Notes under the pieces: generated by a model
Databases searched by the model: none
What the model was told of the DNA's origin: nothing
What the model saw: the letters and a program-made list of their open reading frames with translations, nothing else
Shown here: positions 1-45,377 of the stretch, piece after piece
How the letters are laid out: every line of letters starts with the position of its first letter
How positions within the stretch are numbered: position 1 is the first letter of the stretch
Made by a program: the position numbers and the translations under genes
Source of the DNA: Escherichia virus TH13
Sequence record: MT446391.1
Direction: 5' to 3' (one strand)
DNA: 45,377 nucleotides

Positions 1-11
1 TAACCATCCTA

Positions 12-36
12 GCCCGCCGATTTGGTGGGCTTTTTT
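12..36 (+). terminator. putative rho-independent terminator upstream of packaging genes
   Basis: stem gcccgcc/ggtgggc (one G-U pair) followed by a T6 run; coordinates approximate. Confidence 0.4.
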
Positions 37-41
37 GTGCC

Positions 42-50
42 TGTTATAAT
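42..50 (+). promoter_or_regulatory. extended -10-like element (TGtTATAAT)
   Basis: tgttataat about 50 nt upstream of the first ORF; no convincing -35. Confidence 0.3.
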
Positions 51-98
51 CCCCTTAGATGGCAGGGCCGTCTCTTATGTTGCCGATGGTCGGCGCAT

Positions 99-671
99 AT
101 GCACAAAAGGGCTTATATCATGGCAGAAATTAAAGTTAAGGGCCGACGCGCCAAACTGGACGGACGAGTAGCAGTAACCCCGCGCCGTAAACCAGGCGAG
201 CAAACCGAGCATACCAATCTCGGACCTGAAATCGAGTACGGCAAGCGCCGTAAAGGCGGCAAATGTGGACGCCCTACTGACTACAGATCCGTTTACTGCG
301 ACCAGCTTCGCCGCTATTTTGCCGACGCCGACGCCTGGCAGGTCAACTACTCCGATAAAGGCGCTGCGCAAGTAATCCCCCGCAACAAAATGCCAACCTT
401 CGGTCGTTTTGCCGCAGAAATTGGCGTAGGCGTTGCCTGCCTGTACCGCTGGGCGCGCGCGCATGAGGAGTTCGCCGAGGCGATGGCGGACGCTATGGAG
501 CTACAGAAAACTTTCCTGATGGAAGCCGGTGGCGTGACCATCGCGGCAGGCTTCGCTACGTTCCTGCTTAAGGCAAACCACGGCGTCCGCGACGATGTGC
601 CGCTGGATGACGACGAAGATGATAACGGCGACGTCGTAGTGGAACCTACCGGCAAAGGCCAGGGTGAATAA
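99..671 (+). CDS. terminase small subunit (putative); start may be the internal ATG at 120
   Basis: 190-aa ORF immediately upstream of and overlapping (TAATG) the large terminase gene; basic N-terminus and acidic C-terminal tail typical of TerS; position-based call. Confidence 0.55.
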   Translation: MHKRAYIMAEIKVKGRRAKLDGRVAVTPRRKPGEQTEHTNLGPEIEYGKRRKGGKCGRPTDYRSVYCDQLRRYFADADAWQVNYSDKGAAQVIPRNKMPTFGRFAAEIGVGVACLYRWARAHEEFAEAMADAMELQKTFLMEAGGVTIAAGFATFLLKANHGVRDDVPLDDDEDDNGDVVVEPTGKGQGE

Positions 672-2056
672 TGCGTAACTATGCGGCAGAACACCGCGCA
701 CTGGAACGCGCGATCGCAAAGCGCAACCGACCGCCGCGCCCGACACGCGTTGCGCAGGCCGTACGCCTTTACCAGCCCGATTGCCTTCCCCACCAGGTGG
801 AACTACTGCGCGACACAAAGACCAAAATACTCGGCCTGTGTTCCGGCTTCGGTGGCGGAAAGTCATGGGTCGCGGCGCGTAAGGTCATCCAGCTTCTGAC
901 ACTGAACCCGGGTCATGACGGCATCGTGACCGAGCCGACTATCCCACTCCTGGTTAAAATCATGTATCCGGAACTGGAGAAGGCTTTCGACGAGGCTGGA
1001 TTCCGGTGGAAGTTCAATAAGCAGGACAAGATTTATAGCGTGCTGGTGAAAGGCAAATGGACCCGCGTTATTTGCGAGTCAATGGAGAACTACACACGTC
1101 TTATCGGTGTTAACGCCGCGTGGATTGTTGCCGACGAGTTCGACACCACGAAGCAAGACGTTGCAATGGCGGCGTATCACAAATTGCTCGGTCGTCTGCG
1201 TGCTGGCTTGGTACGCCAGTTCGTCATCGTGTCCACCCCGGAAGGCTACCGGGCGATGTACCAGATTTTCGAAGTGGAGAAGGACAGCCAGAAACGTTTG
1301 ATCCGGGCGAAGACCACGGACAACCACCATTTACCGGCGGACTTTATAGACACGCTGCGCAGTCAGTACCCAGCTAACCTGATCGACGCGTACCTGAACG
1401 GCCTGTTTGTTAACCTTACGTCGGGCGCGGTGTACAAGATGTTCAACCGCGAGGAGAACGCCAGCACCGAAGAAGTGCAGCCGGACGACACACTGATTAT
1501 CGGTATGGACTTTAACGTCACGAAAATGGCGGCGGTTGTGTATGTCAGACGGCAGCGCGTCACCGAAAACAAGGAGTTCCGCGACGAGATTCACGCGGTG
1601 GATGAATTTGTGGACCTGTTTGACACCCCGGCTATGATTGAGGCGATCGAGGAGCGCTACCCGGAACATTGTGCCGCCGGTAGGGTCGTCGTTTACCCGG
1701 ATAGCAGCGGCAAATCCCGCAAGACGGTCAACGCGTCGTCGTCCGATATCGCACAACTGGAAGACGCTGGCTTCGAGGTGGAGTATGACAGCGTTAACCC
1801 GCCTGTGAAAGACCGACTGATCGCGATGAATACGATGATGTGCAACTCGAAGGGCGTGCGCCAGTATTTTGTCAACCTGGATAAATGCCCTACACTAGCG
1901 AAATGTCTGGAACAGCAGGTGTACGACCTGAAGAAAGGCGAACCGGATAAAACGGCCGGGGTGGACCACATGAATGATGCAGCGGGCTATCCAATTGCGC
2001 ACCTGTTCCCAGTGATTCGTCCGATCGCCGTTGTTCCAACTGTAGACTTCTACTAA
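671..2056 (+). CDS. terminase large subunit
   Basis: 461 aa; Walker A-like GFGGGKS near N-terminus; located between TerS and portal. Confidence 0.8.
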   Translation: MRNYAAEHRALERAIAKRNRPPRPTRVAQAVRLYQPDCLPHQVELLRDTKTKILGLCSGFGGGKSWVAARKVIQLLTLNPGHDGIVTEPTIPLLVKIMYPELEKAFDEAGFRWKFNKQDKIYSVLVKGKWTRVICESMENYTRLIGVNAAWIVADEFDTTKQDVAMAAYHKLLGRLRAGLVRQFVIVSTPEGYRAMYQIFEVEKDSQKRLIRAKTTDNHHLPADFIDTLRSQYPANLIDAYLNGLFVNLTSGAVYKMFNREENASTEEVQPDDTLIIGMDFNVTKMAAVVYVRRQRVTENKEFRDEIHAVDEFVDLFDTPAMIEAIEERYPEHCAAGRVVVYPDSSGKSRKTVNASSSDIAQLEDAGFEVEYDSVNPPVKDRLIAMNTMMCNSKGVRQYFVNLDKCPTLAKCLEQQVYDLKKGEPDKTAGVDHMNDAAGYPIAHLFPVIRPIAVVPTVDFY

Positions 2057-2066
2057 GGAAACGAAC

Positions 2067-3587
2067 ATGACCGTTAACGTTGACAACCAGCACCCCCTCT
2101 ATGCGCGCATCGCGCCAGAGTGGAAAATGATCCGGGATTGTGTAGCAGGGGAGCGCGCTGTGAAGGCGTGCGGCCCTTTGTACCTGCCACATCCTGCCAG
2201 CGGCGACAATACTGACCCGAAATCACGGGCGCGGTATAAGGCGTATAAGCAACGCGCTGTATTCCTGAACGCCACCGCCCGCACACTTAACGCGCTGTTA
2301 GGCGTTGCCTTTGCTAAACCGGTAAGTCTCGACCTTTCCGGGGCGATGGCGGACCTTATTGACGACGTAGACGGCAGTGGTATGCCGCTGCCGCAACTCC
2401 TGCGCGGTGCTATGTCTGAAGTTCTGCAATCAGGTCGTGCGGGCTTTATGGTGGACTACGATCGCCAGGCGCATTTTGATGAACTGGGTAACGTAGTACC
2501 GCAGACAGCCGCTGAGATGGCGTCACACCGCCCGCTTATCCGCCTGTACACGGCAGAACAGATCATCAACTGGCGGCAGACCCACGGAGCCGATACGCTG
2601 ATTGTGCTGAAGGAGACGGACGAAATCAGCACCGAAGACCCGGACGACTTCGCAAACCACGAAGTAACAATCTGGACTGAATTGCGCATGATTAACGGTG
2701 CAGCACACGCCCGCCGCTGGTACTACAACGCCGACACGTCCGAGGTGCAAATGGACTTGCCGCGCGGATTCACCCGCACCGACCTGGTGCCGCTGGTGGA
2801 TGCTACCGGTAAGGCACTGACACAACTTCCGTTTTGCTGGTGTGGCGCGGTGGACAACAACGCAACGCCAGACGCCGCTCCGCTGGCAGATATCGCGTCC
2901 ATCAACATTAAGCACTACAACGCCGAAGCGGACGTCGCCGAGATCGCGCACATCGTGGGCCAACCTACCCTGGTTGCGACGGGCTTGACTCAATCATGGG
3001 CGGACAAGAACCTGAAGGGAGGCATTGCCCTCGGTGCGACTAAGGGCGTTATCCTGGGCCAGAACATGGACGCTAAACTGATCCAGGCGGAGGAGCGCAA
3101 CTTGTCGGTTGCACTGTGTGAGCGTCGCGAGTTGCAAATGGCTAAACTTGGCGCAGCCCTGGTTGAGAAGGGGACCGCACCTAAGACGGCAACCGAGGCG
3201 GCCTACGATGCGCAGACTGATAACAGTATCCTGTCGCTTATTGCCGGTAACGTTGAGAAGGCTTTCAACCGTGCGCTGCAAATCGTGCAGCTATTCACGG
3301 GCGACACCGCCGACCAGCGCGTAACGCTGAACAAGTTCTACACTGAAATCACGGTTGATGCGCAGCTTATGACCGCGATGATGTCGGGTGTGCAGACTGG
3401 TACGGTCCGACTTGCTGACTTCATCAAGTGGATGATGGCCCAGGGCGTCATTGACGACTCGCAAACCGTCGAGCAGGTGGAAGACGAATTGCGAAATCAG
3501 AATCCATTGCCTCAAATGTCCCCTGATGCGGTAGAATCTACCGAAGAAGACCCGGACAAGGTAGCGGACAATGGCGAGAACGATTAA
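2067..3587 (+). CDS. portal protein
   Basis: 506 aa ORF with good RBS (aaggaaac) directly after the terminase; canonical position and size. Confidence 0.75.
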   Translation: MTVNVDNQHPLYARIAPEWKMIRDCVAGERAVKACGPLYLPHPASGDNTDPKSRARYKAYKQRAVFLNATARTLNALLGVAFAKPVSLDLSGAMADLIDDVDGSGMPLPQLLRGAMSEVLQSGRAGFMVDYDRQAHFDELGNVVPQTAAEMASHRPLIRLYTAEQIINWRQTHGADTLIVLKETDEISTEDPDDFANHEVTIWTELRMINGAAHARRWYYNADTSEVQMDLPRGFTRTDLVPLVDATGKALTQLPFCWCGAVDNNATPDAAPLADIASINIKHYNAEADVAEIAHIVGQPTLVATGLTQSWADKNLKGGIALGATKGVILGQNMDAKLIQAEERNLSVALCERRELQMAKLGAALVEKGTAPKTATEAAYDAQTDNSILSLIAGNVEKAFNRALQIVQLFTGDTADQRVTLNKFYTEITVDAQLMTAMMSGVQTGTVRLADFIKWMMAQGVIDDSQTVEQVEDELRNQNPLPQMSPDAVESTEEDPDKVADNGEND

Positions 3588-4674
3588 TCAACATATGGCG
3601 GATCGCATGATCCGTCGTCACATCTTCACCCAGCGCCTGAGCAATGACCAGGCGCGGCGGGTGCTGGCTATGTGGGAGAAGTTCCGGCCCACGTTACTGG
3701 GTAAGCTGACCGAGTTACTTGATGGCAAAAAGTCCATGAGCAACAAGGCACTTACCACACTATTAACGCAACTCGACAAGACCGTCAAAACGGAACTGCG
3801 CGCCGAGTTTAAAGTGCTGGCGGAGAGCCTTCGGGAGTTCGCCGACACCGAGGCTGATTATCTCGCTGACACACTAACGGCAGCGATCCAGCCCGCGGTC
3901 GCCGTGCCAGCGGTCGAAGTAGTGGGCGTTGTTACCGGCGCGCAGATTGCAGCGACGGCAATGAAAAACCAGTTCCAGGGTAACACCATGATGCAATGGC
4001 CTGACTCACTTTCCGAGTGGACCAGGACGCAGATCGGCAATCAGGTGCGCGCTGGATTCATCCAGGGCAAGCCGACTATGGAAATTATTGCGGACGTGAG
4101 GCGCGCGCTCGGCGGTCGAAGTGCGCAAGCTATCTCAAGCGTTGTTAAGTCCGCGGTCAACCACTATGCGGCGACCGCCCGCGAACTAATGGTAAAAGCA
4201 AATGACGATATTCTCGAAGGTCGCCAATGGTTGGCTACATTGGACACGCATACTTCTCCCATGTGCCAGCTACGCGATCGCCTGTTTTATCCGGTTGATG
4301 TTACTCCCGACACCAAAGGAAAGCGCGGCGGGAAAGTGGTGGCGGGGTCACAATATGGCGCTGGTCCGGGCAAGCTGCATTATTGCTGCCGTTCGACGGA
4401 GACGTGGAAAGTCAAAGGTATGGAAGATTGGCCCAGTGGTAAGCGTCCGGCACTGAAGGCTGACGCGGGCAGATTGCTGAGCGAGCAGGTCGACGCGCAG
4501 ACTGATTTCTTCTCATGGGTGCAGCGCCAGCCGCGCCATATTCTGGAAGAATTATACGGAGTGCAACGCGCCGACCAGATTATGCGCGGAGTGAAAGTGC
4601 CGAAGATGTTCACCGATTCCGGCGAACTAATGACTATCGCACAGCTTAAAAACCGGGGGTTATGGCGTGATTAA
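3571..4674 (+). CDS. head morphogenesis / minor capsid protein
   Basis: 367 aa ORF overlapping portal stop; canonical position after portal. Confidence 0.6.
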   Translation: MARTINQHMADRMIRRHIFTQRLSNDQARRVLAMWEKFRPTLLGKLTELLDGKKSMSNKALTTLLTQLDKTVKTELRAEFKVLAESLREFADTEADYLADTLTAAIQPAVAVPAVEVVGVVTGAQIAATAMKNQFQGNTMMQWPDSLSEWTRTQIGNQVRAGFIQGKPTMEIIADVRRALGGRSAQAISSVVKSAVNHYAATARELMVKANDDILEGRQWLATLDTHTSPMCQLRDRLFYPVDVTPDTKGKRGGKVVAGSQYGAGPGKLHYCCRSTETWKVKGMEDWPSGKRPALKADAGRLLSEQVDAQTDFFSWVQRQPRHILEELYGVQRADQIMRGVKVPKMFTDSGELMTIAQLKNRGLWRD

Positions 4675-4996
4675 ATATGCAGCGATTGGACTGGTTATCG
4701 GTCTGGCGGTAGGATTCTGGCTAGGCGACTCCTATCGTACTGGCGTAGTGGCGGAGGCGGCGCAAGAAGCGCAAGCCCAAGCCCAACGGCAGCAAACTAA
4801 AGTTGTTGAGCGCTCCGTGCAGGCCGAACAGGCCCGCGACGTAGAATACCGGACTATAACGAAAGAGGTTGTTAAATATGTTACGCGCCCTAACCGCCCT
4901 GATTGTAGTTTTGATGCTGAGCGCGTGCGGATCAAGCAACGTGCCGTTGATGCCGCTAACGGAGTCGGCACTGCGACCGCCGTGCAAGTTCGATAG
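4667..4996 (+). CDS. i-spanin (Rz-like inner membrane spanin)
   Basis: GTG start with GGGGG RBS; N-terminal TM helix (AAIGLVIGLAVGFWL) then Q/A/E/R-rich coiled-coil periplasmic region; contains the o-spanin gene in the +1 frame. Confidence 0.75.
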   Translation: MIKYAAIGLVIGLAVGFWLGDSYRTGVVAEAAQEAQAQAQRQQTKVVERSVQAEQARDVEYRTITKEVVKYVTRPNRPDCSFDAERVRIKQRAVDAANGVGTATAVQVR

Positions 4997-5108
4997 CCCG
5001 TCCGCAGACCCCGACGAAGACTTGCTGGTCGATGTTAAGAATATGGAATGTGGTGCGAAGCTGAGGGCGCAAGTGCTGGAGTTGCAGAAAATAATTCGGG
5101 GGCCGTGA
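4878..5108 (+). CDS. o-spanin (Rz1-like outer membrane lipoprotein)
   Basis: signal peptide with lipobox LSAC (LIVVLMLSAC GSS), short proline-rich mature region; starts inside the i-spanin gene and extends past it; ORF track start at TTG 4869, ATG with RBS at 4878. Confidence 0.75.
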   Translation: MLRALTALIVVLMLSACGSSNVPLMPLTESALRPPCKFDSPSADPDEDLLVDVKNMECGAKLRAQVLELQKIIRGP

Positions 5109-5121
5109 TGGCCCCCTTTTT
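5098..5121. terminator. bidirectional terminator between spanin genes and reverse-strand moron
   Basis: gggggcc-gtgat-ggccccc hairpin followed by T5; sits between convergent genes. Confidence 0.6.
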
Positions 5122-5122
5122 G

Positions 5123-5887
5123 TTAGCGCGGAATACCGCAAATCTCGTTTAGCGTCTTCACGTCCAGCGCCACCGCCGTGGACTTCGGCTTATCCGGGTA
5201 TGGAATAAACTGTTCAACTTCAGGCCACGCCTTGATCAGTTTCTTATCGGTATTGTGCATATCCAGTACGCCGGTAACTGTTAGTTTGAACGCGTCATAC
5301 TTCGCACGCAATTCGCGGCGGGCCTTGTCGTTGCGATCTAGGCGCTTGCAGAAGTCGTGGTCTGCCGGGTAGTCTACGCGACCGCGCGGAAGATATATCG
5401 GCAGCGATTTTCCGTCCTCGTCCACTTCGCACACTGAAGCCAGCATAACTTCCTCGTACCCCGGTACGATATCACCGAGATCGGGAGATAGCTTGTTCAA
5501 ATATTTCTCTTCCCAGTATCCGCGGTGCAGGCGGTATCGGTATCCATCGCCGCTCAATGATACGGTGCGAACATTACCGCCTGCGTTGATATCGAATCCG
5601 GCGCTATAAACGCTGCCGATGCCTTTTGGCCGGTCGGAGTTATAGCTATACGTCGCCTTGTCGGTGTAAACGCTAACGCCATACATCTGCGACTGGTTAT
5701 CGCGGATTTCTGCGATATATGCGCGTAACTCGGCGAACGTGCGAATGCCTTCCGGCATACAGTCCAGCGTAATGGCGTACGCCAAGTCGCGAGAGTCCAT
5801 CATGATGGATTTTGCTTCGGTCGCGATTTCATGGTCGCGCAGGATGTTAGCCAGAATCTTGTTTTTAACGTCTTTTGTCAGTCTCAT
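5123..5887 (-). CDS. hypothetical protein (reverse-oriented moron in head module)
   Basis: 254 aa from internal ATG (MRLTKDVKNK...) of the 403-aa track ORF; upstream extension would overlap the scaffold gene; no recognisable motifs. Confidence 0.6.
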   Translation of the reverse strand: MRLTKDVKNKILANILRDHEIATEAKSIMMDSRDLAYAITLDCMPEGIRTFAELRAYIAEIRDNQSQMYGVSVYTDKATYSYNSDRPKGIGSVYSAGFDINAGGNVRTVSLSGDGYRYRLHRGYWEEKYLNKLSPDLGDIVPGYEEVMLASVCEVDEDGKSLPIYLPRGRVDYPADHDFCKRLDRNDKARRELRAKYDAFKLTVTGVLDMHNTDKKLIKAWPEVEQFIPYPDKPKSTAVALDVKTLNEICGIPR

Positions 5888-5908
5888 TTTTGCGTCCTCG
5901 TTGTTGGT

Positions 5909-5931
5909 GTGCAACCAATATATGCAACCAA
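5909..5931. promoter_or_regulatory. paired TGCAACCAAT motifs in divergent control region
   Basis: two direct copies of tgcaaccaat 13 bp apart between divergent genes 5123..5887 and the scaffold gene; same motif recurs about 20 times in the window. Confidence 0.45.
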
Positions 5932-6035
5932 TACGCGGATTGCAAGCGAATTTTGCGATTATTTTTATCACTGATAATATTAGAGGCGTGAAGTCGAGCG
6001 GGTGGCCCGCTCTGCCACAATCCCAGGGGGATAGC

Positions 6036-6737
6036 ATGAAACTTACTAAAGCAGAATATGACGCGTTGCCGGAAGGTATGAAGGCGCTTTTTGTTGCCGA
6101 TGGTGACGGGTATAAATCAACGTTCATGACCGCAGAAGAAGTACAGGCGGAGATCAAGGGTCTGAAAGACAACAACGCGAAGCTGGTGAGCGAGAAGAAA
6201 GCAGAAGCTGAACGTCGCGCCGAAGCCGAGCGCCTTGCGAAAGAGAAAGAGGAAGCCGCCGCGCGCAAAAATGGCGACCTCGAAGCGATCGACAAGTCTT
6301 GGAAAGATAAGTTTGCGAAACACGAAGCAGACACATCGGGAAAAATCGAAGCCTATCGCAAGCAGATCCACGATCTAACCATCGGCAGCGCTGCCAAAGA
6401 CCTGGCGTCGAAGCTGTTCGGTAAGAATGCGGGCATCATGCAACGCCACGTAATGGACCGCCTGACGCTGGAAGACGGCGAAGACGGCAGCTTGAAAGTG
6501 CGTGTCTTGCAGGATGGCAAACCGTCCGCGCTGACTATGGAAGAGCTTGAAAAAGAGTTCCGTAATAACGCCGATTTCGCATCCGTCCTGGCCGGCACGC
6601 CAGCAGGAGGCGCTCCTAGCAAACCGACGCAGGTTGTCGAAGATGTGAAGTCTAAAATTACGATGGGCCATAGCTTCGGTATCACCGATCTCACCAAACA
6701 GGCCGGGGATATCATCGCTAAAATGGGCGACGAGTAA
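6036..6737 (+). CDS. scaffolding protein (putative)
   Basis: 233 aa from ATG with RBS caggggga; charged, coiled-coil-like (EAERRAEAERLAKEKEEAAARK); directly upstream of major capsid gene. Confidence 0.6.
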   Translation: MKLTKAEYDALPEGMKALFVADGDGYKSTFMTAEEVQAEIKGLKDNNAKLVSEKKAEAERRAEAERLAKEKEEAAARKNGDLEAIDKSWKDKFAKHEADTSGKIEAYRKQIHDLTIGSAAKDLASKLFGKNAGIMQRHVMDRLTLEDGEDGSLKVRVLQDGKPSALTMEELEKEFRNNADFASVLAGTPAGGAPSKPTQVVEDVKSKITMGHSFGITDLTKQAGDIIAKMGDE

Positions 6738-6834
6738 GCGGATTGCCCGCGAAAGCGGGCAATTTTGCGAGCGCGTAAAACTAAGGTAACATTAATGCCA
6801 CTGGGCGAATGCTCACAACTCAAAGGATTTCGAT

Positions 6835-7935
6835 ATGTCTTTAACAGTGTTCCAGCGTAAACTCGTTACCGCGGTTACGCAAATGATCCCCGACAACCTG
6901 AACGTTTTCAACGCCGCCGCCAATGGCGCTGTTGTTCTCGGTACTGGTGAAGTGCTGAAGGACGTTATTGAGAAAATGTCCGTAGGCTTGATCGCCAACC
7001 TCGTTACCGACCGTAACGCCTACGCCCCCGTCGGCACTCCGGCGACCGCGAAAGTGCTGGCGCGTATGCTAACCAACTCGGTTAACCTTTCCGCAAAAGT
7101 GGGTCCGGTAGCAATCACTAAGGCTATGATGGCTAAGATCGAAACCAACGTTAACAGCGTTGCGGCTGAGATTGCGGCACAGGCTACTCAAGCGATTATG
7201 CTGCACTACCTGAAAGCTGGTATCGGCGCAAGTAAAGCGGCGATCGAAAGCAACGCAGCGGCAAAATACACCCAACCGGCGCGCGTTGACGGCGTTGGCG
7301 GTCGTACCTTCCCGACCCTGGCAGACTTCCCGCTGGCGGCTTCTAAGTTCGGCGATCAGGCGTCTTTGATTAAGTCTTGGTTTATGGACGGCGTTACCTG
7401 GGCAAACTTCATTGCGTACCAGGCACTCCCTTCCGCTGAACAGGTATTCGCAATTGGCGATCTCCAGGTAATGGGTGATGGCCTGGGCCGTCGCTTCATT
7501 ATCTCCGATGCCGCTGCCGATGCTATGGGGGCGGGTAACATGCTGGGTCTGGTCCCTGGCGCGGTTGCAGTTACCACCAACGGCCTCGATATGCTGGCGC
7601 AGGAGAAAGGCGGTAACGAGAACATCGAGCGCTGGTGGCAGGGCGAGTTCGACTTCAACGTGGCTGTTAAAGGCTACCGTCTGAAGGCGTCCGCTCGAAC
7701 CCCGATCGAAGGTGTGCGCTCGTTCAAACTGGACGATATTACCACTTCCGCTAACTGGGAACTGGACCAGGGCCAGGTAGACAACGCACCGGCAACCGTT
7801 CAGGATGTTGGCGCTGTGGGTGATGGCGATACTAAAGGTCGTCGTAAGACCCAGGCCGCACAGGCAGTGCCTACCCGTCACATCAAGGAAACCGCGGGCG
7901 TACTGGTTACGCTGACGGCTACCACCGCGTCTTAA
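6835..7935 (+). CDS. major capsid protein
   Basis: 366 aa, RBS aaagga, follows scaffold gene and is followed by a strong terminator; canonical position. Confidence 0.7.
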   Translation: MSLTVFQRKLVTAVTQMIPDNLNVFNAAANGAVVLGTGEVLKDVIEKMSVGLIANLVTDRNAYAPVGTPATAKVLARMLTNSVNLSAKVGPVAITKAMMAKIETNVNSVAAEIAAQATQAIMLHYLKAGIGASKAAIESNAAAKYTQPARVDGVGGRTFPTLADFPLAASKFGDQASLIKSWFMDGVTWANFIAYQALPSAEQVFAIGDLQVMGDGLGRRFIISDAAADAMGAGNMLGLVPGAVAVTTNGLDMLAQEKGGNENIERWWQGEFDFNVAVKGYRLKASARTPIEGVRSFKLDDITTSANWELDQGQVDNAPATVQDVGAVGDGDTKGRRKTQAAQAVPTRHIKETAGVLVTLTATTAS

Positions 7936-7954
7936 TCGACGCACATCCCAAAGG

Positions 7955-7978
7955 GGCGGGCTTATGCCCGCCTTTTTT
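7955..7978 (+). terminator. rho-independent terminator after capsid gene
   Basis: ggcggg-cttatg-cccgcc hairpin followed by T6. Confidence 0.65.
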
Positions 7979-7993
7979 ATAGGAGTGAATACA

Positions 7994-8494
7994 ATGTATG
8001 GCGACCCGCAAACCTTTGTCGATTATGCCACTGCGCGAGGCGTTGAAATTACGCTGGGCGATGCAACGCGACACATTACCATCGTTAATGACTTCCTTAA
8101 CGGCATCAACTGGATCGGCGAACAGGCGGACCAGACAGGAATAGACGCATGGCCCCGCATCAATTACCCATCGGACGGGAAGCCGGTGCGCGACACGCTA
8201 ACCGAAGCCGTGGCGGTAGTGCCTGTCGGGCAAATCGTAGACTTTGCATCAATCCCCGTTGCCGTTGAGCAAGCTGTTTACCGGCTGGCGCTGTTGGTGG
8301 CGGACGAGATCGATATTTCTCCTGTCGGCGATGGTAAAGAGACTATTCGCGAAACGGTCGGCCCGATCACGATGGAATATGACCCGGCGTCGATTGGTAG
8401 CGGGGTGTCGTTCCCGTGGTGGGATGGCTTGTTAGGCCACTGGGTTGATTCAGGCGGCAACGCCGCAGGCAATTTCGACGTATACAGGGGGTGA
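7994..8494 (+). CDS. hypothetical head-tail joining region protein
   Basis: 166 aa from ATG with RBS aggagtg (track ORF starts upstream at 7964). Confidence 0.5.
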   Translation: MYGDPQTFVDYATARGVEITLGDATRHITIVNDFLNGINWIGEQADQTGIDAWPRINYPSDGKPVRDTLTEAVAVVPVGQIVDFASIPVAVEQAVYRLALLVADEIDISPVGDGKETIRETVGPITMEYDPASIGSGVSFPWWDGLLGHWVDSGGNAAGNFDVYRG

Positions 8495-8495
8495 T

Positions 8496-8615
8496 ATGAA
8501 TCCTGCATTACTCGCAGCTATTATCGCTGCAAATACTAAACAGCCGACGGAACAAGAACCGGAGCCAGAACCAGTACCACCAGCACAGGAGAGTGAAGAA
8601 GATGGCGGGCTTTAA
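8496..8615 (+). CDS. small hypothetical protein (39 aa, Pro/Glu-rich)
   Basis: ATG 3 nt after preceding stop with RBS gggggtga; below ORF-track cutoff; coordinates approximate. Confidence 0.25.
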   Translation: MNPALLAAIIAANTKQPTEQEPEPEPVPPAQESEEDGGL

Positions 8616-8955
8616 TTACGCGGGGTTAAAGCGGAAAGTCAATCCGCTGATTAAAAAGTTCGGCATGACGGCTACGGTGACGCGTCCGGGATCGGTTGAC
8701 CGCGTAGACGGCGACGAAGTGATAATCCCGCCAACGTCGTTCGACGTCATCGGTCTTCGCGAGGAGTACAAGCCTAGCGAGATCGACGGAACGCGTATCG
8801 TTGCCGGTGATGTGAAGTTTTTATGTCGGGCGGTTGAGCAATTGCGGGTGGGAGACCTGGTTAACCTGGACGGCACTGACTACCGGGTCGTCAACCCTAA
8901 CCCACTGCAACCGGCTGGCACTACCATGCTGTTTCAACTACAGCTAAGGGGCTAA
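8602..8955 (+). CDS. hypothetical head-tail connector region protein
   Basis: 117 aa from ATG (MAGFNYAGLK) with RBS caggagag. Confidence 0.5.
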   Translation: MAGFNYAGLKRKVNPLIKKFGMTATVTRPGSVDRVDGDEVIIPPTSFDVIGLREEYKPSEIDGTRIVAGDVKFLCRAVEQLRVGDLVNLDGTDYRVVNPNPLQPAGTTMLFQLQLRG

Positions 8956-8956
8956 C

Positions 8957-9550
8957 GTGGCTGAAGTCTACTCATTCGCCGCCACTATTGCTACGTGGGT
9001 GGATAAGACGAAGGAGAACAACGACAAGGCGGTGCGGGCGTACGGTATGCAAATACTCGGACGCCTTATTGAGATCTCCCCGGTGGGCGACCCCCGCCGG
9101 TGGAAAATTAACAAGGCTTACGCGCTTGCACGCGAACACGCGAACAAGGTGAACGCCGCACAGCGCCGCAAGAACGGCGGCAAACTGAAGCGCGGGCAGA
9201 AGAAGCACGCCAGTGTGCTCATCTCATTCAAAACTAAAAACGGCAACGTCACGTTCCGCCAGCGTGGCTGGGCCGCGAAGAATTACACCGGTGGGCGCTT
9301 CCGGGGAAACTGGCAGGTTACGTTCGACCGCCCGGCTGTCGGCGCTATCGACCGCGTGGACAAGGCCGGAACGGCAACATTAGCCGCGGGGCGTGAAGTG
9401 CTGGCGCATTACGATTCCGGGGAATACGGGTCGATCTGGTTTACTAACAATGTGCCGTATGCGCAGCGACTTGAGTATGGCTGGAGTAAACAAGCGCCTG
9501 CGGGTATTGTTCGCGTCGTAGCGGCAGAAATTAATTCGAAGGTGAAATAA
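8957..9550 (+). CDS. hypothetical head-tail / tail completion region protein
   Basis: 197 aa, GTG start with RBS aagggg; position between capsid and major tail genes. Confidence 0.5.
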   Translation: MAEVYSFAATIATWVDKTKENNDKAVRAYGMQILGRLIEISPVGDPRRWKINKAYALAREHANKVNAAQRRKNGGKLKRGQKKHASVLISFKTKNGNVTFRQRGWAAKNYTGGRFRGNWQVTFDRPAVGAIDRVDKAGTATLAAGREVLAHYDSGEYGSIWFTNNVPYAQRLEYGWSKQAPAGIVRVVAAEINSKVK

Positions 9551-9972
9551 TGAGCAATACTCTAATCCGCAAGGCGCTTAACAGCGTAGTAGAAGAATTA
9601 TCGGTTAGCCTGAGCACTAGCACGCGCCCGATAAAGGTTAACTGGGAGAACGTGAGTGGCGACCACGCAAACGGCAGCGGTGTCTACCTGGAACCATATC
9701 TGCTTCCGGCCCCTACCCAATTTGTGGGCTTCCAGCAGAAGGGCCGGATCTATGCAGGCGTGTATCAGATTGCCGTGGTATTTCCTGCGGGCACGGGCAC
9801 ACAGTATGCGAGCGAACTGGCTGACGCCATCGCGACGTCTGACAAGTGGCAGGCCGTAAGGCTTACCGGTGCTGCATTCCAGCTTCAAGACGCGCCATAC
9901 ACCAGTTCGGTGATTGAGGATGTTGATCGCGCCCGCATCGTGGTTACAGTGCCCTATTCCTGTTGTGCCTGA
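9550..9972 (+). CDS. putative tail terminator / tail completion protein
   Basis: 140 aa, translationally coupled (ATAATG) to preceding gene; immediately upstream of major tail protein. Confidence 0.45.
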   Translation: MSNTLIRKALNSVVEELSVSLSTSTRPIKVNWENVSGDHANGSGVYLEPYLLPAPTQFVGFQQKGRIYAGVYQIAVVFPAGTGTQYASELADAIATSDKWQAVRLTGAAFQLQDAPYTSSVIEDVDRARIVVTVPYSCCA

Positions 9973-10033
9973 TTTGGCGCAATTCTGCGCGTGCTGTATC
10001 ATTAAACCGTATATCTAAACAGGAGCGTTCATT

Positions 10034-10759
10034 ATGGGTTATCAACTTCCTAACGGGTCCAGCGTCCAGATTGGGTCCGTACTGGGCAGCGGCATCGCTG
10101 TTACGGCAGCTACCAACGCCGCCGCATCAATCTCTGACCTTACGCAAGGTTGCGTAATTACCTGCGCGGCTTCGCATGGTCTGGTTGTTGGCGACGTTGT
10201 TATGTTCACTAAAACCCCGTGGGTCCGAGCGCTTAATCGCGCATTCATCGTGGGTAAAGTAGCCGAGAACGACGTGACGCTGGCGCGCTTCGACTCCTCT
10301 GACGTCACAAAATACCCGACCGGCGCTTTCAACGCAGGCACTCCGGGCGAAGTGGTGAAGGTGTCGAGCTTTATCGACTTCCCTTTCATTACTAACGTTG
10401 CCGTGTCGGGTGGCGACCAGCAGACTACTACCTTCCAGCCGTTGCAGGTGAACACCGCAATCAGTCTTAACACCACGAAAAACCCGTTGGTACAGACTTA
10501 CACCTTCACCCACGACGAAGAAGACCCGATCCGCCCAATCCTGGAAGACCTGGACGACACACAGAAAACCACTGTGATTAAGTTCACTAACCCAGCGGCA
10601 GCAAGCGGCAAAGGTGAGATCCGTATCTACCCGGCAAAGGTATCTTTCCAGAAGATTCCTTCCGCTGAAGTAAACAACGTGGAAACTGTACAGTCCACTC
10701 TGACCATGCAGTCTGATATGGTTATCTACCGTAAGGATCTGGTCGAGGCGTTGTCTTGA
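10034..10759 (+). CDS. major tail protein (putative)
   Basis: 241 aa, strong RBS aggag, followed by strong terminator and then the G/GT chaperone and tape measure genes. Confidence 0.6.
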   Translation: MGYQLPNGSSVQIGSVLGSGIAVTAATNAAASISDLTQGCVITCAASHGLVVGDVVMFTKTPWVRALNRAFIVGKVAENDVTLARFDSSDVTKYPTGAFNAGTPGEVVKVSSFIDFPFITNVAVSGGDQQTTTFQPLQVNTAISLNTTKNPLVQTYTFTHDEEDPIRPILEDLDDTQKTTVIKFTNPAAASGKGEIRIYPAKVSFQKIPSAEVNNVETVQSTLTMQSDMVIYRKDLVEALS

Positions 10760-10789
10760 TTTGGTCGCTTAAATAGCGAGTGTTAATAT

Positions 10790-10815
10790 GGGGCCAGCAC
10801 GGCCCCTTTTTTTTT
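10790..10815 (+). terminator. rho-independent terminator after major tail gene
   Basis: ggggcc-agcac-ggcccc hairpin followed by T9. Confidence 0.65.
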
Positions 10816-10831
10816 ATTGGAGAATACTACA

Positions 10832-11194
10832 ATGGCTAAAGCACCACTCTTCACACTTGACCCAAAGCCGACCTTTAAGCTGCCGATTGAGATCCCGCGC
10901 CCTGGTGAGAACGAACCCGGCAAAATGACGTTTACCGTACGCCACCGCCCGATCGACGAATTTTCGCAGACCATGCAGGACACTGAACGCAAGCTGTCGG
11001 AATATGACGACAATGATCCGGACGGCTTTAATGTTATGGTTGAGGCCATCATGCACGTCGCCGAAGGCTGGAATCTGCCGGACGAATTTAACGCGGAGAA
11101 CGTCCGCCGCCTGGTGGTCAACTATCCACGCGCGTTCGGTGTGTTCCACACGTCGTACTATCTCGAACTGATGGGGTTGCGTGAAAAAAACTAA
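10832..11194 (+). CDS. tail assembly chaperone (gpG-like)
   Basis: 120 aa from ATG with RBS ggag; immediately upstream of tape measure region; ends ...GLREKN with slippery A_AAA_AAC heptamer before the stop. Confidence 0.65.
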   Translation: MAKAPLFTLDPKPTFKLPIEIPRPGENEPGKMTFTVRHRPIDEFSQTMQDTERKLSEYDDNDPDGFNVMVEAIMHVAEGWNLPDEFNAENVRRLVVNYPRAFGVFHTSYYLELMGLREKN

Positions 11195-11508
11195 TTGAGG
11201 CGGCGCGACGCTTTTATGGTCCGCCGCCACCCTCCGAAGATTTAGCCGCAAGTTTATGGGGTGCGGCCCCCGAAGATGTTTGTCCGCCTGTTGCGCTATG
11301 GCCCGACAACGCGAAGATAGTCGCAGTCTTCACAGATTGCGCCACGCAATGGCGCACCGGATTTGGTGGCGCATACGGCATCGACTACGGCGTGCTGGAG
11401 TGGTTATTTAAGATGCACGGTATCGAAAACGAGCAGCGCGCGTTTAAAGATATCAAGCTAATGGAACGAATCGCGCTTGATGAGATGGCGCAGCAGAACC
11501 CCGCATAA
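10832..11508 (+). CDS. tail assembly chaperone frameshift fusion (gpGT-like) via -1 shift at 11185..11191
   Basis: -1 frame after the slippery site reads LIEAARRFYGPPPPSEDLAASLWGAAPEDVCPPVALWPDNAKIVAVFTDCATQWRTGFGGAYGIDYGVLEWLFKMHGIENEQRAFKDIKLMERIALDEMAQQNPA, stop at 11506..11508; no ATG-initiated ORF covers this coding-looking stretch. Confidence 0.5.
11185..11191 (+). other. -1 programmed ribosomal frameshift slippery heptamer A_AAA_AAC
   Basis: heptamer in X_XXY_YYZ register at the last two codons of the G-like ORF; the -1 frame is open for 105 further codons. Confidence 0.55.
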
Positions 11509-11819
11509 TGCAGCGGGACGTCCCGTTTTGTCCCGCCTCTGTAAAACTGCATACCTACTCACACCCACTGCATAAACCAAAAACGGGACAAACGGGACGT
11601 CCCGATCTGTCCCGCCATGTAAATGTGCATACCTATTCAGATTTCGTGCATAAAGTAAGCGGGACAAAAAGCGGGACAAACAAGGAGCGGGACAAAGCGG
11701 GACAGCACCCCGTCCCCGCCAGTGCTGCCGCGGGTTGCGGCCGATCGGGACAAGCGGGACAAACCCCAGTCTTTCAGACTAGACGGGGGTCAATGGCCCC
11801 CCTCGTCTGAGACTGAATA
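11509..11819. repeat. GGGACA-iteron element copy 1 (shared ~175-bp core about 11647..11819 plus extra upstream GGGAC(G) repeats)
   Basis: multiple GCGGGACA(A) direct repeats, two CGGGACGTCCCG palindromes, terminal hairpin cagactagacggggg..cccccctcgtctgagactg; near-identical core recurs at 40388..40562. Confidence 0.7.
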
Positions 11820-11883
11820 AGGTTTGTTTTAAATTCGCTGATACAATGTCAATCGGCAACTGCATAAAAAAGGGGACTGCATA

Positions 11884-14526
11884 ATGGCAGATCAAGCGGC
11901 AGGCATCACGCTGAAGGCTGATGTTGCACAAATCAGAACGGCAAATACTGTGCTGGACTCCTTCGCACAGAAATCCGAGAACACAGAAAACAAGGTTAAG
12001 AAATTAAACGACACCCTCGGCAAATCCAAAAAGGTCACTGGCGACGCCGCTGGTGGAATGGAGAAGCTGGCGAACGAATCGCAGCGCGCCGCCGACGGCA
12101 TGACGAAACAGGAGAGACTTGCCAACAGGTTAGGCATGTCGACCAAAAACCTGGGCTTTGCCTCGCGTAACGCCGCATTCCAGTTACAGGATATCGCAGT
12201 TACGCTTGAGATGGGTATGCCTGTTCACCGCGTCATGCTTCAGCAGTTACCGCAGCTAACTGGGGCGTTCGGCGGTCTTGGTAACACGCTGCGTTTTGTT
12301 GCGGGCTTCCTCGGTCCGGTAGGGATCGGCATTGCAGCACTAACGGCAACGTTAGGCGTAGGAGTGGCGGTTACGTCCCGTGCCGAAAACCAGGTCGCAG
12401 CGCTTAACAAGACGCTGGCGCTGTCCGGTAACATTTCCGGCCTCACTGCAAACCAGATCCTTGTGCTATCCGAGAACGCCGAGCGCATGGGCGGGTCATT
12501 CCGCAAGACGCGTGACACAATCCAGGCGTTGGCGGCGGCGGGTGTGAAAGCGGGTGCGGACTTCGGCACGCTGGCGAAAGTGGTGAATGACTTTGCGAAG
12601 GTGTCCAGCCAGCCGGTCGAGGATGTGGTCGCGGCGGTGGCGAAGCTGTCTACAGACCCGGTAGGCGGCTTGCGAGCATTGGCTGATAAGTATCACGTCG
12701 TAAACGAAGCGCAGATCCAGCAGGTGCAGTCGCTTGTGGATATGGGTCGCGAAACCGAAGCGGTGGCGCTGGCTAACAAAACAGCCGCAGCGTCGTTTAC
12801 CACTATGACCAACGATATTAAGTCCAACATGGGTACGCTTGAGCGTTCGATGAACGTCGTCACATCGGCAGCTAAATCAATGTGGGATGCCATCCTGGAT
12901 GTTGGACGCGCGCAGTCCTCTAATGAGTCTGAGATGAAAGCGCGTGAATCATTGCAGAGGCTGACCACGGCTTACTATGCCGAGATGAAAGCGGTAAACG
13001 CTGCCGGTGGGGTGATGACCGAAGCGCAGAAAGCGCGTATTAACATGCTTTACAGCGAACTGGTAGCCCAGGAGAAGGTGGTGGCATCGCTCACCCTGCG
13101 CAACCGTGCCGAGCGAGACAACGCAAATGCCGCGGACGAAGCAGCAAAGGCGAACGAAGAGGCAAACCGCACCGCCCGCGACCGCGCTGCGTTTGAGAAG
13201 GAGTACGCAACCAACGCGAAGCGGCGAGCCGACGAGATCGCCCGCCTCAATTTGCTGAATAAGCGCGGTGTTATTAACGAGAAAGAGCTTGCCGAGGCGG
13301 TGAAGCAGGTAAACGAGCGTTACAAAGACCCCGCCCCGAAGAAGGCCGCCGCTGTTCGAGTCGATGCCGGGCTGAAAATGCTGGAAGTCGCGCGAAGCGA
13401 ATTAGCCCAGCTTCGTGAGTCTGGAAAGCAGATCGAAGCCAACTATTCGACGCAGACCCGCACGCAACGCGCGCAAGCGGCCCTTAACAAGCTGATTGCC
13501 GACAACGAGCAGTTAATCGCTGCGAGCAAAGAAAGGGCGCTGACGGCAGCAGAGAAGCAGCAAATGGCGGGATTCGAGGCGGTTAAATCTGTACGCGAGC
13601 AGATCGTCGAAGAAGCCAAATTGCTGGACGCGAAAGAGAAGCAGGTCAAGGCGCACGCGCAGATCGACGCCTTCGTTAAGAACCAGAACGCCGAGCTAAA
13701 AGCCACCGCGGCGGGCTATGCGCTTTCCACTCGCGAAGCGGCTAACCTGCGCGAAGAATTGCAGCTAATTGACCGCCTTAAGCGGGTGGGCGCTAGTGAT
13801 ACCGATATTGATCTGGCGGTGTCTAAGCTGCGCGAAGTGCAGGAAGCACAGACCGGTGCTAACGCCTCGCTATGGGATGGATTAAGCCGCGGGCTTAAGG
13901 ATAGCGTTGATGAAATGGGTAACGGCTATACGCAGATGGCGTCACTAACAAAATTCACGTTCGGCGCTATGCAGGACACGATGAACGAGTTTTTCGAGAC
14001 TGGCAAGCTGAACGCAAAGGATATGGTTAAGTCCATCCTGAGCGAATTAATCAAGCTGGCTACATCGCAGGCGTTCAAGTCCATCGTTAGCGCTTTCGGT
14101 GGCGACGGCGGCAAAAACGGATTGTTCGGTGCTATCTTCTCCGGCCTGACTAAGAATGCGGACGGCGGAGCGTACGCAGGGGGCAATCTCGCGGCCTATT
14201 CGGGGCAAGTGGTAAGCCAGCCTACCTTTTTCAGTTACGGCGTCCAGGCGTTCGCTAAGGGTGCTGGATTGATGGGGGAGGCTGGACCCGAGGCCATCAT
14301 GCCGCTGAAGCGCGGGCCAGACGGGAAACTTGGCGTTGCCGCTGCCGGTGTAGGCGGGGGGATGATTGTAACGACCAACGTTAACATGGGGACCGGTAAG
14401 ACGGATACCAGTGTTAGCGGACCAGACCCGCGCACCGCGCAGGCGTTCGGAAAGCAAATCACCGAGTCGGTCAAGGCCGAGATCGTGAAGGCGACGAAAC
14501 CGGGTGGTGTACTTTACAAACGATGA
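11884..14526 (+). CDS. tail tape measure protein
   Basis: 880 aa, largely alpha-helical/coiled-coil with Gly-rich C-terminal part; follows G/GT chaperone. Confidence 0.85.
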   Translation: MADQAAGITLKADVAQIRTANTVLDSFAQKSENTENKVKKLNDTLGKSKKVTGDAAGGMEKLANESQRAADGMTKQERLANRLGMSTKNLGFASRNAAFQLQDIAVTLEMGMPVHRVMLQQLPQLTGAFGGLGNTLRFVAGFLGPVGIGIAALTATLGVGVAVTSRAENQVAALNKTLALSGNISGLTANQILVLSENAERMGGSFRKTRDTIQALAAAGVKAGADFGTLAKVVNDFAKVSSQPVEDVVAAVAKLSTDPVGGLRALADKYHVVNEAQIQQVQSLVDMGRETEAVALANKTAAASFTTMTNDIKSNMGTLERSMNVVTSAAKSMWDAILDVGRAQSSNESEMKARESLQRLTTAYYAEMKAVNAAGGVMTEAQKARINMLYSELVAQEKVVASLTLRNRAERDNANAADEAAKANEEANRTARDRAAFEKEYATNAKRRADEIARLNLLNKRGVINEKELAEAVKQVNERYKDPAPKKAAAVRVDAGLKMLEVARSELAQLRESGKQIEANYSTQTRTQRAQAALNKLIADNEQLIAASKERALTAAEKQQMAGFEAVKSVREQIVEEAKLLDAKEKQVKAHAQIDAFVKNQNAELKATAAGYALSTREAANLREELQLIDRLKRVGASDTDIDLAVSKLREVQEAQTGANASLWDGLSRGLKDSVDEMGNGYTQMASLTKFTFGAMQDTMNEFFETGKLNAKDMVKSILSELIKLATSQAFKSIVSAFGGDGGKNGLFGAIFSGLTKNADGGAYAGGNLAAYSGQVVSQPTFFSYGVQAFAKGAGLMGEAGPEAIMPLKRGPDGKLGVAAAGVGGGMIVTTNVNMGTGKTDTSVSGPDPRTAQAFGKQITESVKAEIVKATKPGGVLYKR

Positions 14527-14561
14527 TAAAATGGCCCTCACTACAACGTGGGGGCTTTTTT

Positions 14562-15161
14562 ATGTCACAAGGTACAATCACACTAACGAACGGAAGTAAG
14601 ACCGTCACGGGCGCGGGGACGGCGTTCCTGAGCGAGATTGGGAAGGTCCGCGTATTTGCTCGCATCGACGGCAACGACTACACCGGCAAAATTGCAGCAT
14701 TCAACTCTAACACCGTCATCACCCTGGCGGATAACTGGGCAGGTCCGACAAAAGCCGGTGTGGCTTATGAGCTAATCGAAGCGCACGACCCGCGATCAAA
14801 CGAATGGCCATATTACTGGCACATGCAATTGCAGGGCGGCGGCGACGTGCAGTTAGCTTTCCGATCCGAGGAATTGCAATTCGGTAATGGTTACGGGCAG
14901 AACATCGCGGACGGCCCGAACGCCGAGACGAAACAATTTCCCGTGCAATTCATCGGACTGACTACTGACAAGTGGTGCGACCCTAAACTGGTTTACAACT
15001 TTCTTCGCGGTCACTTCGTCAAGCCGTTTGTTGTCACCGCGCCGGATGGCGAAACAGGTTTATTCGTGGTCGAGCGTTCGAGCTTGTCGTACACTGACAA
15101 CGGACACAACACGGCAACGGTATCCGCCACCCTTAAGACAGCTATTGGATTCGTAAGATGA
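14562..15161 (+). CDS. distal/minor tail protein (gpM-like C-terminal domain with N-terminal fiber-like domain)
   Basis: 199 aa from ATG 14562 (track ORF from 14523); C-terminal half resembles lambda gpM-type minor tail protein; N-terminus MSQGTITLTNGSKTVTGAGTAF resembles N-terminus of tail fiber at 22009. Confidence 0.55.
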   Translation: MSQGTITLTNGSKTVTGAGTAFLSEIGKVRVFARIDGNDYTGKIAAFNSNTVITLADNWAGPTKAGVAYELIEAHDPRSNEWPYYWHMQLQGGGDVQLAFRSEELQFGNGYGQNIADGPNAETKQFPVQFIGLTTDKWCDPKLVYNFLRGHFVKPFVVTAPDGETGLFVVERSSLSYTDNGHNTATVSATLKTAIGFVR

Positions 15162-15946
15162 ATAAACTATATCGCGAGGCGACGCGCTTTGACCCATCGG
15201 GCCGCGTTCGCCTGATTCACATTGACGCTCAGGACGTGGAGCCAGGCGATGGCGCGATCGGAGCGGGCCACCACTATTTTCACTACTGCTTTATTCCGCA
15301 CACTGCCGAAGATATTGCTGCCGCGGGTGGTGACGAGGACAAGCTAAAACCTAAATCCATCTTCTTCGGCGGGCAGGAGTTCGAATTTTGGCCCTTCGAT
15401 CTGTCCGGCCTTAACTTCTCCACATCAACGGCAGCAGAACCGCAGCTAACCATCGTTGATATTGGCGGCATAATCACCCGGCTGTCGCTGAATCACGACC
15501 AGCTACTGGGCGCGAAGGTTGAGATCATTGATACGTTCGCGAAGTTCCTGGATAACGGGTCGGATCCAGACCCGACGCAAAAACGTGTCCAGGAGTATTA
15601 CATCGACTCACAGGTAGGGCGCAATCCGGGCAAGCAGATCACCTTCGCGCTATCCTCCCCCGCGGATATGGAGGGGCAAGTAGTACCCCGCCGCCAGATC
15701 ATGAACATGTGCGAATGGGCGCTCAATGGGAAGTACGCCAGCGGTGACGGTTGCACATGGAACCTCGCACAGCCGGGCATCAAGTATTACGACGAGCGCG
15801 GAAACGAAGTCATCTCGATGACTATGGACCGATGCGGTGGATGCTTGTCGGACTGCTATCTTCGTTTTGGACAAGGTCTTGCGGACCCAAAAGCCGCAGT
15901 GTTGGACTTCGGCGGTTTTCCTGGGTCGAAATTGATTAAGGGGTAG
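15158..15946 (+). CDS. minor tail protein (gpL-like)
   Basis: 262 aa; synteny H-M-L-K-I-J; cysteine cluster near C-terminus (CGGCLSDC). Confidence 0.7.
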   Translation: MNKLYREATRFDPSGRVRLIHIDAQDVEPGDGAIGAGHHYFHYCFIPHTAEDIAAAGGDEDKLKPKSIFFGGQEFEFWPFDLSGLNFSTSTAAEPQLTIVDIGGIITRLSLNHDQLLGAKVEIIDTFAKFLDNGSDPDPTQKRVQEYYIDSQVGRNPGKQITFALSSPADMEGQVVPRRQIMNMCEWALNGKYASGDGCTWNLAQPGIKYYDERGNEVISMTMDRCGGCLSDCYLRFGQGLADPKAAVLDFGGFPGSKLIKG

Positions 15947-15948
15947 TC

Positions 15949-16689
15949 ATGTTGACGAAAAAGGTTAAAAGTGATATCGCCGCACACGTTGCGGCATGTC
16001 TGCCGGAAGAAGCCTGCGGGCTGGTCGTCATGGTGGGCCGTAAGCAAGTATTCATCCCGTGCCTGAACGTCTTCGAAGACCCGACCGGCGTGCGCTCACG
16101 CAGAGACGCATTCACGATTAGTGATATGGCCTGGATGGATGCCGAGGATATGGGCGACGTCGTGCGAGTAGTCCACTCGCATCCAGGCCAGCGAGAGCTT
16201 ACACCCTCACTTGGCGACGTTAACGGATGCAACGGCAGCGGCGTAGTCTGGACCATCACTAACGAATATGGCGACTTTATCGAGATCGACCCTGAAGACC
16301 CGCCGCTGGTAGGCCGCCGATTTGTTCTCGGAATTACAGATTGTTATGGCCTCGTCATGGACTGGCACAAAAAGCAGGGTGTAAACCTGCCAGACTTCCG
16401 CGTGCCGTATAACTGGTGGGAGACAGGCGAAAATCTGTATATGGATAATTGGTACGGTGCGGGCTTCAGGGAATGCGAGGAGAATACGCCGGGGGCAATG
16501 GTCATCATGCAGATTAGCGCGCCTGTGCCTAACCACGCTGGGATATTCCTTCCAGGCAACCAACTACTACACCATATCTACGGCAGCCTGTCGAGCGTGA
16601 TTCCCTTCCGGGCAGGATTTTTCCGCGACAATGTGGTTAAATGGGTACGTCATAAAGACCTACCAGGGAATATCACAGAATGGCAATGA
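15949..16689 (+). CDS. tail assembly protein (gpK-like, MPN/JAMM plus NlpC/P60-type)
   Basis: 246 aa; HSHPGQRELTPSLGD JAMM-like motif; synteny. Confidence 0.75.
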   Translation: MLTKKVKSDIAAHVAACLPEEACGLVVMVGRKQVFIPCLNVFEDPTGVRSRRDAFTISDMAWMDAEDMGDVVRVVHSHPGQRELTPSLGDVNGCNGSGVVWTITNEYGDFIEIDPEDPPLVGRRFVLGITDCYGLVMDWHKKQGVNLPDFRVPYNWWETGENLYMDNWYGAGFRECEENTPGAMVIMQISAPVPNHAGIFLPGNQLLHHIYGSLSSVIPFRAGFFRDNVVKWVRHKDLPGNITEWQ

Positions 16690-17297
16690 CCACGTTTAAA
16701 TTGTACGGCGTCTTAGGGCGTCGTTTTGGTAAAGTGCATAAGCTGGACTGCTTCACACCGGGAGAAGGCATCACCGGCCTGTGTGTGAAGTTGCCAGGGT
16801 TACAAGACTTTTTAATGTCGGCCCACCTGGACAATATGATGTTCAAGGTGCGCAAAGGCAACCACACGATGACCGGTTATGATGAGCTTGGCGAGTTCCA
16901 CGGCGACCGCGTCGTTACCATCGCGCCGGTTATGACGGGGGCAAAAAGCGGACTGGGCCAATTGCTGGCGGGTGTCGCGATTGTAGTGGCGTCGTTCTAT
17001 ACTGGCGGACTTGCTACTGCCGCTTTCGGGGCTTCGGCTGCAACCGCTGCCGCTATCGGTACGGCTACATTTTCGTTTGGCATGTCGCTTGCGCTGGGCG
17101 GTGCTATGCAATTGCTGTCGCCGCAGCCGAAAGGATTGCAGACCCGGCAGGACGTGGATAACAAAGCGTCGTATGCGTTCGGCGGCCCAGTAAACACGAC
17201 CGCGCAAGGTACGGCGCTTGGTGTATTATGGGGCGAGCGTGAGATCGGCGGCGCTATTATTTCAGCCGGAATCGTAACCGAGGATTTGAACGAATGA
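16680..17297 (+). CDS. tail assembly protein (gpI-like)
   Basis: 205 aa; N-terminal MAMTTFKLYGVLGRRFGK... typical of gpI-family; Gly/Ala-rich C-terminal region; synteny. Confidence 0.7.
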   Translation: MAMTTFKLYGVLGRRFGKVHKLDCFTPGEGITGLCVKLPGLQDFLMSAHLDNMMFKVRKGNHTMTGYDELGEFHGDRVVTIAPVMTGAKSGLGQLLAGVAIVVASFYTGGLATAAFGASAATAAAIGTATFSFGMSLALGGAMQLLSPQPKGLQTRQDVDNKASYAFGGPVNTTAQGTALGVLWGEREIGGAIISAGIVTEDLNE

Positions 17298-20200
17298 CGA
17301 TTGTCTATGACGTCACAGGCCATAAAGGCGGCGGTGGCAAACAGCACACCCCACAGGAGACACCCGATAGCCTGCATTCGCTGGCTAAAATCCGCATCTT
17401 GCTTGCGCTGGGAGAAGGTGAGTTCGAAGGTATTCCAGACCCTAACGAATTACGGCGGCGCGTATATCTGGACGGAACACCGATCCAGAATGCAGACCTG
17501 TCTGAAAACTTCCCAGGCGCGCGTGTGGAGTTCCGCCCCGGAACACAGCACCAGGATGTGATCCACGGATTTTCAGCGGTGGAAAGTGAGCAATCTGTCG
17601 GCGTAAAACTGGAAAACGGCACGCCGTGGGTGCGCCAGATTAACGACACCAGTTTGGACGCCGTGCGCATTCGCATCGGCATTCCGGCCCTGTACACAAA
17701 CGAAGATAATGGCGACCTGGTGGGCGGGCGCATCGACTATAAGATCGTTGTGTATACGGATAACGCGGACCCGCGTGAGTTCAGATTCGCCGCCGTTGGT
17801 AAAACAATGTCGCTGTATGAGCGTGACCACCGCATCGAATTACCTCCGAACGTTAACACCGGCTGGCGCGTGGAGGTGCACCGCATAACGGCAGACTCCA
17901 CATCGGCGAAAGTGGTTAATGATATCCAGGTGCAATCCATCACTGAGATTATTGACGCCCGCCTGCGTTACCCGCTAACCGCGCTGTTGTTCGTGGAGTT
18001 CGACGCTAAAGCGTTCCAGAACATCCCGCGCGTGTCCATTAAGTGCAAAGGTCGCAAGGTGTTGATCCCGAACAACTACGACCCGATTAACCATACCTAT
18101 TCGGGCGACTGGGACGGCACGTTTAAACGCGCATGGACGGATAACCCAGCGTGGCACTGGTACGATATTTGTATTACTGAGCGCTTCGGCCTCGGGCGTA
18201 GGATCAAGCCGCAAATGCTGAACCGGTACGCGCTATACCAGATTGCGCAGCGCTGCGACCAGATGGTAAGCGACGGCAACGGCGGGCAGGAAATCCGATT
18301 TAAGAATGATATGTACATCCAGTCGCAGACCGACGCCTGGACCGTGCTTAAGGATCTAGCTGCCATCTTTGCCGGTATGACCTGGTGGGGAAACCAGATG
18401 TTGAATATCGTAAGCGACCAGCCGGTCGCAGCGGTATCGCACACTATCACCAACGCCTCGGTTATTGATGGTAGATTCGACTACGCATCGGGTAGCCAGA
18501 AAACTCGCTATTCCACGTTCGCGGTAGCATACGGCAACCCGAAGAACCACTACGAAGACGCCATCGCAACGGGCCAGCGTGTCGAACTGGTGCGCCGCCA
18601 TAAAATCAACCGCCTTGATATTACGGCGATCGGCTGTACGCGTGAATCAGAAGCGCAACGCCGCGGTCACTGGGCGCTAATCTCCAACCAGCTTGACCAG
18701 CAAGTTAGCTTTAAGGTTGGCATGGAGGGACTTTTCTTTATTCCGGGTAGCGTAGTCGCGATCGCGGATACAAACATTTCTGGCGGCTTCGAGACTCGCG
18801 GCGGTCGCCTGTTGTCGGATCCTGGCACGCGGACGGTGCTGAACACAGACAGCGAAATCACGTTCCGCCCTGGCGATAAATTCCTGGTACGCACCGATAG
18901 CGGTAATGTGGAGACTCGCGAGATCGCCAGCGTCAACGGCAACAAGGTTACGCTAAAAACCGCACTGGATGCCGACCCGATTCCGGACCAGCCGTTTTGC
19001 GTTGATGGCGACGATATCCAGTTGCAGAAGTTCCGCATCACCGACCTGGAATATGACGACTCTACCAGCACTTTTTCAGTGCGCGGGATCGAGTACAACG
19101 ATAGCAAATACGATGCCGTTGATAATGGCGCTCGTCTTGACCCAGGCATCTTTACGCAAGTGCCTGACGGCGTAATGAAGGGGCCGGAGTCCGTGACCAT
19201 CACCCCGTCGCAGATTTCATCGCAAGGCCAGCTAATCACCAACGTGGATATTGTTTTCCCGCCGGTGAAGGATGCCGTTGTATATGAAATCCAGTGGCGG
19301 CGTACCAGCCTGCAGAATATGGAAATCCAGTGGGGTAACGACTGGGTGAACATTCCCCGCACGGCATCGAACGGTGCGCACATCCCGAACGTGTTTTCCG
19401 GAAACTATCAGGCGCGCGTTCGCGCAATCGGTATGGGCGAAATTTCATCCCCGTGGGTGTCGTCTGCCATCACGCCGATCGAAGGTCGTCTCGGTGGGCT
19501 TAACGCGCCTATCATCACAAACGCTATTCCGGGCCTCCACCAAATTCTATGGAAGTGGAACCACAACAACGCCGCTACGGATATATCATACACCGAGCTT
19601 GAAGTCCGCAAGCGGGGCGAAATGGAATGGAAGTTCTTGACCAACGTCCCATATCCGGGGTCAGACTATGCGCAAACGTCGCTGGAGTTCGGGATCTACC
19701 AGCAGTTGCGCGCCCGTGTAGCAGATAAAATCGGCAACCTGTCGGACTGGTCCGCCCCGTTTGAAGGCCAGGTGAGTGACAAAGTTGACGAGTACATGAA
19801 GGGGCTTGATGACGAGTTCTTGACTTCCGAGGATGGTAAACACTTCCAGGAAGCAATAGACACGATCCCGCAAGGTATCTATGAGTCTATGCTCACCGAC
19901 GCCCAGCAGCTATTCAATGCCCGCGCCGAGTATAAAGGGATTTATGCGGAAATAACGGTGGCGTATAACGTGGCGACGGACGCCCACAAGGCGGTAGCGC
20001 AACTTGAGACGTTGATCGGAACGCGCCTTGACGATGCGGAAGCGTCAATCCACACGTTGCAGACCGCGCAAAGCACGCACGAACAAGCGTTCGCCCAGTA
20101 CCAACAAACTGTTGCCGCTAAGTTCGGGGAACAGGAAGCCGCCATCCAGCAAGTACAAACGGCAACGGCAGACGTAGCGGGCGCACTGGCGGAGTATAAG

Positions 20201-20740
20201 ACCCAGGTCGCGGCGCAGTTCGGGCAGCAGTCCGCAGCTATCGAGCAGAAGATGACGTCCACGTTTAACCATGCCGGTGGCAACGCCACATACAGCCTTA
20301 AGGCGGGCGTGACGTATAACGGGACTTACTACGATGCCGGTATGCAGCTTTCAGTTGTGGCGGAAGGCGGTGCGGTTAAATCCCGCATCGCGTTCAAGGC
20401 GGACCAGTTCTACATCATGCACCCGTCGAATGGGTCGCTTACATCCGCGTTTATCGTCGACGGCGGGCAGGTGTACATCGACACAGCACGTATCAAGAAC
20501 GCGTCAATCAACTTCGCGCAGATCACTGACACGCTTCAGTCCAATAACTGGAATCCGGGCAGCAGCGGCTGGCGTATCGCGAAGGATGGCGGGGCGGAGT
20601 TCAACAACGTAACGGTACGCGGCAACCTGTTCGCGACCACGGGTAACTTCGGATTCTCCGGCGGGTCGGTACAGATCGACGCAACCGGCATTAACGTGCC
20701 ATTACCTGGAGGGGGTAGGGTGAAAGTAGGGACGTGGTAA
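17294..20740 (+). CDS. central tail fiber / host specificity protein (gpJ-like)
   Basis: 1148 aa; N-terminus MTIVYDVTGHKGGGGKQHTPQETPDSLHSLAKIRILLALGEGEFEG typical of gpJ-family; synteny after gpI. Confidence 0.85.
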   Translation: MTIVYDVTGHKGGGGKQHTPQETPDSLHSLAKIRILLALGEGEFEGIPDPNELRRRVYLDGTPIQNADLSENFPGARVEFRPGTQHQDVIHGFSAVESEQSVGVKLENGTPWVRQINDTSLDAVRIRIGIPALYTNEDNGDLVGGRIDYKIVVYTDNADPREFRFAAVGKTMSLYERDHRIELPPNVNTGWRVEVHRITADSTSAKVVNDIQVQSITEIIDARLRYPLTALLFVEFDAKAFQNIPRVSIKCKGRKVLIPNNYDPINHTYSGDWDGTFKRAWTDNPAWHWYDICITERFGLGRRIKPQMLNRYALYQIAQRCDQMVSDGNGGQEIRFKNDMYIQSQTDAWTVLKDLAAIFAGMTWWGNQMLNIVSDQPVAAVSHTITNASVIDGRFDYASGSQKTRYSTFAVAYGNPKNHYEDAIATGQRVELVRRHKINRLDITAIGCTRESEAQRRGHWALISNQLDQQVSFKVGMEGLFFIPGSVVAIADTNISGGFETRGGRLLSDPGTRTVLNTDSEITFRPGDKFLVRTDSGNVETREIASVNGNKVTLKTALDADPIPDQPFCVDGDDIQLQKFRITDLEYDDSTSTFSVRGIEYNDSKYDAVDNGARLDPGIFTQVPDGVMKGPESVTITPSQISSQGQLITNVDIVFPPVKDAVVYEIQWRRTSLQNMEIQWGNDWVNIPRTASNGAHIPNVFSGNYQARVRAIGMGEISSPWVSSAITPIEGRLGGLNAPIITNAIPGLHQILWKWNHNNAATDISYTELEVRKRGEMEWKFLTNVPYPGSDYAQTSLEFGIYQQLRARVADKIGNLSDWSAPFEGQVSDKVDEYMKGLDDEFLTSEDGKHFQEAIDTIPQGIYESMLTDAQQLFNARAEYKGIYAEITVAYNVATDAHKAVAQLETLIGTRLDDAEASIHTLQTAQSTHEQAFAQYQQTVAAKFGEQEAAIQQVQTATADVAGALAEYKTQVAAQFGQQSAAIEQKMTSTFNHAGGNATYSLKAGVTYNGTYYDAGMQLSVVAEGGAVKSRIAFKADQFYIMHPSNGSLTSAFIVDGGQVYIDTARIKNASINFAQITDTLQSNNWNPGSSGWRIAKDGGAEFNNVTVRGNLFATTGNFGFSGGSVQIDATGINVPLPGGGRVKVGTW

Positions 20741-20747
20741 ATGCGAA

Positions 20748-20767
20748 GGGGCCATATGGCCCCTTTT
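20748..20767. terminator. terminator after gpJ-like gene (possibly bidirectional)
   Basis: ggggcc-atat-ggcccc hairpin followed by T4; convergent gene on the minus strand ends inside the T-run. Confidence 0.55.
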
Positions 20768-21731
20768 AATATATGTTAGGAATGACGAGTAACGGGGTTG
20801 GTACTGCAATATTTTTACCCGGCATTTGGAATTGTTGCCGTGAGTAGTTGCCAATGACGCGGTTTTTAGCTATGCGCACATTATTGCCCGCCATTCGTAT
20901 ACCGTTCATGCGTACGTGGTTATAGCCGCCGTTGTTCTCAATAAGCGCGCCGGTGTATGAAAGCTGGACCAGGCTGTTACCGATGTACTGATCGCCGCCG
21001 CCGATATTAATAAGGCGGTCATAAACAAACGGCTTATTCACAGTTGAGAACGTGACCTGACCCTGGTTGTTTGTCATGGTGATGCCGTTCCCAGGGGTGG
21101 GCGGCGTATTGTTGAATATAACCAAGTCCATTTCAACAGCCGCGCCTACGTCGTCAATCCCACCATAGGATGCATTACGGACGATAATACTTCCGCCATC
21201 GAAGCCGACAGACACGTTTCCGTCGTCCCAGCGCGCGAACGGAACGCCGCTTACTGGTAACGGCATACTTCCGTTCACCCACACGCGCTGCGCATATTGG
21301 CAGGTCATCAGCCTGGATACGTTCGATATCGCGGTGAAGTCCGTCGAGTTCGCCACCAGTAAGCCCGCGTTGCGCGACCCCACCGGCAGCACTTCCATAA
21401 TCACCCCGCCCCATGAGGGAAGCCCGCTATATGCGTTATACGCGTCCTCACCGCGCAAGGTGATTCCGCTATCCCCGTTACGCTGTATTGACGTTATGTA
21501 AAACGGATCTGGCAAGACCAGTGTCTGGTCGAAGACTTCCATCACTTCAACGGGACTTGTTAGCACGACGACCAGATCTGACCCCGGCGTTAGCGGAGTG
21601 TTAATAGTTAGCGTCTTATCAGACTGGCAGCGCTGATAGAATGATGTACAGAATGACGGCGCGCGAAGTCCTGCGGTAATCTCCATGCGCGGCCTTCCGT
21701 CGTTGTAGTCGATAAGTATCCCAGCGCCCAT
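20766..21731 (-). CDS. hypothetical beta-rich (beta-helix-like) protein, reverse-oriented moron
   Basis: 321 aa from ATG 3 nt after the lipoprotein stop (track ORF from GTG 21740); Gly/Asn/Ser/Thr-rich repetitive beta-strand-like segments (NNGGYNHVRMNGIRMAGNNVRIAKNRVIGN); no signal peptide. Confidence 0.55.
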   Translation of the reverse strand: MGAGILIDYNDGRPRMEITAGLRAPSFCTSFYQRCQSDKTLTINTPLTPGSDLVVVLTSPVEVMEVFDQTLVLPDPFYITSIQRNGDSGITLRGEDAYNAYSGLPSWGGVIMEVLPVGSRNAGLLVANSTDFTAISNVSRLMTCQYAQRVWVNGSMPLPVSGVPFARWDDGNVSVGFDGGSIIVRNASYGGIDDVGAAVEMDLVIFNNTPPTPGNGITMTNNQGQVTFSTVNKPFVYDRLINIGGGDQYIGNSLVQLSYTGALIENNGGYNHVRMNGIRMAGNNVRIAKNRVIGNYSRQQFQMPGKNIAVPTPLLVIPNIY

Positions 21732-21733
21732 TA

Positions 21734-21955
21734 TTACCACTCCCGTGATTTAACTGATACCGTACCAGAGAAGTTGCCGTCACTATCGGCAGACAGACCA
21801 GTGAAGCGCATATCCACATCTCCGGCTGGCACTTTCTTCCCGTCGACGTAGCGCAACATGCAGCTACCGTAGGCAACCGTAATGCAATCGCCGTTGTTGC
21901 GTTCTACAGCACAACCGGACAACAGAACCGCACAAATCATAATTAAAGTTTTCAT
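21734..21955 (-). CDS. small lipoprotein (candidate receptor-blocking superinfection exclusion lipoprotein)
   Basis: 73 aa from ATG with strong RBS aggaga; signal peptide MKTLIMICAVLLSGC with lipobox LSGC; divergent from tail fiber gene; function inferred by analogy to Cor/Llp-type lipoproteins. Confidence 0.55.
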   Translation of the reverse strand: MKTLIMICAVLLSGCAVERNNGDCITVAYGSCMLRYVDGKKVPAGDVDMRFTGLSADSDGNFSGTVSVKSREW

Positions 21956-21985
21956 GGTATCATCTCCTATATTTGGTTGAGTTTT

Positions 21986-22014
21986 AGTATTACACCGCTC
22001 GATCAAGAATGCAA
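21986..22014 (-). promoter_or_regulatory. sigma70-like promoter for lipoprotein operon (TTGCAT-N16/17-TAATAC)
   Basis: -35 lies within an ATTGGTTGCAT motif overlapping the tail fiber start codon; coordinates approximate. Confidence 0.4.
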
Positions 22015-23859
22015 CCAATTTACGAGGATTTAGCTATGGCAGCGGGTACTCTATCCGTAACGAATAACAGCAAGGCGGTTGTCGGGGTAGGCACGACGTT
22101 TACCACGTTTACAGCTGGCGACTTCTTAACGCTGGTGGTAGGGCAAGTCCCATACACTGTTGCTATCGCGTCAGTCGAAAGCGACACCGCGCTTACGCTG
22201 GTGCTGCCGTTCGACGGCCCCACGGCAACCGATCTCGCGTGGGATGGCGTTAAGCGCGATACCATGTCACTGGCGACGATGGGCGTAACCGTACAGGCAC
22301 AGAAAGCATTGCGCTTGATGCTTGCAGATGAAAACAACTGGCGTGCAATCTTCGGCGACGCTGAAGAAATAACCGTGACGTTGCCTAACGGGCAGGTAAT
22401 GCAGGGTATGTCATGGGGATATCTGTCGCAGTTGATGAAACAGGTCGACCCAGTTGAGATGCGCAACCTGCAACAGCAAGCCGCCGCATCGGAAGCCGCC
22501 GCGCTGGTGTCACGCAACGAGGCCGAAGGCTTCAAGACTGAGACGGCAGGCATTCGCGACGCCACCAATCAGATTAAGGCAGACACACAGGCGATCCACG
22601 ACGCCACGAATACCATCAAGACGCAGACCGACCAGATTAAGACCGACACGCAGGCCATCAAGGACCAGACGAACCAGATCAAGACCGACACCGGCGTTAT
22701 GAGGGACGAGGCAAACACCGCGAAGACTGACGCGCAAGCCGCCAGCACTGCCGCGCAGGGATATCGCGACCAGGCCGAGGAATGGGCGCAAAGCGTTAAC
22801 GCGGATAACCTGCTAACCAAATCCGGCAACCTCGCGGGGCTTGCGGACAAAAGTGCGTCGTGGGCTAACCTTATGCCGTCCGGCCCGCTTCGAGTAGGCG
22901 CTGATCCCGTCGACAATCTGGACGCTGCGACTAGAGGATGGGTGTGGCGCGGTCTTGATGACGTGGGGGTGTGGGCCTTACGCAATAACTATGCTTCGGA
23001 ACCCGCTGGCGGCGCAGAAGTATACGGCGGTCGCTTCGACTCATCTGCGAACGTCGCAGGGGCCGAAAAATACAGAATGTCGCTGCAACTTCAGGGATTT
23101 AATAACGTAGACGCCTGGACACGTTTGGTTACCGCTGACGTCCGCAGCATGGTGAACGCGGCGACGTGGGACTTTAAGATCGATGGTAAGTTGCTTTTCA
23201 ACAAAGGATTGGTTACATCATCCATCTCGGCGTCGCCCGGTAACACCTATGTCACCCTTGCGAATACATGGAGTGACAGCCAATACTCAGGCCACGTAGG
23301 TTTTGTCGGAGGGGGAACTGGGGTGTCTAATGGTGGGTGGCGTAACTTTATTTCGTTCGGGGCGCTGATCCACCCACTAGCCGGTAACTCACACCCCCAC
23401 GCTATGATTTCGCAGGTCTTTGACTATGATTTGTCGACTGGGGTACAGCCCAACGGCGATATCGTTCGAAACACAACATTCAACCCCGAAGCATACGATA
23501 TTACTTTCGGCAACAACTCAGGGACTGTTAACTATCTTTTTTCAAAGTCCCCAGTATCCGACAGGGCGCTGAAGCATGATATCGCCAGGATCGATACTCA
23601 AGTCGCGTACGATAACGTTATGGCTATGGAGTACTCGTCCTTTGTTTATAACTACGACAAAAAAGAGACGGTTAGACGTGGTTTTATCGCGCAGCAGTTG
23701 GAAGAGATCGACCCGCAGTATGTCCGTAAGTACGCCAACGCAACCGGTAAAGAGTCTCTGGCATTGGATGAAAACGTTCTACTACTGGACCTTATCGCGA
23801 CTGTTCAGCATTTAGCGGCAAAGGTTGAAGCCTTAGAAAGTAAGTTAGCGGATAAATAA
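22009..23859 (+). CDS. tail fiber protein with C-terminal intramolecular chaperone (peptidase S74-like) domain
   Basis: 616 aa; repeated xTxxIKxDTQAIxD heptad-like repeats; C-terminal SDRALKHDIARIDTQVAYDNVMAMEYSSFVYNYDKKETVRRGFIAQQLEEIDPQYV matches the self-cleaving chaperone domain of phage fibers/tailspikes. Confidence 0.8.
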   Translation: MQPIYEDLAMAAGTLSVTNNSKAVVGVGTTFTTFTAGDFLTLVVGQVPYTVAIASVESDTALTLVLPFDGPTATDLAWDGVKRDTMSLATMGVTVQAQKALRLMLADENNWRAIFGDAEEITVTLPNGQVMQGMSWGYLSQLMKQVDPVEMRNLQQQAAASEAAALVSRNEAEGFKTETAGIRDATNQIKADTQAIHDATNTIKTQTDQIKTDTQAIKDQTNQIKTDTGVMRDEANTAKTDAQAASTAAQGYRDQAEEWAQSVNADNLLTKSGNLAGLADKSASWANLMPSGPLRVGADPVDNLDAATRGWVWRGLDDVGVWALRNNYASEPAGGAEVYGGRFDSSANVAGAEKYRMSLQLQGFNNVDAWTRLVTADVRSMVNAATWDFKIDGKLLFNKGLVTSSISASPGNTYVTLANTWSDSQYSGHVGFVGGGTGVSNGGWRNFISFGALIHPLAGNSHPHAMISQVFDYDLSTGVQPNGDIVRNTTFNPEAYDITFGNNSGTVNYLFSKSPVSDRALKHDIARIDTQVAYDNVMAMEYSSFVYNYDKKETVRRGFIAQQLEEIDPQYVRKYANATGKESLALDENVLLLDLIATVQHLAAKVEALESKLADK

Positions 23860-23865
23860 GGAGAA

Positions 23866-23886
23866 GGGGCCATACGGCCCCTTTTT
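23866..23886. terminator. bidirectional terminator between late and early arms
   Basis: ggggcc-atac-ggcccc hairpin followed by T5; convergent genes on both sides. Confidence 0.65.
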
Positions 23887-24460
23887 AGTTTGAGTTTTCC
23901 CAGTCCATTTTGCGCCGCACCAGCGGACTCTCGTAATACTCCTTACCCTCCACTTCCACCAAAGGCCAGTCGTTCACGATTACGTACGGTTCCGCGATAT
24001 CCTCAATCACGCCGTGCGCGCTATGTTGCCCGAACGCTACGCCAACCAGGATGACACCGGCAACTCGACGGGATAGATATTCTCGAGCGCAACGTGCCTC
24101 GACCAGTCCGCGACGGATGCCGCTGGTGGCTTTGACCTCGTAGGTCCAGACGGCATCAATCATGTGCTCACGGAAGTCGGGGCCGGACTTAACCTTGCGC
24201 TTACCGACCATGATAATATCGCCGCGGTCGATAGTATTTGCGCTAAACAGGCCAGTACGCATAAGCAAACCTTGCGGGATACAACTACGCCCGCCTGCCA
24301 GCCCTTCAAGGTACATGCCTGCAAACATCTCGCCCAGCACACCGACAAGACGGCTTTGCTTGCACGCGTCAGACTTTAAGCGCCACTGGTCAAACTCGAC
24401 GCTTGCTAACATTGCCGCGATGTGGAATTGTTTACCGGTTATTTCATATTCGCCGTACAT
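23885..24460 (-). CDS. hypothetical protein (possible PD-(D/E)XK-like nuclease)
   Basis: 191 aa; GDIIMV ... YEVK arrangement weakly reminiscent of PD-(D/E)XK; preceded by UUCG-tetraloop hairpin gcgggc-ttcg-gcccgc; last gene of early arm. Confidence 0.5.
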   Translation of the reverse strand: MYGEYEITGKQFHIAAMLASVEFDQWRLKSDACKQSRLVGVLGEMFAGMYLEGLAGGRSCIPQGLLMRTGLFSANTIDRGDIIMVGKRKVKSGPDFREHMIDAVWTYEVKATSGIRRGLVEARCAREYLSRRVAGVILVGVAFGQHSAHGVIEDIAEPYVIVNDWPLVEVEGKEYYESPLVRRKMDWENSN

Positions 24461-24502
24461 TGTGAAGCCCTCATTGCTGCGGGCCGAAGCCCGCTATTAG
24501 AA

Positions 24503-24835
24503 TTATTTAAGTGCGCTAGTCACCAGTGTTTTTTCCATATTGCGGAAGTCTTCCGGCGTCATGAGGATTTTGGACCCATCCTCGCCAGTGAGCACGACCA
24601 TAGGCTGGACTTCTTGATCCGCAATGCCGAAATTGGCGGCTTTAACGGTCTTCCCTAACGAGGCCACCGTATCCTCGGCAACGCGCATTCCACTGTTATA
24701 CGCATTAATCTCGCCATCCAGGCGCACGGACAGGTCCGAAGGCTTGAACGCGCCGCCGGTCTTGATAGGCCAGCCCTTGAGGCTGTCGAATTGCGCTGCC
24801 GTTGTATCGATCTGAATCTCGTCATGCACGGTCAT
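24503..24835 (-). CDS. hypothetical protein
   Basis: 110 aa from internal ATG (MTVHDEIQ...) of track ORF 24503..24910. Confidence 0.45.
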   Translation of the reverse strand: MTVHDEIQIDTTAAQFDSLKGWPIKTGGAFKPSDLSVRLDGEINAYNSGMRVAEDTVASLGKTVKAANFGIADQEVQPMVVLTGEDGSKILMTPEDFRNMEKTLVTSALK

Positions 24836-24977
24836 GTAAGACTCGCCCGGTAAGCGCGTTAAACACGGCAGCGATCTGTTTCGCGCTGCGTTCTTCTTTC
24901 GCGTTGTCATAGCCGTTTTCTTTTCCGCGCTGTTCCATAGTGGTGGCGGCGTTTTTGCAGTATTCGTATGCTTTCAT
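24822..24977 (-). CDS. small hypothetical protein (51 aa)
   Basis: ATG with strong RBS aaaaggagacaaacc; reads MKAYEYCKNAATTMEQRGKENGYDNAKEERSAKQIAAVFNALTGRVLHDRA; below track cutoff; coordinates approximate. Confidence 0.4.
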   Translation of the reverse strand: MKAYEYCKNAATTMEQRGKENGYDNAKEERSAKQIAAVFNALTGRVLHDRA

Positions 24978-24994
24978 GGTTTGTCTCCTTTTAG

Positions 24995-25016
24995 GGGAGG
25001 CAGTATTGCCTCCCGA
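24995..25016 (-). other. conserved 5-prime stem-loop element copy A
   Basis: gggaggca-atac-tgcctccc perfect hairpin flanked by conserved aaccacatc, about 20 nt upstream of a start codon; near-identical copy at 25322..25343. Confidence 0.5.
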
Positions 25017-25028
25017 TGTGGTTGTGTG

Positions 25029-25298
25029 TTATTTCTTGGCCCACTCCAGAGTTTTACACTCGTAGTCTTCTTCGGCCTGGCTGAGCACACACGTCATCAT
25101 GTGCTCCGCATTGTCAAATCCGCTGGATTTAGCGTATTTATCTGCTCCTCCAACCTCTGCAATCTCGGCGTTTAGCGCCTCTACAGAATGCAGTTCGATA
25201 TTATTAAGATAAGGGCTTGAAACGCCTTCTTTGTCTTCAATCATTGACCAGAATGCGTTGATTTTGTTGTCCAGGTCCGCACTAATGAATTGTTTCAT
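25029..25298 (-). CDS. hypothetical protein
   Basis: 89 aa from ATG (MKQFISADLD...) with RBS aaggtg; track ORF 25029..25376 extends upstream through the hairpin. Confidence 0.5.
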   Translation of the reverse strand: MKQFISADLDNKINAFWSMIEDKEGVSSPYLNNIELHSVEALNAEIAEVGGADKYAKSSGFDNAEHMMTCVLSQAEEDYECKTLEWAKK

Positions 25299-25321
25299 AA
25301 TATTCACCTTTTTGTTGCGGG

Positions 25322-25343
25322 AGGCGGTATTGCCTCCCGATGT
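25322..25343 (-). other. conserved 5-prime stem-loop element copy B
   Basis: cgggaggc-aatacc-gcctcccg hairpin; same flanks as copy A. Confidence 0.5.
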
Positions 25344-25363
25344 GGTTAATATAGTTGGTTGCA

Positions 25364-25834
25364 TTATTGGTTGCAAGTGAATTTTGCAAGATTCACAGAA
25401 TAAATATGCGGGACCAGTTCTTCACACGCCCGTTTGATGGCGGCGATGTTCTTCGCGCAGTCGTCAATGATGACCAGTTCGTTAACTTCTGCATAGCACA
25501 CCAGGCCAAATACGGAACGGGCCTTGTACTCTGGCGGCGGCGTGTCATCAAGCATATGGCGTAAGAACAGACGACCTTTCGGGAATCTATCCAATTGCTC
25601 TTTCGTTGACTCCCAGCAATCTGACTGGCGGTTTGACAGGTACGCAATGTCGAAGCCCTGTTTAGCGTACATGCGCAATAACGGCAGCATGTCATAATTA
25701 ATGTCTTCGCGGACGTGGGCCTTATGCCACTTCGCCCAAAACGTTGATTTAGTCTTGATCCCCGGAACTAGGTCGTCGCGCACACTGCTTGACCCGTTGA
25801 TAACGCCATCTAAATCGCAAATCAGTAGTTTCAT
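25364..25834 (-). CDS. HAD-superfamily hydrolase (putative nucleotidase/phosphatase)
   Basis: 156 aa; N-terminal MKLLICDLDGVI matches HAD motif I (DxDG[TV]). Confidence 0.6.
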   Translation of the reverse strand: MKLLICDLDGVINGSSSVRDDLVPGIKTKSTFWAKWHKAHVREDINYDMLPLLRMYAKQGFDIAYLSNRQSDCWESTKEQLDRFPKGRLFLRHMLDDTPPPEYKARSVFGLVCYAEVNELVIIDDCAKNIAAIKRACEELVPHIYSVNLAKFTCNQ

Positions 25835-26052
25835 TTTAATTCCGCCATTAAATTTTCACGTACAATACGGGCCGAGAATGCGTCGCACACAAGATGGCAA
25901 CGCGCCGTCATGACAAGCCAGCCAGTTAGGTCAAGGCCCAGCAATTGATGAGGTTGGCTTGCGCGCCTTACTTTATTTCCAGGGAAAACCTGGTAGCGTT
26001 TAATTATTTCATCCACGACGCGAGGACTTCGGTCGACGACTAAGATATTCAT
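25831..26052 (-). CDS. small hypothetical protein
   Basis: 73 aa track ORF; start uncertain because it overlaps the 3-prime end of the methyltransferase gene. Confidence 0.3.
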   Translation of the reverse strand: MNILVVDRSPRVVDEIIKRYQVFPGNKVRRASQPHQLLGLDLTGWLVMTARCHLVCDAFSARIVRENLMAELK

Positions 26053-26518
26053 TTAATTCACCTTCGCTCATTATTTCGATTTGTGCGCTGCCGTTTGGCG
26101 GCACTTCTTCAAAGATTATCAATTGCTGGCACTTGTTGTTACTCGGCCCGACTTCGCCGGTGACGGCGTGTATAAATCTAATCCGCCAGTCCAGAAGAAT
26201 TATCAGGTTTGCAGTCTTCCTGGCCAGCTTCGCCCACTTCGTCGACGTGTCCTGATTCAGTAGCATGACCGTCCGGCGTCCGTGCGCTGCGCACTCTACC
26301 CACGGCAGCGGATCGGAATACGGCGGATTGCACCACTTCCACCCTTTCAACTCGGACCAGTCCACATCAAGCGCACTGTGTTCCGCCGTGAAGTAACGCG
26401 GTAGCAGATGATTGGCGTCGCTTGCCGCCATATCGTAACGGAATCGGTATTTCCGACGAAGCGGTTTAAATAAAGCTGGCGGCGTGCGCCAGCTATCTTT
26501 TTGCTCATTCTCCGTCAT
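26009..26518 (-). CDS. DNA N6-adenine methyltransferase (phage Dam-like)
   Basis: 169 aa; W-x-TP...F near N-terminus and catalytic NPPYS motif (WKWCNPPYSD). Confidence 0.8.
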   Translation of the reverse strand: MTENEQKDSWRTPPALFKPLRRKYRFRYDMAASDANHLLPRYFTAEHSALDVDWSELKGWKWCNPPYSDPLPWVECAAHGRRTVMLLNQDTSTKWAKLARKTANLIILLDWRIRFIHAVTGEVGPSNNKCQQLIIFEEVPPNGSAQIEIMSEGELNEYLSRRPKSSRRG

Positions 26519-26963
26519 AGTCGGGATCTATCGCATACAGGGCGGTTTTCTTGCCACTGGATAGCACGCGTTGGACTCGGGATAGCTCCGCCCTACTGAG
26601 CGGTCGGCTATCGGAATAGTAGCTGCCGTTTGCACGCCACGCTATACGCACCAGTCCTTTCCGCGGGATCGAAGACTGGCTGCCCTTCGGACGGACGTAC
26701 TCCTCGGCCAGTTTGCAATGCTCGCGCAGACCTTCGGCAGTGATGCGGTTTAGCGCGACGGTGGTTGTGTACCCGGTGCGCTGCATAATACCCATCAACT
26801 CATACAGCAGTTCGAAGCGCTCCTCTAACTCCTTGCGCATCTTTTCCTCGCCTTCATAGCTCGCCAGGTAGGTATCCGCGAGCGCGTTCGCCCGTTCGAC
26901 CTGTTCGCGGGCTTCGAGGCATTGCGCGGCCCAGTAATTTTTCTCTTCTTGTAAAATTTTCAT
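26505..26963 (-). CDS. hypothetical protein
   Basis: 152 aa; RBS ggagacaacacg; no recognisable motif. Confidence 0.5.
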   Translation of the reverse strand: MKILQEEKNYWAAQCLEAREQVERANALADTYLASYEGEEKMRKELEERFELLYELMGIMQRTGYTTTVALNRITAEGLREHCKLAEEYVRPKGSQSSIPRKGLVRIAWRANGSYYSDSRPLSRAELSRVQRVLSSGKKTALYAIDPDYDGE

Positions 26964-26982
26964 CGTGTTGTCTCCAGGTATT

Positions 26983-27007
26983 AAAAAAGGCGTCCAAACC
27001 GGACACC
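26983..27007 (-). terminator. hairpin plus U-tract (terminator or 5-prime leader structure)
   Basis: minus-strand RNA ggugucc-gguuu-ggacgcc followed by U6; lies just downstream of a promoter-like paired motif, so it may instead be an attenuator. Confidence 0.4.
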
Positions 27008-27017
27008 CTTAAGATAA

Positions 27018-27044
27018 TGCAACCAATATGATTATGCAACCAAT
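27018..27044 (-). promoter_or_regulatory. paired ATGCAACCAAT motifs / candidate promoter (TTGCAT-N17-TATCTT on minus strand)
   Basis: two copies of atgcaaccaat 17 bp apart in the intergenic gap between 27045..27368 and 26505..26963. Confidence 0.4.
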
Positions 27045-27368
27045 TTACGCATAAAAGTTCGGGTCGCGTGCGACGTCTACCAGGTAAAGGTTGCTTATGC
27101 GGTTGCCGTAGTGCCCTGGAGTGCGCTGGCGGCACACAACGGCGAAGCCTGGAGGGATTGTATTGCCCGTCTCAATAATCCACGCCACGCGTGCGCCAGA
27201 CAGCGTCTTTCCGTTGCATTCGATACGTGTTCCACCATCGGCAGTATTGATGTTGCCAATCTTGCAGCCGGTGGACTTCAGACGGATGACTCCGGTTTTG
27301 CTGTCGTAGGTGAATAGCTGGTTAGTCATTGCGACTGAAAAATCGATGGTTTCGTATGTAGCGTTCAT
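27045..27368 (-). CDS. hypothetical protein (degenerate HNH-like?)
   Basis: 107 aa; ARVAWIIETGNTIPPGFAVVCRQ...NRISNLYLV loosely resembles the HNH_3-type core but catalytic His/Asn not clearly conserved. Confidence 0.4.
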   Translation of the reverse strand: MNATYETIDFSVAMTNQLFTYDSKTGVIRLKSTGCKIGNINTADGGTRIECNGKTLSGARVAWIIETGNTIPPGFAVVCRQRTPGHYGNRISNLYLVDVARDPNFYA

Positions 27369-28075
27369 TTTAAATTTTCCTCGTTAACCGCTATCGCGAA
27401 GCCGCGCGGAGTGAGTGAGCGGATTAATTTTGTACGAGCGGATTTACCACCGAGGCGACTATACTGTTTCGAGTACCCTTTTTCAACGAAAACAGGTTTC
27501 TTCTCTGGCATACGGAAGCCGTTGCCGGTCCATAAGCAAGTCAGCTTCGGATATGAATCGCGGGCGTTGATGTATTCCGGGAAGAGCGGGTGTACGTCAT
27601 CCTCCGGCAGATACCCCCCATACTCCCACGGGTCGAACGAGTGATCCGGCTTGCGCCACTGGGTGGAAAGCACACTGCGCGGATTCTCAATCATATATGG
27701 CACTTCGAAGAAGTCACCCAGGTAAGCGGCGATCTTCGCGGTGCGCACCGCCTTAAGCTGAAAGGCGGGGTCTTTTGCACGTTTGCGCGGGAAAGCTGGC
27801 GCGCCGCTCACTGCCAGATCCGTACACGGAGGGAACGCATAGATTATATCCGGCGTACCGAAATCGCCATTCATCGCGCGGTCCACAAAGTCCATATCGA
27901 TAAACTCATTGCGATATCGGATTCCACGACCATAAATCCGGTAGTCAAGGTATGATCCGTGATCGGCTTCGGAGTAGTTGAAGCAATAACACTTATGCCC
28001 CATCTCGGCAGCACGCTCAATCATCAAGCCGCTGCCGTCAAACAATGACCAGATTGTCATTTTCGCAATAGTCAT
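27365..28075 (-). CDS. DNA (cytosine-5)-methyltransferase-like protein, unusually short
   Basis: 236 aa; motif I-like SLFDGSG, motif IV-like FPPCTDLAVSG (Pro-Cys dipeptide), motif VI-like MIENP; no room for a typical target-recognition domain or motifs IX/X. Confidence 0.5.
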   Translation of the reverse strand: MTIAKMTIWSLFDGSGLMIERAAEMGHKCYCFNYSEADHGSYLDYRIYGRGIRYRNEFIDMDFVDRAMNGDFGTPDIIYAFPPCTDLAVSGAPAFPRKRAKDPAFQLKAVRTAKIAAYLGDFFEVPYMIENPRSVLSTQWRKPDHSFDPWEYGGYLPEDDVHPLFPEYINARDSYPKLTCLWTGNGFRMPEKKPVFVEKGYSKQYSRLGGKSARTKLIRSLTPRGFAIAVNEENLK

Positions 28076-29496
28076 TTGCGCGCCTTCTTAGCTTTCATGT
28101 ATTCCATCAAGTCGTCCTGAATGTCTCGCTTACTGTCGCGACGCTCGGCGACCAATTCGTCCAGTGTCCCGCGAGCCTGGATAATGTAGACGAATACTGG
28201 TCGAGGGTGTCCGGCTTGCATCTGGCGAACCGGCCCGATACGTTCAACGATCTGCGAAAAGTGTTCAAAGTTCCAGGTGTCTGAGAAGATTGCCAGGTGA
28301 TGACCGCCGTCCTGCAAGTTAAGGCCGTGACCAGCCGATGCCGGGTGTGCGAACATGATGGGGATCTCGCCTCTGTTCCACGCTTCCATATCCTTATTGC
28401 CTTGCTTACCCTTACCCAGCGCTACGCCGTGCGGAAATTTCTTCTTAAGACGTGCCAGGTCATGCTTATACTGATACGCAACGAGCAACGGCGCGCCGTT
28501 CAACTCCTCCACGATACTTTCCAGCGCGTCCAGTTTAGCGTCGTGAATTTTCACCCATTCATCGGTGCGCTCGCCGTCTTCGTCGACCTTATATACGGCC
28601 CCGGAAGCAAGCTGAAGGCACTTAATGGTCTTCGACGCGGCGTTTGCGGCCTCCACAGTTCCGCTTTCCAGTTCGGCAAATAGCTCACTTTCAAACTGGT
28701 CGTAAATCTTGCGGGCTTTCTTCGGCAGGTCCACGACAACCGGCGTATAGATTGGCTTGTCGCACCCGAAGTATTCAGCCGCGTCAACGGTTAGTGATAC
28801 GTCAGACAGGCGTTGTTGTATTTCTTTCTCGGAGTTCTTTAGCGGGGCGTGCTGCATAGTGAAGCTGCCAGGCTTAACCGGCTTGCTAATGAACCAGCGA
28901 TCGGTAAATGCCTTATAGCTACTGCCGAGGCGTTCGCCACCGTCGACAAACCACGTCTGACCCCACAGGTCTTTCAGTCCGTTTGGAGCGGGCGTGCCGG
29001 TCAGGTTAATCCAGCGCTTGACGTGCTTATGTGCGATCGCCGCCAGGGCGCGGGCGCGCTTACTGCCCTGCTTGCTGCGGTAGCCTTTCAGCTTAGTGGA
29101 TTCATCGGCAACAACGACCGTAAAGGGCCACGCATCGCCGTAATAGTCAACCAACCACTCAACCACATCATAGTTAACACAAACCACGTTAGCGTCGCTC
29201 TCAAGCGCTGCAATACGGTCCTTCTCAGGTCCAGTGCCGTCTACGACCAGCAGGGATGAGAATCGCCATTTCTCCTGCTCCGGTGGCCAGGTGCCGGACG
29301 CAACGCGCAGCGGGGCCAGCACCAGTACGCGGTCCTCATGATGGGACAGGACGCCAGTCTGGAACATTTTATTCAGCGCCCACATTGTCGCGCCGGTTTT
29401 ACCGGATCCCATTGTCGCCCATATATTACATCGCTTATGCTTGAGGATGAACGCGGTTATCAACTTCTGATATTCGCGGCGTCGGAATCTTGCCAT
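28072..29496 (-). CDS. SNF2/DEAD-like superfamily 2 helicase
   Basis: Walker A MGSGKTGAT, motif II-like VVADESTK, C-terminal helicase domain; start placed at internal ATG (MARFRRREYQ) to avoid an 86-nt overlap; track ORF extends to 29586. Confidence 0.75.
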   Translation of the reverse strand: MARFRRREYQKLITAFILKHKRCNIWATMGSGKTGATMWALNKMFQTGVLSHHEDRVLVLAPLRVASGTWPPEQEKWRFSSLLVVDGTGPEKDRIAALESDANVVCVNYDVVEWLVDYYGDAWPFTVVVADESTKLKGYRSKQGSKRARALAAIAHKHVKRWINLTGTPAPNGLKDLWGQTWFVDGGERLGSSYKAFTDRWFISKPVKPGSFTMQHAPLKNSEKEIQQRLSDVSLTVDAAEYFGCDKPIYTPVVVDLPKKARKIYDQFESELFAELESGTVEAANAASKTIKCLQLASGAVYKVDEDGERTDEWVKIHDAKLDALESIVEELNGAPLLVAYQYKHDLARLKKKFPHGVALGKGKQGNKDMEAWNRGEIPIMFAHPASAGHGLNLQDGGHHLAIFSDTWNFEHFSQIVERIGPVRQMQAGHPRPVFVYIIQARGTLDELVAERRDSKRDIQDDLMEYMKAKKARK

Positions 29497-29500
29497 GTCT

Positions 29501-29725
29501 TTATTCCGCCTTTTTCCAGACTTCTGTCTCACTGTTCCAGTTCCTTTTTGTGGCGTCGTAGTTGGTGGCGTGTCCGATGTGGACACCGGTAGCCCGGAAG
29601 CTCTTAAATTTTTGCCAGCACACCGTCAACGGCAGCGGGTAATTCATGCCTGCGATAAACCACACGCGATCGCCCGGTTTACATTCGCCCAGCTTGGTGA
29701 GTCGGTAATGTTCTTTCATCGTCAT
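29501..29725 (-). CDS. small hypothetical protein
   Basis: 74 aa; stop immediately precedes the helicase start. Confidence 0.45.
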   Translation of the reverse strand: MTMKEHYRLTKLGECKPGDRVWFIAGMNYPLPLTVCWQKFKSFRATGVHIGHATNYDATKRNWNSETEVWKKAE

Positions 29726-29763
29726 GTCTCTCTAAAAATGGCGGGACAAGCCCGCCGTATTGA

Positions 29764-29937
29764 TTATTCTTGTTCTGCGCGATAGCGGCGCTGCCGTTCG
29801 CGCTCTTTCTTATTGCGGCACGACTTGCACTCGGCCCGATGCCCGTCCGGGCTGCGCGCAGTCTTACCGGTGTATTTGTGGAACTGGGACAGCGGCTTGA
29901 TGCAGCCGCAATTACTGCAACGTTTTTCTTCAATCAT
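29764..29937 (-). CDS. zinc-ribbon protein (CxxC...CxxC)
   Basis: 57 aa from ATG (MIEEKRCSNCGC...ECKSCRNKK) with RBS gagga; track ORF start at 30009 lies inside the duplicated segment. Confidence 0.5.
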   Translation of the reverse strand: MIEEKRCSNCGCIKPLSQFHKYTGKTARSPDGHRAECKSCRNKKERERQRRYRAEQE

Positions 29938-29968
29938 TTCTAAAATCCTCGATAGTGCTAACCGGCAC

Positions 29969-29997
29969 ACTATACCGCTACGCGACCAATTCAGCAA
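29969..29997 (-). promoter_or_regulatory. sigma70-like promoter (TTGCTG-N17-TATAGT) at left edge of tandem duplication; second copy at about 30556..30584
   Basis: -35 overlaps an AGCAACCAAT motif; -10 TATAGT; coordinates approximate. Confidence 0.4.
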
Positions 29998-30256
29998 CCA
30001 ATAAATCACAGTCGGCTATGTTGTCGATAACGCGAACGTCCGCACCGCGGCGGGCCATTCGTTCATGTTCACGTACCTGGTGCGGCTTCGGTTTCCCACC
30101 TGGGCGCTTCACTTCGACGAACACTATTTTGCCGTTGATGATAATAATCAGGTCGGGCGCACCTGCGCGCCCCTCCCATGCCAGTTTTCGGCAGAATCCC
30201 CCAACGGCTTTAACCAGCTTCATCAGGTGACTTTGTATCTTGCCTTCTGGTGTCAT
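29978..30256 (-). CDS. VRR-NUC domain nuclease, copy 1
   Basis: 92 aa; ...FVEVKRPGGKPKPHQ... with conserved D/E-x-K catalytic core typical of VRR-NUC. Confidence 0.8.
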   Translation of the reverse strand: MTPEGKIQSHLMKLVKAVGGFCRKLAWEGRAGAPDLIIIINGKIVFVEVKRPGGKPKPHQVREHERMARRGADVRVIDNIADCDLLVAELVA

Positions 30257-30444
30257 TTGGTCTGCAACTCCACGTTACGCAGACGAAGGTCTACCGGTAT
30301 ATCCGACCGGCCGGTTAGTGCCAGCGCCAGGTTTTCAGGCGTGACGAGTGCCGTAATGGTCTTGCCACGTTCCAGTCTAATGACGATTCGAATCTCGTCA
30401 TTGTCCGTCGCGCCAGCGCGCATAATGCTCATTTCTGCTTTCAT
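30253..30444 (-). CDS. small hypothetical protein, copy 1
   Basis: 63 aa from ATG (MKAEMSIMRAG...) with RBS caggaag; ATGA overlap with VRR-NUC. Confidence 0.45.
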   Translation of the reverse strand: MKAEMSIMRAGATDNDEIRIVIRLERGKTITALVTPENLALALTGRSDIPVDLRLRNVELQTK

Positions 30445-30564
30445 AATCTTACTTCCTGTACCTGTACATAATGTCGCCTTCGGCGGCAAGTGGGAAGCCT
30501 TTCGCCCAAATAGGCAGGTCGCACATCTAAAATCCTCGATAGTGCTAACCGGCACACTATACCG

Positions 30565-30843
30565 CTACGCGACCAATTCAGCAACCAATAAATCACAGTC
30601 GGCTATGTTGTCGATAACGCGAACGTCCGCACCGCGGCGGGCCATTCGTTCATGTTCACGTACCTGGTGCGGCTTCGGTTTCCCACCTGGGCGCTTCACT
30701 TCGACGAACACTATTTTGCCGTTGATGATAATAATCAGGTCGGGCGCACCTGCGCGCCCCTCCCATGCCAGTTTTCGGCAGAATCCCCCAACGGCTTTAA
30801 CCAGCTTCATCAGGTGACTTTGTATCTTGCCTTCTGGTGTCAT
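30565..30843 (-). CDS. VRR-NUC domain nuclease, copy 2
   Basis: identical 92-aa translation to copy 1. Confidence 0.8.
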   Translation of the reverse strand: MTPEGKIQSHLMKLVKAVGGFCRKLAWEGRAGAPDLIIIINGKIVFVEVKRPGGKPKPHQVREHERMARRGADVRVIDNIADCDLLVAELVA

Positions 30844-31031
30844 TTGGTCTGCAACTCCACGTTACGCAGACGAAGGTCTACCGGTATATCCGACCGGCCG
30901 GTTAGTGCCAGCGCCAGGTTTTCAGGCGTGACGAGTGCCGTAATGGTCTTGCCACGTTCCAGTCTAATGACGATTCGAATCTCGTCATTGTCCGTCGCGC
31001 CAGCGCGCATAATGCTCATTTCTGCTTTCAT
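30840..31031 (-). CDS. small hypothetical protein, copy 2
   Basis: identical 63-aa translation; begins 5 nt after DNA polymerase stop. Confidence 0.45.
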   Translation of the reverse strand: MKAEMSIMRAGATDNDEIRIVIRLERGKTITALVTPENLALALTGRSDIPVDLRLRNVELQTK

Positions 31032-31035
31032 AATC

Positions 31036-33327
31036 TTACTTCCTGTACCTGTACATAATGTCGCCTTCGGCGGCAAGTGGGAAGCCTTTCGCCCAAATAG
31101 GCAGGTCGCACATCAGCGCGCAAAGCTCCTCGGTCGTGTAGTCGTCGGTGTCCGGCACTTCTGTGATCAATTCGTCGTGTACTGACAGGACGATTTCATA
31201 TCCGGCAGCTTCAACGCCTGGCATGGACCATGCGAGAATATCGCGGCACAACGCCTGTACGATGTTCTCCGTCAGTTTGCCGCCGTAGGTGTACTGGAAG
31301 CCCCACTGGCGCGTAGTCTGATTCTCGCCCTGGTATTTGATGCGGGTGCTGGTGCGCTTCTTGCCGGTGTCTTCGTCAATCTCGGTCGTGACCGACAGCG
31401 CGATGCCTGGGTAGCTCATGATGCGCCCGGACGGCAACTCAATTTTCAACCACCACCCAGCGGCGTTCGGGTCGTCGCGCTCCTCGTCGAAGGTTGGGTC
31501 GTGCTTCGCCTTCGTGCGCACAATCTTAAGCGCTTTCCTACCGTCCGGGCGAACGTTCGCGCCGGCCCAGTATGCTTTGCCAGGATTGCGGATCGCACAT
31601 AACACCGCGTCCTCAAGCTCGGCCCAAAAGGCTACCGTCTTCGGGTGAGCCTCGCGCCACATACGTTTGATTGCGTCACAAGTCAGCCATACGTTTTTCG
31701 GCAGTATGTATGTTGGGCGCTCGTCCTTCTTACCGGGCTTCGGCGGGCGCTTCGCTTCGTTAATGCGGGCGTACTCATAACCACGTTTCGCCGCGGCCCA
31801 AATGTGATCCGGGAACGTGCCTTTCATCACGTCCGCCATAGTGTAAAGGTCGAGGCCCAGGTTTTTAGCGAACTGCAAGAACGCCGCGACGCCGCCACCA
31901 TAGCCCAGTCCCAATTCACACGCCTTACCGATCTGGCGCAAGTCTTTGCGGTTGGCTTTGATGTAATCCGGGTCAAGGCCGAACATCTTACCGGCAGTCT
32001 CGCAATAGATATCGCGACCGGCCTTAAACACCATTAGCGCGGTTTTCTCGCCCGCGATCCAGGCAAGGCCACGCCCTTCCACGTTGGAGTAGTCCGCGAC
32101 GACAAACTTCTTGCCCTTCGCCGGAATGATGCACCCACGAACGGTCGAGGCGGTCAGCTTAGATATGTCATACGCCCAGTGCGCGGTCCCGCGTAACAGG
32201 GAGTTGATGCCGTTGGTGAGCATGTGCGACCGCACCCAAAACGAGACGTCGCTCTCGCCTTCGCGGCGCTTAATCTTCCCTTCGTGGTCGTCGCTATACT
32301 CGCCGCGTGCCAGGTTTTGCGGCTGGAAGCCTTTACCTGCCCAGCGCAGCGTGCGCTTTGCACCACCATACTGAAGACACCCACGGCGGCGACCATCTGC
32401 GGATAAGCCATTAACGAGCGGATTGTACTTAGTCGAGGCCGTTGATGACGCGCCGAGGCGCATTTCGATAAGCGCTTTGCCTTCGTCGGGGAAGTCCGTG
32501 TCTTCAAGCAGGTCGTTAAGTGTGGATTTCTGCGCGTTGTGGATTGTGAACGCCGGGGCGATATCACGCAGGATTGGCAGGAAGTCATTGCCTGTCAGTT
32601 TACCACCAAATCGCTCCCAGGCTTCCTCCTTCAATTCTTCCTTATGCGCCTGCACCGCTTTGATCGCGGCGTTCGCCAGGTCAACGTCCACATAGAATCC
32701 GCGGTCGTTGATCAACTGGTCAATAAGCAGTATCTCGTCTTCCTTCGGAGTATTACCCCAGTCCGGTATGCGCCAGTAGACCTCACGCATCGCGATAATA
32801 TCCAGCGCGGCATATCGCAGAAATTTGGCCCATTCTTCAGGGTGAGTCTCGCGCGTGTAGCGGCGTATTTTGTAGGTCTTAGGGGTAGGCTTACAGAATC
32901 GTTTGATCAGCGCCTTGCCTGCCTTATCCTTCGCGTGCTCTGCGTCAACGCCCAGCACCTGACACTGCATATCGAGGCTACCCGGCAGCGCGTGCCGAAA
33001 GGCCATAATCATGGTATCTTCGATCTGGCACACTGGCAGGTCAATGCCCCACTTCTCGCGAATGACCAGGCGGTCAAACAGGAGGCCGTTAGCCATCACG
33101 ATTTTTGCTTTCTTGCGGCATACCTGGCGGAGCGCCTTGCGCAGTTCACGCGGCATTGTTGGGGATTCAGTGGCATCCCATGTCTGCACGCGGCCCTCGT
33201 CGATGGCGTATGTGCAAATCATAATCTCGGTGGTTGGGTGCTCTGCGTAGGCGTACGCCCCTACTTTCTTCAGGTCAACCCCGCTGAATGTCTCGGTGTC
33301 GAGAAACAGGCGTTCGAAGTCTTTCAT
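31036..33327 (-). CDS. DNA polymerase, family A (Pol I-like) with N-terminal 3-prime-5-prime exonuclease-like region
   Basis: 763 aa; LSVHDELITEV (motif C-like HDE), ELGLGYGGG motif B-like region; last 26 codons are duplicated in the tandem repeat. Confidence 0.85.
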   Translation of the reverse strand: MKDFERLFLDTETFSGVDLKKVGAYAYAEHPTTEIMICTYAIDEGRVQTWDATESPTMPRELRKALRQVCRKKAKIVMANGLLFDRLVIREKWGIDLPVCQIEDTMIMAFRHALPGSLDMQCQVLGVDAEHAKDKAGKALIKRFCKPTPKTYKIRRYTRETHPEEWAKFLRYAALDIIAMREVYWRIPDWGNTPKEDEILLIDQLINDRGFYVDVDLANAAIKAVQAHKEELKEEAWERFGGKLTGNDFLPILRDIAPAFTIHNAQKSTLNDLLEDTDFPDEGKALIEMRLGASSTASTKYNPLVNGLSADGRRRGCLQYGGAKRTLRWAGKGFQPQNLARGEYSDDHEGKIKRREGESDVSFWVRSHMLTNGINSLLRGTAHWAYDISKLTASTVRGCIIPAKGKKFVVADYSNVEGRGLAWIAGEKTALMVFKAGRDIYCETAGKMFGLDPDYIKANRKDLRQIGKACELGLGYGGGVAAFLQFAKNLGLDLYTMADVMKGTFPDHIWAAAKRGYEYARINEAKRPPKPGKKDERPTYILPKNVWLTCDAIKRMWREAHPKTVAFWAELEDAVLCAIRNPGKAYWAGANVRPDGRKALKIVRTKAKHDPTFDEERDDPNAAGWWLKIELPSGRIMSYPGIALSVTTEIDEDTGKKRTSTRIKYQGENQTTRQWGFQYTYGGKLTENIVQALCRDILAWSMPGVEAAGYEIVLSVHDELITEVPDTDDYTTEELCALMCDLPIWAKGFPLAAEGDIMYRYRK

Positions 33328-33494
33328 TGCTTTATCCTCACTACGGCGTCAGCGCTGCCGATCATGGAGAAGATGCCGTCGGACAGGGCGATCTCTTCTC
33401 CATTGTTGCGAATCTCGGCAACTGTGAAATACTCGCCCAGCAATTTGGACCATACCTGCATTCCGACTTTTACTTCGCTGGCTTTAATACGCAT
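33324..33494 (-). CDS. small hypothetical protein (56 aa)
   Basis: ATG with RBS aggacaatgaaaa; stop overlaps polymerase start (ATGA); below track cutoff; coordinates approximate. Confidence 0.35.
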   Translation of the reverse strand: MRIKASEVKVGMQVWSKLLGEYFTVAEIRNNGEEIALSDGIFSMIGSADAVVRIKQ

Positions 33495-33508
33495 TTTTCA
33501 TTGTCCTA

Positions 33509-33533
33509 TTAAAAAGCCCGCATTAAGCGGGCT
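33509..33533 (-). terminator. rho-independent terminator after SSB-like gene
   Basis: minus-strand agcccgc-uuaau-gcgggcu hairpin followed by U5. Confidence 0.55.
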
Positions 33534-33552
33534 TGAATAGTGGGCTTTGCCC

Positions 33553-34338
33553 TTAACGGCGGCGACGTTTACGTGGCGCTTCGTCTTCGTCGTCGTCCTC
33601 ATCTTCGTCATCGCGTGGCTTACGACGTTTGCGAGGTTTTTCATCTTCCTCATCGTCGTCATCACGACGTTTTGACTTTTTGGACTTGCGCGGCTTGTCA
33701 TCTTCATCATCGTCATCACGACGTTTTGACTTTTTGGACTTGCGCGGTGCTTCGTCTTCGTCGTCGTTGTCGTTGTCCAGGTCTTCATCGGAGCAAGAAG
33801 ACCCGCCACCTCCGAAGGCTTCGCCGTCTTCACGGAATCGCAGACCCAGCAAGCCAGCCCCGAGACCTTTGCCGTTGGTATTGTTCCATGCCCAAATATC
33901 AAGGGACACGTTGCAATAACAACCGGAGTAGATCTCCTGGCCTTCGATCTCGTCGCCTTCTACGTTCAGACCTTGTTCCGTCTGCTTCTCGCCGAGTGAC
34001 GTTTGAATGATCGGCTGTTTGAACGATTTGGCGTTGATATACAACATGCCTTCGAATTCTTCGGTTACTTCGTCGCGCTCGTCACCGTCGCGAACTGCGC
34101 ATTCCTTAGAATCCTGGGCGTAGTGGCGGTCCATCCACTTATCGGCATTCTTCTCGGATTTCAGCTTATCGGTGAGCACTGCGCGCGCTGCCGCTTCCAC
34201 TTTGTCCACCTGCGGATCTTCTTTATCCAGAAGAATAACGGCACGGTATGCCGGTTTTTGACCATCCTGTTTAGGGGTATCACGTTCCCAAATTTTAAGG
34301 AAGCATACGCGCACATTTTTCAGGTTGACTTTAGCCAT
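33553..34338 (-). CDS. ssDNA-binding-like protein with C-terminal charged-repeat tail
   Basis: 261 aa from ATG (MAKVNLKNVRVCF...) with RBS gaggaa; N-terminal OB-fold-like region; C-terminal 18-aa repeats KPRKSKKSKRRDDDDEDD. Confidence 0.5.
   Translation of the reverse strand: MAKVNLKNVRVCFLKIWERDTPKQDGQKPAYRAVILLDKEDPQVDKVEAAARAVLTDKLKSEKNADKWMDRHYAQDSKECAVRDGDERDEVTEEFEGMLYINAKSFKQPIIQTSLGEKQTEQGLNVEGDEIEGQEIYSGCYCNVSLDIWAWNNTNGKGLGAGLLGLRFREDGEAFGGGGSSCSDEDLDNDNDDEDEAPRKSKKSKRRDDDDEDDKPRKSKKSKRRDDDDEEDEKPRKRRKPRDDEDEDDDEDEAPRKRRRR
33659..33747 (-). repeat. in-frame coding tandem repeat (54-bp period) in SSB-like gene
   Basis: tcatcacgacgttttgactttttggacttgcgcgg repeated twice. Confidence 0.6.
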
Positions 34339-34428
34339 TTTCCAATTCCTCATTTTCACATGTATCGGGGTTATTGTGAGCCACCCCGTCCGGCTTGGTT
34401 GCTAATCTACTTGGTTGCGCCTGAGCGG

Positions 34429-34671
34429 TCAAGCATTTTTATTAAAAAGATTTCGTGTCACGTAGTTGGTGGCGTTCTCGATCCAGCTTAACGGCGGGCG
34501 TTCGATGTTCTTTTCCACCCAATCGACGGCAACTTCGCTATAGCCGTCATCCAGCCAGCGGGTCGGATGGCGAATCATCCACGCCACCATTAACACGCCT
34601 TGCACGCAATGCAGGATAAAGCCCAGCGCTCCGAGCAAAAACATCAATAAGATTGCGAATACTTTATTCAT
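34429..34671 (-). CDS. small membrane protein
   Basis: 80 aa; N-terminal hydrophobic helices (VFAILLMFLLGALGFILHCVQGVLMVAWMI). Confidence 0.5.
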   Translation of the reverse strand: MNKVFAILLMFLLGALGFILHCVQGVLMVAWMIRHPTRWLDDGYSEVAVDWVEKNIERPPLSWIENATNYVTRNLFNKNA

Positions 34672-36094
34672 TGCTTAAGTCCTCGTCAGTAGCTTCCGAC
34701 CACGCAGGGCGCGGGTCGTCGATTGGTGCTAACACCGGTTTGGCAGGTGCGCGCGTGATTTTATCACACAGCTTCGCCCACACTTTCGGTTTTTCGTCCT
34801 TCAGTACCTTCTCGGCATCCGTAGGGCTGAGCAATGTTTCTTTGTACATCACATCGCGCTTGATCCGGGCCTTCGTGAAGATTTCAATAACTTCGCTCTC
34901 GTCCGCCCACTTACGGATCCCTTCCTTACCGGCAACCATCTTGAGGCCCAGCGATTCGCCATCGCCCGCCATAACCGCTTTGAATACCGCGGACTCGATA
35001 GCCTTGATGTGCTGGCGCATTGCGTCAAGACCTTCATATGCCTTGCGCAGTTCCGCCGCGCTCATAGCGCCTGGTGCCGCTTCTTTCTCACCACGCTTCG
35101 CACGTCGTGCCGCTTTGCGGGCTTCGCGGGCCATATTGCGGTCGTGATTGGCGCATTCTTCCTCTGTCGCAATACTCACGTCGTCGCCCAGGTCTTCGTC
35201 TGTTGCCGTTGGTGGGGTCATCGTGTCGATTGCAGCCTTAGCGCGGGCGCTACACTGATCCGCAAATCTGCACCACTGGCACGCATCGACGCTGGGCCGG
35301 AAGTCTGCGCGGGTTAGTCCCTTTTTGCCGCGGGCGTACGCTTCCAGGGCGGCGATAGCACGCTTGGACGCAAACTTCGCGAATATCTCCAGGGCTTCTA
35401 CAGAAATATCCCACTCCGACGCCCCGCCGCAATACGGCTGGAAGATAACCAGGCGCACGGTCGTAATATCGTACATGGTTTGCAGCTTGCGCAGCAGGCC
35501 CAGCGCATACAACATAAGCTGTTTGTTTTCTTTCGCCTCGACCTTATGTCGTCCCGTCTTCAGGTCGCCAACAATCAGCATGTACGTGCCGTCGGTCTTC
35601 TTCATGACCATGACCATATCGGCAGTACCGAACGTCTTAACCCGGTTGCCGTCGATCTCGAAGCCGGAGTGTAGGACGCGGGTAAGATCGGCGCGCATCT
35701 CAAGCTGAACAAACTCCGCCACTTCGAGGAGCGGTCGCCAGTGGTCGATGTATGCGTCGCACTGTTTCACCATATCGTCGTTGACCAGTACGCCACCTTT
35801 CGGTGCTTTCGGGTGCGCCTTTACCGGTCCCTTACCTTCGTTCTCTACGTAGCACCCTTTGTACGTCTTCGCTGTTATTCCCTTCTCACCGGCGATAATG
35901 CGGTTGAGCACGACTTCAGATACGGTGTGCATACTCGTACCGTTAATCGCCGCCTGCCCGGATTCGTTCGGGATATCTTTTTCTACCACCAGGGCGGCAG
36001 GGCAACCCATCCATTTTTTAGCACCGGATGGGCCGAGTAAAGAGTGTTCCGTGTTGCTACCGGATTGCGTTTTACGTTTTGGTTTAATCGCCAT
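34664..36094 (-). CDS. PD-(D/E)XK nuclease, Cas4/RecB-like with C-terminal Cys cluster
   Basis: 476 aa; N-terminal LLGPSGAKKWMGCP, core IVGDLKTGRHK, C-terminal CQWCRFADQC cysteine cluster as in Cas4/AddB-type Fe-S nucleases. Confidence 0.65.
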   Translation of the reverse strand: MAIKPKRKTQSGSNTEHSLLGPSGAKKWMGCPAALVVEKDIPNESGQAAINGTSMHTVSEVVLNRIIAGEKGITAKTYKGCYVENEGKGPVKAHPKAPKGGVLVNDDMVKQCDAYIDHWRPLLEVAEFVQLEMRADLTRVLHSGFEIDGNRVKTFGTADMVMVMKKTDGTYMLIVGDLKTGRHKVEAKENKQLMLYALGLLRKLQTMYDITTVRLVIFQPYCGGASEWDISVEALEIFAKFASKRAIAALEAYARGKKGLTRADFRPSVDACQWCRFADQCSARAKAAIDTMTPPTATDEDLGDDVSIATEEECANHDRNMAREARKAARRAKRGEKEAAPGAMSAAELRKAYEGLDAMRQHIKAIESAVFKAVMAGDGESLGLKMVAGKEGIRKWADESEVIEIFTKARIKRDVMYKETLLSPTDAEKVLKDEKPKVWAKLCDKITRAPAKPVLAPIDDPRPAWSEATDEDLSNE

Positions 36095-36282
36095 TATTCC
36101 ACCCTTGAAAATTGAGCAATGTAATAGTCGTGTTTAACATTGGCCCGCTTCGCGGCTTCGTTCATGGTCGATGCCAGTCCTCGGGCTTGCGTCCAGCAGC
36201 AATTCCAGTTTTGATTCATAACAATTTCGGGCTGCTCGTCGCCGGTGATACGGCAACGAAATAAAACAAAGAATATAGCCAT
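36094..36282 (-). CDS. small hypothetical protein
   Basis: 62 aa; ATG overlaps stop of upstream gene (TAAATG). Confidence 0.35.
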   Translation of the reverse strand: MAIFFVLFRCRITGDEQPEIVMNQNWNCCWTQARGLASTMNEAAKRANVKHDYYIAQFSRVE

Positions 36283-36534
36283 TTATTTCGTCTCCCAGCG
36301 GTCAATCGTTCTTGCTTCGGATGCAACCGCAAAGCGAACATATTCCAGATTGGAGTCCGCCCAAATATAAAAGTCGGGGTTAGTAAAGGTGGTGCGCTTG
36401 ATTTGCGCGGGCGTGTTACGGCGTTTATCTATTACGGCAACGCGGGATTGAAAGCTGCCGATGCGTTCGAATAGCCAATAGTACGGGCGCTGGTCGCGGG
36501 AATCCACCGCCTCGATTAGCGTGAATCGTGCCAT
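36283..36534 (-). CDS. hypothetical protein
   Basis: 83 aa; RBS gaggacgag. Confidence 0.5.
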   Translation of the reverse strand: MARFTLIEAVDSRDQRPYYWLFERIGSFQSRVAVIDKRRNTPAQIKRTTFTNPDFYIWADSNLEYVRFAVASEARTIDRWETK

Positions 36535-36544
36535 TGTCTCGTCC

Positions 36545-36573
36545 TCTAAAAAGAGGCCCGCTAATATGCGGGC
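36545..36573 (-). terminator. rho-independent terminator after first early genes
   Basis: minus-strand ggcccgc-auauua-gcgggcc hairpin followed by U5. Confidence 0.6.
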
Positions 36574-36582
36574 CGGATAATA

Positions 36583-36708
36583 TTAATCTTCACCGCCGAG
36601 TTGTTTATAAACCTCGTCCGGGTCGTCGCCTCTTTCTTCGCAGAAGGCGGTGAATGCCGCCCAATTTTCTGCTATGAAATCGAGCATGATTCTCATTTCA
36701 TAGTCCAT
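36583..36708 (-). CDS. small hypothetical protein (about 41 aa, acidic)
   Basis: MDYEMRIMLDFIAENWAAFTAFCEERGDDPDEVYKQLGGED; below track cutoff; coordinates approximate. Confidence 0.3.
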   Translation of the reverse strand: MDYEMRIMLDFIAENWAAFTAFCEERGDDPDEVYKQLGGED

Positions 36709-36712
36709 GATA

Positions 36713-37231
36713 TTAGTCTTCCAGTTCGAAATAAGTCTCGACGATTTCTTTTAAATCTTTGTGGAAGTCTTCGACGTCGTCGTCTTCCAGCTTGGCGATT
36801 GATTTGATCTCGAACGCTTCCAGCAGGTCGTCAAATTCGTCGTTAGCATCGTCGTCATCGCCACCGGCGATAATCGCGGCGTACTGCTTGATCTCGTCGC
36901 GCATCTCTGCCAGCGGATCGGCATCTTTCTTCCCTTTGCCTTTCGCCGGAGCTTTTTTACCCTTCGCCGGTTTTTCGTCTTCGGCTTCTTCATCGTCGTC
37001 ATCTTCTACGACTTCTTTTTTGGCCTTACCTTTAGCCGGGGATTTTTTAGATTTAGCCGGTTTTTCGTCTTCGGCGTCATCGTCGTCATCTTCGACAACT
37101 TCTTTTTTGGCCTTAGACGGCTTCTTATCTTCCTGTTTACCAACGGCAGCGCCAACGGTTTCATAATGCTTTGCAATGGTTTCCAGTGCTACTACGCCGC
37201 GAGTGATCAGGTTTACGATTTGCTCAAACAT
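36713..37231 (-). CDS. acidic charged-repeat protein, first gene of early arm
   Basis: 172 aa from ATG (MFEQIVNL...) with RBS ggagatatacc; two 30-aa repeats EVVEDDDD-AEDEKPAK-KK-PAKGK-KK and an acidic C-terminal helix; track ORF extends upstream without RBS support. Confidence 0.6.
   Translation of the reverse strand: MFEQIVNLITRGVVALETIAKHYETVGAAVGKQEDKKPSKAKKEVVEDDDDDAEDEKPAKSKKSPAKGKAKKEVVEDDDDEEAEDEKPAKGKKAPAKGKGKKDADPLAEMRDEIKQYAAIIAGGDDDDANDEFDDLLEAFEIKSIAKLEDDDVEDFHKDLKEIVETYFELED
36966..37114 (-). repeat. in-frame coding tandem repeat (90-bp period) in acidic early gene
   Basis: gccggtttttcgtcttcggc...cttcttttttggcctta repeated twice. Confidence 0.6.
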
Positions 37232-37468
37232 GGTATATCTCCGATTGGTTAAGTTTAGGTGTCGGCAGTTAACTTCGTCGCTGGCCTTAACATATTGCCA
37301 GGTTACGCGTTCTCCCGTTCGGGTAGTGGACCTGGTTATATAATCACGGTTGGGAATCCTGACACTTCGATCCGGCCCCTGCGTTGCCCCTCTCCAGTTT
37401 GCGTCCTGCATCCTGTCGACGGAGTGAATGATAGATTGGTTGCAGGATAGGTGTCAACAACTAATTTC

Positions 37469-37502
37469 AAAAAAAAAGCGCCGAGGCAAAATGCGACGGC
37501 GC
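37469..37502 (-). terminator. promoter-proximal rho-independent terminator in early control region
   Basis: minus-strand gcgccg..cggcgc hairpin (plus 37478..37502) followed by U9. Confidence 0.6.
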
Positions 37503-37527
37503 TAACCAATAAGAGACAATGAGACGA
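37469..37527 (-). ncRNA. candidate short leader/small RNA between leftward promoter and terminator
   Basis: predicted leftward promoter at 37533..37561 followed within about 60 nt by a strong terminator; no ORF. Confidence 0.25.
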
Positions 37528-37532
37528 GAATT

Positions 37533-37561
37533 ATTATTACACGCGTGCGCGCCCGTTTCAA
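37533..37561 (-). promoter_or_regulatory. sigma70-like leftward promoter (TTGAAA-N17-AATAAT)
   Basis: read on the minus strand; back-to-back with the rightward promoter. Confidence 0.45.
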
Positions 37562-37573
37562 TATCCAAAGGAT

Positions 37574-37602
37574 TTGACACCGTGCAGTTTTGGGTGTAGT
37601 TT
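37574..37602 (+). promoter_or_regulatory. sigma70-like rightward promoter (TTGACA-N17-TAGTTT)
   Basis: consensus -35 TTGACA, 17-bp spacer, weak -10; about 30 nt upstream of the HTH gene. Confidence 0.45.
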
Positions 37603-37633
37603 CGTTGGTCATTAACCAACTGAGGGCAGAGCA

Positions 37634-37963
37634 ATGAATGTAAACGACGCAATCGAAATGTTAACGAAGACTGTTTGCAGTGAGACAAGCCGGTCGTGGG
37701 CATACACCGATGCCGTGGGGGCTGTGTTATTTGAAATCGAACGACTGCGGCTTACCGAAAAAGAATTGCGCGCCAGGCTGGAACTACTCAACGGTACAGC
37801 AGCAAGCAAGCTGCAAAAACACAATGAAGAAATGGAAGAATACAAAAAGCAGGTTATCCGTTTGCGCGCCGAGGGTAAATCATGGGCGATGATTGCCGAG
37901 TTGACCGGGATTAATCAGAGCACAGTGCGCTCCTGGGTACGCAATAATAAAACTTCTAAGTAA
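37634..37963 (+). CDS. putative DNA-binding regulator (C-terminal helix-turn-helix)
   Basis: 109 aa; coiled-coil middle, C-terminal GKSWAMIAELTGINQSTVRSWVRNN HTH-like segment. Confidence 0.5.
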   Translation: MNVNDAIEMLTKTVCSETSRSWAYTDAVGAVLFEIERLRLTEKELRARLELLNGTAASKLQKHNEEMEEYKKQVIRLRAEGKSWAMIAELTGINQSTVRSWVRNNKTSK

Positions 37964-37973
37964 GGCCACGGCA

Positions 37974-40238
37974 ATGAGCTTGATTAAATTCGCTGTAACA
38001 AAACCCGCTAAAAAAGGCGAAAAAGCCAGGGCGGAAAACTTCCAGATGACGACCGATGAGTTTTTCGAATTTATCAAAGATGCGAAAGAAATCTCCTCGG
38101 TGCATATCAACAAGACGGAAGATAAAGCCGAGTATGCGCGCCGCAAGCGTAAGGCCGATGGCATCGTGGCGTATACCAGTGACGGATTGCGTCGTAAGAC
38201 CAGTGCGGTGGACCGCTCGATCCTGTTCTTTGATATTGACCGCACCGACACCCGCACCCTGCGCCGCTGCCGTAAGGCGTTCATCGACGCGGGACTGGAA
38301 CATGTATTTCACACCACAACCGGCGACCGCCACCCGCTGAAAGGTGGCACGCGTTGCGCTCGTTTCCTGGTGCTCACCGACAAGCCTGTACCGGCGGAAG
38401 ACCTAGGCCGCGTACAGTATGCACTGTTACACCAACTGGGCCTGTCAGATGTGGACTTCGATGATTGTACGAAAGACACAAACCGCCTTATGTACCTACC
38501 ACACCAGCAGTCCGTTGTTAAGTGTCACTACGGCAAACGTGCCCGCGTCCGTCGTCTGCTTCGCCTGGCGGATAAGCTGGGAGTGGAAAAAGAGGAAGTA
38601 CGACGCGAACTGACCCAGGGCGATGACGGCGTGGCTGACGGTATTCTGGATTGGTGCTTCCAGGCGGGATTCGAACCGCTGTCGTCCGGTCGTGGTTATG
38701 AAGTGCCATGCCCGAACGAACACCTGCACAGTGGTGAAGGGTCCACCGCTATCATGGTTAAGGATGGCGAGATCCGTTTCAAGTGTATGCATACCGGCAA
38801 CGAGTGTTGCTCGGAGCTGAACAGACACCAGCACCTGGCGCTACGTCTTATCGGGATCCCGGACCACCTGAACGTCGAACCGCACAACATGTCACGTAAG
38901 CAAATCGCCGCCATCCTTCCAGGACTGGACGACGAGGAAGTGGAATCGTGCTATGCGCATATCGTTGATGCGGTCGGAGACGGCGACGAGTACGGCGGAT
39001 GTACAGATGCAGACCTGGACAACGAGCCGGTTGCGCTGTTCAGTAAGCACGACCCGATCATCGAGGGGCTGATTAACTTCAAATCGACCTGGTATCTTGC
39101 TGGCGAGTCGAACATCGGTAAATCGTTCTACGTGCTGGGCCAGATGGCGTCAGTATCTGCCGGTATTCCGTTCGGCGGCGCGAAGGTCGTCCAGTGCCAC
39201 AACTTCTATTTCGACGCGGAAGGTGGTGAAGCCTCCAACCAGCGTAAGGAAGCATTGCAGATCAAATATGAGCACGACCTGGACAAGCTGCACATTATCG
39301 ATCTGCAGTCACGCGGCTGGGATATCACCAGCAAATCCGGCTTGCGTGAAGTTATCAGCTTTATCAACCGCACCGCTAACGGCGAGCCGGTTGGCCTGGT
39401 GGCGTTCGACTCACTCAACCAGACTGTCGCGTTGCGGTCAGCCGATGCTAAACCGTTCGACGAGAACAACGCCAGCGATATGGGCGAAGTGGTCAAAGCG
39501 CTGAAGGCTATTGCGGAAAACACAGGCGGCAGTGCGGGAGTCATCCACCACCCGGCGAAAGGTGCAAACGGCAGCAGATCTCCCCGCGGGTCCGGCGCGC
39601 TGCATGGTGCTGTCGATTCCGCGTTCTTCCTGGAGCAACCGGACGACAATCAGCCGGGCCAATTGAACCTGTACCATGAGAAGGCACGTAACGGCATCAA
39701 GCAAGCGCCGCGCGGCTTCGTCCTGCTTAAGTGCAAGGTTAAGGTGGATCTCCGCAAGTCAGAGGCGTTCGAATCGCACCAGTCCACCAGCACCGGGCCT
39801 GACTTCGGTGATGTGGTTGCAGGATGGGACGTCAAGCCGATCGCATCAACGCCACGCGACGAGACTCTTTACCTCGTACCTGTCGCCCTGGCACCGTTCG
39901 CTATTGAGCAGGCGAAGGCCGCGGGTAAGGCAGCAGTTAAGGAAGAGAACCCCGCAGGACCGCGCAACGAAAAAGAGAAAGTGCTTTATGCGGCGCTGGA
40001 AAAACTGATGGAAGATAACCCGGACCATACCGGATTCAGTAAATCGGCAATCGTCCGCCAGGCTGGACTTGCGAAAGGTGGCACATCGACGAAGGCAATA
40101 GACGATATGGTCGAGCGCGGCGTGCTCGGTTTCTATACAGATCCGCACACCGGGGCCATCTATGGGTCATCGAATATCGTCATCAAAACGAATATACCCA
40201 TCACGCTTTCGGCGACCGATGATGATTTAAAAGATTAA
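37974..40238 (+). CDS. DNA primase/helicase-like replication protein
   Basis: 754 aa; Zn-binding-like CPNEHLHSGEGS...CMHTGNECC; C-terminal RecA/DnaB-like ATPase segment (Walker A-like AGESNIGKS, ...VAFDSLNQ...). Confidence 0.6.
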   Translation: MSLIKFAVTKPAKKGEKARAENFQMTTDEFFEFIKDAKEISSVHINKTEDKAEYARRKRKADGIVAYTSDGLRRKTSAVDRSILFFDIDRTDTRTLRRCRKAFIDAGLEHVFHTTTGDRHPLKGGTRCARFLVLTDKPVPAEDLGRVQYALLHQLGLSDVDFDDCTKDTNRLMYLPHQQSVVKCHYGKRARVRRLLRLADKLGVEKEEVRRELTQGDDGVADGILDWCFQAGFEPLSSGRGYEVPCPNEHLHSGEGSTAIMVKDGEIRFKCMHTGNECCSELNRHQHLALRLIGIPDHLNVEPHNMSRKQIAAILPGLDDEEVESCYAHIVDAVGDGDEYGGCTDADLDNEPVALFSKHDPIIEGLINFKSTWYLAGESNIGKSFYVLGQMASVSAGIPFGGAKVVQCHNFYFDAEGGEASNQRKEALQIKYEHDLDKLHIIDLQSRGWDITSKSGLREVISFINRTANGEPVGLVAFDSLNQTVALRSADAKPFDENNASDMGEVVKALKAIAENTGGSAGVIHHPAKGANGSRSPRGSGALHGAVDSAFFLEQPDDNQPGQLNLYHEKARNGIKQAPRGFVLLKCKVKVDLRKSEAFESHQSTSTGPDFGDVVAGWDVKPIASTPRDETLYLVPVALAPFAIEQAKAAGKAAVKEENPAGPRNEKEKVLYAALEKLMEDNPDHTGFSKSAIVRQAGLAKGGTSTKAIDDMVERGVLGFYTDPHTGAIYGSSNIVIKTNIPITLSATDDDLKD

Positions 40239-40313
40239 ATTTTGCGCGCATTGGTTGCCGATATGGGAATTCCCATATCGCTAGAAGATTAAATTTTGCG
40301 CGCATTGGTTGCC
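40231..40313. repeat. 29-bp perfect direct repeats flanking a 22-bp perfect palindrome
   Basis: aagattaaattttgcgcgcattggttgcc x2 around cgatatgggaattcccatatcg; third partial copy (tattggttgcc) about 40339; first repeat contains the primase stop codon. Confidence 0.7.
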
Positions 40314-40387
40314 ATTTTGAGTGTTTTTATCTGGTCGTATTGGTTGCCGTGTAGTGTAAATATAGTGAATAGTTATGCAGTTTTATT

Positions 40388-40562
40388 GCATAAAGTAAGC
40401 GGGACAAAAAGCGGGACAAACAAGGGGCGGGACAAAGCGGGACAGCACCCCTGTCCCACCCCGGATGACGCGGCCTGGAGAGGAGCGGGACAGGCGGGAC
40501 AACCCCCAGTCTTTCAGACTAGACGGGGGGTCAATGGCCCCCCTCGTCTGAGACTGAATAAA
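40388..40562. repeat. GGGACA-iteron element copy 2
   Basis: tgcataaagtaagcgggacaaaaagcgggacaaacaagg-gcgggacaaagcgggacagcaccc ... agtctttcagactagacgggggg-tcaatgg-cccccctcgtctgagactgaataa; about 75 bp 5-prime and 60 bp 3-prime near-identical to copy 1, middle about 40 bp diverged. Confidence 0.7.
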
Positions 40563-40716
40563 ATCCGGGGATTGCAAAATACACGGCAGCATGATGCGAA
40601 GTGCGGTCGAGGATGAACTAGGCAACCAATGCGAGATGCATTATGCTGAGTGAAAAATGCAGTTTGCAGTCACAGCAGATAGCGATCAACTTTTTCATGC
40701 GCATGTTTGATATTGG

Positions 40717-40745
40717 TTGCATTCAACCCGGCACCTGGCTATATT
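40717..40745 (+). promoter_or_regulatory. sigma70-like promoter (TTGCAT-N17-TATATT) for 40774 operon
   Basis: -35 is part of an ATTGGTTGCAT motif; about 30 nt upstream of the start codon. Confidence 0.5.
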
Positions 40746-40773
40746 GGTTGCGCACCAACATGAGGACTGAACA

Positions 40774-41064
40774 ATGAGAGCGTTAATCTGGAATTACACA
40801 ATGGCAGTGGCAAAACCGGTCGAAGCGAGATATACCAACGGCAGAGCACCGTGGGAGCGCCTGGTAGCTCCGACCTGGTTTGCGGTCATGGATGCGACCG
40901 CGGGCATGGAAGACCCCGAGCCGTTGCGCGCGGCTATCAGGGCTTACGCGCTTGCATTTGCCCGTGAACGCCTGGCCTATCGCTTCGGTATTGGCGATAA
41001 GGCAGTGACAAACGTCGCCCGGATTAAAGCCCAGCGCGAACTATTCTCCAAGCTTGCGAAATAA
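40774..41064 (+). CDS. hypothetical protein
   Basis: 96 aa; RBS gagga. Confidence 0.5.
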   Translation: MRALIWNYTMAVAKPVEARYTNGRAPWERLVAPTWFAVMDATAGMEDPEPLRAAIRAYALAFARERLAYRFGIGDKAVTNVARIKAQRELFSKLAK

Positions 41065-41073
41065 GGGGCCAAA

Positions 41074-41343
41074 ATGAGCCGTAGGCGCGCTAAACAGCTT
41101 TCCTGGCATATCCCCCTGCATTGCATACGAATATGGGCTGAGAATGCGGTTGAGGGCGAATCTGTATTCTGGTGCTATCGCGATGATGTGAAGCCGTTGA
41201 CGCAGACTCGCTACTTGCACCAGTTCGCAGCACAACACGATTTCAGGGTGCGTACTTCCTTGCAACCAATTGGAATACGTATTACATTACGCCGGAAGCC
41301 CGCCGTTGAGCGGGTAGGCAAACACTGGAGACTGAGCAAATGA
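41074..41343 (+). CDS. hypothetical protein
   Basis: 89 aa. Confidence 0.45.
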   Translation: MSRRRAKQLSWHIPLHCIRIWAENAVEGESVFWCYRDDVKPLTQTRYLHQFAAQHDFRVRTSLQPIGIRITLRRKPAVERVGKHWRLSK

Positions 41344-41483
41344 CACCAGCACTAATGGCGGGATTCTCGCAGAAGTTTATTTCTGTTGATGCCTGCATAG
41401 CAGATTATGAGATGGACGGCATCGCTACTGTATGCGATGGCGACACGAAAACTGCCGATGAGATTGAGGAGACAGAGCAATGA
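41340..41483 (+). CDS. small hypothetical protein (47 aa)
   Basis: ATGA-coupled to both neighbours; below track cutoff. Confidence 0.3.
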   Translation: MTPALMAGFSQKFISVDACIADYEMDGIATVCDGDTKTADEIEETEQ

Positions 41484-42037
41484 AATTACTATTCCGCCGC
41501 AAATCGGACGGGCGCATTCTTAAGCCGATACAGACCCTGGACGCATACGTGCGCCTACAACAACCGGCAAACAAAAAAGTATTCCGCGCGCCAACAAGCA
41601 CGCTGCCGCAGTTCTTCACGGTACACGCCCACGATATCGAGCGCGGCGATGTGCTGCGTGATATTCGCGACTGCAGTATGTGGATCGTCGAGTATGTCGG
41701 GCTTCATGGCCTGCGTATGCAATCCCGCAAGGATGGCGTAGCCGGTATGACTTACTTCGGCCTCGTAAATTACGAGCGAGTGGGTCGCAAATACAGCCTT
41801 CGGGACCGCCAGCCGCATGAGCGCGTCGAGTTCCGCAAGTCGCAGCCAGCCTATGCCACCTACGACGCGAGCAAAGTGATGGAGCCGATCCGCCAGGCCA
41901 CGCGTGAGATAGTCAATCGCTTTGATGCCGTGACGAATGCACAGCGCCAGGCGCTGGAATACGGTGCGGGATTTATCCGTGTCGAACCAGACGGCAGCAT
42001 GAAGGCCATCGACCCGCGCTCGGTGATTCTGAAATGA
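41480..42037 (+). CDS. hypothetical protein
   Basis: 185 aa. Confidence 0.5.
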   Translation: MKLLFRRKSDGRILKPIQTLDAYVRLQQPANKKVFRAPTSTLPQFFTVHAHDIERGDVLRDIRDCSMWIVEYVGLHGLRMQSRKDGVAGMTYFGLVNYERVGRKYSLRDRQPHERVEFRKSQPAYATYDASKVMEPIRQATREIVNRFDAVTNAQRQALEYGAGFIRVEPDGSMKAIDPRSVILK

Positions 42038-42180
42038 GTGCGTCTATCCGTGATATGCTTCAGCATAACCGCTTCGAGATAGGCGGTAGGGTGTTTCGCA
42101 ATTACTTCGTGGCGCGTGCATGGGCGCGCCATATTGGCAAACCGGAAGGGGCAATTCGATGCTATACGTCTTCGCGGTAG
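42034..42180 (+). CDS. small hypothetical protein (48 aa)
   Basis: ATGA-coupled to preceding gene; below track cutoff. Confidence 0.25.
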   Translation: MSASIRDMLQHNRFEIGGRVFRNYFVARAWARHIGKPEGAIRCYTSSR

Positions 42181-42244
42181 TATGTGGCGGTAGTCTGGCG
42201 GCCCTGGTGCTGTTGGCGTCGGTTATTAGTCTGGTTAAATACCT

Positions 42245-42544
42245 ATGGGGCAGATTATGATTCATGATGTGATTTATTGGTTTGGTTTGATCTGCGGGCT
42301 ATGCCTGCTTACCGCGGTGCTGTTGGGCATCCTGATGTTCGTCGTATGGCCTGCAGTGGAAGCCGCCAGTATTACCCGCATGACGTTCGAGGTATACAAG
42401 CGCCGCGGGATCACGGAGCACCCGACCAGGTTACGCATGTGGTGGCTGTGGTATCGGGATATGATTGGGGGCCGGATGTTCGAGGCCGTCCGATCGGAAG
42501 GATGGGAATGGAAAGGCGTCGGCAAGTGGTCCGTTTTCGATTAA
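42245..42544 (+). CDS. small membrane protein
   Basis: 99 aa; N-terminal TM segment (VIYWFGLICGLCLLTAVLLGILMFVVWPAV). Confidence 0.5.
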   Translation: MGQIMIHDVIYWFGLICGLCLLTAVLLGILMFVVWPAVEAASITRMTFEVYKRRGITEHPTRLRMWWLWYRDMIGGRMFEAVRSEGWEWKGVGKWSVFD

Positions 42545-42562
42545 TTATGCAAGCGTGATATA

Positions 42563-42596
42563 GTCCCAGTGAGCTAAAACTTACTGGGACTTTTTT
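42563..42596 (+). terminator. hairpin plus T-run directly abutting holin start codon
   Basis: gtcccagt-(12 nt)-actgggac followed by T6, then ATG of the holin-like gene with no room for an SD. Confidence 0.5.
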
Positions 42597-42887
42597 ATGG
42601 ATAAGCTAAACGAGTGGTTATTTGCCCTCGCATGTCTGGCGGGTGGCTTCGTAGGCGCACGCATTCATGGTGAGGCTACGAAGGGGCCGCTAAACTTCGT
42701 TTTGTATGTTGTAGTTGGCTTCCTGTGTGCCATATTTGGCGCACCGGCTATTGCCGAGTGGGCTGGTTTGTCGGGGGAGCGCACTGTCGCCGGTTTGGGC
42801 TTCGTAACCGCAATCTTCTGGATGCCAATCGCCGACCGGATCAGGGAGACTATTGCGTCGTTCCGACTTCCGGGGGGTGCAAAATGA
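42597..42887 (+). CDS. holin-like membrane protein
   Basis: 96 aa, three predicted hydrophobic helices, immediately upstream of second small membrane protein and endolysin. Confidence 0.55.
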   Translation: MDKLNEWLFALACLAGGFVGARIHGEATKGPLNFVLYVVVGFLCAIFGAPAIAEWAGLSGERTVAGLGFVTAIFWMPIADRIRETIASFRLPGGAK

Positions 42888-43129
42888 TTATCTCCGTCCT
42901 GTTGTTTGTTATCATCGGGGCTTCGTCCCTGTTTAACGTGTATGCGCCGTCCGTCCGGGATGGCATTTTCGGTCGGGTGCTGTATCTGTTAACGGCAATG
43001 GTCTGTATTATCGGATTGTTGCAAACAGGAGACGTATCAGATGCCACCTGGACCGCGTTAATCTGGCTGTTTGCATTGCGCACACTGCGTAATGCTGTTT
43101 TGAATGGGGTAAAACATGCGATTCAGTGA
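42884..43129 (+). CDS. holin/antiholin-like small membrane protein
   Basis: 81 aa from ATG with RBS gggggg; two to three hydrophobic helices; overlaps endolysin start. Confidence 0.5.
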   Translation: MIISVLLFVIIGASSLFNVYAPSVRDGIFGRVLYLLTAMVCIIGLLQTGDVSDATWTALIWLFALRTLRNAVLNGVKHAIQ

Positions 43130-43607
43130 CAACGGTCTAAGATTTACGGCAGCATGGGAGGCTTTCAGCCCGGTGCCGTATTTCGCGACCAAGAAAGAGC
43201 AGGCCCGCGGCCTGTACACTTGGGGTTATGGTCATACCGGCACTAATCCGCCTCGAAGCATTACCCGAGCGGAAGCGCTGGATCTGCTTAAGCGCGATGT
43301 GGCGTATGCTGAGGACTGGGTGAACAAATACGCGCATAAGAGTATTAACCAGGCGCAATTTGACGCGCTGGTGGACCTGGTAATCAACGCCGGTCCTGGT
43401 CCGATCGTACCGGATGACGTCGCGAATGATTTCGATGATGCGGTACGGTTGGGCGACTGGGCGAAGGTCCGTGCTACGCTGCCGCTGTTCCGCAAGCAAG
43501 GCGGGGAAGTGCTTAAGGGTCTGGTGCGCCGTGCAATCGGCAGACAGGCGTTGTTTGATGGTAAGCAGTGGGACGTTGCCGAGCGAATCGGTCGTAACGC
43601 AGCATAA
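43116..43607 (+). CDS. endolysin (lysozyme-like muramidase)
   Basis: 163 aa; N-terminal ...FTAAWEAF...YTWGYGHTG... resembles the catalytic Glu and GYGHT region of phage lysozyme-type endolysins; follows holin-like genes. Confidence 0.65.
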   Translation: MRFSDNGLRFTAAWEAFSPVPYFATKKEQARGLYTWGYGHTGTNPPRSITRAEALDLLKRDVAYAEDWVNKYAHKSINQAQFDALVDLVINAGPGPIVPDDVANDFDDAVRLGDWAKVRATLPLFRKQGGEVLKGLVRRAIGRQALFDGKQWDVAERIGRNAA

Positions 43608-43623
43608 TACGAGGTGACACAGT

Positions 43624-43791
43624 ATGTTAAAAAGTATTCTTGATCATAATGCGGACGCGCTTGCCGCACTGGCTAAAACCGAAGATCCGGGCGCACGCGC
43701 TATCATCGCGGACACTATCAGCCACGCTGGGGTCTTCGATGCGAAGCTGCCAAGCCCACCACCGCAGGAGGAATCTGGTCCTGAAGCGTAA
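43624..43791 (+). CDS. small hypothetical protein (55 aa)
   Basis: ATG with RBS gaggtga; below track cutoff. Confidence 0.35.
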   Translation: MLKSILDHNADALAALAKTEDPGARAIIADTISHAGVFDAKLPSPPPQEESGPEA

Positions 43792-43798
43792 ACAATCA

Positions 43799-43823
43799 AG
43801 CCCGGAATTAACCGGGCTTTTTA
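43799..43823 (+). terminator. rho-independent terminator after lysis cassette
   Basis: agcccgg-aattaa-ccgggct followed by T5. Confidence 0.6.
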
Positions 43824-43886
43824 TTGCTTGACTTGCAACCAACATAGACTCCATACTGCGACCAATCAACGAGAGGAGTAATCAAG

Positions 43887-43967
43887 ATGGCACGTAAAGA
43901 TATTTGGGTATTAGCGATCTGGACCACCGCGGCTTTTATCGGCATGGTTATTTGCGAATTGATATAG
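43887..43967 (+). CDS. tiny hydrophobic peptide (26 aa)
   Basis: strong RBS gagaggag; MARKDIWVLAIWTTAAFIGMVICELI. Confidence 0.3.
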   Translation: MARKDIWVLAIWTTAAFIGMVICELI

Positions 43968-44028
43968 CCCGCCGCCATACGGACCGTGGTATATTGTCCC
44001 CGGTCCACTAATCAGGAATTAATTAAAT

Positions 44029-45171
44029 ATGCACCCGCAAACTAAAATTACCGATGAGCAATTGATCGCAGAAATTCAGGCAGGGACTACGGTTAAAGAT
44101 ATTGCGAAGAAATACGGGATTGCCCTACGCAATGTTTATATGCGGAAAGCCCGCCTATCGAAAAAAGGCATTGGACACGGCAACGATGCCGTAATCCGCA
44201 AGCGCGTTGCCGATGGCTTTGGGGTTAAGCGCGTATCGGCCCTGGTGCGCGGTAATGGCGAAGAGGTCATGTCGTGGATCATCACTGAGCAGGACAAGGA
44301 GCGCCAACTCGAAGCTATGCGCGCTGTTGTCGATGGTATGAACAGCGAAATCACACCGGCAGCGCCCGTAAACGCCCCGCCAGTACCGGTCCATGCACTG
44401 GACCTACTCAACCTGTACACCGTGTCCGACTTCCACCTGGGCATGTTGGCCTGGGGCGAGGAGACTGGCGAAGACTGGGATATGGCGATTGCAGAAGACC
44501 TGTTTTACCGCTGGTTTGTCGAAGCCTTCGCACGCGCACCGGACGCAGGCACTGCCGTAATTAATATCCTCGGTGATATGGCGCATTTTGATAGCCTTGA
44601 TGCGGTCACCCCAGCCAGCGGGCACGTACTGGACGCGGATACCCGCTACCAGAAACTGGTCCGCTACATGATTCGCATGGTGCGCAACGTGGTAGACTTG
44701 GCACTGCAAAAACACCACAAAGTCAAACTTCTAATCGTCCAGGGGAATCATGACGAATCGGGCATGATTTGGCTGGCTGAAATGTTCAACACCCTGTACG
44801 AGAACGAGCCGCGCGTCGATGTGGATACGTCCCCGGACGTATACAAAATGGTGCAACACGGCAAGACCACGCTGTTCTTCCACCACGGGCACAAAGCGCG
44901 CTTCGATGCTATTGAAACCGTCATGATTTCCAAATTCAGACAGGCGTTCGGGTCCAGCGAGTACAGCTACGCGCATGTAGGCCACTTGCACCACCAGAAG
45001 ATTGTAGAATCCCGCAACATGATTGTTGAACAACACCGGACCCTCGCCGCGAAAGACGCATATGCCAGCCGCGGCGGTTGGATGTCCGGTCGTAGCGCCA
45101 ACGTAATAACCTACAGCGCCAACTACGGCGAAGTAGCGCGCTTAACCATTAGCCCGGAAATGTTGAAATGA
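44029..45171 (+). CDS. HTH-domain / calcineurin-like metallophosphoesterase fusion protein
   Basis: 380 aa; N-terminal HTH-like TVKDIAKKYGIALRNVYMRKARL; phosphoesterase motifs DFHLG, GDMAHFD, GNHDE, HHGH, GHLHH. Confidence 0.65.
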   Translation: MHPQTKITDEQLIAEIQAGTTVKDIAKKYGIALRNVYMRKARLSKKGIGHGNDAVIRKRVADGFGVKRVSALVRGNGEEVMSWIITEQDKERQLEAMRAVVDGMNSEITPAAPVNAPPVPVHALDLLNLYTVSDFHLGMLAWGEETGEDWDMAIAEDLFYRWFVEAFARAPDAGTAVINILGDMAHFDSLDAVTPASGHVLDADTRYQKLVRYMIRMVRNVVDLALQKHHKVKLLIVQGNHDESGMIWLAEMFNTLYENEPRVDVDTSPDVYKMVQHGKTTLFFHHGHKARFDAIETVMISKFRQAFGSSEYSYAHVGHLHHQKIVESRNMIVEQHRTLAAKDAYASRGGWMSGRSANVITYSANYGEVARLTISPEMLK

Positions 45172-45185
45172 TTAGACAAGTATTC

Positions 45186-45377
45186 ATGAGCACGCAGGCT
45201 GACCGCCTGAAGGAATTACGCAAACAACTCGAAGGCTTGCGCCGATTCGAACGAACGGCAGCGGCTATAGGCATGTCTATCAGCGAGCGGATCGAGATAC
45301 TATCGCAAATACGCTACACAGAAGGCGCTATAAGCGAAGTAGAAAGCATGTTAACCCGATACTACGGTCGCCCCGTT
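45186..45377 (+). CDS. hypothetical protein, 3-prime truncated by window edge
   Basis: open frame from ATG to end of window (64 codons, MSTQADRLKELRKQ...). Confidence 0.4.
   Translation, partial: MSTQADRLKELRKQLEGLRRFERTAAAIGMSISERIEILSQIRYTEGAISEVESMLTRYYGRPV

Follow-up and report, generated by a model that had tools for sequence, protein, structure and literature searches.

Stabilizing stem-loops at the 5′ terminus of a transcript are found in the 5′-UTR of ompA and in the T7 gene 10 leader of expression vectors. These hairpins act by structure alone, and we know of no conservation of their sequence across replicons. Stable bacterial leaders are classically built from a 5′ hairpin with an unstructured, A-rich ribosome-binding site behind it, and the enzyme RppH requires unpaired 5′ nucleotides. 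5′-terminal stem-loops are said to protect the message that carries them, and this is the basis of the protective role considered below.

A different type of leader, the promoter-early stem-loop (PeSL), has been described as a mobile regulatory cassette of T4-like phages (PMC2839356, PMC4122927). Furthermore, conserved upstream (CUP) repeats are known from pKM101/R46 (Delver and Belogurov, 1997, as cited in PMC6289460, PMC5371602, and PMC6294495). They are more than 400 bp long (PMC6294495), carry direct-repeat operators of ArdK at their -35 box (PMC9723621, PMC6289460) and recombine with each other in IncN2 plasmids (PMC5371602). Their regulatory role has not been studied in detail so far (PMC6294495).

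The window analyzed here is a stretch of 45,377 nucleotides from Escherichia virus TH13 (MT446391.1). The region of interest is 100% identical to that of Escherichia virus TH11 (MT446389), a Dhillonvirus siphophage, and "TH11" is used in the following for the locus as read in the window. The genes from about 23.9 to 37 kb lie on the minus strand, and the element described here is therefore read on this strand. In the direction of transcription, a DNA methylase gene, a Ksap1 homolog and a phosphatase gene are followed by copy A of the element, the accessory gene MKQFIS, copy B, gp27, gp26, and a terminator-like hairpin, which is probably the end of this transcription unit (Table 1). The placement of Ksap1 between the methylase and the phosphatase is the same as described in PMC11564622. 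The start codon of MKQFIS is supported by homologs, which align from residue 1. The gp27 homolog is broken in TH11 into two ORFs of 51 and 135 amino acids. Judging from the gene order, these genes would be expressed early.

Table 1. Features of the leader locus; positions are those of the window.
Feature	Position	Strand	Remarks
Ksap1 homolog	25831..26052		phrog_10685
Upstream gene, HAD phosphatase/polynucleotide-kinase-like	25364..25834	(-)	-35 box lies in its 3′ end
Predicted -35 hexamer TTGCAA	25371..25376	(-)	from promoter scan and register table; inside the last codons of the phosphatase gene
Predicted -10 hexamer TATATT	25348..25353	(-)	17-nt spacer; ends 6 nt before the A of AUC
Predicted transcription start, A of AUCGGGAGGC	25341	(-)	7th base after the -10 hexamer
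Copy A, AACCACATC + GGGAGGC-AAUACC-GCCUCCC	25319..25347	(-)	covariance score 45.2 bits
Parts of copy A	25347-25339; 25338-25332; 25331-25326; 25325-25319	(-)	9-mer; 5′ arm; loop AATACC; 3′ arm
Shine-Dalgarno-like AGGTG of MKQFIS	25305..25309	(-)	after the A-rich spacer CAACAAAA; read from the sequence
Accessory gene MKQFIS, 89 aa	25029..25298	(-)	phrog_7287; between copies A and B
Copy B, AACCACATC + GGGAGGC-AAUACU-GCCUCCC	24995..25023	(-)	covariance score 45.9 bits
Parts of copy B	25023-25015; 25014-25008; 25007-25002; 25001-24995	(-)	9-mer; 5′ arm; loop AATACT; 3′ arm
Shine-Dalgarno AAGGAG of the gp27 homolog	24985..24990	(-)	read from the sequence
gp27 homolog, DUF6378	24503..24977	(-)	phrog_9871; gene served by the leader in all Dhillonviruses
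gp26			phrog_10558; next after the gp27 homolog
Terminator-like hairpin	23864..23883	(-)	common to the convergent tail-fiber gene

The element consists of AACCACATC followed by GGGAGGC-AATACY-GCCTCCC and occurs exactly twice in the window. An earlier note on this DNA had pointed to a near-identical GC-rich stem-loop in two places, and this is borne out, as the 21-mer AACCACATCGGGAGGCAATAC has exactly two occurrences, which lie at 25347..25327 and 25023..25003 of the minus strand, and shuffled sequences contain no match to it, even with up to three mismatches. The copies are 324 bp apart and not 327 bp, as had been given, and the end coordinate of 25343 had left out four nucleotides of the copy A 9-mer, which reaches 25347. 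They differ from each other by a single loop position (AATACC versus AATACT), and the stem of copy A has one additional C-G pair (25339/25318). A covariance model run unfiltered on the window retrieved only copies A and B with 45–46 bits, and the next-best matches were the reverse strands of the same two copies with at most 15 bits. Further pairs of promoter and hairpin were sought in the window and none was found. A scan of positions 24800–25500 with the Rfam 15 covariance models on both strands yielded only a chance-level match elsewhere (E = 4.1).

The element is non-coding, is always in sense orientation and lies just 5′ of ribosome-binding sites. The end of the stem is separated from the ATG by 20 nt in copy A (ATG at 25298-25296) and by 17 nt in copy B (ATG at 24977-24975), in agreement with the distance of about 20 nt noted before, and copy B starts 6 nt past the stop codon of MKQFIS. 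The lack of a U-tract, also noted before, was confirmed by the tails of copy A (GCAACAAAAAGG) and copy B (CTAAAAGGAG / CUAAAAGGAG); the terminator scan lists neither copy, and a Rho-independent terminator was rejected on these grounds. In the predicted RNA folds of the 57-nt leaders the hairpin dominates, with -18.5 and -15.9 kcal/mol, a z-score of about -4 and none of 200 shuffles folding as well. The predicted stem comprises 7–8 bp of G-C type, and no longer helix appears in folds of 101 nt.

A sigma70-like promoter, TTGCAA-17-TATATT (25376..25348), directly abuts the 9-mer of copy A. Its -35 box is nearly invariant across 14 Dhillonvirus loci, and in TH11 the promoter bears TGCAACCAA repeats. 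The hairpin of copy A lies at +4..+23 of the predicted transcript, which leaves two to three unpaired nucleotides ahead of it at the predicted 5′ end. The distance between promoter and hairpin was tabulated for 29 distinct contexts from phages and plasmids, and in 25 of them exactly 6 nt separate a TAnnnT hexamer from the purine-UC-stem, with a -35 box 16–18 nt upstream. The four exceptions are TH11 copy B, which has ACACAC in the position of the -10 box, the ccgC copy of IncN plasmids, L045 with a shift of 1 nt, and L010 with a weak -35 box. This fixed register puts copy A at the predicted start of a separate transcript, but transcription reading through from the operon before it may cover it as well. 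Copy B is located between cistrons only, and the view that the element lies inside a polycistronic transcript is half right, in that it holds for this copy, whereas copy A is not simply an internal part of such a transcript.

The 14 Dhillonvirus loci were retrieved via the neighboring phosphatase protein and thus independently of the hairpin. At this site, all 14 have the promoter, a hairpin and the beginning of gp27. There is hardly any variation in the promoter and in the gp27 coding region, and variable positions are found in the discriminator, at loop position 6 and 3′ of the stem. The UC before the stem, the pairing of the stem and the loop GC-AAUAC are kept. The stems observed are GGGAGGC/GCCUCCC, GGGGGC/GCCCCC, GGGGC/GCCCC, and GGGGGC/GCCUCC, and the variants of 7, 6, and 5 bp with matched arms mean that both arms change together. 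In an alignment of 25 phage sequences 96.9% of the cells are paired, and in one of 34 sequences including plasmids 93.2%, compared to 50–66% in a control with the 3′ partner slid, the values for the phage alignment being 52–66%. The middle pair of the phage alignment is A-U (10), G-C (10), C-G (1), or G.U (1), which over both alignments amounts to 10–11 A-U, 10 G-C, 1–2 C-G, and G.U or U.G; it is an A.C mismatch in two Dhillonvirus sequences, and in the majority of the plasmid copies it does not match either (A.A, A.G, or A.C). Covariation is seen at one of the seven pairs only, as the remaining ones are invariant G-C and uninformative on structure. Wobble pairs favor the sense over the antisense strand by only 7 to 3. 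Support for an RNA structure from these alignments is real but modest. In the IMG/VR contig L010 and in Vibrio phage 1.187.O the 3′ arm is decayed and the 5′ half kept, which suggests that the 5′ sequence of the element may itself matter.

The same inverted repeat, GGGAGGC-N6-GCCTCCC at +4..+23, could also be read as a DNA operator, at which a dimeric repressor would block the promoter. It is a perfect 7-bp repeat located directly 3′ of the promoter, and the CUP regulon of IncN plasmids is controlled by repressors; for the second of its regulators, ArdR, no description of a binding site was found in the accessible portions of the literature searched. The pattern of conservation, however, is the reverse of that of an operator, since the arms vary with compensation and the asymmetric center is conserved. 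In addition, the orientation is always sense, intercistronic copies without a promoter exist, the mapped ArdK operators are located away from the hairpin at the -35 box (PMC9723621), and no regulator is common to the phages, with neither an ArdK nor an ArdR homolog in the window. An operator function is for these reasons distinctly improbable.

The usual state in Dhillonvirus is a single copy of the element directly before gp27. Among the Dhillonviruses MKQFIS is found only in TH11, McMelon, and Pandora71 (268/270 nt identical between Pandora71 and TH11), in each case with two copies flanking it. In slur05, which has no MKQFIS, one hybrid copy is present, in which a promoter of the TH11 type and the half from copy A lead into the 3′ flank of copy B and gp27. 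It follows from this junction that TH11 and slur05 differ by an insertion or deletion with end-points inside the repeat, as would be expected if a leader-gene unit, circular or foreign, had entered by a single crossover or if the stretch between direct repeats had been deleted. The presence of a second copy is due to the insertion of MKQFIS by recombination within the leader, and the two copies, which had been taken for separate regulatory sites upstream of two genes, instead flank an inserted gene cassette. At the position of MKQFIS, Lzu_P1 carries a different additional gene. The MKQFIS family phrog_7287 occurs otherwise in rV5-like, RB49-like, and T1-like phages with 37–60% identity. In the annotation of McMelon, a gene call extends through the hairpin.

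Searches were extended to other phages by BLAST with 36 nt, by a pattern scan of IMG/VR and by BLAST with a plasmid CUP sequence. A leader of the form RUC, G-rich stem and loop AAUACN, with a -10 box at the same 6-nt distance, was identified in at least five other phage lineages. BLAST matched the jumbo phages Kaldavass and Serratia BF together with BF relatives, the Vequintavirinae ABPH49 and pEp_SNUABM_01, as well as Pondi (Xuquatrovirus) and Bas95; the pattern scan added an uncultured 58-kb contig (L010), and the CUP query a Vibrio phage with a degenerate 3′ arm. The orientation of the element is sense throughout; it follows a sigma70-like promoter, and a start codon comes about 20–27 nt later. 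The stem of pEp_SNUABM_01 (GGGCGGC/GCCGCCU) shows a compensated change from A-U to C-G, and this copy is the only one with UUUUCU 3′ of the stem. The genes behind the leader belong to PHROG 7287, 9871, 10173, 21330, 3199, or none, and an autoregulation by the downstream protein was rejected, as these genes fall in at least six unrelated families. A downstream gene is shared only by BF, Kaldavass, and ABPH49, with 39% protein identity and almost identical hairpins.

As a gene-anchored control, other homologs of phrog_10173 with 39–48% amino-acid identity were inspected (LTH01, RaK2, PHA46, and a 360-kb contig). Upstream of this gene LTH01 has GGGCGGC-AAUGUU-GCCGCUC and RaK2 has GGGAAGC-AAUAGU-GCCUCCC, and PHA46 and the 360-kb contig have another hairpin of 9 bp after CAUCG. 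All of these hairpins are located 3–8 nt past the predicted start of a sigma70-like promoter, and their stems differ. A looser pattern applied to IMG/VR returned mostly chance matches and four real copies (three known isolates and L010), and a stricter one three known isolates only. In a metagenome scan the matches listed comprised IncN CUPs and chance matches and no convincing new phage lineage. A scan of GTDB genomes gave three matches in unrelated MAGs, which is about the number we estimate to occur by chance for this pattern, so that the element is not a chromosomal one.

In complete E. coli genomes the pattern was found at 510 places in 197 genomes, 506 of these places being on plasmids, and in PLSDB at 3707 places in 828 records, almost all on conjugative plasmids of Enterobacterales. 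These plasmid matches correspond to the CUP repeats of IncN plasmids, which belong to the leading region and are located before ardB, ccgD, ccgC, ardA, ccgAI, and other genes. Their layout is TTGACT-17-GATAAT-taaatc-ATCGGGAGGCAATACCGCC[A/G]CCC-gaaaaatt-GCCGGTATCGGC-...AGGAG-ATG. When only phage sequences were used to build a covariance model, 12 CUP leaders scored 21–39 bits (E from 6e-3 to 3e-7). The overlap between CUPs and phages amounts to about 30 nt, since a 131-nt CUP query matches the phages over the hairpin part alone.

The element might also be a functionless scar, a piece of promoter-leader DNA that co-infecting phages and IncN plasmids resident in the host exchange by homologous recombination. 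The insertion or deletion between TH11 and slur05 is bounded by the repeats, the leader precedes unrelated genes in unrelated replicons, and CUP-CUP recombination is on record for IncN2 plasmids (PMC5371602). A scar would not account for a pairing that survives changes of the stem, for a loop that stays constant among variable neighbors, for hairpins kept before phrog_10173 genes that have diverged to 39–48% identity, or for the fixed register with the -10 box, and we regard this explanation as highly improbable.

A specific trans-acting factor could further bind to the hairpin; it might be of host origin, as a protein or an RNA, or be common to these mobile elements. The stem would present AAUAC and the 5′ UC, and the factor would control translation or decay of immediate-early or establishment messages. 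Between phage families and IncN plasmids the arms and flanks vary, whereas loop positions 1–5, the closing C-G pair and the UC before the stem stay conserved, and the hairpin is nearly identical even before genes whose proteins are only 39% identical. Moreover, modules without a promoter exist (TH11 copy B and IncN ccgC), and the value of the hairpin is therefore not bound to transcription initiation. Nevertheless, neither a candidate factor nor an Rfam family was found, ArdK, ArdR, and the other homologs of the CUP regulon are not encoded in the window, PHA46 and LTH01 retain a hairpin without the loop sequence, and part of the identity could be explained by recent horizontal spread. Such a factor is a possibility to be kept in mind, albeit an unlikely one.

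A role as processing signal, as proposed in the earlier note, was considered as well, in which an endonuclease, for example RNase E acting in the A-rich 3′ flank, would cleave within or beside the hairpin and separate the cistrons, and the hairpin would protect the upstream 3′ end. Stem-loops at cistron boundaries are well known to give differential stability. A stop codon is located 6 nt before copy B and CUAAAAGG behind it, and (A)CUAAAAAGG comes after the stem in many members. However, nearly every member has its hairpin at the predicted primary 5′ end and not between cistrons, and the A-rich stretch is at the same time a plain spacer of the ribosome-binding site. RNase III needs double-stranded RNA of about 20 bp, roughly two helical turns, so that a stem of 7–8 bp without a longer helix in the 101-nt folds is ruled out as its site. 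Processing is on balance improbable. With regard to the earlier proposal of an RNA-level element, the evidence favors an RNA structure, for which a role in mRNA stability is most likely.

Several further readings were dropped. Kissing between the hairpin-1 loop of the CUPs and their hairpin 2 would involve 5 complementary nucleotides, but these show no covariation and hairpin 2 is missing in the phages. A mimicry of the Shine-Dalgarno/anti-Shine-Dalgarno pairing (GGAGG/CCUCC) is not found in the GGGGGC stems and the 3′ arms of the CUPs. Visual inspection of spacing and loop type led to the rejection of a boxA-boxB arrangement like that of lambda nut and of a resemblance to promoters of the T3/T7 type.

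Taken together, the element seems best explained as a portable promoter-leader module, whose mRNA hairpin would act as protector of the 5′ end and whose sequence would serve as recombination patch for gene cassettes. The sigma70 promoter, which is of host type, would start the RNA at A25341 with pppAUC, and the hairpin of 7–8 bp with its AAUACY loop would come directly next; an unpaired, A-rich spacer would lead from there to the Shine-Dalgarno sequence and the start codon. The 5′-terminal hairpin would hide the 5′ end from RppH and from 5′-end-dependent RNase E and would keep the ribosome-binding site clear of upstream structure, resulting in a stable and well-translated message. Insertion of MKQFIS within the leader would leave one copy on each side, and the same recombination could remove the gene again, as slur05 suggests. 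Copy B would be read within the copy-A transcript or within longer transcripts from upstream.

Two observations do not fit protection of the 5′ end. A plain stabilizer needs neither a conserved AAUAC loop nor the UC, and something sequence-specific is thus left unexplained; the conserved loop hints at some binding partner. Furthermore, scanning RNase E easily gets past a stem-loop that is internal and orthogonal (PMC9943677), and in the absence of a promoter the protection of a 5′ end is therefore not the role of copy B or of the IncN ccgC copy, unless processing creates a 5′ end nearby. Because protection explains neither the conserved loop and UC nor the promoter-less copies, we lean only slightly toward the combined statement of 5′-end protector and recombination patch.

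For Dhillonvirus, the module of promoter, hairpin at +4, A-rich spacer and Shine-Dalgarno sequence marks the entry and exit of accessory genes, which aids annotation, and it offers a natural insertion site with an expression leader beside Ksap1 and gp27 for engineering. Lytic phages are moreover tied by about 30 nt of shared leader to the CUP regulon of IncN resistance plasmids. A literature search for a link between phage leaders and IncN CUPs found none described, and the role of the hairpin in the CUPs themselves appears to be unstudied, too. If the loop reflects a specific partner, a single account would cover the control of plasmid anti-restriction and of phage accessory gene expression. 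It is rather doubtful, but conceivable, that the hairpin with the AAUAC loop is dedicated to recognition by a host factor, be it an RNA-binding protein, a ribonuclease, or an RNA, and as such an "establishment leader" that phages and plasmids share and exchange. Lytic phages and conjugative IncN plasmids would then lead their first-expressed accessory or anti-defense genes with this hairpin, securing expression in the naive cell or escaping an RNA-level response of the host.

Compared to the leaders of the ompA and T7 gene 10 type, the TH11 element would likewise have a GC-rich hairpin within about 3 nt of its predicted 5′ end, followed by an unpaired A-rich spacer and a Shine-Dalgarno sequence, and it would fit the general class of 5′ stabilizers. 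Unlike them, it keeps the loop and the 5′ UC.

With the PeSLs it shares the organization as a small conserved cassette of sigma70 promoter, stem-loop, Shine-Dalgarno sequence and start codon, which flanks accessory ORFs and marks the end-points of insertions or deletions between close relatives, here MKQFIS between the copies of TH11, McMelon, and Pandora71 and the hybrid of slur05. The families phrog_7287 and phrog_10173, both found behind TH11-type leaders, are also present in RB49/phi1, and the stem-loop upstream of the RB49 phrog_10173 homolog encloses the promoter -10 box, an arrangement of the PeSL kind. However, the stem-loop of a PeSL lies upstream of its promoter or overlaps it and terminates incoming transcription, whereas the TH11 stem is located downstream of the start, at +4..+23, and has no U-tract. 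PeSLs are present in tens of copies in the hyperplastic regions of T4-like phages, the TH11 element in two.

The closest likeness is seen with the CUPs. Both have the -10 box, the 6-nt discriminator and the AUC in the same register, and the first hairpin of the leader is nearly identical (ATCGGGAGGCAATACCGCC[A/G]CCC in CUPs versus ATCGGGAGGCAATACCGCCTCCC in TH11), so that the hairpin-1 pattern of the CUPs, ATCGGGNGGC-AAYRCC-GCCNCCC in fixed register after a sigma70 -10 box, also describes the phage element. Both are in sense orientation before a Shine-Dalgarno sequence and ATG, head many unrelated small genes, exist as full and promoter-less copies and are sites of rearrangement. CUPs, on the other hand, occur in 4–7 copies per plasmid, compared to two copies of 29–31 nt in TH11, and have a second small hairpin, GCCGGUAUCGGC, before the Shine-Dalgarno sequence, a motif that is absent from the window. 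The stem of the phage element is fully paired, whereas most CUP copies are mismatched at the middle pair, and the TGCAACCAA repeats differ from the ArdK operators of the CUPs. A tblastn search of the whole window with ArdK, ArdR, ArdA, ArdB, and Ccg proteins gave nothing below E = 0.1, and no relatives of CUP-regulon proteins were found among the phage genes examined. The phage element lacks the remaining features of a CUP and has in common with it the hairpin and the promoter register.

With one mismatch allowed, the sequence motif TGCAACCAA occurs 13 times in the window, against 3.4 occurrences expected, and many of these sites form close pairs. At the gp27 promoter, the copies overlap the spacer and the -35 box. 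The second copy is direct in TH11, McMelon, Pandora71, and slur05, and in most other Dhillonviruses it is inverted, which generates the palindrome TGCAACCAAtaggTTGGTTGCA. Based on its excess and on the frequent close pairs, TGCAACCAA may serve as an operator for a phage regulator.

The positions of these sites and of the further features described here are listed in the table.

Coordinates of the features in the TH11 locus and in the comparison sequences
Feature	Sequence	Position (strand)
TGCAACCAA copies at the gp27 promoter (one mismatch allowed)	TH11	25355-25376
Other TGCAACCAA sites (one mismatch allowed)	TH11	5909-5931, 27017-27043, 37436, 40305, 40713, 41260, 43833
gp27 homologue (DUF6378)	TH11	24503-24977 (-)
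73-aa ORF, phrog_10685	TH11	25831-26052 (-)
Tandem duplication	TH11	29939-30527 = 30526-31114
92-aa ORF, both copies	TH11	29978..30256 (-), 30565..30843 (-)
MKQFIS gene as annotated	McMelon (L001)	3382-3717
GGCCCC-GAAA-GGGGCC	Lzu_P1 (L037)	2778-2818
GGGCC-RAAA-GGCCC then ACUAA	rV5 (L040)	about 980-1030
GGGCC-RAAA-GGCCC then ACUAA	LTH01 (L041)	about 975-1020
CUP remnant upstream of ccgC	pAMSC4 (IncN plasmid, L059)	8061-8088

The gp27 homologue of TH11 is split into two ORFs of 51 and 135 amino acids, and residues ~46-85 are missing through an internal deletion and a frameshift. Its counterparts in McMelon and Lzu_P1 have a length of 184 amino acids. The split gene is either a pseudogene or the result of a sequencing error. 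In McMelon, the MKQFIS gene is annotated with 111 amino acids, starting from an upstream ATG within the promoter and reading across the hairpin. Comparison with the homologues and with Pandora71 supports the 89-aa start instead.

The 73-aa ORF, which is located two genes upstream of the leader, is flanked by methylase and phosphatase genes. This is the genomic position of Ksap1, a Dhillonvirus protein that triggers KpAvs2 and is encoded between a methylase and a phosphatase gene (PMC11564622). A further 92-aa ORF is present twice through a perfect tandem duplication of 587 bp, which could be genuine or an assembly artefact.

Junctions between other small genes in Lzu_P1, rV5, and LTH01 have a GC hairpin of another type, whose loop is GAAA or AAAA. 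Like the leader hairpin of TH11, these hairpins lack a U-tract, and the next start codon follows 20-40 nt downstream. Leaders composed of a hairpin and ACUAA may be a broader habit in the accessory regions of coliphages.

Finally, the CUP remnant upstream of ccgC in pAMSC4 lacks a promoter and begins within the -10 box (TAATTAAATC followed by ATCGGGTGGC...). Its counterpart in TH11 is copy B, the promoter-less second hairpin copy, which begins directly after the -10 position. Truncation at the boundary between the -10 box and the discriminator is common to both.

Follow-up and report, generated by a model that had tools for sequence, protein, structure and literature searches.

A compact Dcm-like gene of Escherichia virus TH13 and its predicted DNA cytosine-5 methyltransferase product

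Described relatives of the gene

The closest characterised counterpart of the gene considered here comes from a study of retron Ec86, available as a preprint (10.1101/2023.08.16.553469) and since published (Wang et al., Cell Rep 2024;43:114857). Escape mutants of K42, a KarlJaspers-like phage, were seen there to disrupt a 711-bp dcm gene that is encoded by 34 of the 35 Ec86-sensitive phages and that, with the retron present, is toxic when expressed by itself (10.1101/2023.08.16.553469). Expression of K42 Dcm by itself also raised the level of 5-methylcytosine (5mC) on Ec86 msDNA, as determined by LC-MS, with no such rise for a C82A/E128A/K175A/K176A mutant; the experiments were made in MG1655, where 5mC on the msDNA is low without the phage enzyme (10.1101/2023.08.16.553469). 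Replacement of the CCTGG of the msDNA stem by AATGG, ACTGG or CATGG led to the loss of Ec86 defence against K42, and it is from these stem mutations, rather than from mapping, that CCWGG has been proposed as the target of the enzyme (10.1101/2023.08.16.553469). Genes of this type are plentiful; the BASEL paper describes the Drexlerviridae as encoding C5-cytosine methyltransferases in abundance, and the GenBank record of KarlJaspers itself (Bas06) labels bas06_0055 as a ‘Dcm-like C5 cytosine methyltransferase’.

Canonical type II C5 methyltransferases (M.HhaI, M.HaeIII and E. coli Dcm; Pfam PF00145) are larger proteins of 320–470 amino acids, with a target-recognition domain (TRD) usually of 80–150 residues. 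The catalytic domains of DNMT3A and DNMT3B, the eukaryotic de novo C5 methyltransferases, comprise ~280 amino acids, retain the canonical motifs VIII–X, form dimers or tetramers with DNMT3L (in part as given by the titles of PDB entries) and have a short recognition site, CpG. M.AquI is a two-subunit enzyme, in which a second subunit bearing motifs IX and X is required. CmoX (PDB: 8yf3), a phage homologue of the C5 methyltransferases with a chain of 333 residues, produces 5-carboxymethylcytosine from carboxy-SAM (Cx-SAM) and is defined by an SPPC motif together with Arg350, which takes the place of Asn304 in M.HhaI; the engineered N374K variant of M.MpeI likewise uses Cx-SAM, a cofactor that E. 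coli CmoA can supply, and CmoX itself mostly occurs in linkage with CmoA and a ligase (PMC12783734).

The window analysed here, a 45,377-nucleotide stretch of Escherichia virus TH13 (MT446391.1), carries on its minus strand (27365..28075) an intact open reading frame (ORF) with an ATG start, encoding a Dcm-like protein of 236 amino acids. Bas06_0055 is of the same length, falls into the same PHROG family and shares 54% identity with the ORF product over 234 residues. It also contains Cys82, Glu128 and the Lys175/Lys176 pair; of the four positions mutated in K42 Dcm, C82, E128 and K175 correspond to C84, E130 and K177 of the ORF, all three conserved, and K176 to Leu178, at a site where close relatives differ from one another. 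Each reads as a stand-alone phage gene, but the two differ in setting, that of K42 and Bas06 lying in Drexlerviridae and the ORF in a Dhillonvirus with another gene neighbourhood. With homology over its full length, and a size within the ~225–250 amino acids of the compact phage Dcm-like enzymes, the ORF product is in our view best explained as a stand-alone, AdoMet-dependent DNA cytosine-5 methyltransferase of that family (PHROG 757); a reading to which we assign a probability of roughly 0.8. Our survey of the literature turned up no experimental work on the protein, nor on any copy from a Dhillonvirus, and it is by analogy with K42 Dcm that we would expect the 236-residue protein to be active.

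The gene, its neighbours and its family

The methyltransferase gene sits within a block of replication genes (helicase, Dam, polymerase), in which it and the neighbours described here are all encoded on the minus strand and have overlapping or near-abutting ends. Directly upstream is a gene for a SNF2-type DNA helicase (28072..29586, minus strand; PF00176, E = 1.9e-10; PHROG 62, E = 6.4e-157), whose stop codon overlaps the methyltransferase start in the sequence ATGA. Directly downstream, and with its own start overlapped by the methyltransferase stop, is an HNH-like ORF of 107 amino acids (27045..27368, minus strand; PHROG 99, E = 3e-16; Pfam HNH_3, E = 0.082), beyond which lie an ORF of 152 amino acids (26505..26963, minus strand) and the gene for a Dam-type N6-adenine methyltransferase of 169 amino acids with an NPPY motif (26009..26518, minus strand; PF05869, E = 4.2e-36; scoring 88.3 bits against TIGR01712, under the cut-off of 97). 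After the Dam-type gene come a minus-strand ORF of 73 amino acids and the gene for a HAD-family phosphatase, resembling polynucleotide kinase-phosphatase (25364..25834, minus strand; PHROG 415, E = 1.2e-30; weak Pfam HAD matches). At the end of the block we find a strong, bidirectional terminator-like hairpin (~23861..23886), and with its genes co-oriented and closed off in this way, the block plausibly forms one transcription unit. An earlier, sequence-only reading of this DNA had placed the methyltransferase in the same operon as a Dam-like methyltransferase, a HAD hydrolase and an HNH-like ORF; these co-oriented neighbours are present just as described.

That reading had also raised the possibility that so short a protein needs a partner for target recognition. 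It would then be one half of a split enzyme, in the manner of M.AquI, or else a second phage protein would provide it with target recognition or motif X, with the HNH-like ORF as a candidate. Such an arrangement would be in keeping with the very short TRD and unrecognisable motif X of the protein (see below), with the translational coupling of the HNH-like ORF to the methyltransferase ORF, and with the M.AquI-type split enzymes, which likewise contain a short polypeptide bearing the N-terminal catalytic motifs. The flanking genes, however, are unrelated across Dhillonvirus, Warwickvirus, Hanrivervirus, a Klebsiella siphovirus and Phapecoctavirus; in these five phage lineages no neighbouring gene is conserved beside the methyltransferase, the HNH-like ORF included, and a Dam gene is found beside it only in Dhillonvirus. 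In addition, plasmid-expressed K42 Dcm is active alone, in contrast to M.AquI, and the structural model of the ORF product is a complete and confident single domain (pTM 0.89). Gene context and the stand-alone activity of the homologue together led us to reject a partner subunit, and we regard a split enzyme as very improbable.

The ORF is instead a real gene of a large and previously described family of compact phage cytosine-5 methyltransferases. Positions 25000–30000 of the window are 100% identical to the unannotated record of Escherichia virus TH11 (MT446389.1) and show 90–96% identity to many Dhillonvirus phages. Among annotated relatives, McMelon has the same gene order, with a 711-bp ‘DNA methyltransferase’ gene at the same place, and phage Pubbukkers encodes a protein that is 100% identical to the ORF product and labelled ‘putative C-5 cytosine-specific DNA methylase’. 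A sensitive homology search, one of the checks suggested by the sequence-only reading, matched residues 2–234 to PHROG 757 (‘DNA methyltransferase’) with E = 5.5e-84. With tblastn we located homologues in 1511 phage records, at a coverage of at least 80% in 1419 cases, from phages that infect, among others, Escherichia, Klebsiella, Salmonella, Shigella, Campylobacter, Vibrio and Arthrobacter; in a large protein collection they amount to 2880 clusters at 90% identity, and an exhaustive profile search returned 1879 clusters at 50% identity, with E ≤ 1e-10 for 811. With the family already annotated, and one homologue experimentally characterised, the gene is a routine member.

The median length of proteins in the PHROG 757 family is 234 amino acids; the ORF, at 236, matches this norm and is therefore no truncation. 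On the same grounds we rejected its interpretation as a truncated gene or pseudogene. The protein had previously been described as ‘unusually short’, a description that is accurate relative to canonical C5 methyltransferases but does not apply within its own family.

At the level of sequence, the 236-residue protein has no Pfam match even at E ≤ 10, itself failing the gathering score of PF00145, and no NCBIfam match. Neither the protein nor family profiles built from 26 and 128 sequences gave anything significant against the sequences of the PDB; M.HaeIII appeared in these searches with E = 0.43–0.68, over motifs I–IV only. Amongst its close relatives 17 of 26 do have some match to PF00145, and of the ten that we scanned individually, four (P0023, P0026, P0055 and P0016) pass its 22-bit cut-off, in matches that extend only over profile positions 4–94 of 324, i.e. 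motifs I–IV. Comparisons of profiles with the canonical enzymes are likewise of little statistical significance, and the assignment to the superfamily therefore rests on the fold and on these relatives.

Fold, catalytic motifs and a reduced recognition region

Structure prediction, also suggested at the outset as a check, produced the fold of class I SAM methyltransferases, and specifically that of the cytosine-5 enzymes. The AlphaFold2 model, generated with a 26-sequence alignment, is a confident single domain (pLDDT 90, pTM 0.89) that displays the alternating strand-helix pattern of class I methyltransferases and has the topology of a C5 methyltransferase. When the model is compared to the PDB with Foldseek, the first 43 matches are all to the methyltransferase domains of DNMT3A, DNMT3B or DNMT3C (E ~3e-7), with Dnmt2 scoring well under both these and the bacterial DNA methyltransferases; amongst predicted viral structures, the model comes closest to other phage ‘DNA-cytosine methylases’ of ~225 amino acids (TM up to 0.87). 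The overall shape of the model is closest to the small-TRD catalytic domain of DNMT3, although the ORF shares just 12–16% sequence identity with those of DNMT3A and DNMT3B.

The motif I-, IV- and VI-like strings that had first drawn attention to the ORF (27365..28075, minus strand) can all be read in the translation, with codons checked; the conservation figures given below refer to 128 diverse family members. Motif I, S10-L-F-D-G-S-G16 (28028..28048, minus strand), would form the AdoMet-binding loop that follows β1 (residues 7–11 in the model). It aligns with LFSGAGG of M.HaeIII and LFAGLGG of M.HhaI, and presents the FxGxG pattern as F12-D-G14-S-G16, with G14 being less conserved in distant members of the family. 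Motif IV, F81-P-P-C84-T-D-L-A-V-S-G91 (27803..27835, minus strand), aligns with GFPCQAFSISG of M.HhaI, pairing P83-C84 with P80-C81 of that enzyme; Cys84, the predicted catalytic nucleophile (codon 27824..27826), is kept in 96% of family members and G91 in 99%. Motif VI, I129-E130-N131-P132 (27680..27691, minus strand), is located on strand β5 and is likewise conserved (E130 in 99%, N131 in 94% and P132 in 98%), pairing with ENV of M.HhaI in a low-confidence hhalign alignment. In hhalign, comparison of family profiles with M.HhaI, by itself or within a 39-sequence M.HhaI-like alignment, yielded low probabilities (the homologues are all >70% identical, making for a shallow template), and we have used these runs solely to check how motifs I, IV and VI line up. 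Across the family, the best-conserved residues are C84, G91, K98, E130, N131, P132, R141, P149, D173, Y175, K177, W182, P190, R219, P223 and G225.

Several of these residues fall within a family-specific insertion of ~30 residues (148–178; 27542..27634, minus strand), apparent from conservation and from DSSP analysis of the model, which positions it between β6 (residues 145–147) and β7 (residues 179–184). Here P149 is conserved in 99%, D173 in 93%, Y175 in 98% and K177 in 95% of members, and we regard the insertion as a candidate for the part of the protein that reads DNA. The arginines of the motif VIII consensus, QxRxR, are absent from the sequence before β7, which reads R172-D-S-Y-P-K177-L; Lys177 stands at their place and may be their functional equivalent. 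Beyond β7, only ~34 residues (185–218) lead to the next recognisable string; there is no sizeable TRD, in agreement with the earlier judgement that the protein is too short for a normal one.

That string, R219-S-L-T-P-R-G-F-A-I228 (27392..27421, minus strand), opens the C-terminal helix and resembles, by eye, the RxLTPRExA of motif IX. R219 is kept in 121/128 family members, T222 in 105/128, P223 in 117/128 and G225 in 120/128, and the protein ends eight residues further on, after a conserved A233-N234. Segment-wise hhalign comparisons of the C-terminus and of the middle region paired neither motif IX nor motif X; judged by its sequence, R219-S-L-T-P-R-G-F-A probably represents motif IX. The GN(S/A)V of motif X is absent from the ORF, with K211, R219 and N234 as candidate equivalents. 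Motifs IX and X had both been thought missing; this appears correct for motif X, which has no clear counterpart, but probably not for motif IX.

The condition of motif X is also relevant to the proposal that the enzyme transfers a carboxymethyl group, taken from host-made carboxy-SAM, to give 5-carboxymethylcytosine as CmoX does, either instead of or besides a methyl group; a reading in which a basic residue would occupy the place of the motif X Asn. The conserved basic residues K211 and R219, close to a C-terminus that lacks GN(S/A)V, would suit this proposal. The LC-MS data, however, showed 5mC after expression of K42 Dcm, and the protein departs from CmoX in several ways: its motif IV reads FPPC and not the SPPC that helps to define that group, its chain is ~100 residues shorter, and the annotation of the near-identical and syntenic McMelon genome includes neither CmoA nor a ligase gene of the amide or AMP-forming type. 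Carboxymethyl transfer is, on this evidence, a most improbable activity for the protein.

In comparison to the canonical type II enzymes, then, the ORF product is 90–240 residues shorter, has Lys for the motif VIII arginines, gains the 30-residue β6–β7 insertion, and has both its TRD cut to ~34 residues and its GN(S/A)V removed. The term ‘minimal methyltransferase’, offered initially as one of several options, describes it well; a class I cytosine-5 fold with motifs I, IV and VI, and a very reduced target-recognition region. To our knowledge, the family is among the smallest of the cytosine-5 DNA methyltransferases; we found neither a solved structure nor a directly mapped recognition site for any of its members.

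Proposed chemistry, target site and cost to the phage

By likeness to other C5 methyltransferases, we would expect the chemistry to be that common to them all. The target cytosine would be flipped out of the helix and attacked at C6 by Cys84 of motif IV, with Glu130 of motif VI expected to protonate N3; Lys177, just before β7, would replace the motif VIII arginines at O2, and AdoMet, held by motifs I–III, would donate the methyl group. The DNA methylated is most likely that of the replicating phage, a modification that would serve to blunt restriction. Such methylation has a known cost, as on the msDNA of retron Ec86 (Eco1) it sets off abortive infection. The idea that the protein acts on a different substrate altogether finds no support in the K42 homologue, which raises 5mC in DNA by LC-MS.

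As to the site, we put CCWGG, the specificity proposed for that homologue, at about even odds. There are 159 CCWGG sites in the 45,377-nt window (observed/expected 0.98) and 168 GATC sites (observed/expected 0.80), and some 6-bp palindromes are near absent: GGTACC occurs 0 times against 6 expected, CAGCTG once against 13 and AAGCTT once against 14. These counts are compatible with both CCWGG and GATC being protected by the pair of methyltransferases in the block, but as evidence they are weak. A search of the literature for any methylome, or any recognition site established by direct mapping, from Dhillonvirus or Drexlerviridae phages returned only the retron Ec86 work.

It is possible, though we think it doubtful, that the protein is a C5 DNA methyltransferase of another specificity and not a CCWGG mimic; one that reads 2–4 bp, or that prefers hairpin or single-stranded DNA. 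Its closest folds are the DNMT3 domains with their small TRDs, there are parallels for a short site in both DNMT3 (CpG) and CmoX (GC), and the ORF itself has just the ~34 residues between β7 and the motif IX-like string. The family is found, too, in phages of hosts without a Dcm tradition (Campylobacter, Vibrio and Arthrobacter). MG1655, furthermore, is dcm+, and 5mC on msDNA was low in this strain until the phage enzyme was expressed, so that the phage enzyme is perhaps not a plain copy of host Dcm; it may differ from it in site, in substrate form or merely in dose. Set against these points, each of the three changes to the CCTGG of the msDNA stem abolished Ec86 defence against K42, and CCWGG goes unavoided in the window where several other short palindromes are avoided. 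The high conservation of the DNA-proximal insertion throughout the family also argues for one shared specificity, whatever its nature.

A bolder view, and one that we consider unlikely, is that this minimised family has arrived at a new way of reading DNA, dispensing with a TRD in favour of the β6–β7 insertion and perhaps of DNMT3-like dimerisation, to give a specificity or substrate preference unlike that of host Dcm; a shorter site or hairpin DNA would be examples. If true, such a difference would explain why Ec86 is triggered by the phage enzyme and not by host Dcm. Dual use of carboxy-SAM by the family would be a smaller possibility again.

Returning to our preferred reading, of a stand-alone Dcm-like methyltransferase, an enzyme of this family would be an asset to the phage in countering restriction but is also a liability, since it triggers retron Ec86 (Eco1). 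The structure of a family member with DNA, or a methylome, would indicate the least amount of protein needed for sequence-specific C5 methylation, and so minimal a form of C5 methylation could serve as the basis for compact epigenome-editing tools.

Close relatives of the ORF include broken alleles, in the form of a 56-bp deletion in Bas84 and of the truncated clusters P0004, P0009 and P0015, from which it follows that the methyltransferase gene is dispensable; the balance of asset and liability may explain their existence. The same broken copies could be taken to mean that the protein is a catalytically dead, decaying relic, or that it has turned to RNA in the manner of Dnmt2, both of which we hold to be highly improbable. 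The structural matches to Dnmt2 rank well under those to DNMT3 and the bacterial DNA methyltransferases, the K42 homologue acts on DNA, and in Escherichia virus TH13 the ORF is intact, with all of the family-conserved catalytic residues in place.

5′ end and architecture of the methyltransferase

Starting at the 5′ end of the compact Dcm-like cytosine-5 methyltransferase gene, we see a 15-nt extension in TH11, the phage of the window (ATGACTATTGCGAAA ahead of ATGACAATC; 28058..28075), such that the encoded protein is 236 aa in length as against 231 aa in most close relatives. The Shine-Dalgarno-like context AAGAAGG found upstream goes with the first ATG.

Some members of the family are parts of larger fusion proteins (homologue clusters P0242, P0262 and P0269; BFVD models A0A6J5SE15 and A0A6J5NPY6), either carrying N-terminal extensions of ~170–200 aa or occurring as domains inside proteins of 1100–1400 aa, one of which is labelled ‘helicase-like’. 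Within the insertion between strands β6 and β7, the conserved segment EYGGYLPEDDVHP (27596..27634; residues 148–160) bears a weak local likeness, not significant by hhalign (E=0.09), to amino acids 261–277 of M.HhaI (KTGGYLVNGKTRKLHPR), a stretch formed from the end of the M.HhaI target-recognition domain and the start of motif IX.

Broken and truncated alleles

In phage JohannBuxtorf_Bas84 (PQ850611.1, 3547..4186), the orthologous gene is split into two open reading frames by a 56-bp deletion that falls directly after motif IV. Truncated alleles of 148–195 aa, at 83–98% identity, make up a further three clusters (P0004, P0009 and P0015, the last with 24 member sequences). Taken together, the broken copy and the truncated clusters suggest that the gene has been lost recurrently; the pressure behind this is possibly retron Ec86/Eco1 or methylation-dependent restriction.

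Site avoidance and comparison with host Dcm

Across the whole window several 6-bp palindromes are strongly avoided, with observed against expected counts of 0 and 6.0 for GGTACC, 1 and 13.3 for CAGCTG, 1 and 13.7 for AAGCTT, 1 and 7.4 for CCCGGG, and 10 and 41 for YGGCCR; the same is true of CTAG (18 and 54). GATC is avoided just mildly (168 sites, ratio 0.80), and CCWGG not at all (159 sites, ratio 0.98), over the same 45,377 nt.

MG1655 is a dcm+ strain. The retron Ec86 experiments were performed in this background, where msDNA was poorly methylated before expression of the phage enzyme, a homologue from K42/KarlJaspers (10.1101/2023.08.16.553469); the phage enzyme may thus depart from host Dcm in the site it recognises, in the form of its substrate or in its dose, its CCWGG specificity being putative.

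Neighbouring genes and a tandem duplication

The small Dam-like methyltransferase (26009..26518, minus strand; 169 aa, NPPY motif) gives a clear match to Pfam PF05869, and scores 88.3 bits against NCBIfam TIGR01712, under the 97-bit cut-off. Adjacent to it, a 152-aa open reading frame (26505..26963, minus strand) matches PHROG 10530, ‘DNA ligase’ (E=8.8e-90), as which its relatives’ copies are also annotated; this label looks unreliable, since the protein is far below ligase length and finds no support in Pfam or NCBIfam.

Further along, 29939..31114 holds an exact tandem duplication with a period of 587 bp (589 bases identical at offset 587), which doubles the VRR-NUC endonuclease gene (identical 92-aa frames, 29978..30256 and 30565..30843) and takes in part of the adjoining open reading frame. 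The segment is single-copy in the public TH11 record (MT446389.1) and seven other listed Dhillonvirus genomes, in each of which the 1801-base query covers ~1214 bases; the duplication is a true variant or else an artefact of the assembly.

Follow-up and report, generated by a model that had tools for sequence, protein, structure and literature searches.

The perfect 587-bp tandem repeat in the genome record of Escherichia virus TH13 is most probably an untrimmed assembly overlap

Results

Genes and features of the repeated unit

We examined the sequence record of Escherichia virus TH13 (MT446391.1), a Dhillonvirus; at its full length of 45,377 nucleotides, with 54.4% G+C, the record is referred to here as the window. 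Comparison of the window with itself indicated that two units of 587 bp lie directly adjacent and head to tail, without a single difference between them (Table 1). Identity at a period of 587 runs from 29939 to 30527 over 589 nt with 0 mismatches, and no other exact direct repeat of at least 40 nt occurs in the window. An earlier note on this DNA had described a perfect tandem repeat, each unit of which carries the last 26 codons of the DNA polymerase gene polA, a 63-aa ORF, a 92-aa VRR-NUC gene and a promoter-like element. The repeat is indeed present in the deposited record and the three coding elements were found as described (the 26 codons being 25 sense codons and the stop), but a consensus scan of 29400..31400 gave no sigma-70-like promoter. 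The additional 3′ fragment of polA owes its existence to the repeat alone. On the other side, the left boundary of the repeat is 3 nt away from the ATG of a downstream Lar-like ORF.

Table 1. Positions of the genes and repeat features in the TH13 window.
Feature	Position	Strand	Remarks
polA, intact family A DNA polymerase, 763 aa	31036..33327	-	PF00476, E = 3e-16; last 79 nt in copy 2
polA 3′ fragment, repeated (25 sense codons and stop, no start codon)	30449..30527	-	Equals 31036..31114 minus 587
63-aa ORF of unknown function, unit 2 copy	30840..31031	-	phrog_1222, residues 1-63 of 63, E = 7.5e-35
63-aa ORF, unit 1 repeat copy	30253..30444	-	phrog_1222, full length
92-aa VRR-NUC nuclease gene, unit 2 copy	30565..30843	-	PF08774; PDB 4qbn, E = 2e-22
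92-aa VRR-NUC nuclease gene, unit 1 repeat copy	29978..30256	-	PF08774; PDB 4qbn
57-aa Lar-like/zinc-finger ORF, directly downstream, outside the repeat	29764..29937	-	phrog_5558, E = 3e-16
Copy 1 of the 587-bp unit	29941..30527		Identical to 30528..31114; would be one original contig end if the repeat is an artefact
Copy 2 of the 587-bp unit	30528..31114		Identical to 29941..30527; would be the opposite original contig end
Junction 30-mer, GGCAGGTCGCACATC followed by TAAAATCCTCGATAG	30513..30542		Sole sequence peculiar to the two-copy arrangement
TC microhomology, 2 bp	29939..29940		Common to the left flank and the unit end; 589-nt run against 587-nt period

The 92-aa protein scored 26.7 bits against Pfam PF08774, above the gathering cut-off of 23.8, and its translation contains the PD-(D/E)xK catalytic residues in a PD...ExK signature (D35, E48, K50) with a downstream Q60. 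Its alignment with chain A of 4qbn is nearly full length (residues 2-87). PDB 4QBN and 4QBO are dimeric prokaryotic/viral VRR-NUC Holliday-junction resolvases, proteins that resolve such junctions. The TH13 protein is like these resolvases in its full-length alignment and in carrying both the signature and Q60, but the likeness is limited to the gene inside the repeat, which in the real genome would be single-copy. A VRR-NUC gene is ordinary in Dhillonviruses, with annotations that read endonuclease, HJ resolvase or VRR-NUC.

One explanation for the repeat is that, very recently, the 587 bp were genuinely duplicated in tandem in the stock of TH13; the duplication would have arisen by illegitimate (slipped or microhomology-mediated) recombination in replication and been fixed during plaque purification. 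Such an event would leave both the 63-aa ORF and the VRR-NUC gene intact and in duplicate within the replication operon; we regard both the event and this outcome as improbable. The repeat does stand in the deposited consensus with both gene copies intact, and the 2-bp microhomology previously reported at the junction is present, as the 589-nt run against the 587-nt period indicates. However, microhomology of at least 2 bp is expected at 15.5% of random junctions in the TH13 genome (P = 0.155), and the junction of a second repeat, in the sibling genome TH11, has 0 bp. The microhomology in TH13 is thus at chance level and says nothing about mechanism.

An identical sibling genome carries the unit once

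The genome of TH11 (MT446389) is 100% identical to the TH13 window across all 44,790 unique bases, and although the two are circularly permuted, no SNP separates them. TH11 carries the 587-bp unit once; a different perfect tandem repeat, of 515 bp, is present instead, which corresponds to window 11352..11866 and lies about 18 kb from the TH13 repeat. Removing one copy from each record leaves the same length (45,377-587 = 45,305-515 = 44,790). Because the repeats differ, a genuine duplication in TH13 would require two independent events, each fixed in its own stock within a few passages. That both repeats are real is, in our view, more improbable still; were it so, tandem duplications of less than a kilobase would frequently arise and become fixed in this Dhillonvirus lineage. 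The first base of the TH11 record falls at window 41464, 16 nt ahead of an ATG, a start that was found in no related record. No papers naming TH11 together with Dhillonvirus were found, and the genome announcement is the only literature source.

The two-copy arrangement is absent from the related phages examined

In Dhillonvirus matches to a 3-kb query, 150 of 157 records cover at least 80% of it. Among the matches listed, 29 of 30 span about 2,410 bp of the query, which corresponds to one copy, and the exception (AV129) is longer owing solely to an insert in polA. Two copies were seen in none of about 150 related phage genomes, as judged from the spans among the matches listed, or of about 50 further fetched contigs. 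The earlier note had pointed to related phages for a single-copy arrangement, and this is what we observed in TH11, in the relatives listed and in each of the 37 fetched loci with the unit. The junction itself did not recur in independent data: neither IMG/VR nor any of the 82 fetched loci contains the 30-mer, and JGI metagenomes and GTDB genomes gave no match to its central 24-mer. These observations all speak against a genuine duplication.

Relatives' records begin close to window 1-120 or at about 40.5-40.8 kb, and 29941 and 31114 are neither the start nor the end of any of them. This bears on the idea that the virion DNA physically ends in the 587-bp sequence as a direct terminal repeat, and that the assembly contained both copies, which re-ordering of the record then made internal. 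Direct terminal repeats of several hundred bp are known for some phage groups, and the repeats in TH11 and TH13 are both of that size. Against this, the repeat of the identical TH11 genome is at a different position, relatives' records never start at the TH13 repeat, and the unit begins inside polA and stops 3 nt before the start of the next gene rather than at a boundary of the packaging module. Moreover, the end repeats in the same study shift between the identical genomes TH49 and TH50 (see below). We find a physical terminal repeat barely credible.

A read-level contig crosses the region unbranched

Exact-protein look-ups in Logan with polA, the tape-measure protein, the Nmad5 protein and a lineage-specific 110-aa ORF gave two runs, SRR11772945 with a 21.3-kb contig and SRR11772955 with contigs of 3.6-3.9 kb. 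With the VRR-NUC, 63-aa, helicase, 236-aa and 111-aa proteins, the matches were dominated by identical proteins of relatives. Contig SRR11772945_3507 (21,308 bp; from a public run assembled at k=31) matches window 11791..33685 with 100% identity and contains the unit once. The contig is unbroken at 29940/29941 and 31114/31115, and also at the right boundary of the TH11 repeat (11866/11867). Since a well-covered tandem junction would branch the assembly graph and end the contig, its continuity speaks against the junction, and a single copy is found in independent assemblies, namely TH11 and this unbranched contig. SRR11772945 may be the run of TH11; if it is, the contig would refute the 515-bp repeat of TH11 directly and the 587-bp repeat of TH13 only by analogy. 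The two run numbers (ending in 945 and 955) are 10 apart, and the same distance separates the experiment numbers, SRX8326089 for the TH11 reads and SRX8326099 for the TH13 reads.

An unbranched contig would also be compatible with a minority duplication variant in the lysate, its junction real but of low frequency, that was taken up by a greedy assembler, as Logan graph cleaning would drop a junction of low coverage. We found no positive evidence for such a variant, and it would leave unexplained why each of ten records from the study holds one redundancy; we rate its probability as negligible.

The second run, SRR11772955, is fragmented, with contigs at window 3721..7664 and 23953..27584, and exact-protein look-up found no intact polA in it. 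A genuine duplication predicts this, as the junction would lie in the last 26 codons of polA. However, the tape-measure gene (2.6 kb), located outside both repeats, is likewise not intact in this run, and the missing polA is therefore uninformative.

Other records of the study contain end overlaps

The study prepared its libraries with Nextera XT and sequenced them by MiSeq 2x250 with inserts of 350-450 bp and about 57x coverage, and the reads were assembled by means of Geneious Prime's de novo assembler, followed by PhageTerm (PMC7498436). From the 38-genome set we read eight further TH records in full, and in all eight the first N bases equal the last N bases. The overlap is perfect in TH10 (74 bp), TH49 (98 bp), TH26 (149 bp), TH16 (668 bp), TH20 (807 bp), TH50 (833 bp) and TH21 (872 bp), and imperfect in TH28 (about 3.8 kb). 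TH49 and TH50 are 100% identical 40,945-bp genomes, and yet their overlaps differ in size and in genome position, which indicates that the overlaps are wrap-arounds of the contig rather than physical terminal repeats. Among the ten TH records examined, TH11 and TH13 alone have no end overlap, and these two have a perfect internal repeat, so that each of the ten holds exactly one redundancy. The internal repeats of 515 and 587 bp are within the size range of the end overlaps. The overlaps in other records from this pipeline, of 74 to 872 bp (and the larger, imperfect one of TH28), are a further argument against a genuine duplication in TH13.

Discussion

The earlier note had left two readings, a very recent duplication with a higher nuclease dosage or an artefact of assembly. 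Of these, the artefact is supported, while the single copy in TH11, the single copy in the Logan contig and the pipeline redundancies in other records count against a biological duplication. We put the probability at roughly 93% that the 587-bp repeat is an artefact of assembly and curation, in which the overlap of a circular contig was left untrimmed and the record was re-opened elsewhere. What was observed directly is the repeat itself, the lack of it in both an identical sibling and a read-level contig, and a like redundancy in all the other study records examined. For a genome assembling as a circle, Geneious would have built de novo one contig that overran its own start, so that its first 587 bases equalled its last 587. 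With this overlap untrimmed, the contig would then have been taken as circular and re-opened elsewhere, near the conventional Dhillonvirus start, which would join the redundant ends head to tail within the record. We infer this rotation step, of which the paper says no more than that PhageTerm was used (PMC7498436), and the junction would be expected to be absent from TH13's own reads. The real genome would be 44,790 bp, with the 3′ end of polA, the 63-aa ORF and the VRR-NUC gene once each.

Several features of the repeat are those of an untrimmed end overlap re-opened at a new origin. The copies are perfect and head to tail; at 587 bp against 2x250-bp reads, the repeat is about one or two reads long; its position is arbitrary, cutting a gene, and it is absent from an identical sibling; and sibling records of the same pipeline have end overlaps of 74 to 872 bp. 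The difference is that the redundancy is internal in TH11 and TH13 and terminal in the eight other records. Some points count against an artefact: in those eight records the redundancy stayed terminal, so that TH11 and TH13, the two Dhillonvirus records, call for an additional rotation as an assumption; the 2-bp microhomology, though at chance level, fits illegitimate recombination; and intact polA is missing from SRR11772955, as a real junction predicts, although random breaks predict the same.

Tandem segmental duplications of biological origin are exemplified by the tandem duplications of lambda and the gene 'accordions' of poxviruses, cases for which junction reads or PCR, together with selection for size or dosage, provide support. 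The TH13 repeat is similar in being head to tail, in having a short junction microhomology and in including whole genes. It differs in that its junction is absent from one read-level assembly and in having no known selective context. If the duplication were true, the dosage of the junction-resolving VRR-NUC nuclease and of the 63-aa ORF would be doubled beside a Lar-like anti-restriction gene, and TH13 would provide a phage counterpart of the poxvirus accordions and, on a modest scale, an instance of genes recently amplified within the replication module of a phage.

Together, these data suggest that the 587-bp repeat is almost certainly not a real biological feature of TH13, and the main significance of the finding is one of data hygiene. 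The proper length of both MT446391 (TH13) and MT446389 (TH11) would be 44,790 bp, and the TH13 count of 65 ORFs would include a spurious second VRR-NUC gene and a spurious second 63-aa ORF. More broadly, untrimmed overlaps in the records of this study inflate genome sizes, and comparative or machine-learning work may mistake them for terminal repeats or duplicated genes.

The 587-bp repeat in the TH13 record

The deposited TH13 sequence does contain the 587-bp tandem repeat, but the phage itself almost certainly does not, and we put the probability that it is an untrimmed contig overlap at about 0.93. Comparison of the window with itself at a period of 587 gave 589 nt of unbroken identity (29939..30527 against the sequence 587 nt further on); the units at 29941..30527 and 30528..31114 are therefore identical, and the left flank shares a 2-bp 'TC' with the end of the unit. 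These data bear out the two head-to-tail units described in the earlier note, and no other exact direct repeat of at least 40 nt occurs in the window. The junction microhomology that it reported is present but at chance level, with 15.5% of junctions placed at random in this genome expected to share at least 2 bp. ORF and domain matches agreed with its account of the gene content, in which each unit carries the 3' end of polA (26 codons, namely the last 25 sense codons and the stop), a 63-aa ORF and a VRR-NUC gene. The promoter-like element that it placed in each unit was not recovered, as a search of 29400..31400, covering both units, found no sigma-70-like promoter.

Features in and around the repeated unit and elsewhere in the TH13 window
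Feature	Coordinates	Strand	Match or remark
Family A DNA polymerase (polA), 763 aa	31036..33327	-	PF00476
63-aa ORF	30840..31031, repeated 30253..30444	-	phrog_1222
92-aa VRR-NUC protein	30565..30843, repeated 29978..30256	-	PF08774, PDB 4qbn
57-aa Lar-like ORF	29764..29937	-	phrog_5558; next to unit, outside repeat
51-aa and 110-aa ORFs	24503..24990	-	one 173-184-aa DUF6378 gene in relatives
GCGGGACAA cluster, 9 sites	11528..11762		at most 1 mismatch; upstream of tape-measure gene
GCGGGACAA cluster, 6 sites	40399..40502		at most 1 mismatch; near start of several Dhillonvirus records
54 bp x 2.2 copies	33650..33767		in-frame tandem repeat
90 bp x 2.0 copies	36939..37115		in-frame tandem repeat

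The sibling isolate TH11

TH13 belongs to a set of 38 announced sewage coliphage genomes, in which it is listed as MT446391, 45,377 bp, 54.4% G+C (Table 1 of PMC7498436); all TH sibling records that we fetched carry the GenBank flag UNVERIFIED. TH11 (MT446389, 45,305 bp), isolated on another host, is circularly permuted relative to the window and 100% identical to it over all unique sequence, the lone BLAST 'mismatch', which sits at a repeat boundary, being an edge effect rather than a SNP. TH11 holds the 587-bp unit once. A perfect tandem repeat of its own, 515 bp long, lies at TH11 15266..16295 (corresponding to window 11352..11866), with 0 bp of junction microhomology. Without the repeats the lengths are equal (45,377-587 = 45,305-515 = 44,790). 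Two genomes without a single SNP between them thus have perfect repeats of about 0.5 kb that are not the same, and the TH11 repeat very probably arose as an artefact of this kind as well. A genuine recent duplication in TH13 would need independent duplications to have become fixed twice, in stocks with no SNP between them, over a few passages, and we consider it very unlikely.

Upstream of the tape-measure gene lies an intergenic repeat region, which the TH11 repeat spans. The two GCGGGACAA clusters each fall within a block of about 198 bp, with 87% similarity between the blocks, and may be where a regulator or packaging protein binds. The split of the DUF6378 gene in TH11 and TH13 could reflect a frameshift or a sequencing error; its 110-aa form is carried by both read runs described below.

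Contigs from public reads

Logan contigs (k=31 assemblies of public runs) were located by exact-protein look-up. A well-covered tandem junction would be expected to create a de Bruijn branch at both unit boundaries, with the contig ending there. Contig SRR11772945_3507 (21,308 bp) matches window 11791..33685 at 100% identity with the unit once, and runs unbroken across 29940/29941, 31114/31115 and the right boundary of the TH11 repeat (11866/11867). Its two ends fall instead at a 36-nt interspersed repeat (11785..11820) and, near 33.7 kb, at the 54-bp tandem repeat, which encodes part of the charged C-terminal tail of an Enc34-like ssDNA-binding protein (DDDEDDKPRKSKKSKRR motif). SRR11772955 holds the same phage in fragments (contigs recovered, window 3721..7664 and 23953..27584). 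The two runs are very probably those of TH11 and TH13, because the SRR numbers and the SRX numbers of these phages are both 10 apart. Whichever phage SRR11772945 represents, its reads contradict at least one of these repeats; should it be the TH13 run, the 587-bp repeat is the one contradicted.

End overlaps across the TH series

We read eight further TH genomes in full, and in all eight the first bases of the record equal the last: 74 nt in TH10, 98 in TH49, 149 in TH26, 668 in TH16, 807 in TH20, 833 in TH50, 872 in TH21 and about 3.8 kb, imperfectly, in TH28. TH49 and TH50 are one 40,945-bp T7-like genome deposited twice, 100% identical, with different record starts; because their starts and overlaps differ, the overlaps are not physical terminal repeats, and are instead contigs running round the circle beyond their own start. 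Among the ten TH records, TH11 and TH13 alone lack an end overlap and alone have an internal perfect repeat, whose sizes (515 and 587 nt) fall inside the end-overlap range. A terminal repeat or a low-frequency variant, even taken together, is less probable still than a genuine duplication, which would itself have arisen among records that, in every other case examined, show the artefact.

On the simplest account, TH11 and TH13 had the untrimmed overlap too, and re-opening moved it to the interior of the record. The TH13 contig would have run beyond its own start, and its redundant end, left untrimmed, would have moved inside when the contig, taken as circular, was re-opened elsewhere. The window starts 45-120 bp from the starts of several other Dhillonvirus records; a rotation step is absent from the description of the study (PMC7498436). 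Together, the sibling, the pipeline, the Logan contig and the relatives favor the artefact that the earlier note offered beside a very recent duplication.

Relatives and the replication module

The comparison with related phages that the earlier note proposed gave the single-copy arrangement. The unit region matches 157 Dhillonvirus records (HK578-type E. coli siphophages), and in 150 of these the match extends over 80% or more of the 3-kb query. Among the matches listed, 29 of 30 have the single-copy span (about 2,410 bp), and the sole exception, AV129, is longer due only to a polA insert; the unit is single in all 37 fetched loci containing it. The junction 30-mer was absent from IMG/VR, and its central 24-mer from JGI metagenomes and GTDB genomes.

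Some Dhillonviruses (AV129, 3452..6640, and two other loci) encode a 1062-aa polA rather than the 763-aa form, and the roughly 299 extra residues could be an intein or homing-endonuclease domain. The slot between polA and VRR-NUC also varies among relatives, holding the 63-aa ORF, a 110-aa ORF, a 200-aa ORF or nothing, with VRR-NUC abutting polA.

The VRR-NUC protein matches PF08774 at 26.7 bits (cut-off 23.8 bits) and PDB 4qbn at E = 2e-22, and has the PD...ExK signature residues D35, E48 and K50. By analogy with the 4QBN and 4QBO proteins, which we take to be small dimeric junction-resolving nucleases, it is most likely an enzyme of this type. The module order is polA, the variable small-ORF slot, VRR-NUC, the Lar-like ORF and an SNF2 helicase. 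The raised nuclease dosage suggested earlier finds no support; in the Dhillonvirus replication module, VRR-NUC is an ordinary component present as a single copy.

Follow-up and report, generated by a model that had tools for sequence, protein, structure and literature searches.

The tails of SSB proteins organise replication and repair, and the textbook tail is acidic, mimics ssDNA and docks partner proteins. The SSB gene of Escherichia virus TH13 (33553..34338, minus strand) encodes a tail in which basic and acidic blocks alternate and which ends in arginines; positions refer to the window, i.e. the whole stretch of 45,377 nucleotides of record MT446391.1 that was analysed. The locus raises the question of what kind of SSB carries such a tail, how the tail is built and what it may do.

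The SSB gene, its surroundings and its family

In the list of open reading frames, the gene has 261 codons and a TAA stop (33553..33555), with an ATG at 34338. A Shine-Dalgarno sequence, GAGGAA (34346..34351, minus strand), was read from the sequence 7 nt 5' of this ATG, and its position supports ATG 34338, and not the upstream GTG 34359, as the start codon. MAKVNLKN is the N-terminus of all SSB orthologues compared. Directly 3' of the stop codon lies a terminator-like hairpin (33506..33540, minus strand), in which an 8-bp GC-rich stem, AAGCCCGC/GCGGGCUU, is followed by UUUAAU. Its predicted fold is strong (-24.6 kcal/mol, z = -5.1 by RNA folding), and it was not called by a consensus terminator scan.

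The gene sits in the replication module, with a gene for a DUF2800 PD-(D/E)XK nuclease (34664..36094, minus strand) immediately upstream and that for a family-A DNA polymerase (PolA; 31036..33327, minus strand) downstream, and this gene order is repeated in 10 other lineages. The order of the whole module is likewise syntenic (helicase-primase | small protein - DUF2800 - SSB - PolA - VRR-NUC - SNF2). The replicative helicase-primase is encoded on the plus strand (37974..40238), and the small acidic protein, phrog_3127 (172 aa counted from M61 of its ORF), on the minus strand (36713..37231). The latter has Lys/acidic tandem units of its own and a DEFDDL motif. Its likeness to the small proteins of Guernseyvirinae is visible by eye only. 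BLASTP detected no similarity between the TH13 small protein and the syntenic 144-aa protein of locus L018, and hence homology with the small proteins of L018 and L020 is not claimed.

The gene product belongs to the Enc34/DUF2815 branch of the T7 gp2.5-type SSBs. It matched Pfam PF10991 (Enc34_ssDNA-bd, formerly DUF2815) with 110.3 bits (gathering score 26; E = 1e-31), residues 3-194 covering profile positions 2-173 of 176, and PHROG 112, 'Gp2.5-like SSB/annealing protein', with E = 6.6e-55. The OB-fold ssDNA-binding domain comprises residues 1-177 (33808..34338, minus strand), as judged by an AF2 model, Foldseek and phmmer against PDB chains. The model gave an OB core with pLDDT >90 for 163 residues, about residues 1-170 (92-98 per 10-residue block). 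The best Foldseek matches in the PDB, all with probability 1.0, were 4klk (E = 3.6e-13) and 4jg2 (DUF2815), the Enc34 SSB entries 5odl (2.2e-12), 5odj and 5odk, and T7 gp2.5 (1je5, 1.9e-6); by sequence, the PDB entries 4klk, 4jg2 and 5odj matched at about 1e-11. The profile of the E. coli-type SSB (PF00436) gave no match, PF10991 being the only Pfam family with an E of 0.01 or less, and in the fold search structures of E. coli-type SSBs came out only at E > 1. Thus, the original prediction of an SSB-like protein with an OB fold is borne out by both profile matches, the AF2 model and Foldseek.

In the complex of the Enc34 protein with ssDNA, the contacts are made by Trp150, Tyr156, Tyr37, Tyr30, Arg112, Lys46 and Asn154. 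In the phmmer alignment, Trp150, Asn154, Arg112 and Tyr30 correspond to W149, N153, K104 and F13 of the TH13 SSB, so that 4/7 contact residues are kept at the aligned positions. At the other three positions, N155 stands opposite Tyr156, with W151 adjacent; T21 opposite Tyr37, with W17 nearby; and A30 opposite Lys46, with K28 adjacent. Both the family and the orthologue from Dhillonvirus had previously been recognised as SSBs. The gene probably codes for the ssDNA-binding protein used in replication by a Dhillonvirus, which is probably also its strand-annealing protein.

Architecture of the repeat tail

The C-terminal 77 residues are EDLDNDNDDEDE-APRKSKKSKRR-DDDDEDD-KPRKSKKSKRR-DDDDEEDE-KPRKRRKPR-DDEDEDDDEDE-APRKRRRR. 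Residues 188-261 (33556..33777, minus strand) form a disordered blocky-polyampholyte tail in which acidic and basic blocks alternate, four of each, with Pro starting every basic block; AF2 gave it a pLDDT of 47-60 and no secondary structure. The tail has a net charge of -7, a fraction of charged residues of 0.81 and 36% basic residues. Its kappa is 0.59, compared with 0.12 in shuffled sequences (z = 9.7), and 0/2000 shuffles reach the tail value; the blocky charge pattern is therefore not due to chance. Disorder is here combined with strongly segregated opposite charges, as in a charge-patterned IDR. A single alpha-helix (ER/K) repeat was considered and rejected, given the Asp-rich acidic blocks, Pro at the junctions and an AF2 helix only at residues 184-187. 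An AT-hook was also rejected, since there is no GRP core in the tail sequence. The AT-hook-like sequence PRGRGRPPK was seen elsewhere, in the small protein encoded by the first gene of the distant locus L020.

At the DNA level, a repeat search found two tandem 54-bp copies (33644..33697 and 33698..33751) that are 87% identical, each encoding one PRKSKKSKRR block and the adjoining acidic block, as well as a looser family of four copies of 28 nt each, spaced 54-60 nt. TRF gave a period of 54 bp with 2.2 copies at 33650..33767 (87% matches, score 187). The 54-bp repeat noted originally at 33659..33747 falls inside this array, and its description as 18-aa repeats holds for two near-identical units, the other two of the four having diverged. 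The RKRRRR tract was also correctly placed at the end of the tail, the C-terminus being APRKRRRR (residues 254-261; 33556..33579, minus strand), an Arg-rich tip that is invariant in 15/16 complete Dhillonvirus orthologues read. The tail is thus built by tandem duplication of a unit that consists of an acidic block and an x-Pro-(Arg/Lys)-rich block.

That the repeat is an assembly error, or that the region belongs to a different gene in an overlapping frame, can be practically dismissed. Alternative frames are open through the tail (33498..33902, minus strand; 33540..34010 and 33629..33919, plus strand), and two database proteins, P0005 and P0007, read into one of them. With (GAN)n/(AAR,CGN)n codons, however, such open frames are to be expected. 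The SSB gene is 100% identical to its orthologue in the independent GenBank record of Escherichia virus TH11 (MT446389.1), and the four-unit architecture is found in many independently assembled Dhillonvirus genomes; the repeat is therefore not an assembly artefact. An apparently tail-less SSB of phage 22664B1 (P0005, annotated as frameshifted) was likewise rejected. After an indel of 1-2 nt, the canonical tail and stop are intact in the other frame, and hence the frameshift looks like an error of the record.

The first element of the tail is an acidic-Leu motif, S183-D-E-D-L187 (33778..33792, minus strand), which lies immediately C-terminal to the Gly-rich linker FGGGGSSC. Every clade member examined has it in the form A[TS]D[DE]DL, and its residues 184-187 form the only short helix predicted by AF2 in the tail. 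The motif is internal in the SSB, whereas it is C-terminal in the helicase-primase (...SATDDDLKD, 40215..40229) and in the DUF2800 nuclease (ATDEDLSNE, 34676..34690), which has one further, internal copy (35189..35203). Motifs of the type [ST][DE][DE]DL or DEFDDL occur only 5 times in the 47,793 aa of the six-frame ORFs of the window, all of them in four replication proteins; the acidic-Leu motif is absent from PolA (31036..33327). The C-terminal motif of the helicase-primase and nuclease is conserved in Dhillonvirus, Jerseyvirus, Kagunavirus and four metagenomic lineages.

Variation, constraint and proposed role of the tail

Tails of the family were surveyed in 121 usable 50%-cluster representatives, retrieved by searching with only the OB domain. 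In 112/121 representatives, the tail is purely acidic (median length 23 aa), the last residue being hydrophobic or aromatic in 82 of the 112; basic blocks occur in only 9/121. The short, purely acidic family-type tail with a hydrophobic or aromatic end is absent from the TH13 SSB, which has basic blocks and the RKRRRR end, and the view that its tail is atypical is confirmed. As judged from the homologues, the mixed-charge tail is a conserved trait of a large clade and not an oddity of one isolate. The clade includes enterobacterial siphophages of Dhillonvirus, Jerseyvirus and Kagunavirus and many metagenomic relatives, reaches down to about 27% identity and has tails of 1 to 10 units. No description of mixed-charge SSB tails was found in the literature on DUF2815, SSB polyampholytes or gp2.5 tails. 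It appears that a large siphophage clade replaced the acidic SSB tail with a repeat-built tail of alternating charge, which is often basic-ended.

As had been anticipated, the copy number varies between related phages. The number of basic blocks is 2, 3 or 4 in the Dhillonvirus orthologues, whose genes measure between 675 and 798 bp, with every length divisible by 3; the length variants are all in frame and mostly lose whole units. The tail of isolate EP23 has only 2 units, and those of Jerseyvirus and Kagunavirus have one unit and the C-terminus PRRERRR(N)R.

Such variation could be produced by a near-neutral, low-complexity expansion through slippage in purine-rich DNA. The internal units would then be a passive spacer, and only the proximal acidic-Leu motif, perhaps with the terminal block, would matter. 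The number of units ranges from 2 to 4 among phages that are otherwise 90-97% identical, one unit suffices in Jerseyvirus and Kagunavirus, and expanded units could persist because each of them is nearly charge-neutral. The repeats are also more alike within one protein than across lineages, which suggests repeated independent expansion, and they might contribute little, as the 2-unit tail of EP23 and the 1-unit tail of Jerseyvirus show most of them to be dispensable. This explanation is nevertheless considered unlikely, since the tail evolves under constraint. Its dN/dS is 0.14 (0.066 in the OB domain) despite a normal synonymous divergence (pS 0.32 in the tail and 0.31 in the OB domain), as estimated for a low-complexity region from summed, non-independent pairs of 17 sequences. 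The block pattern, the junction Pro and the net charge are kept down to about 27% identity, and no out-of-frame natural variant was found.

The synonymous divergence bears also on the possibility that the 54-bp repeats, with their CGTCGT...ACGACG inverted repeats, act at the DNA or RNA level as iterons, an origin or a regulatory structure. The tandem repeats do lie inside a replication gene, a short hairpin was flagged at 33654..33669 (plus strand), and ori-lambda inside gene O is a precedent for an origin within a coding sequence. However, the pS values being equal, there is no extra nucleotide-level constraint on the tail. Viable isolates have whole repeats deleted, distant lineages conserve the charge pattern of the protein and not the DNA sequence, hairpins are a trivial outcome of the juxtaposition of Arg(CGT) and Asp(GAC) codons, and the GC-skew shows no turn at the repeats. 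The iteron or origin idea was rejected on the basis of the synonymous divergence and the skew, and a nucleotide-level element of any such kind is highly improbable.

Across the homologues, kappa has a z of at least 4.0 in 98/98 tails tested, with a median of 0.55 compared with 0.15 in shuffled sequences. Pro occurs within three residues at 343/354 acid-to-basic junctions, a count inflated by the shared ancestry of the repeats and homologues. The net charge of the tail shifts by only -0.087 per residue over tail lengths of 24-168 aa and is negative at every length. The block pattern, the reading frame, the net negative charge and the terminal block are thus conserved. The charge segregation, low dN/dS, junction Pro and persistently negative charge argue for a function of the tail. 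The charge of the OB domain, which is -8 in the TH13 SSB (as in that of TH11), has a median of -6 in the mixed-tail representatives (n=9 cluster representatives only) and +2 in the acid-tail ones (n=112). An acidic OB domain in the mixed-tail clade argues for a role of the basic blocks in DNA contact or in charge compensation.

The preferred reading, with a probability of about 0.5, is that the protein is an SSB with an OB core and a tail of duplicated units, which serves as the regulatory and recruitment tail of the clade by the mechanism proposed below. The acidic-Leu motif, (S/T)-D-(E/D)-D-L, would be a docking peptide. As the helicase-primase and nuclease have the same motif at the C-terminus, all three proteins probably compete for or share one site, which might most plausibly lie on the DNA polymerase, a location proposed only by analogy with T7. 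The acidic blocks may act as they do in classical tails, mimicking ssDNA and shielding the DNA-binding surface. In the free protein, electrostatic pairing in cis would join the acidic blocks to the basic ones and to the Arg-rich tip; once on ssDNA, the basic blocks and tip would instead pair with the DNA backbone and, in trans, with the tails of neighbouring molecules. The result would be salt-sensitive SSB-SSB cooperativity or condensation. Units could be gained or lost by slippage with no loss of function because each of them is nearly charge-neutral.

A stronger version, which is doubtful, would make the tail an electrostatic scaffold, whose unit number tunes SSB-SSB cooperativity or an ssDNA-dependent condensation of the replisome, whose basic blocks and tip are multivalent binding sites for the acidic DEDL C-termini of the helicase-primase and nuclease, and with which the phrog_3127 protein, with its similar Lys/acidic units, co-assembles. 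If true, it would reverse the classical rule that an acidic SSB tip docks on a basic patch of the partner.

A reversal of polarity could also take another form, in which the helicase-primase and nuclease bind through their acidic (S/T)DEDLxx C-termini to the basic blocks and Arg-rich tip, and the tail is a multivalent landing pad that concentrates both enzymes on SSB-coated ssDNA. A conserved acidic-Leu peptide is found at the end of both partners in all examined lineages with the AAA_25-type helicase-primase, and the SSB tip of Dhillonvirus and Guernseyvirinae is basic and not acidic-hydrophobic. Among the lineages examined, an acidic-hydrophobic SSB tip is kept in two, L018 and L020, whose primase is of another type (Prim-Pol/DUF3987) and lacks the motif. 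Yet the SSB itself has the acidic-Leu motif, which fits better with a shared site on a third party. Moreover, the helicase and nuclease tails are no different in lineages whose SSB tip is acidic (NYEDDEE, RNRDED); hence the tip type does not co-vary with the acidic-Leu tails of the partners among the AAA_25-helicase lineages. A receptor role of this kind seems improbable.

The natural alleles of 1 to 10 units provide a ready series for relating charge patterning and valency to cooperativity, discrimination of ssDNA and dsDNA, and partner recruitment. The acidic-Leu motif common to the SSB, helicase-primase and nuclease is a concrete handle on the wiring of the replisome. The locus is also of practical relevance, as the SSB of the genus Dhillonvirus triggers the Retron-Eco8 defence. 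Members of this genus are included in the BASEL collection.

Comparison with known systems

One of the closest known systems is the ORF6 SSB of the Enterobacter/Hafnia phage Enc34 (5ODJ/5ODK/5ODL), which is of the same Pfam family and fold. In both proteins, N-terminal strands and a long helix accompany the OB core, and the C-terminal tail is disordered and net-negative. The Enc34 tail has 29 residues, of which 16 are acidic, and is devoid of basic blocks (PMC5686142); by our translation of the cloning primer, it ends in WDEDEV. In contrast, the TH13 SSB, which is about 22% identical, has a 77-residue tail that contains four basic blocks and is rich in Arg at its end, and its OB domain has a net charge of -8. 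When the acidic tail is removed, the Enc34 SSB binds dsDNA (PMC5686142).

T7 gp2.5 (1JE5) shares its fold class with the TH13 SSB (13-15% identity at a Foldseek probability of 1.0). By analogy, the same roles would be expected of the TH13 SSB, namely coating of ssDNA, annealing, and coordination of the polymerase and helicase-primase via a flexible tail. The acidic tail of the T7 helicase-primase resembles that of the T7 SSB, and this likeness parallels the acidic-Leu motif common to the SSB, helicase-primase and nuclease of TH13. The gp2.5 tail regulates binding and contacts the replication partners (PMC10359462). It is short and purely acidic with an essential aromatic end, whereas the tail in TH13, a blocky polyampholyte, is basic at its end.

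The E. coli-type SSB (PF00436) follows a similar modular logic of an OB core, a disordered linker and an acidic motif for docking of partners, and its linker influences cooperativity and condensation. It differs in the OB subtype, in a Gly/Pro/Gln linker and in the acidic-hydrophobic C-terminal tip DDDIPF. Phase separation of the E. coli SSB has been reported (PMC7584906).

The CTD of Caulobacter RNase E, a BR-body scaffold, and Ddx4-type IDRs resemble the TH13 tail in blocks of about 10 residues of alternating charge, in a pattern that is conserved while the sequence is poorly so, and in their attachment to a nucleic-acid-binding enzyme. In the RNase E CTD, alternating charge blocks drive nucleic-acid-dependent assembly (10.1101/272286). 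The CTD is not homologous to the TH13 tail and is several hundred residues long, and its phase separation has been demonstrated, whereas that of the SSB tail is hypothetical. The blocks of the SSB tail are shorter (7-11 residues), and every basic block begins with x-Pro.

Within the mixed-tail clade, the only member with experimental data is the SSB of SECphi4 (QJI52528.1), a Dhillonvirus orthologue whose gene has 93% DNA identity over 91% of the query. In the SECphi4 study, residues 1-186 were modelled and the flexible C-terminal residues were left off Figure S2A (10.1101/2022.08.27.505566); a structural paper on Retron-Eco8 is also available (PMC13402713). Escape mutants of SECphi4 from Retron-Eco8 map to the SSB gene, and co-expression of the SECphi4 SSB with Retron-Eco8 activates the toxicity of the retron (10.1101/2022.08.27.505566).

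Identity and surroundings of the SSB gene

The SSB gene occupies 33553..34338 on the minus strand (261 codons, ATG at 34338, TAA at 33553..33555), with GAGGAA 7 bases 5' of the ATG. Some GenBank annotations, e.g. Oekolampad gp43, start at an upstream in-frame GTG (34339..34359, minus strand; homologous locus L017, 6974..7783) and are longer by 7-9 residues. Given the position of the Shine-Dalgarno sequence and the conserved MAKVNLKN N-terminus, ATG 34338 is the favoured start.

The product matches PF10991 (Enc34_ssDNA-bd, formerly DUF2815) in Pfam with 110 bits over residues 3-194, PHROGs family 112 ('Gp2.5-like ssDNA binding and annealing protein') and, by sequence, the DUF2815 structures 4klk and 4jg2 and the Enc34 SSB (5odj/5odk). 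An AlphaFold2 model built from 74 homologues has pLDDT values of 92-98 up to residue 170 and ~50 from residue 178 onward; beyond a one-turn helix at D184-L187, the tail is predicted to be devoid of secondary structure. Foldseek searches of the PDB with this model returned 4klk, 5odl (Enc34 SSB with ssDNA), 5odj, 5odk, 4jg2 and T7 gp2.5 (1je5), each with probability 1.0, and no other structure with E < 0.5. Four of the seven Enc34 ssDNA-contact residues have conserved counterparts in the alignment (W149, N153, K104 and F13), and the remaining three are substituted, with an aromatic or basic residue 1-2 positions away. The original prediction of an SSB-like protein with an OB fold was thus borne out, by the family profiles and by structure prediction. 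The protein belongs to PF10991 by profile, fold and context, and is almost certainly an Enc34/gp2.5-type SSB with an OB fold; an E. coli-type SSB was rejected. Family, fold and SSB assignment were already known. One hallmark of PF10991 is missing, namely a short tail that is purely acidic and terminates in a hydrophobic residue.

The neighbourhood is a replication module. The minus strand carries genes for a small acidic protein, a DUF2800 PD-(D/E)XK nuclease, an 80-aa ORF, the SSB, a 56-aa ORF, a family-A polymerase, a VRR-NUC protein and an SNF2 helicase, and the helicase-primase gene (37974..40238, plus strand) is divergently transcribed; Oekolampad has the same layout. The small acidic protein (phrog_3127; 36713..37231, ORF to 37411, minus strand; no Pfam family) itself contains alternating units in tandem, ...KKPSKAKKEVVEDDDDDAEDE-KPAKSKKSPAKGKAKKEVVEDDDDEEAEDE-KPAKGKKAPAKGKGKK, after which its C-terminal part is acidic and looks helical. 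Among Dhillonviruses it has 142-180 aa, differing in length by whole units, and Jerseyvirus, Kagunavirus and Otaku each have a homologue at this position. In a metagenomic relative (L020), a Tad2-like gene (PF11195; 7254..7517) lies between the nuclease and SSB genes.

Directly 3' of the SSB stop, RNA folding revealed a strong terminator-like hairpin (33506..33540, minus strand; -24.6 kcal/mol, z = -5.1) of the form AAGCCCGC-UUAAU-GCGGGCUU, then UUUAAU. The interrupted U-run explains why a consensus terminator scan made no call at this site. The hairpin may attenuate read-through into the polymerase gene and the intervening 56-aa ORF (33324..33494, minus strand), which is conserved (phrog_10102). 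A 'SECphi4 56aa protein' is among the cloned constructs in the Stokar-Avihail preprint and may be its orthologue. The SSB gene of SECphi4, a Dhillonvirus, shares 93% DNA identity over 91% of the gene studied here. Co-expression of SECphi4 SSB triggers Retron-Eco8 toxicity and escape mutants map to its gene; modelling of that protein covered residues 1-186, leaving off the flexible C-terminal residues (10.1101/2022.08.27.505566).

A repeat-built tail of alternating charge

The SSB ends in ...FGGGGSSCSDEDL-DNDNDDEDE-APRKSKKSKRR-DDDDEDD-KPRKSKKSKRR-DDDDEEDE-KPRKRRKPR-DDEDEDDDEDE-APRKRRRR. Tandem Repeats Finder gave a period of 54 bp with 2.2 copies (33650..33767, 87% matches, score 187), and a repeat search placed two tandem copies at 33644..33697 and 33698..33751 within a looser family of four, spaced 54-60 nt apart. 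The predicted 18-aa repeats are therefore present, with the refinement that two of the units are nearly identical in sequence while the remaining two have diverged. Opposite charges are segregated much more strongly than chance would produce: the 77 residues have a kappa of 0.59, shuffling them gives 0.12 (z = 9.7), and none of 2000 shuffles was as high. A single alpha-helix and an AT-hook array were both rejected for this region.

That the repeats are an artefact is essentially excluded by the 100% identical gene in Escherichia virus TH11 (MT446389.1). The gene matches 154 phage records, 139 of them named Escherichia, with 90-97% identity among the matches listed; the records examined individually are classified as Dhillonvirus. 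In the 60 matches listed, full-length gene spans are 675-798 bp, all multiples of three. Copy number varies between isolates, as had been anticipated: 16 loci read directly mostly have four basic blocks, with three in HK578, EK99P-1 and Envy and two in EP23. Deletions mostly remove whole units, and the terminal APRKRRRR is kept except in the most divergent locus.

Some database entries have aberrant tails. The IMG/VR contig L015 (IMGVR_UViG_3300045988_003101) ends inside the SSB tail, running on as ...AVSYTHLRAHET, which we take to be translated Illumina/Nextera adapter; this contamination is an artefact of that contig and not of the window. The annotated SSB vB_EcoS-22664B1_061 (380..1189 of locus L024, taken from MZ234008.1) switches frame after ...DDDLGD. 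Since the canonical tail and stop are preserved in the other frame, past a 1-2 nt indel, a record error is most likely. A frameshift of the same kind is found in P0007, a Logan contig protein that represents a 50%-cluster.

When only the OB domain was used to search 1.84 billion cluster representatives, 2,213 family members were recovered (E up to 1e-3), and 121 tails could be parsed from the best 150. Basic blocks were found in only nine; the other 112 lack them, with medians of 23 residues for length and -7 for net charge, and in 82 of these 112 the last residue is hydrophobic or aromatic, some of these ends being DDIPF-like. In Enc34 SSB, 16 of the last 29 residues are acidic (PMC5686142). 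The tail is thus atypical for its family, as originally proposed. It is not peculiar to this isolate: full-length searches found ~100 homologues with the same alternation, down to ~27% identity and with 1 to 10 basic blocks, including Jerseyvirus SETP3 (...SVDDLEDDEDETPRRERRRNR), Kagunavirus fFiEco03 (...NDLEDDDDEKDEAPRRERRRR) and Serratia phage Otaku (three units). Three kinds of end were seen: basic (RRRRR) in Dhillonvirus, Guernseyvirinae and many metagenomic relatives; acidic without a hydrophobic residue (NYEDDEE, RNRDED) in other mixed-tail homologues; and, in a more distant group, the classical acidic-hydrophobic end (DDDVA, DDDDI, DDDDVV). No description of a mixed-charge, repeat-built, length-polymorphic SSB tail was found in the searchable literature.

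The tail is under selection. In 17 Dhillonvirus genes, dN/dS is 0.14 for the tail and 0.066 for the OB domain, at the same synonymous divergence (pS 0.32 vs 0.31). This equality disfavours a nucleotide-level function, and a role of the repeats as DNA, e.g. as iterons, is essentially excluded. Charge segregation reaches z of at least 4.0 in 98 of 98 homologue tails (median kappa 0.55 vs 0.15 shuffled). A proline lies within three residues of the acid-to-basic junction, typically (D/E)(D/E)-[A/K/R]-P-[R/K/S]-[R/K], in 343 of 354 cases, these counts being phylogenetically non-independent.

Across tails of 24-168 residues (n = 112), each additional residue shifts the net charge by only -0.087; hence a unit contributes almost no net charge, and a mixed tail carries about as much of it as a classical acidic tail. 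The internal units could on this basis be a near-neutral spacer, which we regard as unlikely. In the mixed-tail clade the OB domain is itself acidic, with a net charge of -8 in TH11 and medians of -6 for nine mixed-tail representatives and -3 for 114 homologues; the median for acid-tail representatives is +2.

An acidic-Leu motif in replication proteins

The SSB tail begins S-D-E-D-L. A scan for [ST][DE][DE]DL or [DE][DE]F[DE][DE]L over all six-frame ORFs in the window, 47,793 residues in total, gave five matches, in replication proteins only: one at the start of the SSB tail (33778..33792, minus strand), one at the very C-terminal end of the helicase-primase (...SATDDDLKD; 40215..40229, plus strand), two in the DUF2800 nuclease, of which one is C-terminal (...EATDEDLSNE; 34676..34690, minus strand) and one internal (TATDEDLGDD; 35189..35203, minus strand), and one in the small acidic protein (NDEFDDLLEAF; 36824..36841, minus strand). 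The consensus is (A/S)(T/S)D(E/D)DL, taking the form DEFDDL in the last protein.

A slightly relaxed pattern is present at every Dhillonvirus locus, in the nuclease and SSB of Otaku, and in four metagenomic lineages with differing SSB ends. In SETP3 and fFiEco03 the helicase-primase ends in TEGDLE/TEDDLE and the nuclease in TEEDLE/SEEDLE; the divergent relative L016 has VATDDDLAD (helicase), EATDEDLE (nuclease) and TATDDDLGDD (SSB). In both lineages examined that have a Prim-Pol/DUF3987 primase, the primase lacks the motif, and the end of a small first-gene protein resembles that of the SSB at its locus (EEEDDVV vs DDDDVV in one, EEESLA vs DDDMA in the other). In these two lineages, represented by the distant mixed-tail loci L018 (4088..4522) and L020 (4050..4487), this protein of 144-145 aa is encoded first in a rightward replication operon and has an AT-hook-like segment, EAPRGRGRPPK or EAPRRRGRKPK, and an acidic C-terminus.

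The motif is probably a shared docking peptide; no description of it as common to these replisome proteins was found in the searchable literature. Alternatively, the basic blocks might serve as receptors to which the helicase-primase and nuclease attach by their acidic tails, a reading that we hold to be more doubtful still than a spacer.

Proposed function of the tail

The tail is a disordered, selected, repeat-built blocky polyampholyte, in which the proximal acidic-Leu motif and the terminal block are conserved. We give a probability of about 0.5 to a mechanism that combines a docking motif, shielding acidic blocks and pairing basic blocks. The motif would dock at a site that the helicase-primase and the nuclease share with the SSB. 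In T7, gp2.5 and the helicase-primase have similar, acidic tails. By analogy with that phage, in which the acidic tail of gp2.5 touches other replication proteins (PMC10359462), the polymerase would be the leading candidate for this site. The acidic blocks would keep a role in ssDNA mimicry and shielding; Enc34 SSB gains dsDNA binding upon loss of its tail (PMC5686142). While the protein is free, the basic blocks and tip would pair with its own acidic blocks; on ssDNA they would pair with the DNA backbone and with the tails of neighbouring molecules, leading to cooperative, salt-sensitive assembly.

The SSB core is ordinary, and the tail offers a natural allelic series with which to probe charge patterning and valency in an SSB. 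The proposed behaviour has precedents in the C-terminal domain of Caulobacter RNase E, with its alternating charge blocks (10.1101/272286), and in the phase separation of E. coli SSB (PMC7584906).

Follow-up and report, generated by a model that had tools for sequence, protein, structure and literature searches.

The window, by which we mean the whole 45,377-nucleotide stretch of Escherichia virus TH13 that was analyzed (MT446391.1), is from a Dhillonvirus; it matched Escherichia virus TH11 with 100% identity over the query, and many other phages with 95–99% identity. Dhillonviruses are virulent siphoviruses of E. coli with genomes of about 45 kb, and to our knowledge nothing is known about their regulation. 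According to the annotation of the close relative McMelon, the divergent early promoters described here belong to the genome's only divergent control region. The leftward operon (minus strand) extends over about 13 kb and is devoted to replication and recombination; its first gene specifies an acidic protein of 172 aa, and it also carries small open reading frames and the genes for a PD-(D/E)XK exonuclease, an SSB/annealing protein, a DNA polymerase, a helicase, methylases, a ligase and a polynucleotide kinase. The rightward operon (plus strand) is arranged in the order of a 109-aa helix-turn-helix (HTH) gene, the primase-helicase gene, small open reading frames, the lysis genes and terminase. 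The features considered below are collected in Table 1. In the GenBank record of phage HK578, two leftward promoters and one rightward promoter are annotated in this region, and the record of CS16 annotates the terminator; no RNA gene is annotated at the locus of the small RNA (sRNA) in the records of Dhillonviruses. Literature searches found no transcript map of a Dhillonvirus, and neither the sequence of the sRNA nor that of the leader RNA was found in any of the literature searched. A public RNA-seq set (PRJEB75248; PMC11301168), from EHEC Sakai infected with bov25_1D, is available for a phage 97% identical to that of the window.

Table 1. Genes, promoters, predicted RNAs and candidate target sites in and around the divergent control region (window coordinates).
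Feature	Position	Strand	Description	Basis
Start region of the 83-aa gene, possible secondary target	36531..36540	-	GAGACAAUGG; gene at 36283-36534	10-bp run in lineages with the UGUC seed
First leftward gene	36713..37231	-	acidic 172-aa protein; true start ATG 37231	
Structured leader RNA (predicted)	37260..37420	-	161 nt, from the PL1 transcription start	full-length match to model R1
PL1, leftward early promoter (predicted)	37457..37428	-	TTGACA, N18, TATCAT	11/12; best sigma-70 match genome-wide
Intrinsic terminator	37469..37503	-	hairpin 37503..37477 and U9 (37477..37469)	fold, compensatory pairs
sRNA (predicted)	37469..37526	-	about 57 nt: 5' GUCUCAUUGUCUCUUAUUGGUUA, hairpin, U9; start at about 37526/5	fold and conservation
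Seed core	37514..37523	-	CUCAUUGUCU	sole part common to the most distant lineages (YUCAUUGYYU)
PL2, sRNA promoter (predicted)	37533..37561	-	TTGAAA (37561..37556), N17, AATAAT (37538..37533)	10/12, with a TG extended -10 (TGT)
PR, rightward early promoter (predicted)	37574..37602	+	TTGACA (37574-37579), N17, TAGTTT (37597-37602)	9/12 consensus match
Near-palindrome, candidate operator	37606..37622	.	GTTGGTCATTAACCAAC, at about +1 of PR	contains one AACCAAY copy
Start region of the HTH gene, possible secondary target	37611..37638	+		duplex of -18 to -20 kcal/mol in main-lineage variants
HTH gene	37634-37963	+	109 aa	matches to HTH_23, HTH_28 and Sigma70_r4_2
Predicted primary target	37970-37978	+	GGCAAUGAG, positions -4 to +5 of the primase-helicase gene	complementarity and compensatory changes
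Primase-helicase gene	37974-40238	+	second gene of the rightward operon; ATG 37974	PF13481

PL1, PL2 and PR each have hexamers close to TTGACA and TATAAT with a spacer of 16–18 bp, and the hexamers are conserved across lineages. The initial annotation had described PL2 and PR as back-to-back promoters about 12 bp apart; both sequences were found where expected, PL2 is conserved in relatives, and the two −35 hexamers are separated by 12 bp. That annotation overlooked PL1, the strongest promoter match of the region, which lies 12 bp downstream of the terminator U tract and is conserved in all relatives examined. Only three sites in the genome, counting both strands, match the sigma-70 consensus at 10 or more of the 12 positions; PL2 is among these three, and two of them fall within this 130-bp stretch. 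A promoter scan of the local 4 kb, taken alone, is at chance level (3 sites against 3.2 expected). The PL2 spacer is GC-rich and composed of alternating purines and pyrimidines, and in the Dhillonvirus alignment the PR hexamers are invariant and the PR spacer is variable. PR would drive the HTH gene, the primase-helicase gene and the genes downstream. The promoter map is corrected by the prediction that PL1 is the true leftward early promoter; because PL1 is the operon's own promoter and sits beyond the terminator, expression of the leftward operon would need no read-through of the terminator.

Transcription from PL2 is predicted to encounter an intrinsic terminator, in which a GC-rich hairpin directly precedes a U tract. 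The hairpin and U9 had been placed within about 60 nt of the leftward promoter and about 240 bp upstream of the first early gene, in good agreement with the 57 nt that we measured from the predicted start to the end of the U tract and the 238 bp from the U tract to the ATG at 37231. The hairpin is made up of a 7-bp outer stem and a 3-bp inner stem, and the first U of U9 is paired in the stem. Runs of at least nine T residues occur only twice in the window, the T9 of this terminator among them, and a GC-rich hairpin precedes both. The 57-nt RNA has a folding energy of −16.7 kcal/mol (z = −3.4), with the first 22 nt left unpaired; there is one dominant fold with a free 5' end, and no alternative fold of the 57-nt RNA competes with the terminator hairpin. 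Searches of the sRNA with Rfam covariance models returned sub-threshold matches only (ncS54, 18 bits against a threshold of 43; STnc480, 21 against 72), and the Rfam C4 antisense RNA family did not match it.

The locus was compared in a main alignment of 16 Dhillonvirus loci, to which about 20 further contigs were added. Two distant relatives, L013 and L015, were obtained via IMG/VR, and L082–L089 by searching protein sequences with the primase-helicase and then looking up the contigs (primase identity of 88% for L082, 81% for L084, 83% for L083 and 67–69% for L085–L089); scans of IMG/VR and metagenomes with the primase alignment yielded no additional lineages. In the Dhillonvirus alignment, the six positions between the −10 hexamer and the predicted start (37527–37532) vary freely. 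From 37526 to the hairpin, every position is invariant in about 20 main-lineage genomes; the neighboring untranslated regions vary, and many substitutions have accumulated in the HTH ribosome-binding region beside the invariant 5' segment of the sRNA. The onset of conservation coincides exactly with the predicted sRNA start. We considered a plus-strand mini-ORF (26 aa from 37519) and rejected it; indels of 1 and 2 nt in L010 and L013 disrupt its frame, and the constraint is therefore not that of a protein-coding sequence.

The hairpin of L013 carries two compensatory pairs (GCGCCG/CGGCGC changed to UCCCCG/CGGGGA), and the length of the U tract ranges from 8 to 13 across lineages. In L013, L083, L015 and L085–L089, whose primases are 67–83% identical, the same arrangement is found between PL1 and PR: a TATAAT-like −10, a GCGCGC-rich spacer, a 5' YUCAUUGYYU, a GC-rich hairpin of non-homologous sequence and U9–13. 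At least five unrelated stem sequences were found in L015 and L085–L089, each followed by U9–13. Altogether twelve lineages, down to 67% primase identity, keep the promoter, the YUCAUUGYYU seed, a hairpin and U8–13 at this locus, and YUCAUUGYYU is the only segment conserved across all of them. The hairpin is thus retained as a structure and the 5' segment as a sequence, which is the signature of a base-pairing sRNA, and at the level of sequence the unit has what is expected of a trans-acting sRNA gene, namely an independent transcription unit and a conserved single-stranded seed. The suggestion that a short RNA is made from PL2 gains strong comparative support from the occurrence of promoter, seed, hairpin and U run at the same position in all lineages, and the assignment of PL2 and the terminator to a conserved, previously unannotated sRNA gene is strongly supported by these comparisons. 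No obvious equivalent RNA was found in Tsm2, Shemara and Bas76, which belong to related genera and have a homologous primase.

The complement of the conserved core, AGACAAUGAG, contains AUG, and complementarity between a lineage's own seed and the start of its primase-helicase gene was found in all lineages. With run lengths counted in a register fixed on CAU:AUG, the uninterrupted duplex is 9 bp in the window (GGCAAUGAG, including one G-U pair) and in L089; 10 bp in L084, L085 (AGCAAUGAAC) and L087; 11 bp in L088; and 12 bp in L013, L083 (GAGACAAUGAGA), L086 (AAGCAAUGAGAA) and L015 (GACAAUGAGCAA). Pairing of 9–12 bp is therefore present in 10 of the 12 lineages, the others being L082 (7 bp) and the L004 type (5+3 bp with one internal mismatch). 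The seed and its target covary: UGUC in the sRNA is matched by GACA in the mRNA in most lineages, and UGCU by AGCA in L085, L086 and L088; at position +5 the G:C pair is replaced by A:U in L085, and position +6 is C:G in L015 and A:U in L013. When sRNAs and targets were randomly reassigned, 9 of 10,000 permutations gave a mean run as long as the 9.9 bp obtained with the matched pairs, a figure that overstates independence and is no true probability because the lineages are phylogenetically related. Shuffled targets equaled the energy of the real duplex in 19 of 1000 cases for the window, 2 of 1000 for L013 and 0 of 1000 for L015. Upon cofolding, the terminator hairpin was kept and the seed was paired over the AUG, with ddG values of −8.5, −14.2 and −20.3 kcal/mol, the first of these being that of the short duplex of the window lineage. 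Since the 5' end of the sRNA covaries with the primase start codon, it probably masks that codon.

The strength of the primase match depends on the lineage and on the scan. Among the start regions of local genes, the primase start scores highest in L083, L085, L086, L087 and L088. In the window's own lineage it comes 3rd to 5th when the 65 translation start regions are scored in the fixed register, and falls to 13th place or below when duplexes are scanned freely; no single target stood out in free scans of the whole genome and the 65 start regions. Moreover, the 3' half of the seed in the main lineage, UUAUUGGUUA, is invariant, which pairing with the primase mRNA does not explain. The evidence that comes from the window's own lineage alone is modest.

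Transcripts from PL1 are predicted to begin with a structured leader. The homology first surfaced in a blastn search with the intergenic region, in which unrelated phages matched over 37344–37395, and homologues of about 160 nt were found in at least five phage groups: Drexlerviridae (slyngel, swan01, tunus, Motto, PHB17 and KMI8), Jilinvirus (Arya and PT1), Murrayvirus (Lumpael), Sortsnevirus (IME279 and sortkaff) and unclassified phages. The leader is always in the sense orientation with respect to the flanking genes and begins right at the promoter, in the other phage families as well; it is not followed by a terminator, and the distance to the first start codon is 20–50 nt. It folds into eight helices, among them one hairpin that is GNRA-capped and another, at the 5' end, that has a GGA loop; the GGA triloop may resemble a CsrA site. 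A covariance model, R1, built from a hand-curated structure, detected one full-length copy in the window (37420 to 37260; 100.9 bits, E = 1e-21) and 25 more in other loci, and no leader in the Dhillonviruses that have a 148-nt deletion at this position (L004, L006, L007, L013 and L015). In the alignment of 26 sequences, which was fitted to the model and so leans toward the structure, 95.8% of cells were paired compared with 32–41% with slid partners, 17 pairs were altered on both sides, and the covariation score was 0.362 against 0.119 for shuffles (0 of 500). The folding energy of the single sequence is unremarkable (z = +0.37), the support for the fold being that from covariation only.

An Rfam search with the leader of the window and of four other phages returned nothing, and the leader was essentially absent from 185,579 bacterial species genomes, the one match being on a 42.7-kb MAG contig. 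By these comparative criteria, the leader is a previously undescribed structured RNA family new to Rfam. An in-frame upstream extension of the 172-aa gene to 37411 was rejected as coding sequence, this segment being assigned to the leader RNA by the covariance model and by covariation. A function as an antiterminator was set aside because the internal terminator of the leftward operon (36574..36555) is found in phages with and without the leader, the two thus showing no correlation, and a function as a gene-specific regulator because the genes downstream are unrelated between phages. Candidate roles are stabilization of the 5' end, control of translation, processive antitermination, and the binding of a protein or ligand. 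The leader is similar to the put antiterminator RNAs of HK022 and to riboswitch aptamers in its position directly after an early promoter and before a long operon, and in its compact multi-helix fold with many invariant unpaired nucleotides, which is a functional analogy only; unlike them, it has no Rfam match, is followed by unrelated genes and shows no tie to the internal terminator.

We propose that the PL2-terminator unit is probably an sRNA gene whose product represses translation of the primase-helicase. Host RNA polymerase would start constitutively at about 37526/5 and terminate at 37469, and the RNA of about 57 nt thus released would consist of an unstructured 22-nt 5' end and the terminator hairpin with its U tail. 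This architecture is that of an Hfq-binding trans-acting sRNA, and by analogy Hfq or another chaperone may take part. The seed (37523..37514) would base-pair across the start codon of the primase-helicase gene, which is about 450 nt away and on the other strand, and the pairing would most likely block ribosome binding, so that less of the replication initiator is made. From the sequence features we infer that the RNA is produced, where exactly its 5' end or ends lie, and that the outcome is repression rather than activation. In the main lineage, a longer seed, UCUCUUAUUGGUUA, may also contact the starts of the HTH gene and the first leftward gene. A further effect of the terminator would be to insulate PL1, the independent driver of the leftward operon, from PL2 transcription.

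The initial annotation had offered another reading, in which PL2 is the early-left promoter and the operon is expressed by regulated read-through of a promoter-proximal attenuator or antitermination switch. PL2 and the terminator do lie upstream of the leftward operon and share its orientation, some transcription may read through into PL1 transcripts, and an intrinsic terminator about 60 nt from a promoter and upstream of an operon is also what is seen in attenuators and in lambda N/Q antitermination. In the present case, however, the terminator is followed by a stronger and independent promoter that is conserved in every lineage and is the best sigma-70 match of the genome, the leader in other phage families begins at its own promoter, and the 57-nt RNA has no antiterminator fold. 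A leader that switches structure should show the opposite of unrelated hairpins behind a conserved 5' seed, no element resembling nut or qut was identified, and the sequence shows neither a dependence on read-through nor mutually exclusive folds. The attenuator is thus highly improbable, the claim that early-arm expression needs read-through was not supported, and an effect of the HTH protein on read-through is a suggestion that found no support. It is a more serious possibility, albeit a doubtful one, that the sRNA is real but has its main targets elsewhere, namely the starts of the HTH and 172-aa genes via UCUCUUAUUGGUUA, the 83-aa gene, or host mRNAs. Across main-lineage variants, the HTH start region forms duplexes of −18 to −20 kcal/mol and the left-gene start region duplexes of −18 to −19 kcal/mol, and the two rank 2nd and 4th of 65; these duplexes are stronger in free scans because the extra UCUCUUAUUGGUUA segment pairs. 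Furthermore, a 14-nt inverted repeat (37238–37251 and 37503–37516) is 86% complementary, a perfect AGACAAUGAG is present in the HTH start region of L082 and L084, and the 83-aa gene has its 10-bp run. Nonetheless, the HTH-start duplex is not retained in L015, the AUUGGUUA segment is absent from the sRNAs of L015 and L085–L089, and where the seed is of the UGCU type, the start regions of the HTH, left and 83-aa genes do not covary with it, the run lengths being 4–6; we therefore treat all three as possible lineage-specific targets. When 28 Gb of genomic sequence from E. coli was searched with the seed by blastn, there were no matches at E ≤ 10, a result that is uninformative on host targets.

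The region also contains a repeated motif that bears on a reading at the level of DNA. TAACCAA is present in three copies within 380 bp (37245 on the minus strand, 37503 and 37613 on the plus strand), compared with eight in the whole window. The near-palindrome GTTGGTCATTAACCAAC is invariant and the adjacent Shine-Dalgarno region variable; AACCAAY is also found within the PL1 spacer (GCAACCAATCT), in the control regions of Tsm2 and Bas76, and after the leader RNA in unrelated phages. The notion that the TAACCAA cluster reflects pairing of the sRNA with both flanking starts was weakened by these other occurrences and by the distant sRNAs that lack AUUGGUUA; AACCAAY persists in the DNA of those lineages, and the motif is therefore independent of the sRNA. 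It is more likely a candidate protein-binding site on DNA, serving as an operator for the HTH protein or as an initiator iteron. One could accordingly envisage that the whole unit works through DNA or transcription and that the RNA is functionless, the unit being an insulator against PL1 occlusion, a supercoiling or promoter-competition device, or the source of an origin-associated primer or activating transcript. A distance of 12 bp separates the end of the terminator from the PL1 −35, PL2 and PR overlap in L015, the region adjoins the primase-helicase gene, and in distant lineages the PL1 spacer carries tandem copies of the iteron-like GCAACCAAY and the 5' untranslated region of PR a single copy, all of which would suit such an element. 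A by-product RNA, however, would not retain an invariant single-stranded 5' segment amid repeated replacement of its hairpin, and a role at the DNA level would not explain why the seed covaries with a site 450 nt distant; we consider a functionless RNA improbable.

The proposed repressor of primase-helicase translation is similar to the Hfq-class sRNAs of enterobacteria and their prophages, such as DicF of the Qin prophage, in having a conserved single-stranded 5' seed, a GC-rich hairpin and a long U tail, and in its imperfect 9–12-nt pairing across the start codon of an mRNA encoded elsewhere. It differs in that it belongs to a strictly virulent siphovirus and that its predicted target is a replication gene of the phage itself; it is not related to DicF-type sRNAs by sequence or by Rfam family, and binding of Hfq is here an analogy only. 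CopA, which acts on repA of R1, Inc RNA of ColIb-P9 and RNA I of ColE1 are antisense RNAs that control plasmid copy number; they are transcribed opposite the target strand and are fully complementary to it. The phage sRNA is comparable to these in its strong, apparently constitutive promoter and in the predicted limitation of an initiator by pairing at its translation start, and the output of such a plasmid-like small RNA would therefore scale with gene dosage. In contrast to the plasmid RNAs, it is encoded in trans, 450 nt away, and has a seed match of only 9–12 nt; it overlaps no gene, unlike cis-antisense RNAs of the OOP, sar or CopA type.

Among phage RNAs, P4 CI, c4 of P1 and P7, the CA RNA of N15, sar of P22 and lambda OOP likewise pair with short sites in an early or replication operon, and P4 CI, which controls the alpha primase operon, governs a primase-helicase gene. 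These RNAs act in the immunity or lysogeny of temperate elements, and most are processed or cis-antisense; CI and c4 act through premature termination. The sRNA described here differs from the CI/c4 type in that its sequence shows no sign of processing from a longer transcript, as well as in the lack of a match to the Rfam C4 family.

A broader scheme would combine the two RNAs into an RNA-only circuit, in which a dosage-sensing trans-acting sRNA throttles the primase-helicase and the leader is a new class of cis-acting RNA rather than a mere stabilizing 5' structure; the leader could then be an antiterminator that modifies RNA polymerase, a sensor of a ligand or protein, or an anti-defense decoy. 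We regard this scheme as unlikely in its entirety. The leader family itself is widespread in several families of enterobacterial siphoviruses and is a good candidate for a new class of cis-regulatory RNA. Dhillonviruses are common virulent coliphages, with members in both the BASEL collection and panels of therapeutic phages, and the present analysis corrects their promoter map by placing the early-left promoter at PL1 and flags misannotated open reading frames. The natural compensatory variants, UGUC/GACA and UGCU/AGCA, provide a ready-made experimental design for the predicted pairing of the sRNA with the primase-helicase start. If the proposal is true, a lytic phage would here tune its own replication by means of a trans-acting sRNA, something that has rarely been documented.

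Of all sites in the genome, PL1, the promoter of the leftward early operon, fits the sigma-70 consensus most closely; it was overlooked in the initial annotation and lies 12 bp downstream of the U tract of the terminator of the predicted sRNA. The structured leader RNA that begins at PL1 is common to the window, Drexlerviridae, Jilinvirus, Murrayvirus, Sortsnevirus and unclassified siphoviruses; it comprises eight helices with strong covariation, and Rfam holds no family for it. The genes 3' of the leader are unrelated to one another across phages, and in some Dhillonviruses the leader has been deleted. The AGUG of a hairpin loop and the CACU of an internal loop are complementary, and from their sequences we suggest that the two could make a loop-loop tertiary contact; both segments are without variation, and hence there is no covariation between them.

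Public annotations of the first leftward gene run upstream into the leader RNA, and a 50-aa ORF has been called across the region of the sRNA and its promoter, PL2. We conclude that this ORF and the 232-aa extended leftward ORF are probably both annotation artefacts. The 3' end of the leader, together with the translation start of the first leftward gene, is similar to the −35 and spacer region of PL1 (GAAGTTAACTGCCGACACCTAAACTTAACCAATC versus GAAATTAGTTGTTGACACCTATCCTGCAACCAATC), and this direct repeat may be the remnant of a duplication connected with the acquisition or the loss of the leader.

Coordinates of features in the window and in related records
Feature	Position	Strand	Remarks
PL1, TTGACA-N18-TATCAT	37428-37457	-	11/12 sigma-70 match
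Leader RNA, structured	37260-37420	-	161 nt; 5' end is the PL1 transcription start
AGUG, leader hairpin-loop segment	~37364-37367	-	invariant
CACU, leader internal-loop segment	~37326-37329	-	invariant
First leftward gene, extended ORF call	36713-37411	-	232-aa ORF; true gene 172 aa, start 37231
Records bearing the two ORF calls	McMelon (L051) 35370-36059 and 36115-36267; SO-1 gp46		
Direct repeat, ~35 nt	37243-37276 and 37434-37468		76% identity, spacing 191-192
AACCAA motif copies	37245-37251; 37435-37441; 37503-37509; 37606-37622	-; -; +; palindrome	
PL2 spacer, CGGGCGCGCACGCGTGT	37539-37555		~15 alternating purines/pyrimidines in a row
TTGAAA-N17-TATAGT	27458-27486	-	at least 10/12 sigma-70 consensus match
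Intrinsic terminator, GGCCCGCATATTAGCGGGCC	36555-36574	-	inside leftward operon; followed by T-rich tail TCTTTTT
Bas76 candidate non-coding transcript	L080 740-960	-	~230 nt; 3' end at hairpin GGGCAGGCTTAAGCCTGCCC, then TTTAGTT

Copies of the motif (G/T)(C/T)(A/T)AACCAA(T/C) cluster in the control region. The control regions of Tsm2 and Bas76 carry the motif too, and in the distant lineages L015 and L085-L089 it occurs as a tandem duplicate within the PL1 spacer. The motif probably serves as a binding site for a protein and would be either the operator of the HTH protein (the product of the first rightward gene) or an iteron for the primase-helicase initiator. The PL2 spacer, which contains the palindromes GCGCGC and CACGCGTG, is conserved to a degree unusual for a spacer, the GCGCGC core being present in all lineages; the spacer may bind a protein or respond to supercoiling as a Z-DNA-prone element.

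The divergent sRNAs of L015 and L085-L089 have a conserved second block in common, CUCCUGAA, which is anti-Shine-Dalgarno-like, lies directly 5' of the terminator hairpin and is absent from the main-lineage sRNA. In the L015 sRNA, base-pairing of a second block with the mRNA, 19-30 nt ahead of the primase AUG, brings the duplex to a total of −31.2 kcal/mol. The Kagunavirus-like phage Bas76 has a divergent control region of 480 bp. The possible non-coding transcript within it may represent the analogue, for a related genus, of the Dhillonvirus sRNA, but the two RNAs share no evident homology.

The genome has only one site other than PL1 and PL2 that scores at least 10/12 against the sigma-70 consensus; it lies within the leftward operon, close to where the helicase and methylase genes meet, and may act as a promoter internal to that operon. 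The operon also contains an intrinsic terminator, ~850 nt from PL1 and immediately ahead of an 83-aa gene, that is kept in all Dhillonviruses examined; long leftward transcripts must therefore read through it.

Follow-up and report, generated by a model that had tools for sequence, protein, structure and literature searches.

A conserved control region with an origin-like repeat array 3' of the helicase-primase gene in Dhillonviruses

Results

The window (the whole 45,377-nt stretch of DNA that we analysed, from Escherichia virus TH13, MT446391.1) belongs to a Dhillonvirus, a phage of E. coli, and was 100% identical to phage TH11 over the query. A rightward gene pair begins here with a small helix-turn-helix (HTH) protein gene (37634-37963, + strand), a homologue of gp47 of Sodalis phage SO-1 with matches to Pfam HTH_23, HTH_28 and Sigma70_r4_2 and to phrog_9366, and continues with the gene for a 754-residue helicase-primase (37974-40238, + strand). 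The N-terminus of the latter protein is AEP-like with an invariant DxD motif and is followed by a Cys/His cluster (residues 246-287), a RepA-like AAA_25 helicase (residues 357-531), a predicted C-terminal winged helix (residues ~666-738, nt 39969-40187) and an acidic tail, DDDLKD. Domain prediction thus places the helicase (AAA_25), primase (AEP-like) and DNA-binding (winged helix) parts of a putative initiator in this one protein. A sequence search against the PDB returned only a marginal match, to RSF1010 RepA. The C-terminal profile also matched the TALE-like protein BurrH with an E-value of 3e-33, but this score was spread over 21 repeats of only 2-11 bits each, and we did not take it as homology because the total is inflated by repetition.

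The helicase-primase gene is followed by a 535-bp gap (40239-40773) between its TAA stop codon (40236-40238) and the next ATG at 40774. The preliminary description had called this gap noncoding, and this holds, since the open reading frames 40296-40616 (+ strand) and 40383-40625 (- strand) are disrupted by single-base indels in related genomes; a 26-codon micro-ORF on the minus strand (40618-40698) is still possible. The gap is already carried as a repeat_region, "region B", in the GenBank record of phage SO-1, and the records of some phages begin or end within or just after it. No tRNA or tmRNA was found in the window, and in the literature searched we found no description of these elements as an origin or promoters of Dhillonvirus, HK578 or Jerseyvirus. 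Every feature named in the preliminary description was recovered at its coordinates, and the gap is a real, conserved control region; what changed, as set out below, is which of its parts appear to matter.

The 5' end of the region is a labile module (40231-40313, + strand) in which two perfect 29-bp direct repeats, AAGATTAAATTTTGCGCGCATTGGTTGCC (40231-40259 and 40285-40313), each with ATTGGTTGCC at its end, flank a perfect 22-bp palindrome, CGATATGGGAATTCCCATATCG (40259-40280), with GAATTC at its centre; a third, partial repeat lies at 40331-40347. The first 29-bp repeat shares sequence with the final two codons and the stop codon of the helicase-primase gene, and the two repeats and the palindrome together form one 54-bp unit that includes the 3' end of that reading frame. 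This unit was present in 7 of the 17 Dhillonvirus region-B copies examined, while 8 of the 17, HK578 and SO-1 among them, had a single copy of the 29-bp repeat without the palindrome, and the remaining two had a shorter spacer (Ioannina) or a partial deletion. The preliminary description had read the repeats as iterons and, with the palindrome, as the signature of an origin, a reading that we abandoned for a unit absent from about half of the genus: being labile and carrying the genome-wide promoter-like word ATTGGTTGC, it makes a poor basis for an origin. There are 16 exact copies of ATTGGTTGC in the window (0.48 expected), distributed over about nine intergenic promoter-like places genome-wide, so the word is not origin-specific; it usually lies on the strand of the downstream gene and overlaps a TTGC.. 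-35 element. The third copy in the region (40339-40347, + strand) is kept in all Dhillonvirus copies and is followed by TATAGT at 40361-40366 (TATAAT in several genomes), making a possible promoter that would read into the core described next. A consensus scan gave no match for a promoter at 40339 and the spacing from TTGCCG is short, so that we infer its promoter status only tentatively. Three further ATTGGTTGC copies, at 40622 (- strand), 40712 and 40743, belong to the 3' module.

The conserved core (40350-40561) combines an AT-rich box with two sets of CGGGACA repeats, six in total, and a 50-nt hairpin whose stems are invariant. The AT-rich stretch (40350-40395) is only moderately so (73% A+T in 30-bp windows, compared with 46% on average in the genome); taken as far as 40398 (+ strand), we find in it an imperfect palindromic box, TGAATAGTTATGCA (40366-40379), and TGCATAAAGTAA (40387-40398), and regard it as a candidate unwinding or accessory-factor site. 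The iteron array (40399-40501, + strand) comprises four copies of GCGGGACA (at 40399, 40411, 40427 and 40437), an inverted TGTCCC (40452-40457), a GC-rich spacer and two more GCGGGACA copies (40485 and 40494). About 45 bp of 73% A+T lie upstream of the first set, and the spacer between the sets has ~25-30% A+T. There are 15 exact GCGGGACA in the window (1.9 expected), 13 of them in the gap region or at 11529-11761, and 19 of the 29 occurrences of CGGGAC fall within regions A (described below) and B. The hairpin (40507-40556), an imperfect CAGTCTTTCAGACTAGACGGGGGG-loop-CCCCCCTCGTCTGAGACTG structure, has a predicted DNA folding energy of -15 kcal/mol (z=-3.75). No T-run follows it on either strand in Dhillonvirus, the next sequence being GAATAAAATCC, and a scan of 39800-41200 on both strands found no terminator-like sites.

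Among 34 distinct copies of the core from regions A and B the length was always 181-182 nt, the CGGGAC columns, boxes and hairpin stems were invariant, and the spacers and the hairpin loop varied. The core as a whole is not better conserved than the neighbouring gene (70% and 67% identity, respectively, between the window and lineage L050), its conservation being concentrated in the boxes. Region B contained no DnaA box (TTATNCACA) within one mismatch and no exact occurrence of the IHF consensus; region A had two DnaA-like sites with one mismatch. When GCGGGACAAAGCGGGAC was searched in 596 Gb of bacterial genomes it gave at least 120 scattered matches in unrelated, mostly GC-rich taxa, about what chance predicts for a 17-mer, with no Enterobacteriaceae among the matches listed; in plasmids there was no match.

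Downstream of the hairpin, the 3' module (40562-40773) begins with a conserved block, ATTGCAAAATACACGGCAGCA (40571-40591, + strand), and a CGGCA(G/A)CA motif again follows the hairpin in most other lineages. An inverted ATTGGTTGC (40622-40630, - strand) is conserved across the genus, as is a promoter-like module for the downstream genes (40712-40751, + strand; -10 TATATT or TAGATT), upstream of which lies a highly conserved 53-nt block (40650-40702). This block can also be read as the minus-strand micro-ORF mentioned above (MKKLIAICCDCKLHFSLSIMHLALVA), whose frame is shifted by a 1-nt deletion in two genomes (L019 and L010); the HK578 annotation has a small minus-strand CDS at this place. In the promoter-like module the ATTGGTTGC at 40712 supplies the -35 TTGCAT and the one at 40743 lies over the -10/+1. 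The TTGCAT (40717-40722)-17 bp-TATATT (40740-40745) arrangement reported previously as a promoter is present, 29 bp before the start codon at 40774, but it matches the consensus at only 8 of 12 positions (3 of 6 in the -35 and 5 of 6 in the -10). The -35 thus falls short of the 4 of 6 matches asked of each hexamer of a sigma-70 promoter (with a spacer of 16-18 bp), and our sigma-70 scan returned no site in 39800-41200. Given its conservation and favourable position, the element may plausibly be a factor-dependent or a weak promoter, and the same arrangement of ATTGGTTGC copies occurs at 5911/5924 (- strand). The earlier term "regulatory centre" suits this module, which appears from its sequence to be a conserved promoter-like region for the genes downstream.

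A second copy of the element, labelled "region A" in the SO-1 record, is found at 11509-11885 (+ strand) between two tail genes, those for the tail chaperone (stop at 11508) and the tape measure (ATG at 11884), so that one of two similar repeat-bearing elements adjoins the helicase-primase gene and the other interrupts the late structural genes. Region A contains two extra units with CGGGACGTCCCG palindromes (11514-11616) and a core (11625-11820) with the same six iterons at the same spacings as in region B (12, 16, 10, 48 and 9) and the same hairpin (11767-11815), followed by TGATACAAT (11839-11847). The two regions align over 178 nt at 82% identity and 36 nt at 100% identity, and the cores are 85.5% identical. 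Searches found 158 matching phage records with 358 matching places, most records having two or more.

We then compared seven helicase-primase lineages with identities from 97% down to 44%, and in all of them a 290-645 bp noncoding gap lies directly 3' of the gene. Six of the seven had a clear repeat word of their own in this gap, whereas none was found in the gap of L055. The words are CGGGACA in Dhillonvirus and L050, CGGACAA in L057, phiEap-2 and AH01, GGGGGAGA in VSiP, ACTCGCAA/TTGCGAGT in L052 (an array of two direct and two inverted copies) and GTGCGGAA in L056, i.e., five clear words across the seven lineages. The small HTH gene was at the matching position in every lineage examined, although its HTH family differed, and the protein co-varies with lineage as the winged helix does; L057 has a word close to that of Dhillonvirus yet a very different winged helix. 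The AT-rich box is conserved in Cornellvirus VSiP, L057, phiEap-2 and AH01, with two boxes in tandem at a distance of 21-22 bp in VSiP and L057. Five lineages have a hairpin beyond the array (z between -2.3 and -5.3); those of L057, phiEap-2, L052 and AH01 are spelled differently at the matching position, with an inverted iteron in or near the loop in L057, phiEap-2 and AH01 and a T-run after the hairpin in L057 and L052. A second cluster within the structural genes was seen in two lineages, Dhillonvirus and L052, at different places, while VSiP and phiEap-2 had one copy only.

Discussion

The preliminary description had proposed an origin or regulatory centre, treating the GGGACA array as a passenger. 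An origin is still the best reading, but on other grounds than those first given: the array with its flanking box and hairpin is the part with origin-like properties, being found at two loci only, fixed in length, exchanged for other words at the matching position in distant relatives and adjacent to the gene for a helicase-primase with a predicted C-terminal winged helix. We put the chances at about even that the core (40350-40561) is a replication origin of the iteron and stem-loop type, 3' of its initiator gene, accompanied by a second site resembling SPP1 oriR and by a promoter module. Both the protein that binds the repeats and the start of replication at the core are inferred in the following scheme. 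The predicted winged helix of the helicase-primase would bind the CGGGACA repeats, and the protein would assemble on these and the neighbouring hairpin, open the DNA in or near the AT-rich box, prime and unwind; transcripts that start at the promoter-like site with ATTGGTTGC at 40339 may assist. In region A the helicase-primase would bind a second time, and this copy could serve as another origin or, on the model proposed for oriR of SPP1, as a protein-bound barrier at which forks stall and replication changes to the synthesis of concatemers. The 29-bp repeats and palindrome at the 5' end would be dispensable, and 40562-40773 would be a promoter module of its own, serving the downstream genes (small-gene, lysis and late). 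Several observations speak against an origin. With 7-8 bp the repeats are short, and their spacing is irregular; the two iteron sets are separated by GC-rich DNA; region B has neither a DnaA box within one mismatch nor the IHF consensus; and L057 combines a word close to that of Dhillonvirus with a very different winged helix. Between lineages the core as a whole is no more similar than the adjacent gene. The cumulative GC skew reaches its minimum at ~37 kb (divergent promoter region, 37412-37633) rather than at 40.4 kb; since the skew follows gene strand here, this is weak evidence and not decisive for locating an origin.

The most serious alternative, to which we give perhaps half the credence of an origin, is that the gap serves transcription control only and the CGGGACA arrays are operators for a phage regulator. 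The small HTH protein is one candidate, as it changes with lineage in the way that the winged helix and the repeat word do, so the repeats could be its operators. Such a regulator would act at the early/late boundary, where the HTH and helicase-primase pair gives way to the rightward late genes (region B), and inside the long late operon (region A), either as a roadblock or attenuator together with the hairpin or as an activator of promoters just downstream. The positions fit, in that both known second copies, region A and the L052 cluster, are co-oriented with transcription inside the structural operon, and promoter-like elements follow both cores (40717-40745, and TGATACAAT after region A). 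However, the arrays are located 100-250 bp upstream of these candidate promoters and are separated from them by a strong hairpin, an uncommon layout for activators, and the word associated with promoters genome-wide is a different one, ATTGGTTGC. In favour of transcription control, the HK578 and CS16 annotators put terminators inside regions A and B, and the hairpins of L057 and L052 are followed by a T-run, but the Dhillonvirus hairpin has no such run and the terminator scan was empty. In addition, an 8-mer in six to thirteen copies is more than operators usually need, and the winged helix of the helicase-primase would be left without a target. A related idea, which we consider unlikely, is that the core is no origin but a new type of loading site, acting in cis on the long unit of rightward late transcription. 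A phage protein on the array would, together with the hairpin, reset RNA polymerase by anti-termination or insulation, first at the early/late boundary and a second time in mid-operon. This would explain why a second co-oriented copy was gained independently in the structural genes of two lineages.

That the core acts instead as RNA, either a small RNA or a cis anti-termination element like lambda nut or HK022 put, with one copy where the rightward late transcription unit begins and the other within that unit, seems more doubtful still. The two same-strand copies in the transcribed direction, their fixed length, the invariant stems around a variable loop and a stable RNA fold (-74 kcal/mol, z=-3.0) would suit such an element; the opposite strand, though, folds equally well (-74.1 kcal/mol, z=-2.4), and no Rfam 15 family matched in the window at the gathering score, the best sub-threshold hit being mir-606 with 26 bits where 80 are required. 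Compensatory changes were seen in none of 30 predicted pairs among the 34 A and B cores, a test that is mute on structure within the genus because the stems never vary. The word occurs in both orientations and also forms perfect palindromes, namely CGGGACGTCCCG of region A and ACTCGCAA/TTGCGAGT of L052, which speaks for recognition of duplex DNA, and the single copy in VSiP and phiEap-2 also argues against an RNA role. Finally, terminase-binding regions of other phages contain short repeated boxes, and together with the record ends at region B this raised the question of whether the arrays are packaging sites (pac, or cosB-like repeats for the small terminase). We regard this as very improbable: the array is ~4.7 kb from the terminase genes, the conserved feature is its position beside the helicase-primase gene, and the second copy in the tail genes would misdirect packaging. 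The record ends themselves are arbitrary rather than physical (cos or pac) ends, since the Pandora71 record starts exactly 100 bp before a CDS and that of phiEap-2 closes with the stop codon of an ORF left unannotated. The paper on phiEap-2 reports no mapped termini, and in a Kagunavirus study PhageTerm found no defined termini (PMC9825357).

Dhillonviruses (e.g., HK578, SECphi18 and several BASEL phages), like the related Guernseyvirinae, have found wide use in work on phage defence and therapy, and in the literature searched we found no description of a replication origin for either group. A defined origin and second site would help in building replicons and engineering tools for these phages and in interpreting defence systems that sense replication, and the natural series of initiators and words (CGGGACA, CGGACAA, GGGGGAGA, TTGCGAGT, GTGCGGAA) would lend itself to a study of winged-helix specificity. 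None of this would overturn current understanding, and an origin here would most likely belong to a type described before in other phages and plasmids.

Among these, the IncQ plasmid RSF1010 shares the RepA-like AAA_25 helicase fold, although the match to its RepA (1g8y) was weak (E=0.46). RSF1010 oriV has iterons, GC-rich and AT-rich segments and hairpin single-strand initiation sites for a dedicated primase, and the hairpin here might conceivably be a priming signal too. Unlike our system, RSF1010 has 20-bp regular iterons and divides the work among three separate proteins, RepA (helicase), RepB' (primase) and RepC (iteron binder). The three activities have been discussed as an analogue (PMC4234260). 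In phage P4 the primase is of the Toprim type with an SF3 helicase, and our PDB searches showed no sequence similarity. In addition, P4 depends on crr, a second site with repeats that is located several kb away. The P4 alpha protein is a primase-helicase whose C-terminal winged helix binds the origin repeats (as cited in PMC4234260). PICI elements have the order pri-rep-ori, with the origin directly 3' of the initiator gene, and like our core those of PICI/SaPI have many short iterons in two sets, with a specificity that differs between elements (PMC6092414). Their iteron sets flank an AT-rich region, whereas our two sets are separated by a GC-rich spacer and have the AT-rich DNA upstream, so the PICI arrangement as such is absent.

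Another parallel in gene layout is the Sulfolobus plasmid pRN1, where an operon of a small DNA-binding regulator (orf56) and a protein with AEP primase, helicase and C-terminal winged helix (orf904) is followed by noncoding DNA that contains, directly 3' of rep, an essential stem-loop, a layout that its authors also noted in some bacteriophages (PMC4234260). The pRN1 helicase belongs to superfamily 3 rather than being RepA/AAA_25-like, and pRN1 has no iterons and a 100-nt stem-loop of low sequence conservation, compared with a 50-nt hairpin that is invariant within the genus here. For the pair of elements the counterpart is the Bacillus phage SPP1, with oriL at the initiator gene and oriR interrupting the late genes, where initiator bound at oriR has been proposed to stall forks and bring about the switch from theta to concatemer replication (PMC6316719, PMC3485210). 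We found no sequence relationship to SPP1, and the domain make-up sets the two apart: in SPP1 the initiator, gp38, is a protein of its own that cooperates with a loader and a helicase of the DnaB type, while primase, helicase and putative DNA-binding domain are in one chain here, and oriL lies inside gene 38 while our core lies after the gene. Defined sites would allow the idea of a second origin as a fork barrier to be tested in a coliphage. Like SPP1, a virulent siphovirus of ~44 kb, our phage has two similar elements with direct repeats plus a region that is AT-rich, 16.6 kb apart compared with ~13 kb on the circular map of SPP1.

Repeats downstream of the helicase-primase gene

The gene map of TH13 has packaging, head and tail genes on the plus strand (99-20740), replication genes for DNA polymerase, ssDNA-binding protein, exonuclease and an SNF2 helicase on the minus strand (20766-37411), and a third, plus-strand block that opens with a small HTH gene (37634-37963), followed by the 754-residue helicase-primase gene (37974-40238), a noncoding gap, small genes, holins and lysozyme. 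The preliminary description had proposed this gap as a candidate origin or regulatory centre. On re-checking we found the gap at 40239-40773 (535 bp), with a perfect 22-bp palindrome containing GAATTC (40259-40280), a third, partial repeat (40331-40347) and six exact copies of the CGGGACA-type iteron word GCGGGACA. Two perfect 29-bp repeats are present (40231-40259 and 40285-40313), the first overlapping the last codons and stop of the helicase-primase gene; the AT-rich stretch is also present, at merely 73% A+T. The TTGCAT-17 bp-TATATT sequence lies at 40717-40745, but it agrees with the consensus at 8 of 12 positions, and a consensus scan did not call it; between 39800 and 41200 that scan reported neither promoter-like nor terminator-like sites. 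We also counted six copies of ATTGGTTGC, the word that ends each 29-bp repeat, one of them inverted. In the whole window both words are far above chance (ATTGGTTGC, 16 copies vs 0.48 expected; GCGGGACA, 15 vs 1.9). The observation as a whole was thus confirmed and its interpretation partly supported: the origin signature loses the weight placed on the 29-bp repeats and palindrome, which shifts to a core of CGGGACA iterons, box and hairpin and to the twin of that core.

Over 40200-40800 Escherichia virus TH11 is 100% identical to the window, and the remaining 157 matching phage records nearly all show 77-95% identity; the matching records are almost all E. coli/Shigella Dhillonvirus (e.g., HK578, SO-1 and JL1). 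The element had been noticed earlier as a repeat region, as the GenBank record of Sodalis phage SO-1 annotates the gap as 'region B', with direct, inverted and palindromic repeats, and comments on its similarity to a region A placed between the tail chaperone and tape-measure gene. We found no functional study of the element in the literature searched.

An alignment of 17 Dhillonvirus copies of the gap showed the arrangement seen in the window, two 29-bp repeats and a palindrome (often imperfect), in only seven copies. Eight copies, including those of HK578 and SO-1, have a single 29-bp repeat and no palindrome; of the last two, one carries two repeats separated by a shorter spacer, and in the other part of the repeat has been lost. 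Since the two-repeat and single-repeat states each occur in both main clades, the 54-bp unit comes and goes, presumably gained or lost via recombination between its repeats. This presence/absence variation means that the unit cannot be an essential origin element, and, judged from the alignment, the 5' module appears dispensable.

The 16 exact copies of ATTGGTTGC (5911, 5924, 22011, 25366, 27019, 27036, 29994, 30581, 37435, 40250, 40304, 40339, 40622, 40712, 40743 and 41262), together with near-copies, fall at about nine places in the window. Nearly all are intergenic, mostly in promoter-like settings; most share the strand of the gene that they precede, many are paired at a spacing of 12-31 bp, and at five sites (22011, 27036, 29994, 37435 and 40712) TTGC.. 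stands 16-17 bp upstream of a -10-like hexamer. HK578, Pandora71 and Ioannina have the word at corresponding places, and it is also present in the lineages of two related phages, L050 and L052; it was not found in Cornellvirus VSiP, nor upstream of plus-strand structural genes in 99-20740. We consider ATTGGTTGC to be probably a phage-specific word belonging to a promoter/operator of early, middle or moron type, and the best reading of the 3' module of the gap (40562-40773) is that of a promoter region serving the downstream genes. A minus-strand micro-ORF of 26 codons (MKKLIAICCDCKLHFSLSIMHLALVA, 40618-40698) overlaps a very conserved 53-nt block, and the HK578 annotation has a small CDS at this site; coding is doubtful because a 1-nt deletion shifts the C-terminal half in two genomes. 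Elsewhere in the window we noted a 587-bp unit that is perfectly duplicated in tandem (29939-31114), 29939-30527 being identical base for base to 30526-31114; on one side of it is a small nuclease gene and on the other the DNA polymerase gene's 3' end. The unit is single-copy in HK578, Pandora71 and Ioannina, and the duplication is either a real recent event or an assembly artefact.

The conserved core and its twin

The core (40350-40561) has a twin in region A (11509-11885); the two copies, 40365-40561 and 11625-11820, share 82% identity over 178 nt, and their last 36 nt are identical. Each core has, in this order, an AT-rich stretch that carries an imperfectly palindromic box, TGAATAGTTATGCA, as well as TGCATAAA; four iterons in direct and one in inverted orientation; about 30 bp of GC-rich spacer; two further iterons; and a 50-nt hairpin. 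Measured from TGCATAAA to just beyond the hairpin, every Dhillonvirus A or B copy spans 181 or 182 nt, and one copy from the related L050-like lineage spans 179 nt. A comparison of 34 distinct A and B copies shows no change in the CGGGAC boxes or in either hairpin arm, and variation in the spacers and the hairpin loop; in Ioannina-type Dhillonviruses the loop reads TATTGTCCCC. Open reading frames spanning the core are broken by single-base indels among the Dhillonvirus copies. As DNA the hairpin stands out thermodynamically (z=-3.75), and it has no T-run; its stems never vary within the genus, leaving no covariation to score, which says nothing for or against structure. Region A has two additional upstream units with CGGGACGTCCCG palindromes, for a total of 13 CGGGAC boxes. 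All region A copies also keep an extended -10-like sequence, TGATACAAT (11839-11847), which might serve the distal tail genes as an internal promoter; it precedes the tape-measure ATG by 36 bp.

The TGAATAGTTATGCA box (40366-40379) is common to genera with differing repeat words and small HTH proteins, and was found in four further related phage sequences (L053:12334-12369, L057:3837-3871, L179:39927-39960 and L180:402-437). Compared with the ARG-box core of E. coli, TGAATWWWWATTCA, it agrees at 12 of 14 positions, and a host factor such as ArgR would be a lead for this box.

Helicase-primase protein and relatives outside the genus

The helicase-primase has an AEP-like N-terminus with an invariant DxD, a Cys/His cluster (residues 246-287) and an AAA_25 (RepA-like) helicase domain (residues 357-531). 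Its C-terminal 110 residues are the least conserved, with 23-36% identity in distant lineages vs 44-49% for the whole protein. The protein ends in a conserved acidic tail, ..DDDLKD (nt 40218-40235), in which D751 is invariant and L752 nearly so, recalling the acidic C-terminal tails of T7 gp4 and SSB proteins, which mediate partner contacts. A profile of the predicted C-terminal winged-helix region (residues 645-754, nt 39906-40235) matched TALE-like BurrH (PDB 4cj9) with an E-value of 3e-33, through the motif GFSxAxIVKxAG-GG; we rejected this homology, as the 21 repeats score 2-11 bits each and the total is inflated by repetition.

Homologs of the helicase-primase fall into identity tiers of 79-97%, 67-69% and 44-49%, the lowest including Guernseyvirinae, and a noncoding gap of 290-645 bp directly follows the gene in all seven lineages read. 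The repeat word is CGGGACA in the window (six direct and one inverted, with the 50-nt hairpin) and in L050 (69% identity), which has the same hairpin and inverted upstream ATTGGTTGC copies. It is CGGACAA in L057, phiEap-2 and Pantoea phage AH01, which share the TGAATAG(T/A)TATGC box with the window (doubled at 21 bp in L057) and spell the hairpin differently. VSiP has GGGGGAGA, four direct and one inverted, with two TGAATAGTTAT boxes 22 bp apart; L052 has ACTCGCAA/TTGCGAGT, two direct then two inverted, plus more, with a 67-nt hairpin (z=-5.3); and L056, another relative, has GTGCGGAA/TTCCGCAC. The gap of a further relative, L055, has no clear repeat word. In L057, phiEap-2 and AH01 (L057:3982-3992, L179:40097-40110, L180:563-575) the hairpin that follows the array has an inverted iteron (TTGTCCG, CTGTCCG or TTGTCCA) within its loop or close to it. 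Most lineages also have, downstream of the hairpin, a CGGCA(G/A)CA motif, often after TTGCAA or before CAAA (window 40571-40591; L050:12510-12520; L052:12590-12599; L053:12575-12585; L057:4060-4072; L180:604-616).

A second repeat cluster occurs in Dhillonvirus (region A) and in the L052 lineage (48% helicase-primase identity), where ACTCGCAA/TTGCGAGT recur after a Mu-F-like head gene (L052:22100-22200) in a sequence resembling that phage's own post-primase region; none was found in VSiP or phiEap-2. The two-site arrangement thus arose, or was kept, at different places in the two lineages.

Proposed origin and alternative roles

Several observations count against an origin at the gap. The cumulative GC-skew minimum lies at ~37 kb, the divergent promoter region, although skew in the window merely follows gene strand; the iterons are short and irregularly spaced; the spacer between their two sets is GC-rich, unlike in PICI origins; and no DnaA or IHF consensus is present in region B. 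The small HTH protein changes among lineages just as the winged helix does, so the arrays could be its operators, and both known second copies are co-oriented inside the late operon. This co-orientation would also fit an attenuator, activator or anti-termination role acting on transcription at the DNA level, which we regard as rather unlikely. It would likewise suit a role at the RNA level, but the repeat words are found in either orientation and also as palindromes, the other strand folds just as well and there is no Rfam match, making this improbable. Least credible is a packaging role, as the record ends suggesting it are arbitrary.

We favor, at about an even chance, the explanation that the gap core is a replication origin and region A a second initiator-binding site. 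The layout comprises a small regulator gene, then a fused gene for primase, helicase and a predicted winged helix, and, directly 3' of it, noncoding DNA that carries short repeats differing by lineage along with an AT-rich patch and a stem-loop; some lineages have another such element among their late structural genes. We rated this explanation best because documented replicators (SPP1, pRN1, PICI elements and P4) have the same layout elements as the TH13 gap and its neighbor genes. In pRN1 a cis-essential stem-loop lies 3' of orf904, which encodes a prim-pol, helicase and winged-helix protein and is co-transcribed with a small repressor, a design that the authors state some bacteriophages share (PMC4234260). 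PICI elements have the order pri-rep-ori and two iteron sets (PMC6092414). For P4, the part of PMC4234260 that cites it has the winged helix of the alpha protein binding origin repeats. SPP1 has oriL at its initiator gene and oriR interrupting late genes, each having direct repeats along with an AT-rich stretch bound by gp38, and gp38-bound oriR has been suggested to halt the fork, triggering a change to concatemer synthesis (PMC6316719, PMC3485210). By analogy, the TH13 element would be best filed with this known kind of replicator, its most interesting aspect being the two-site arrangement, which may be SPP1-like or P4-like.
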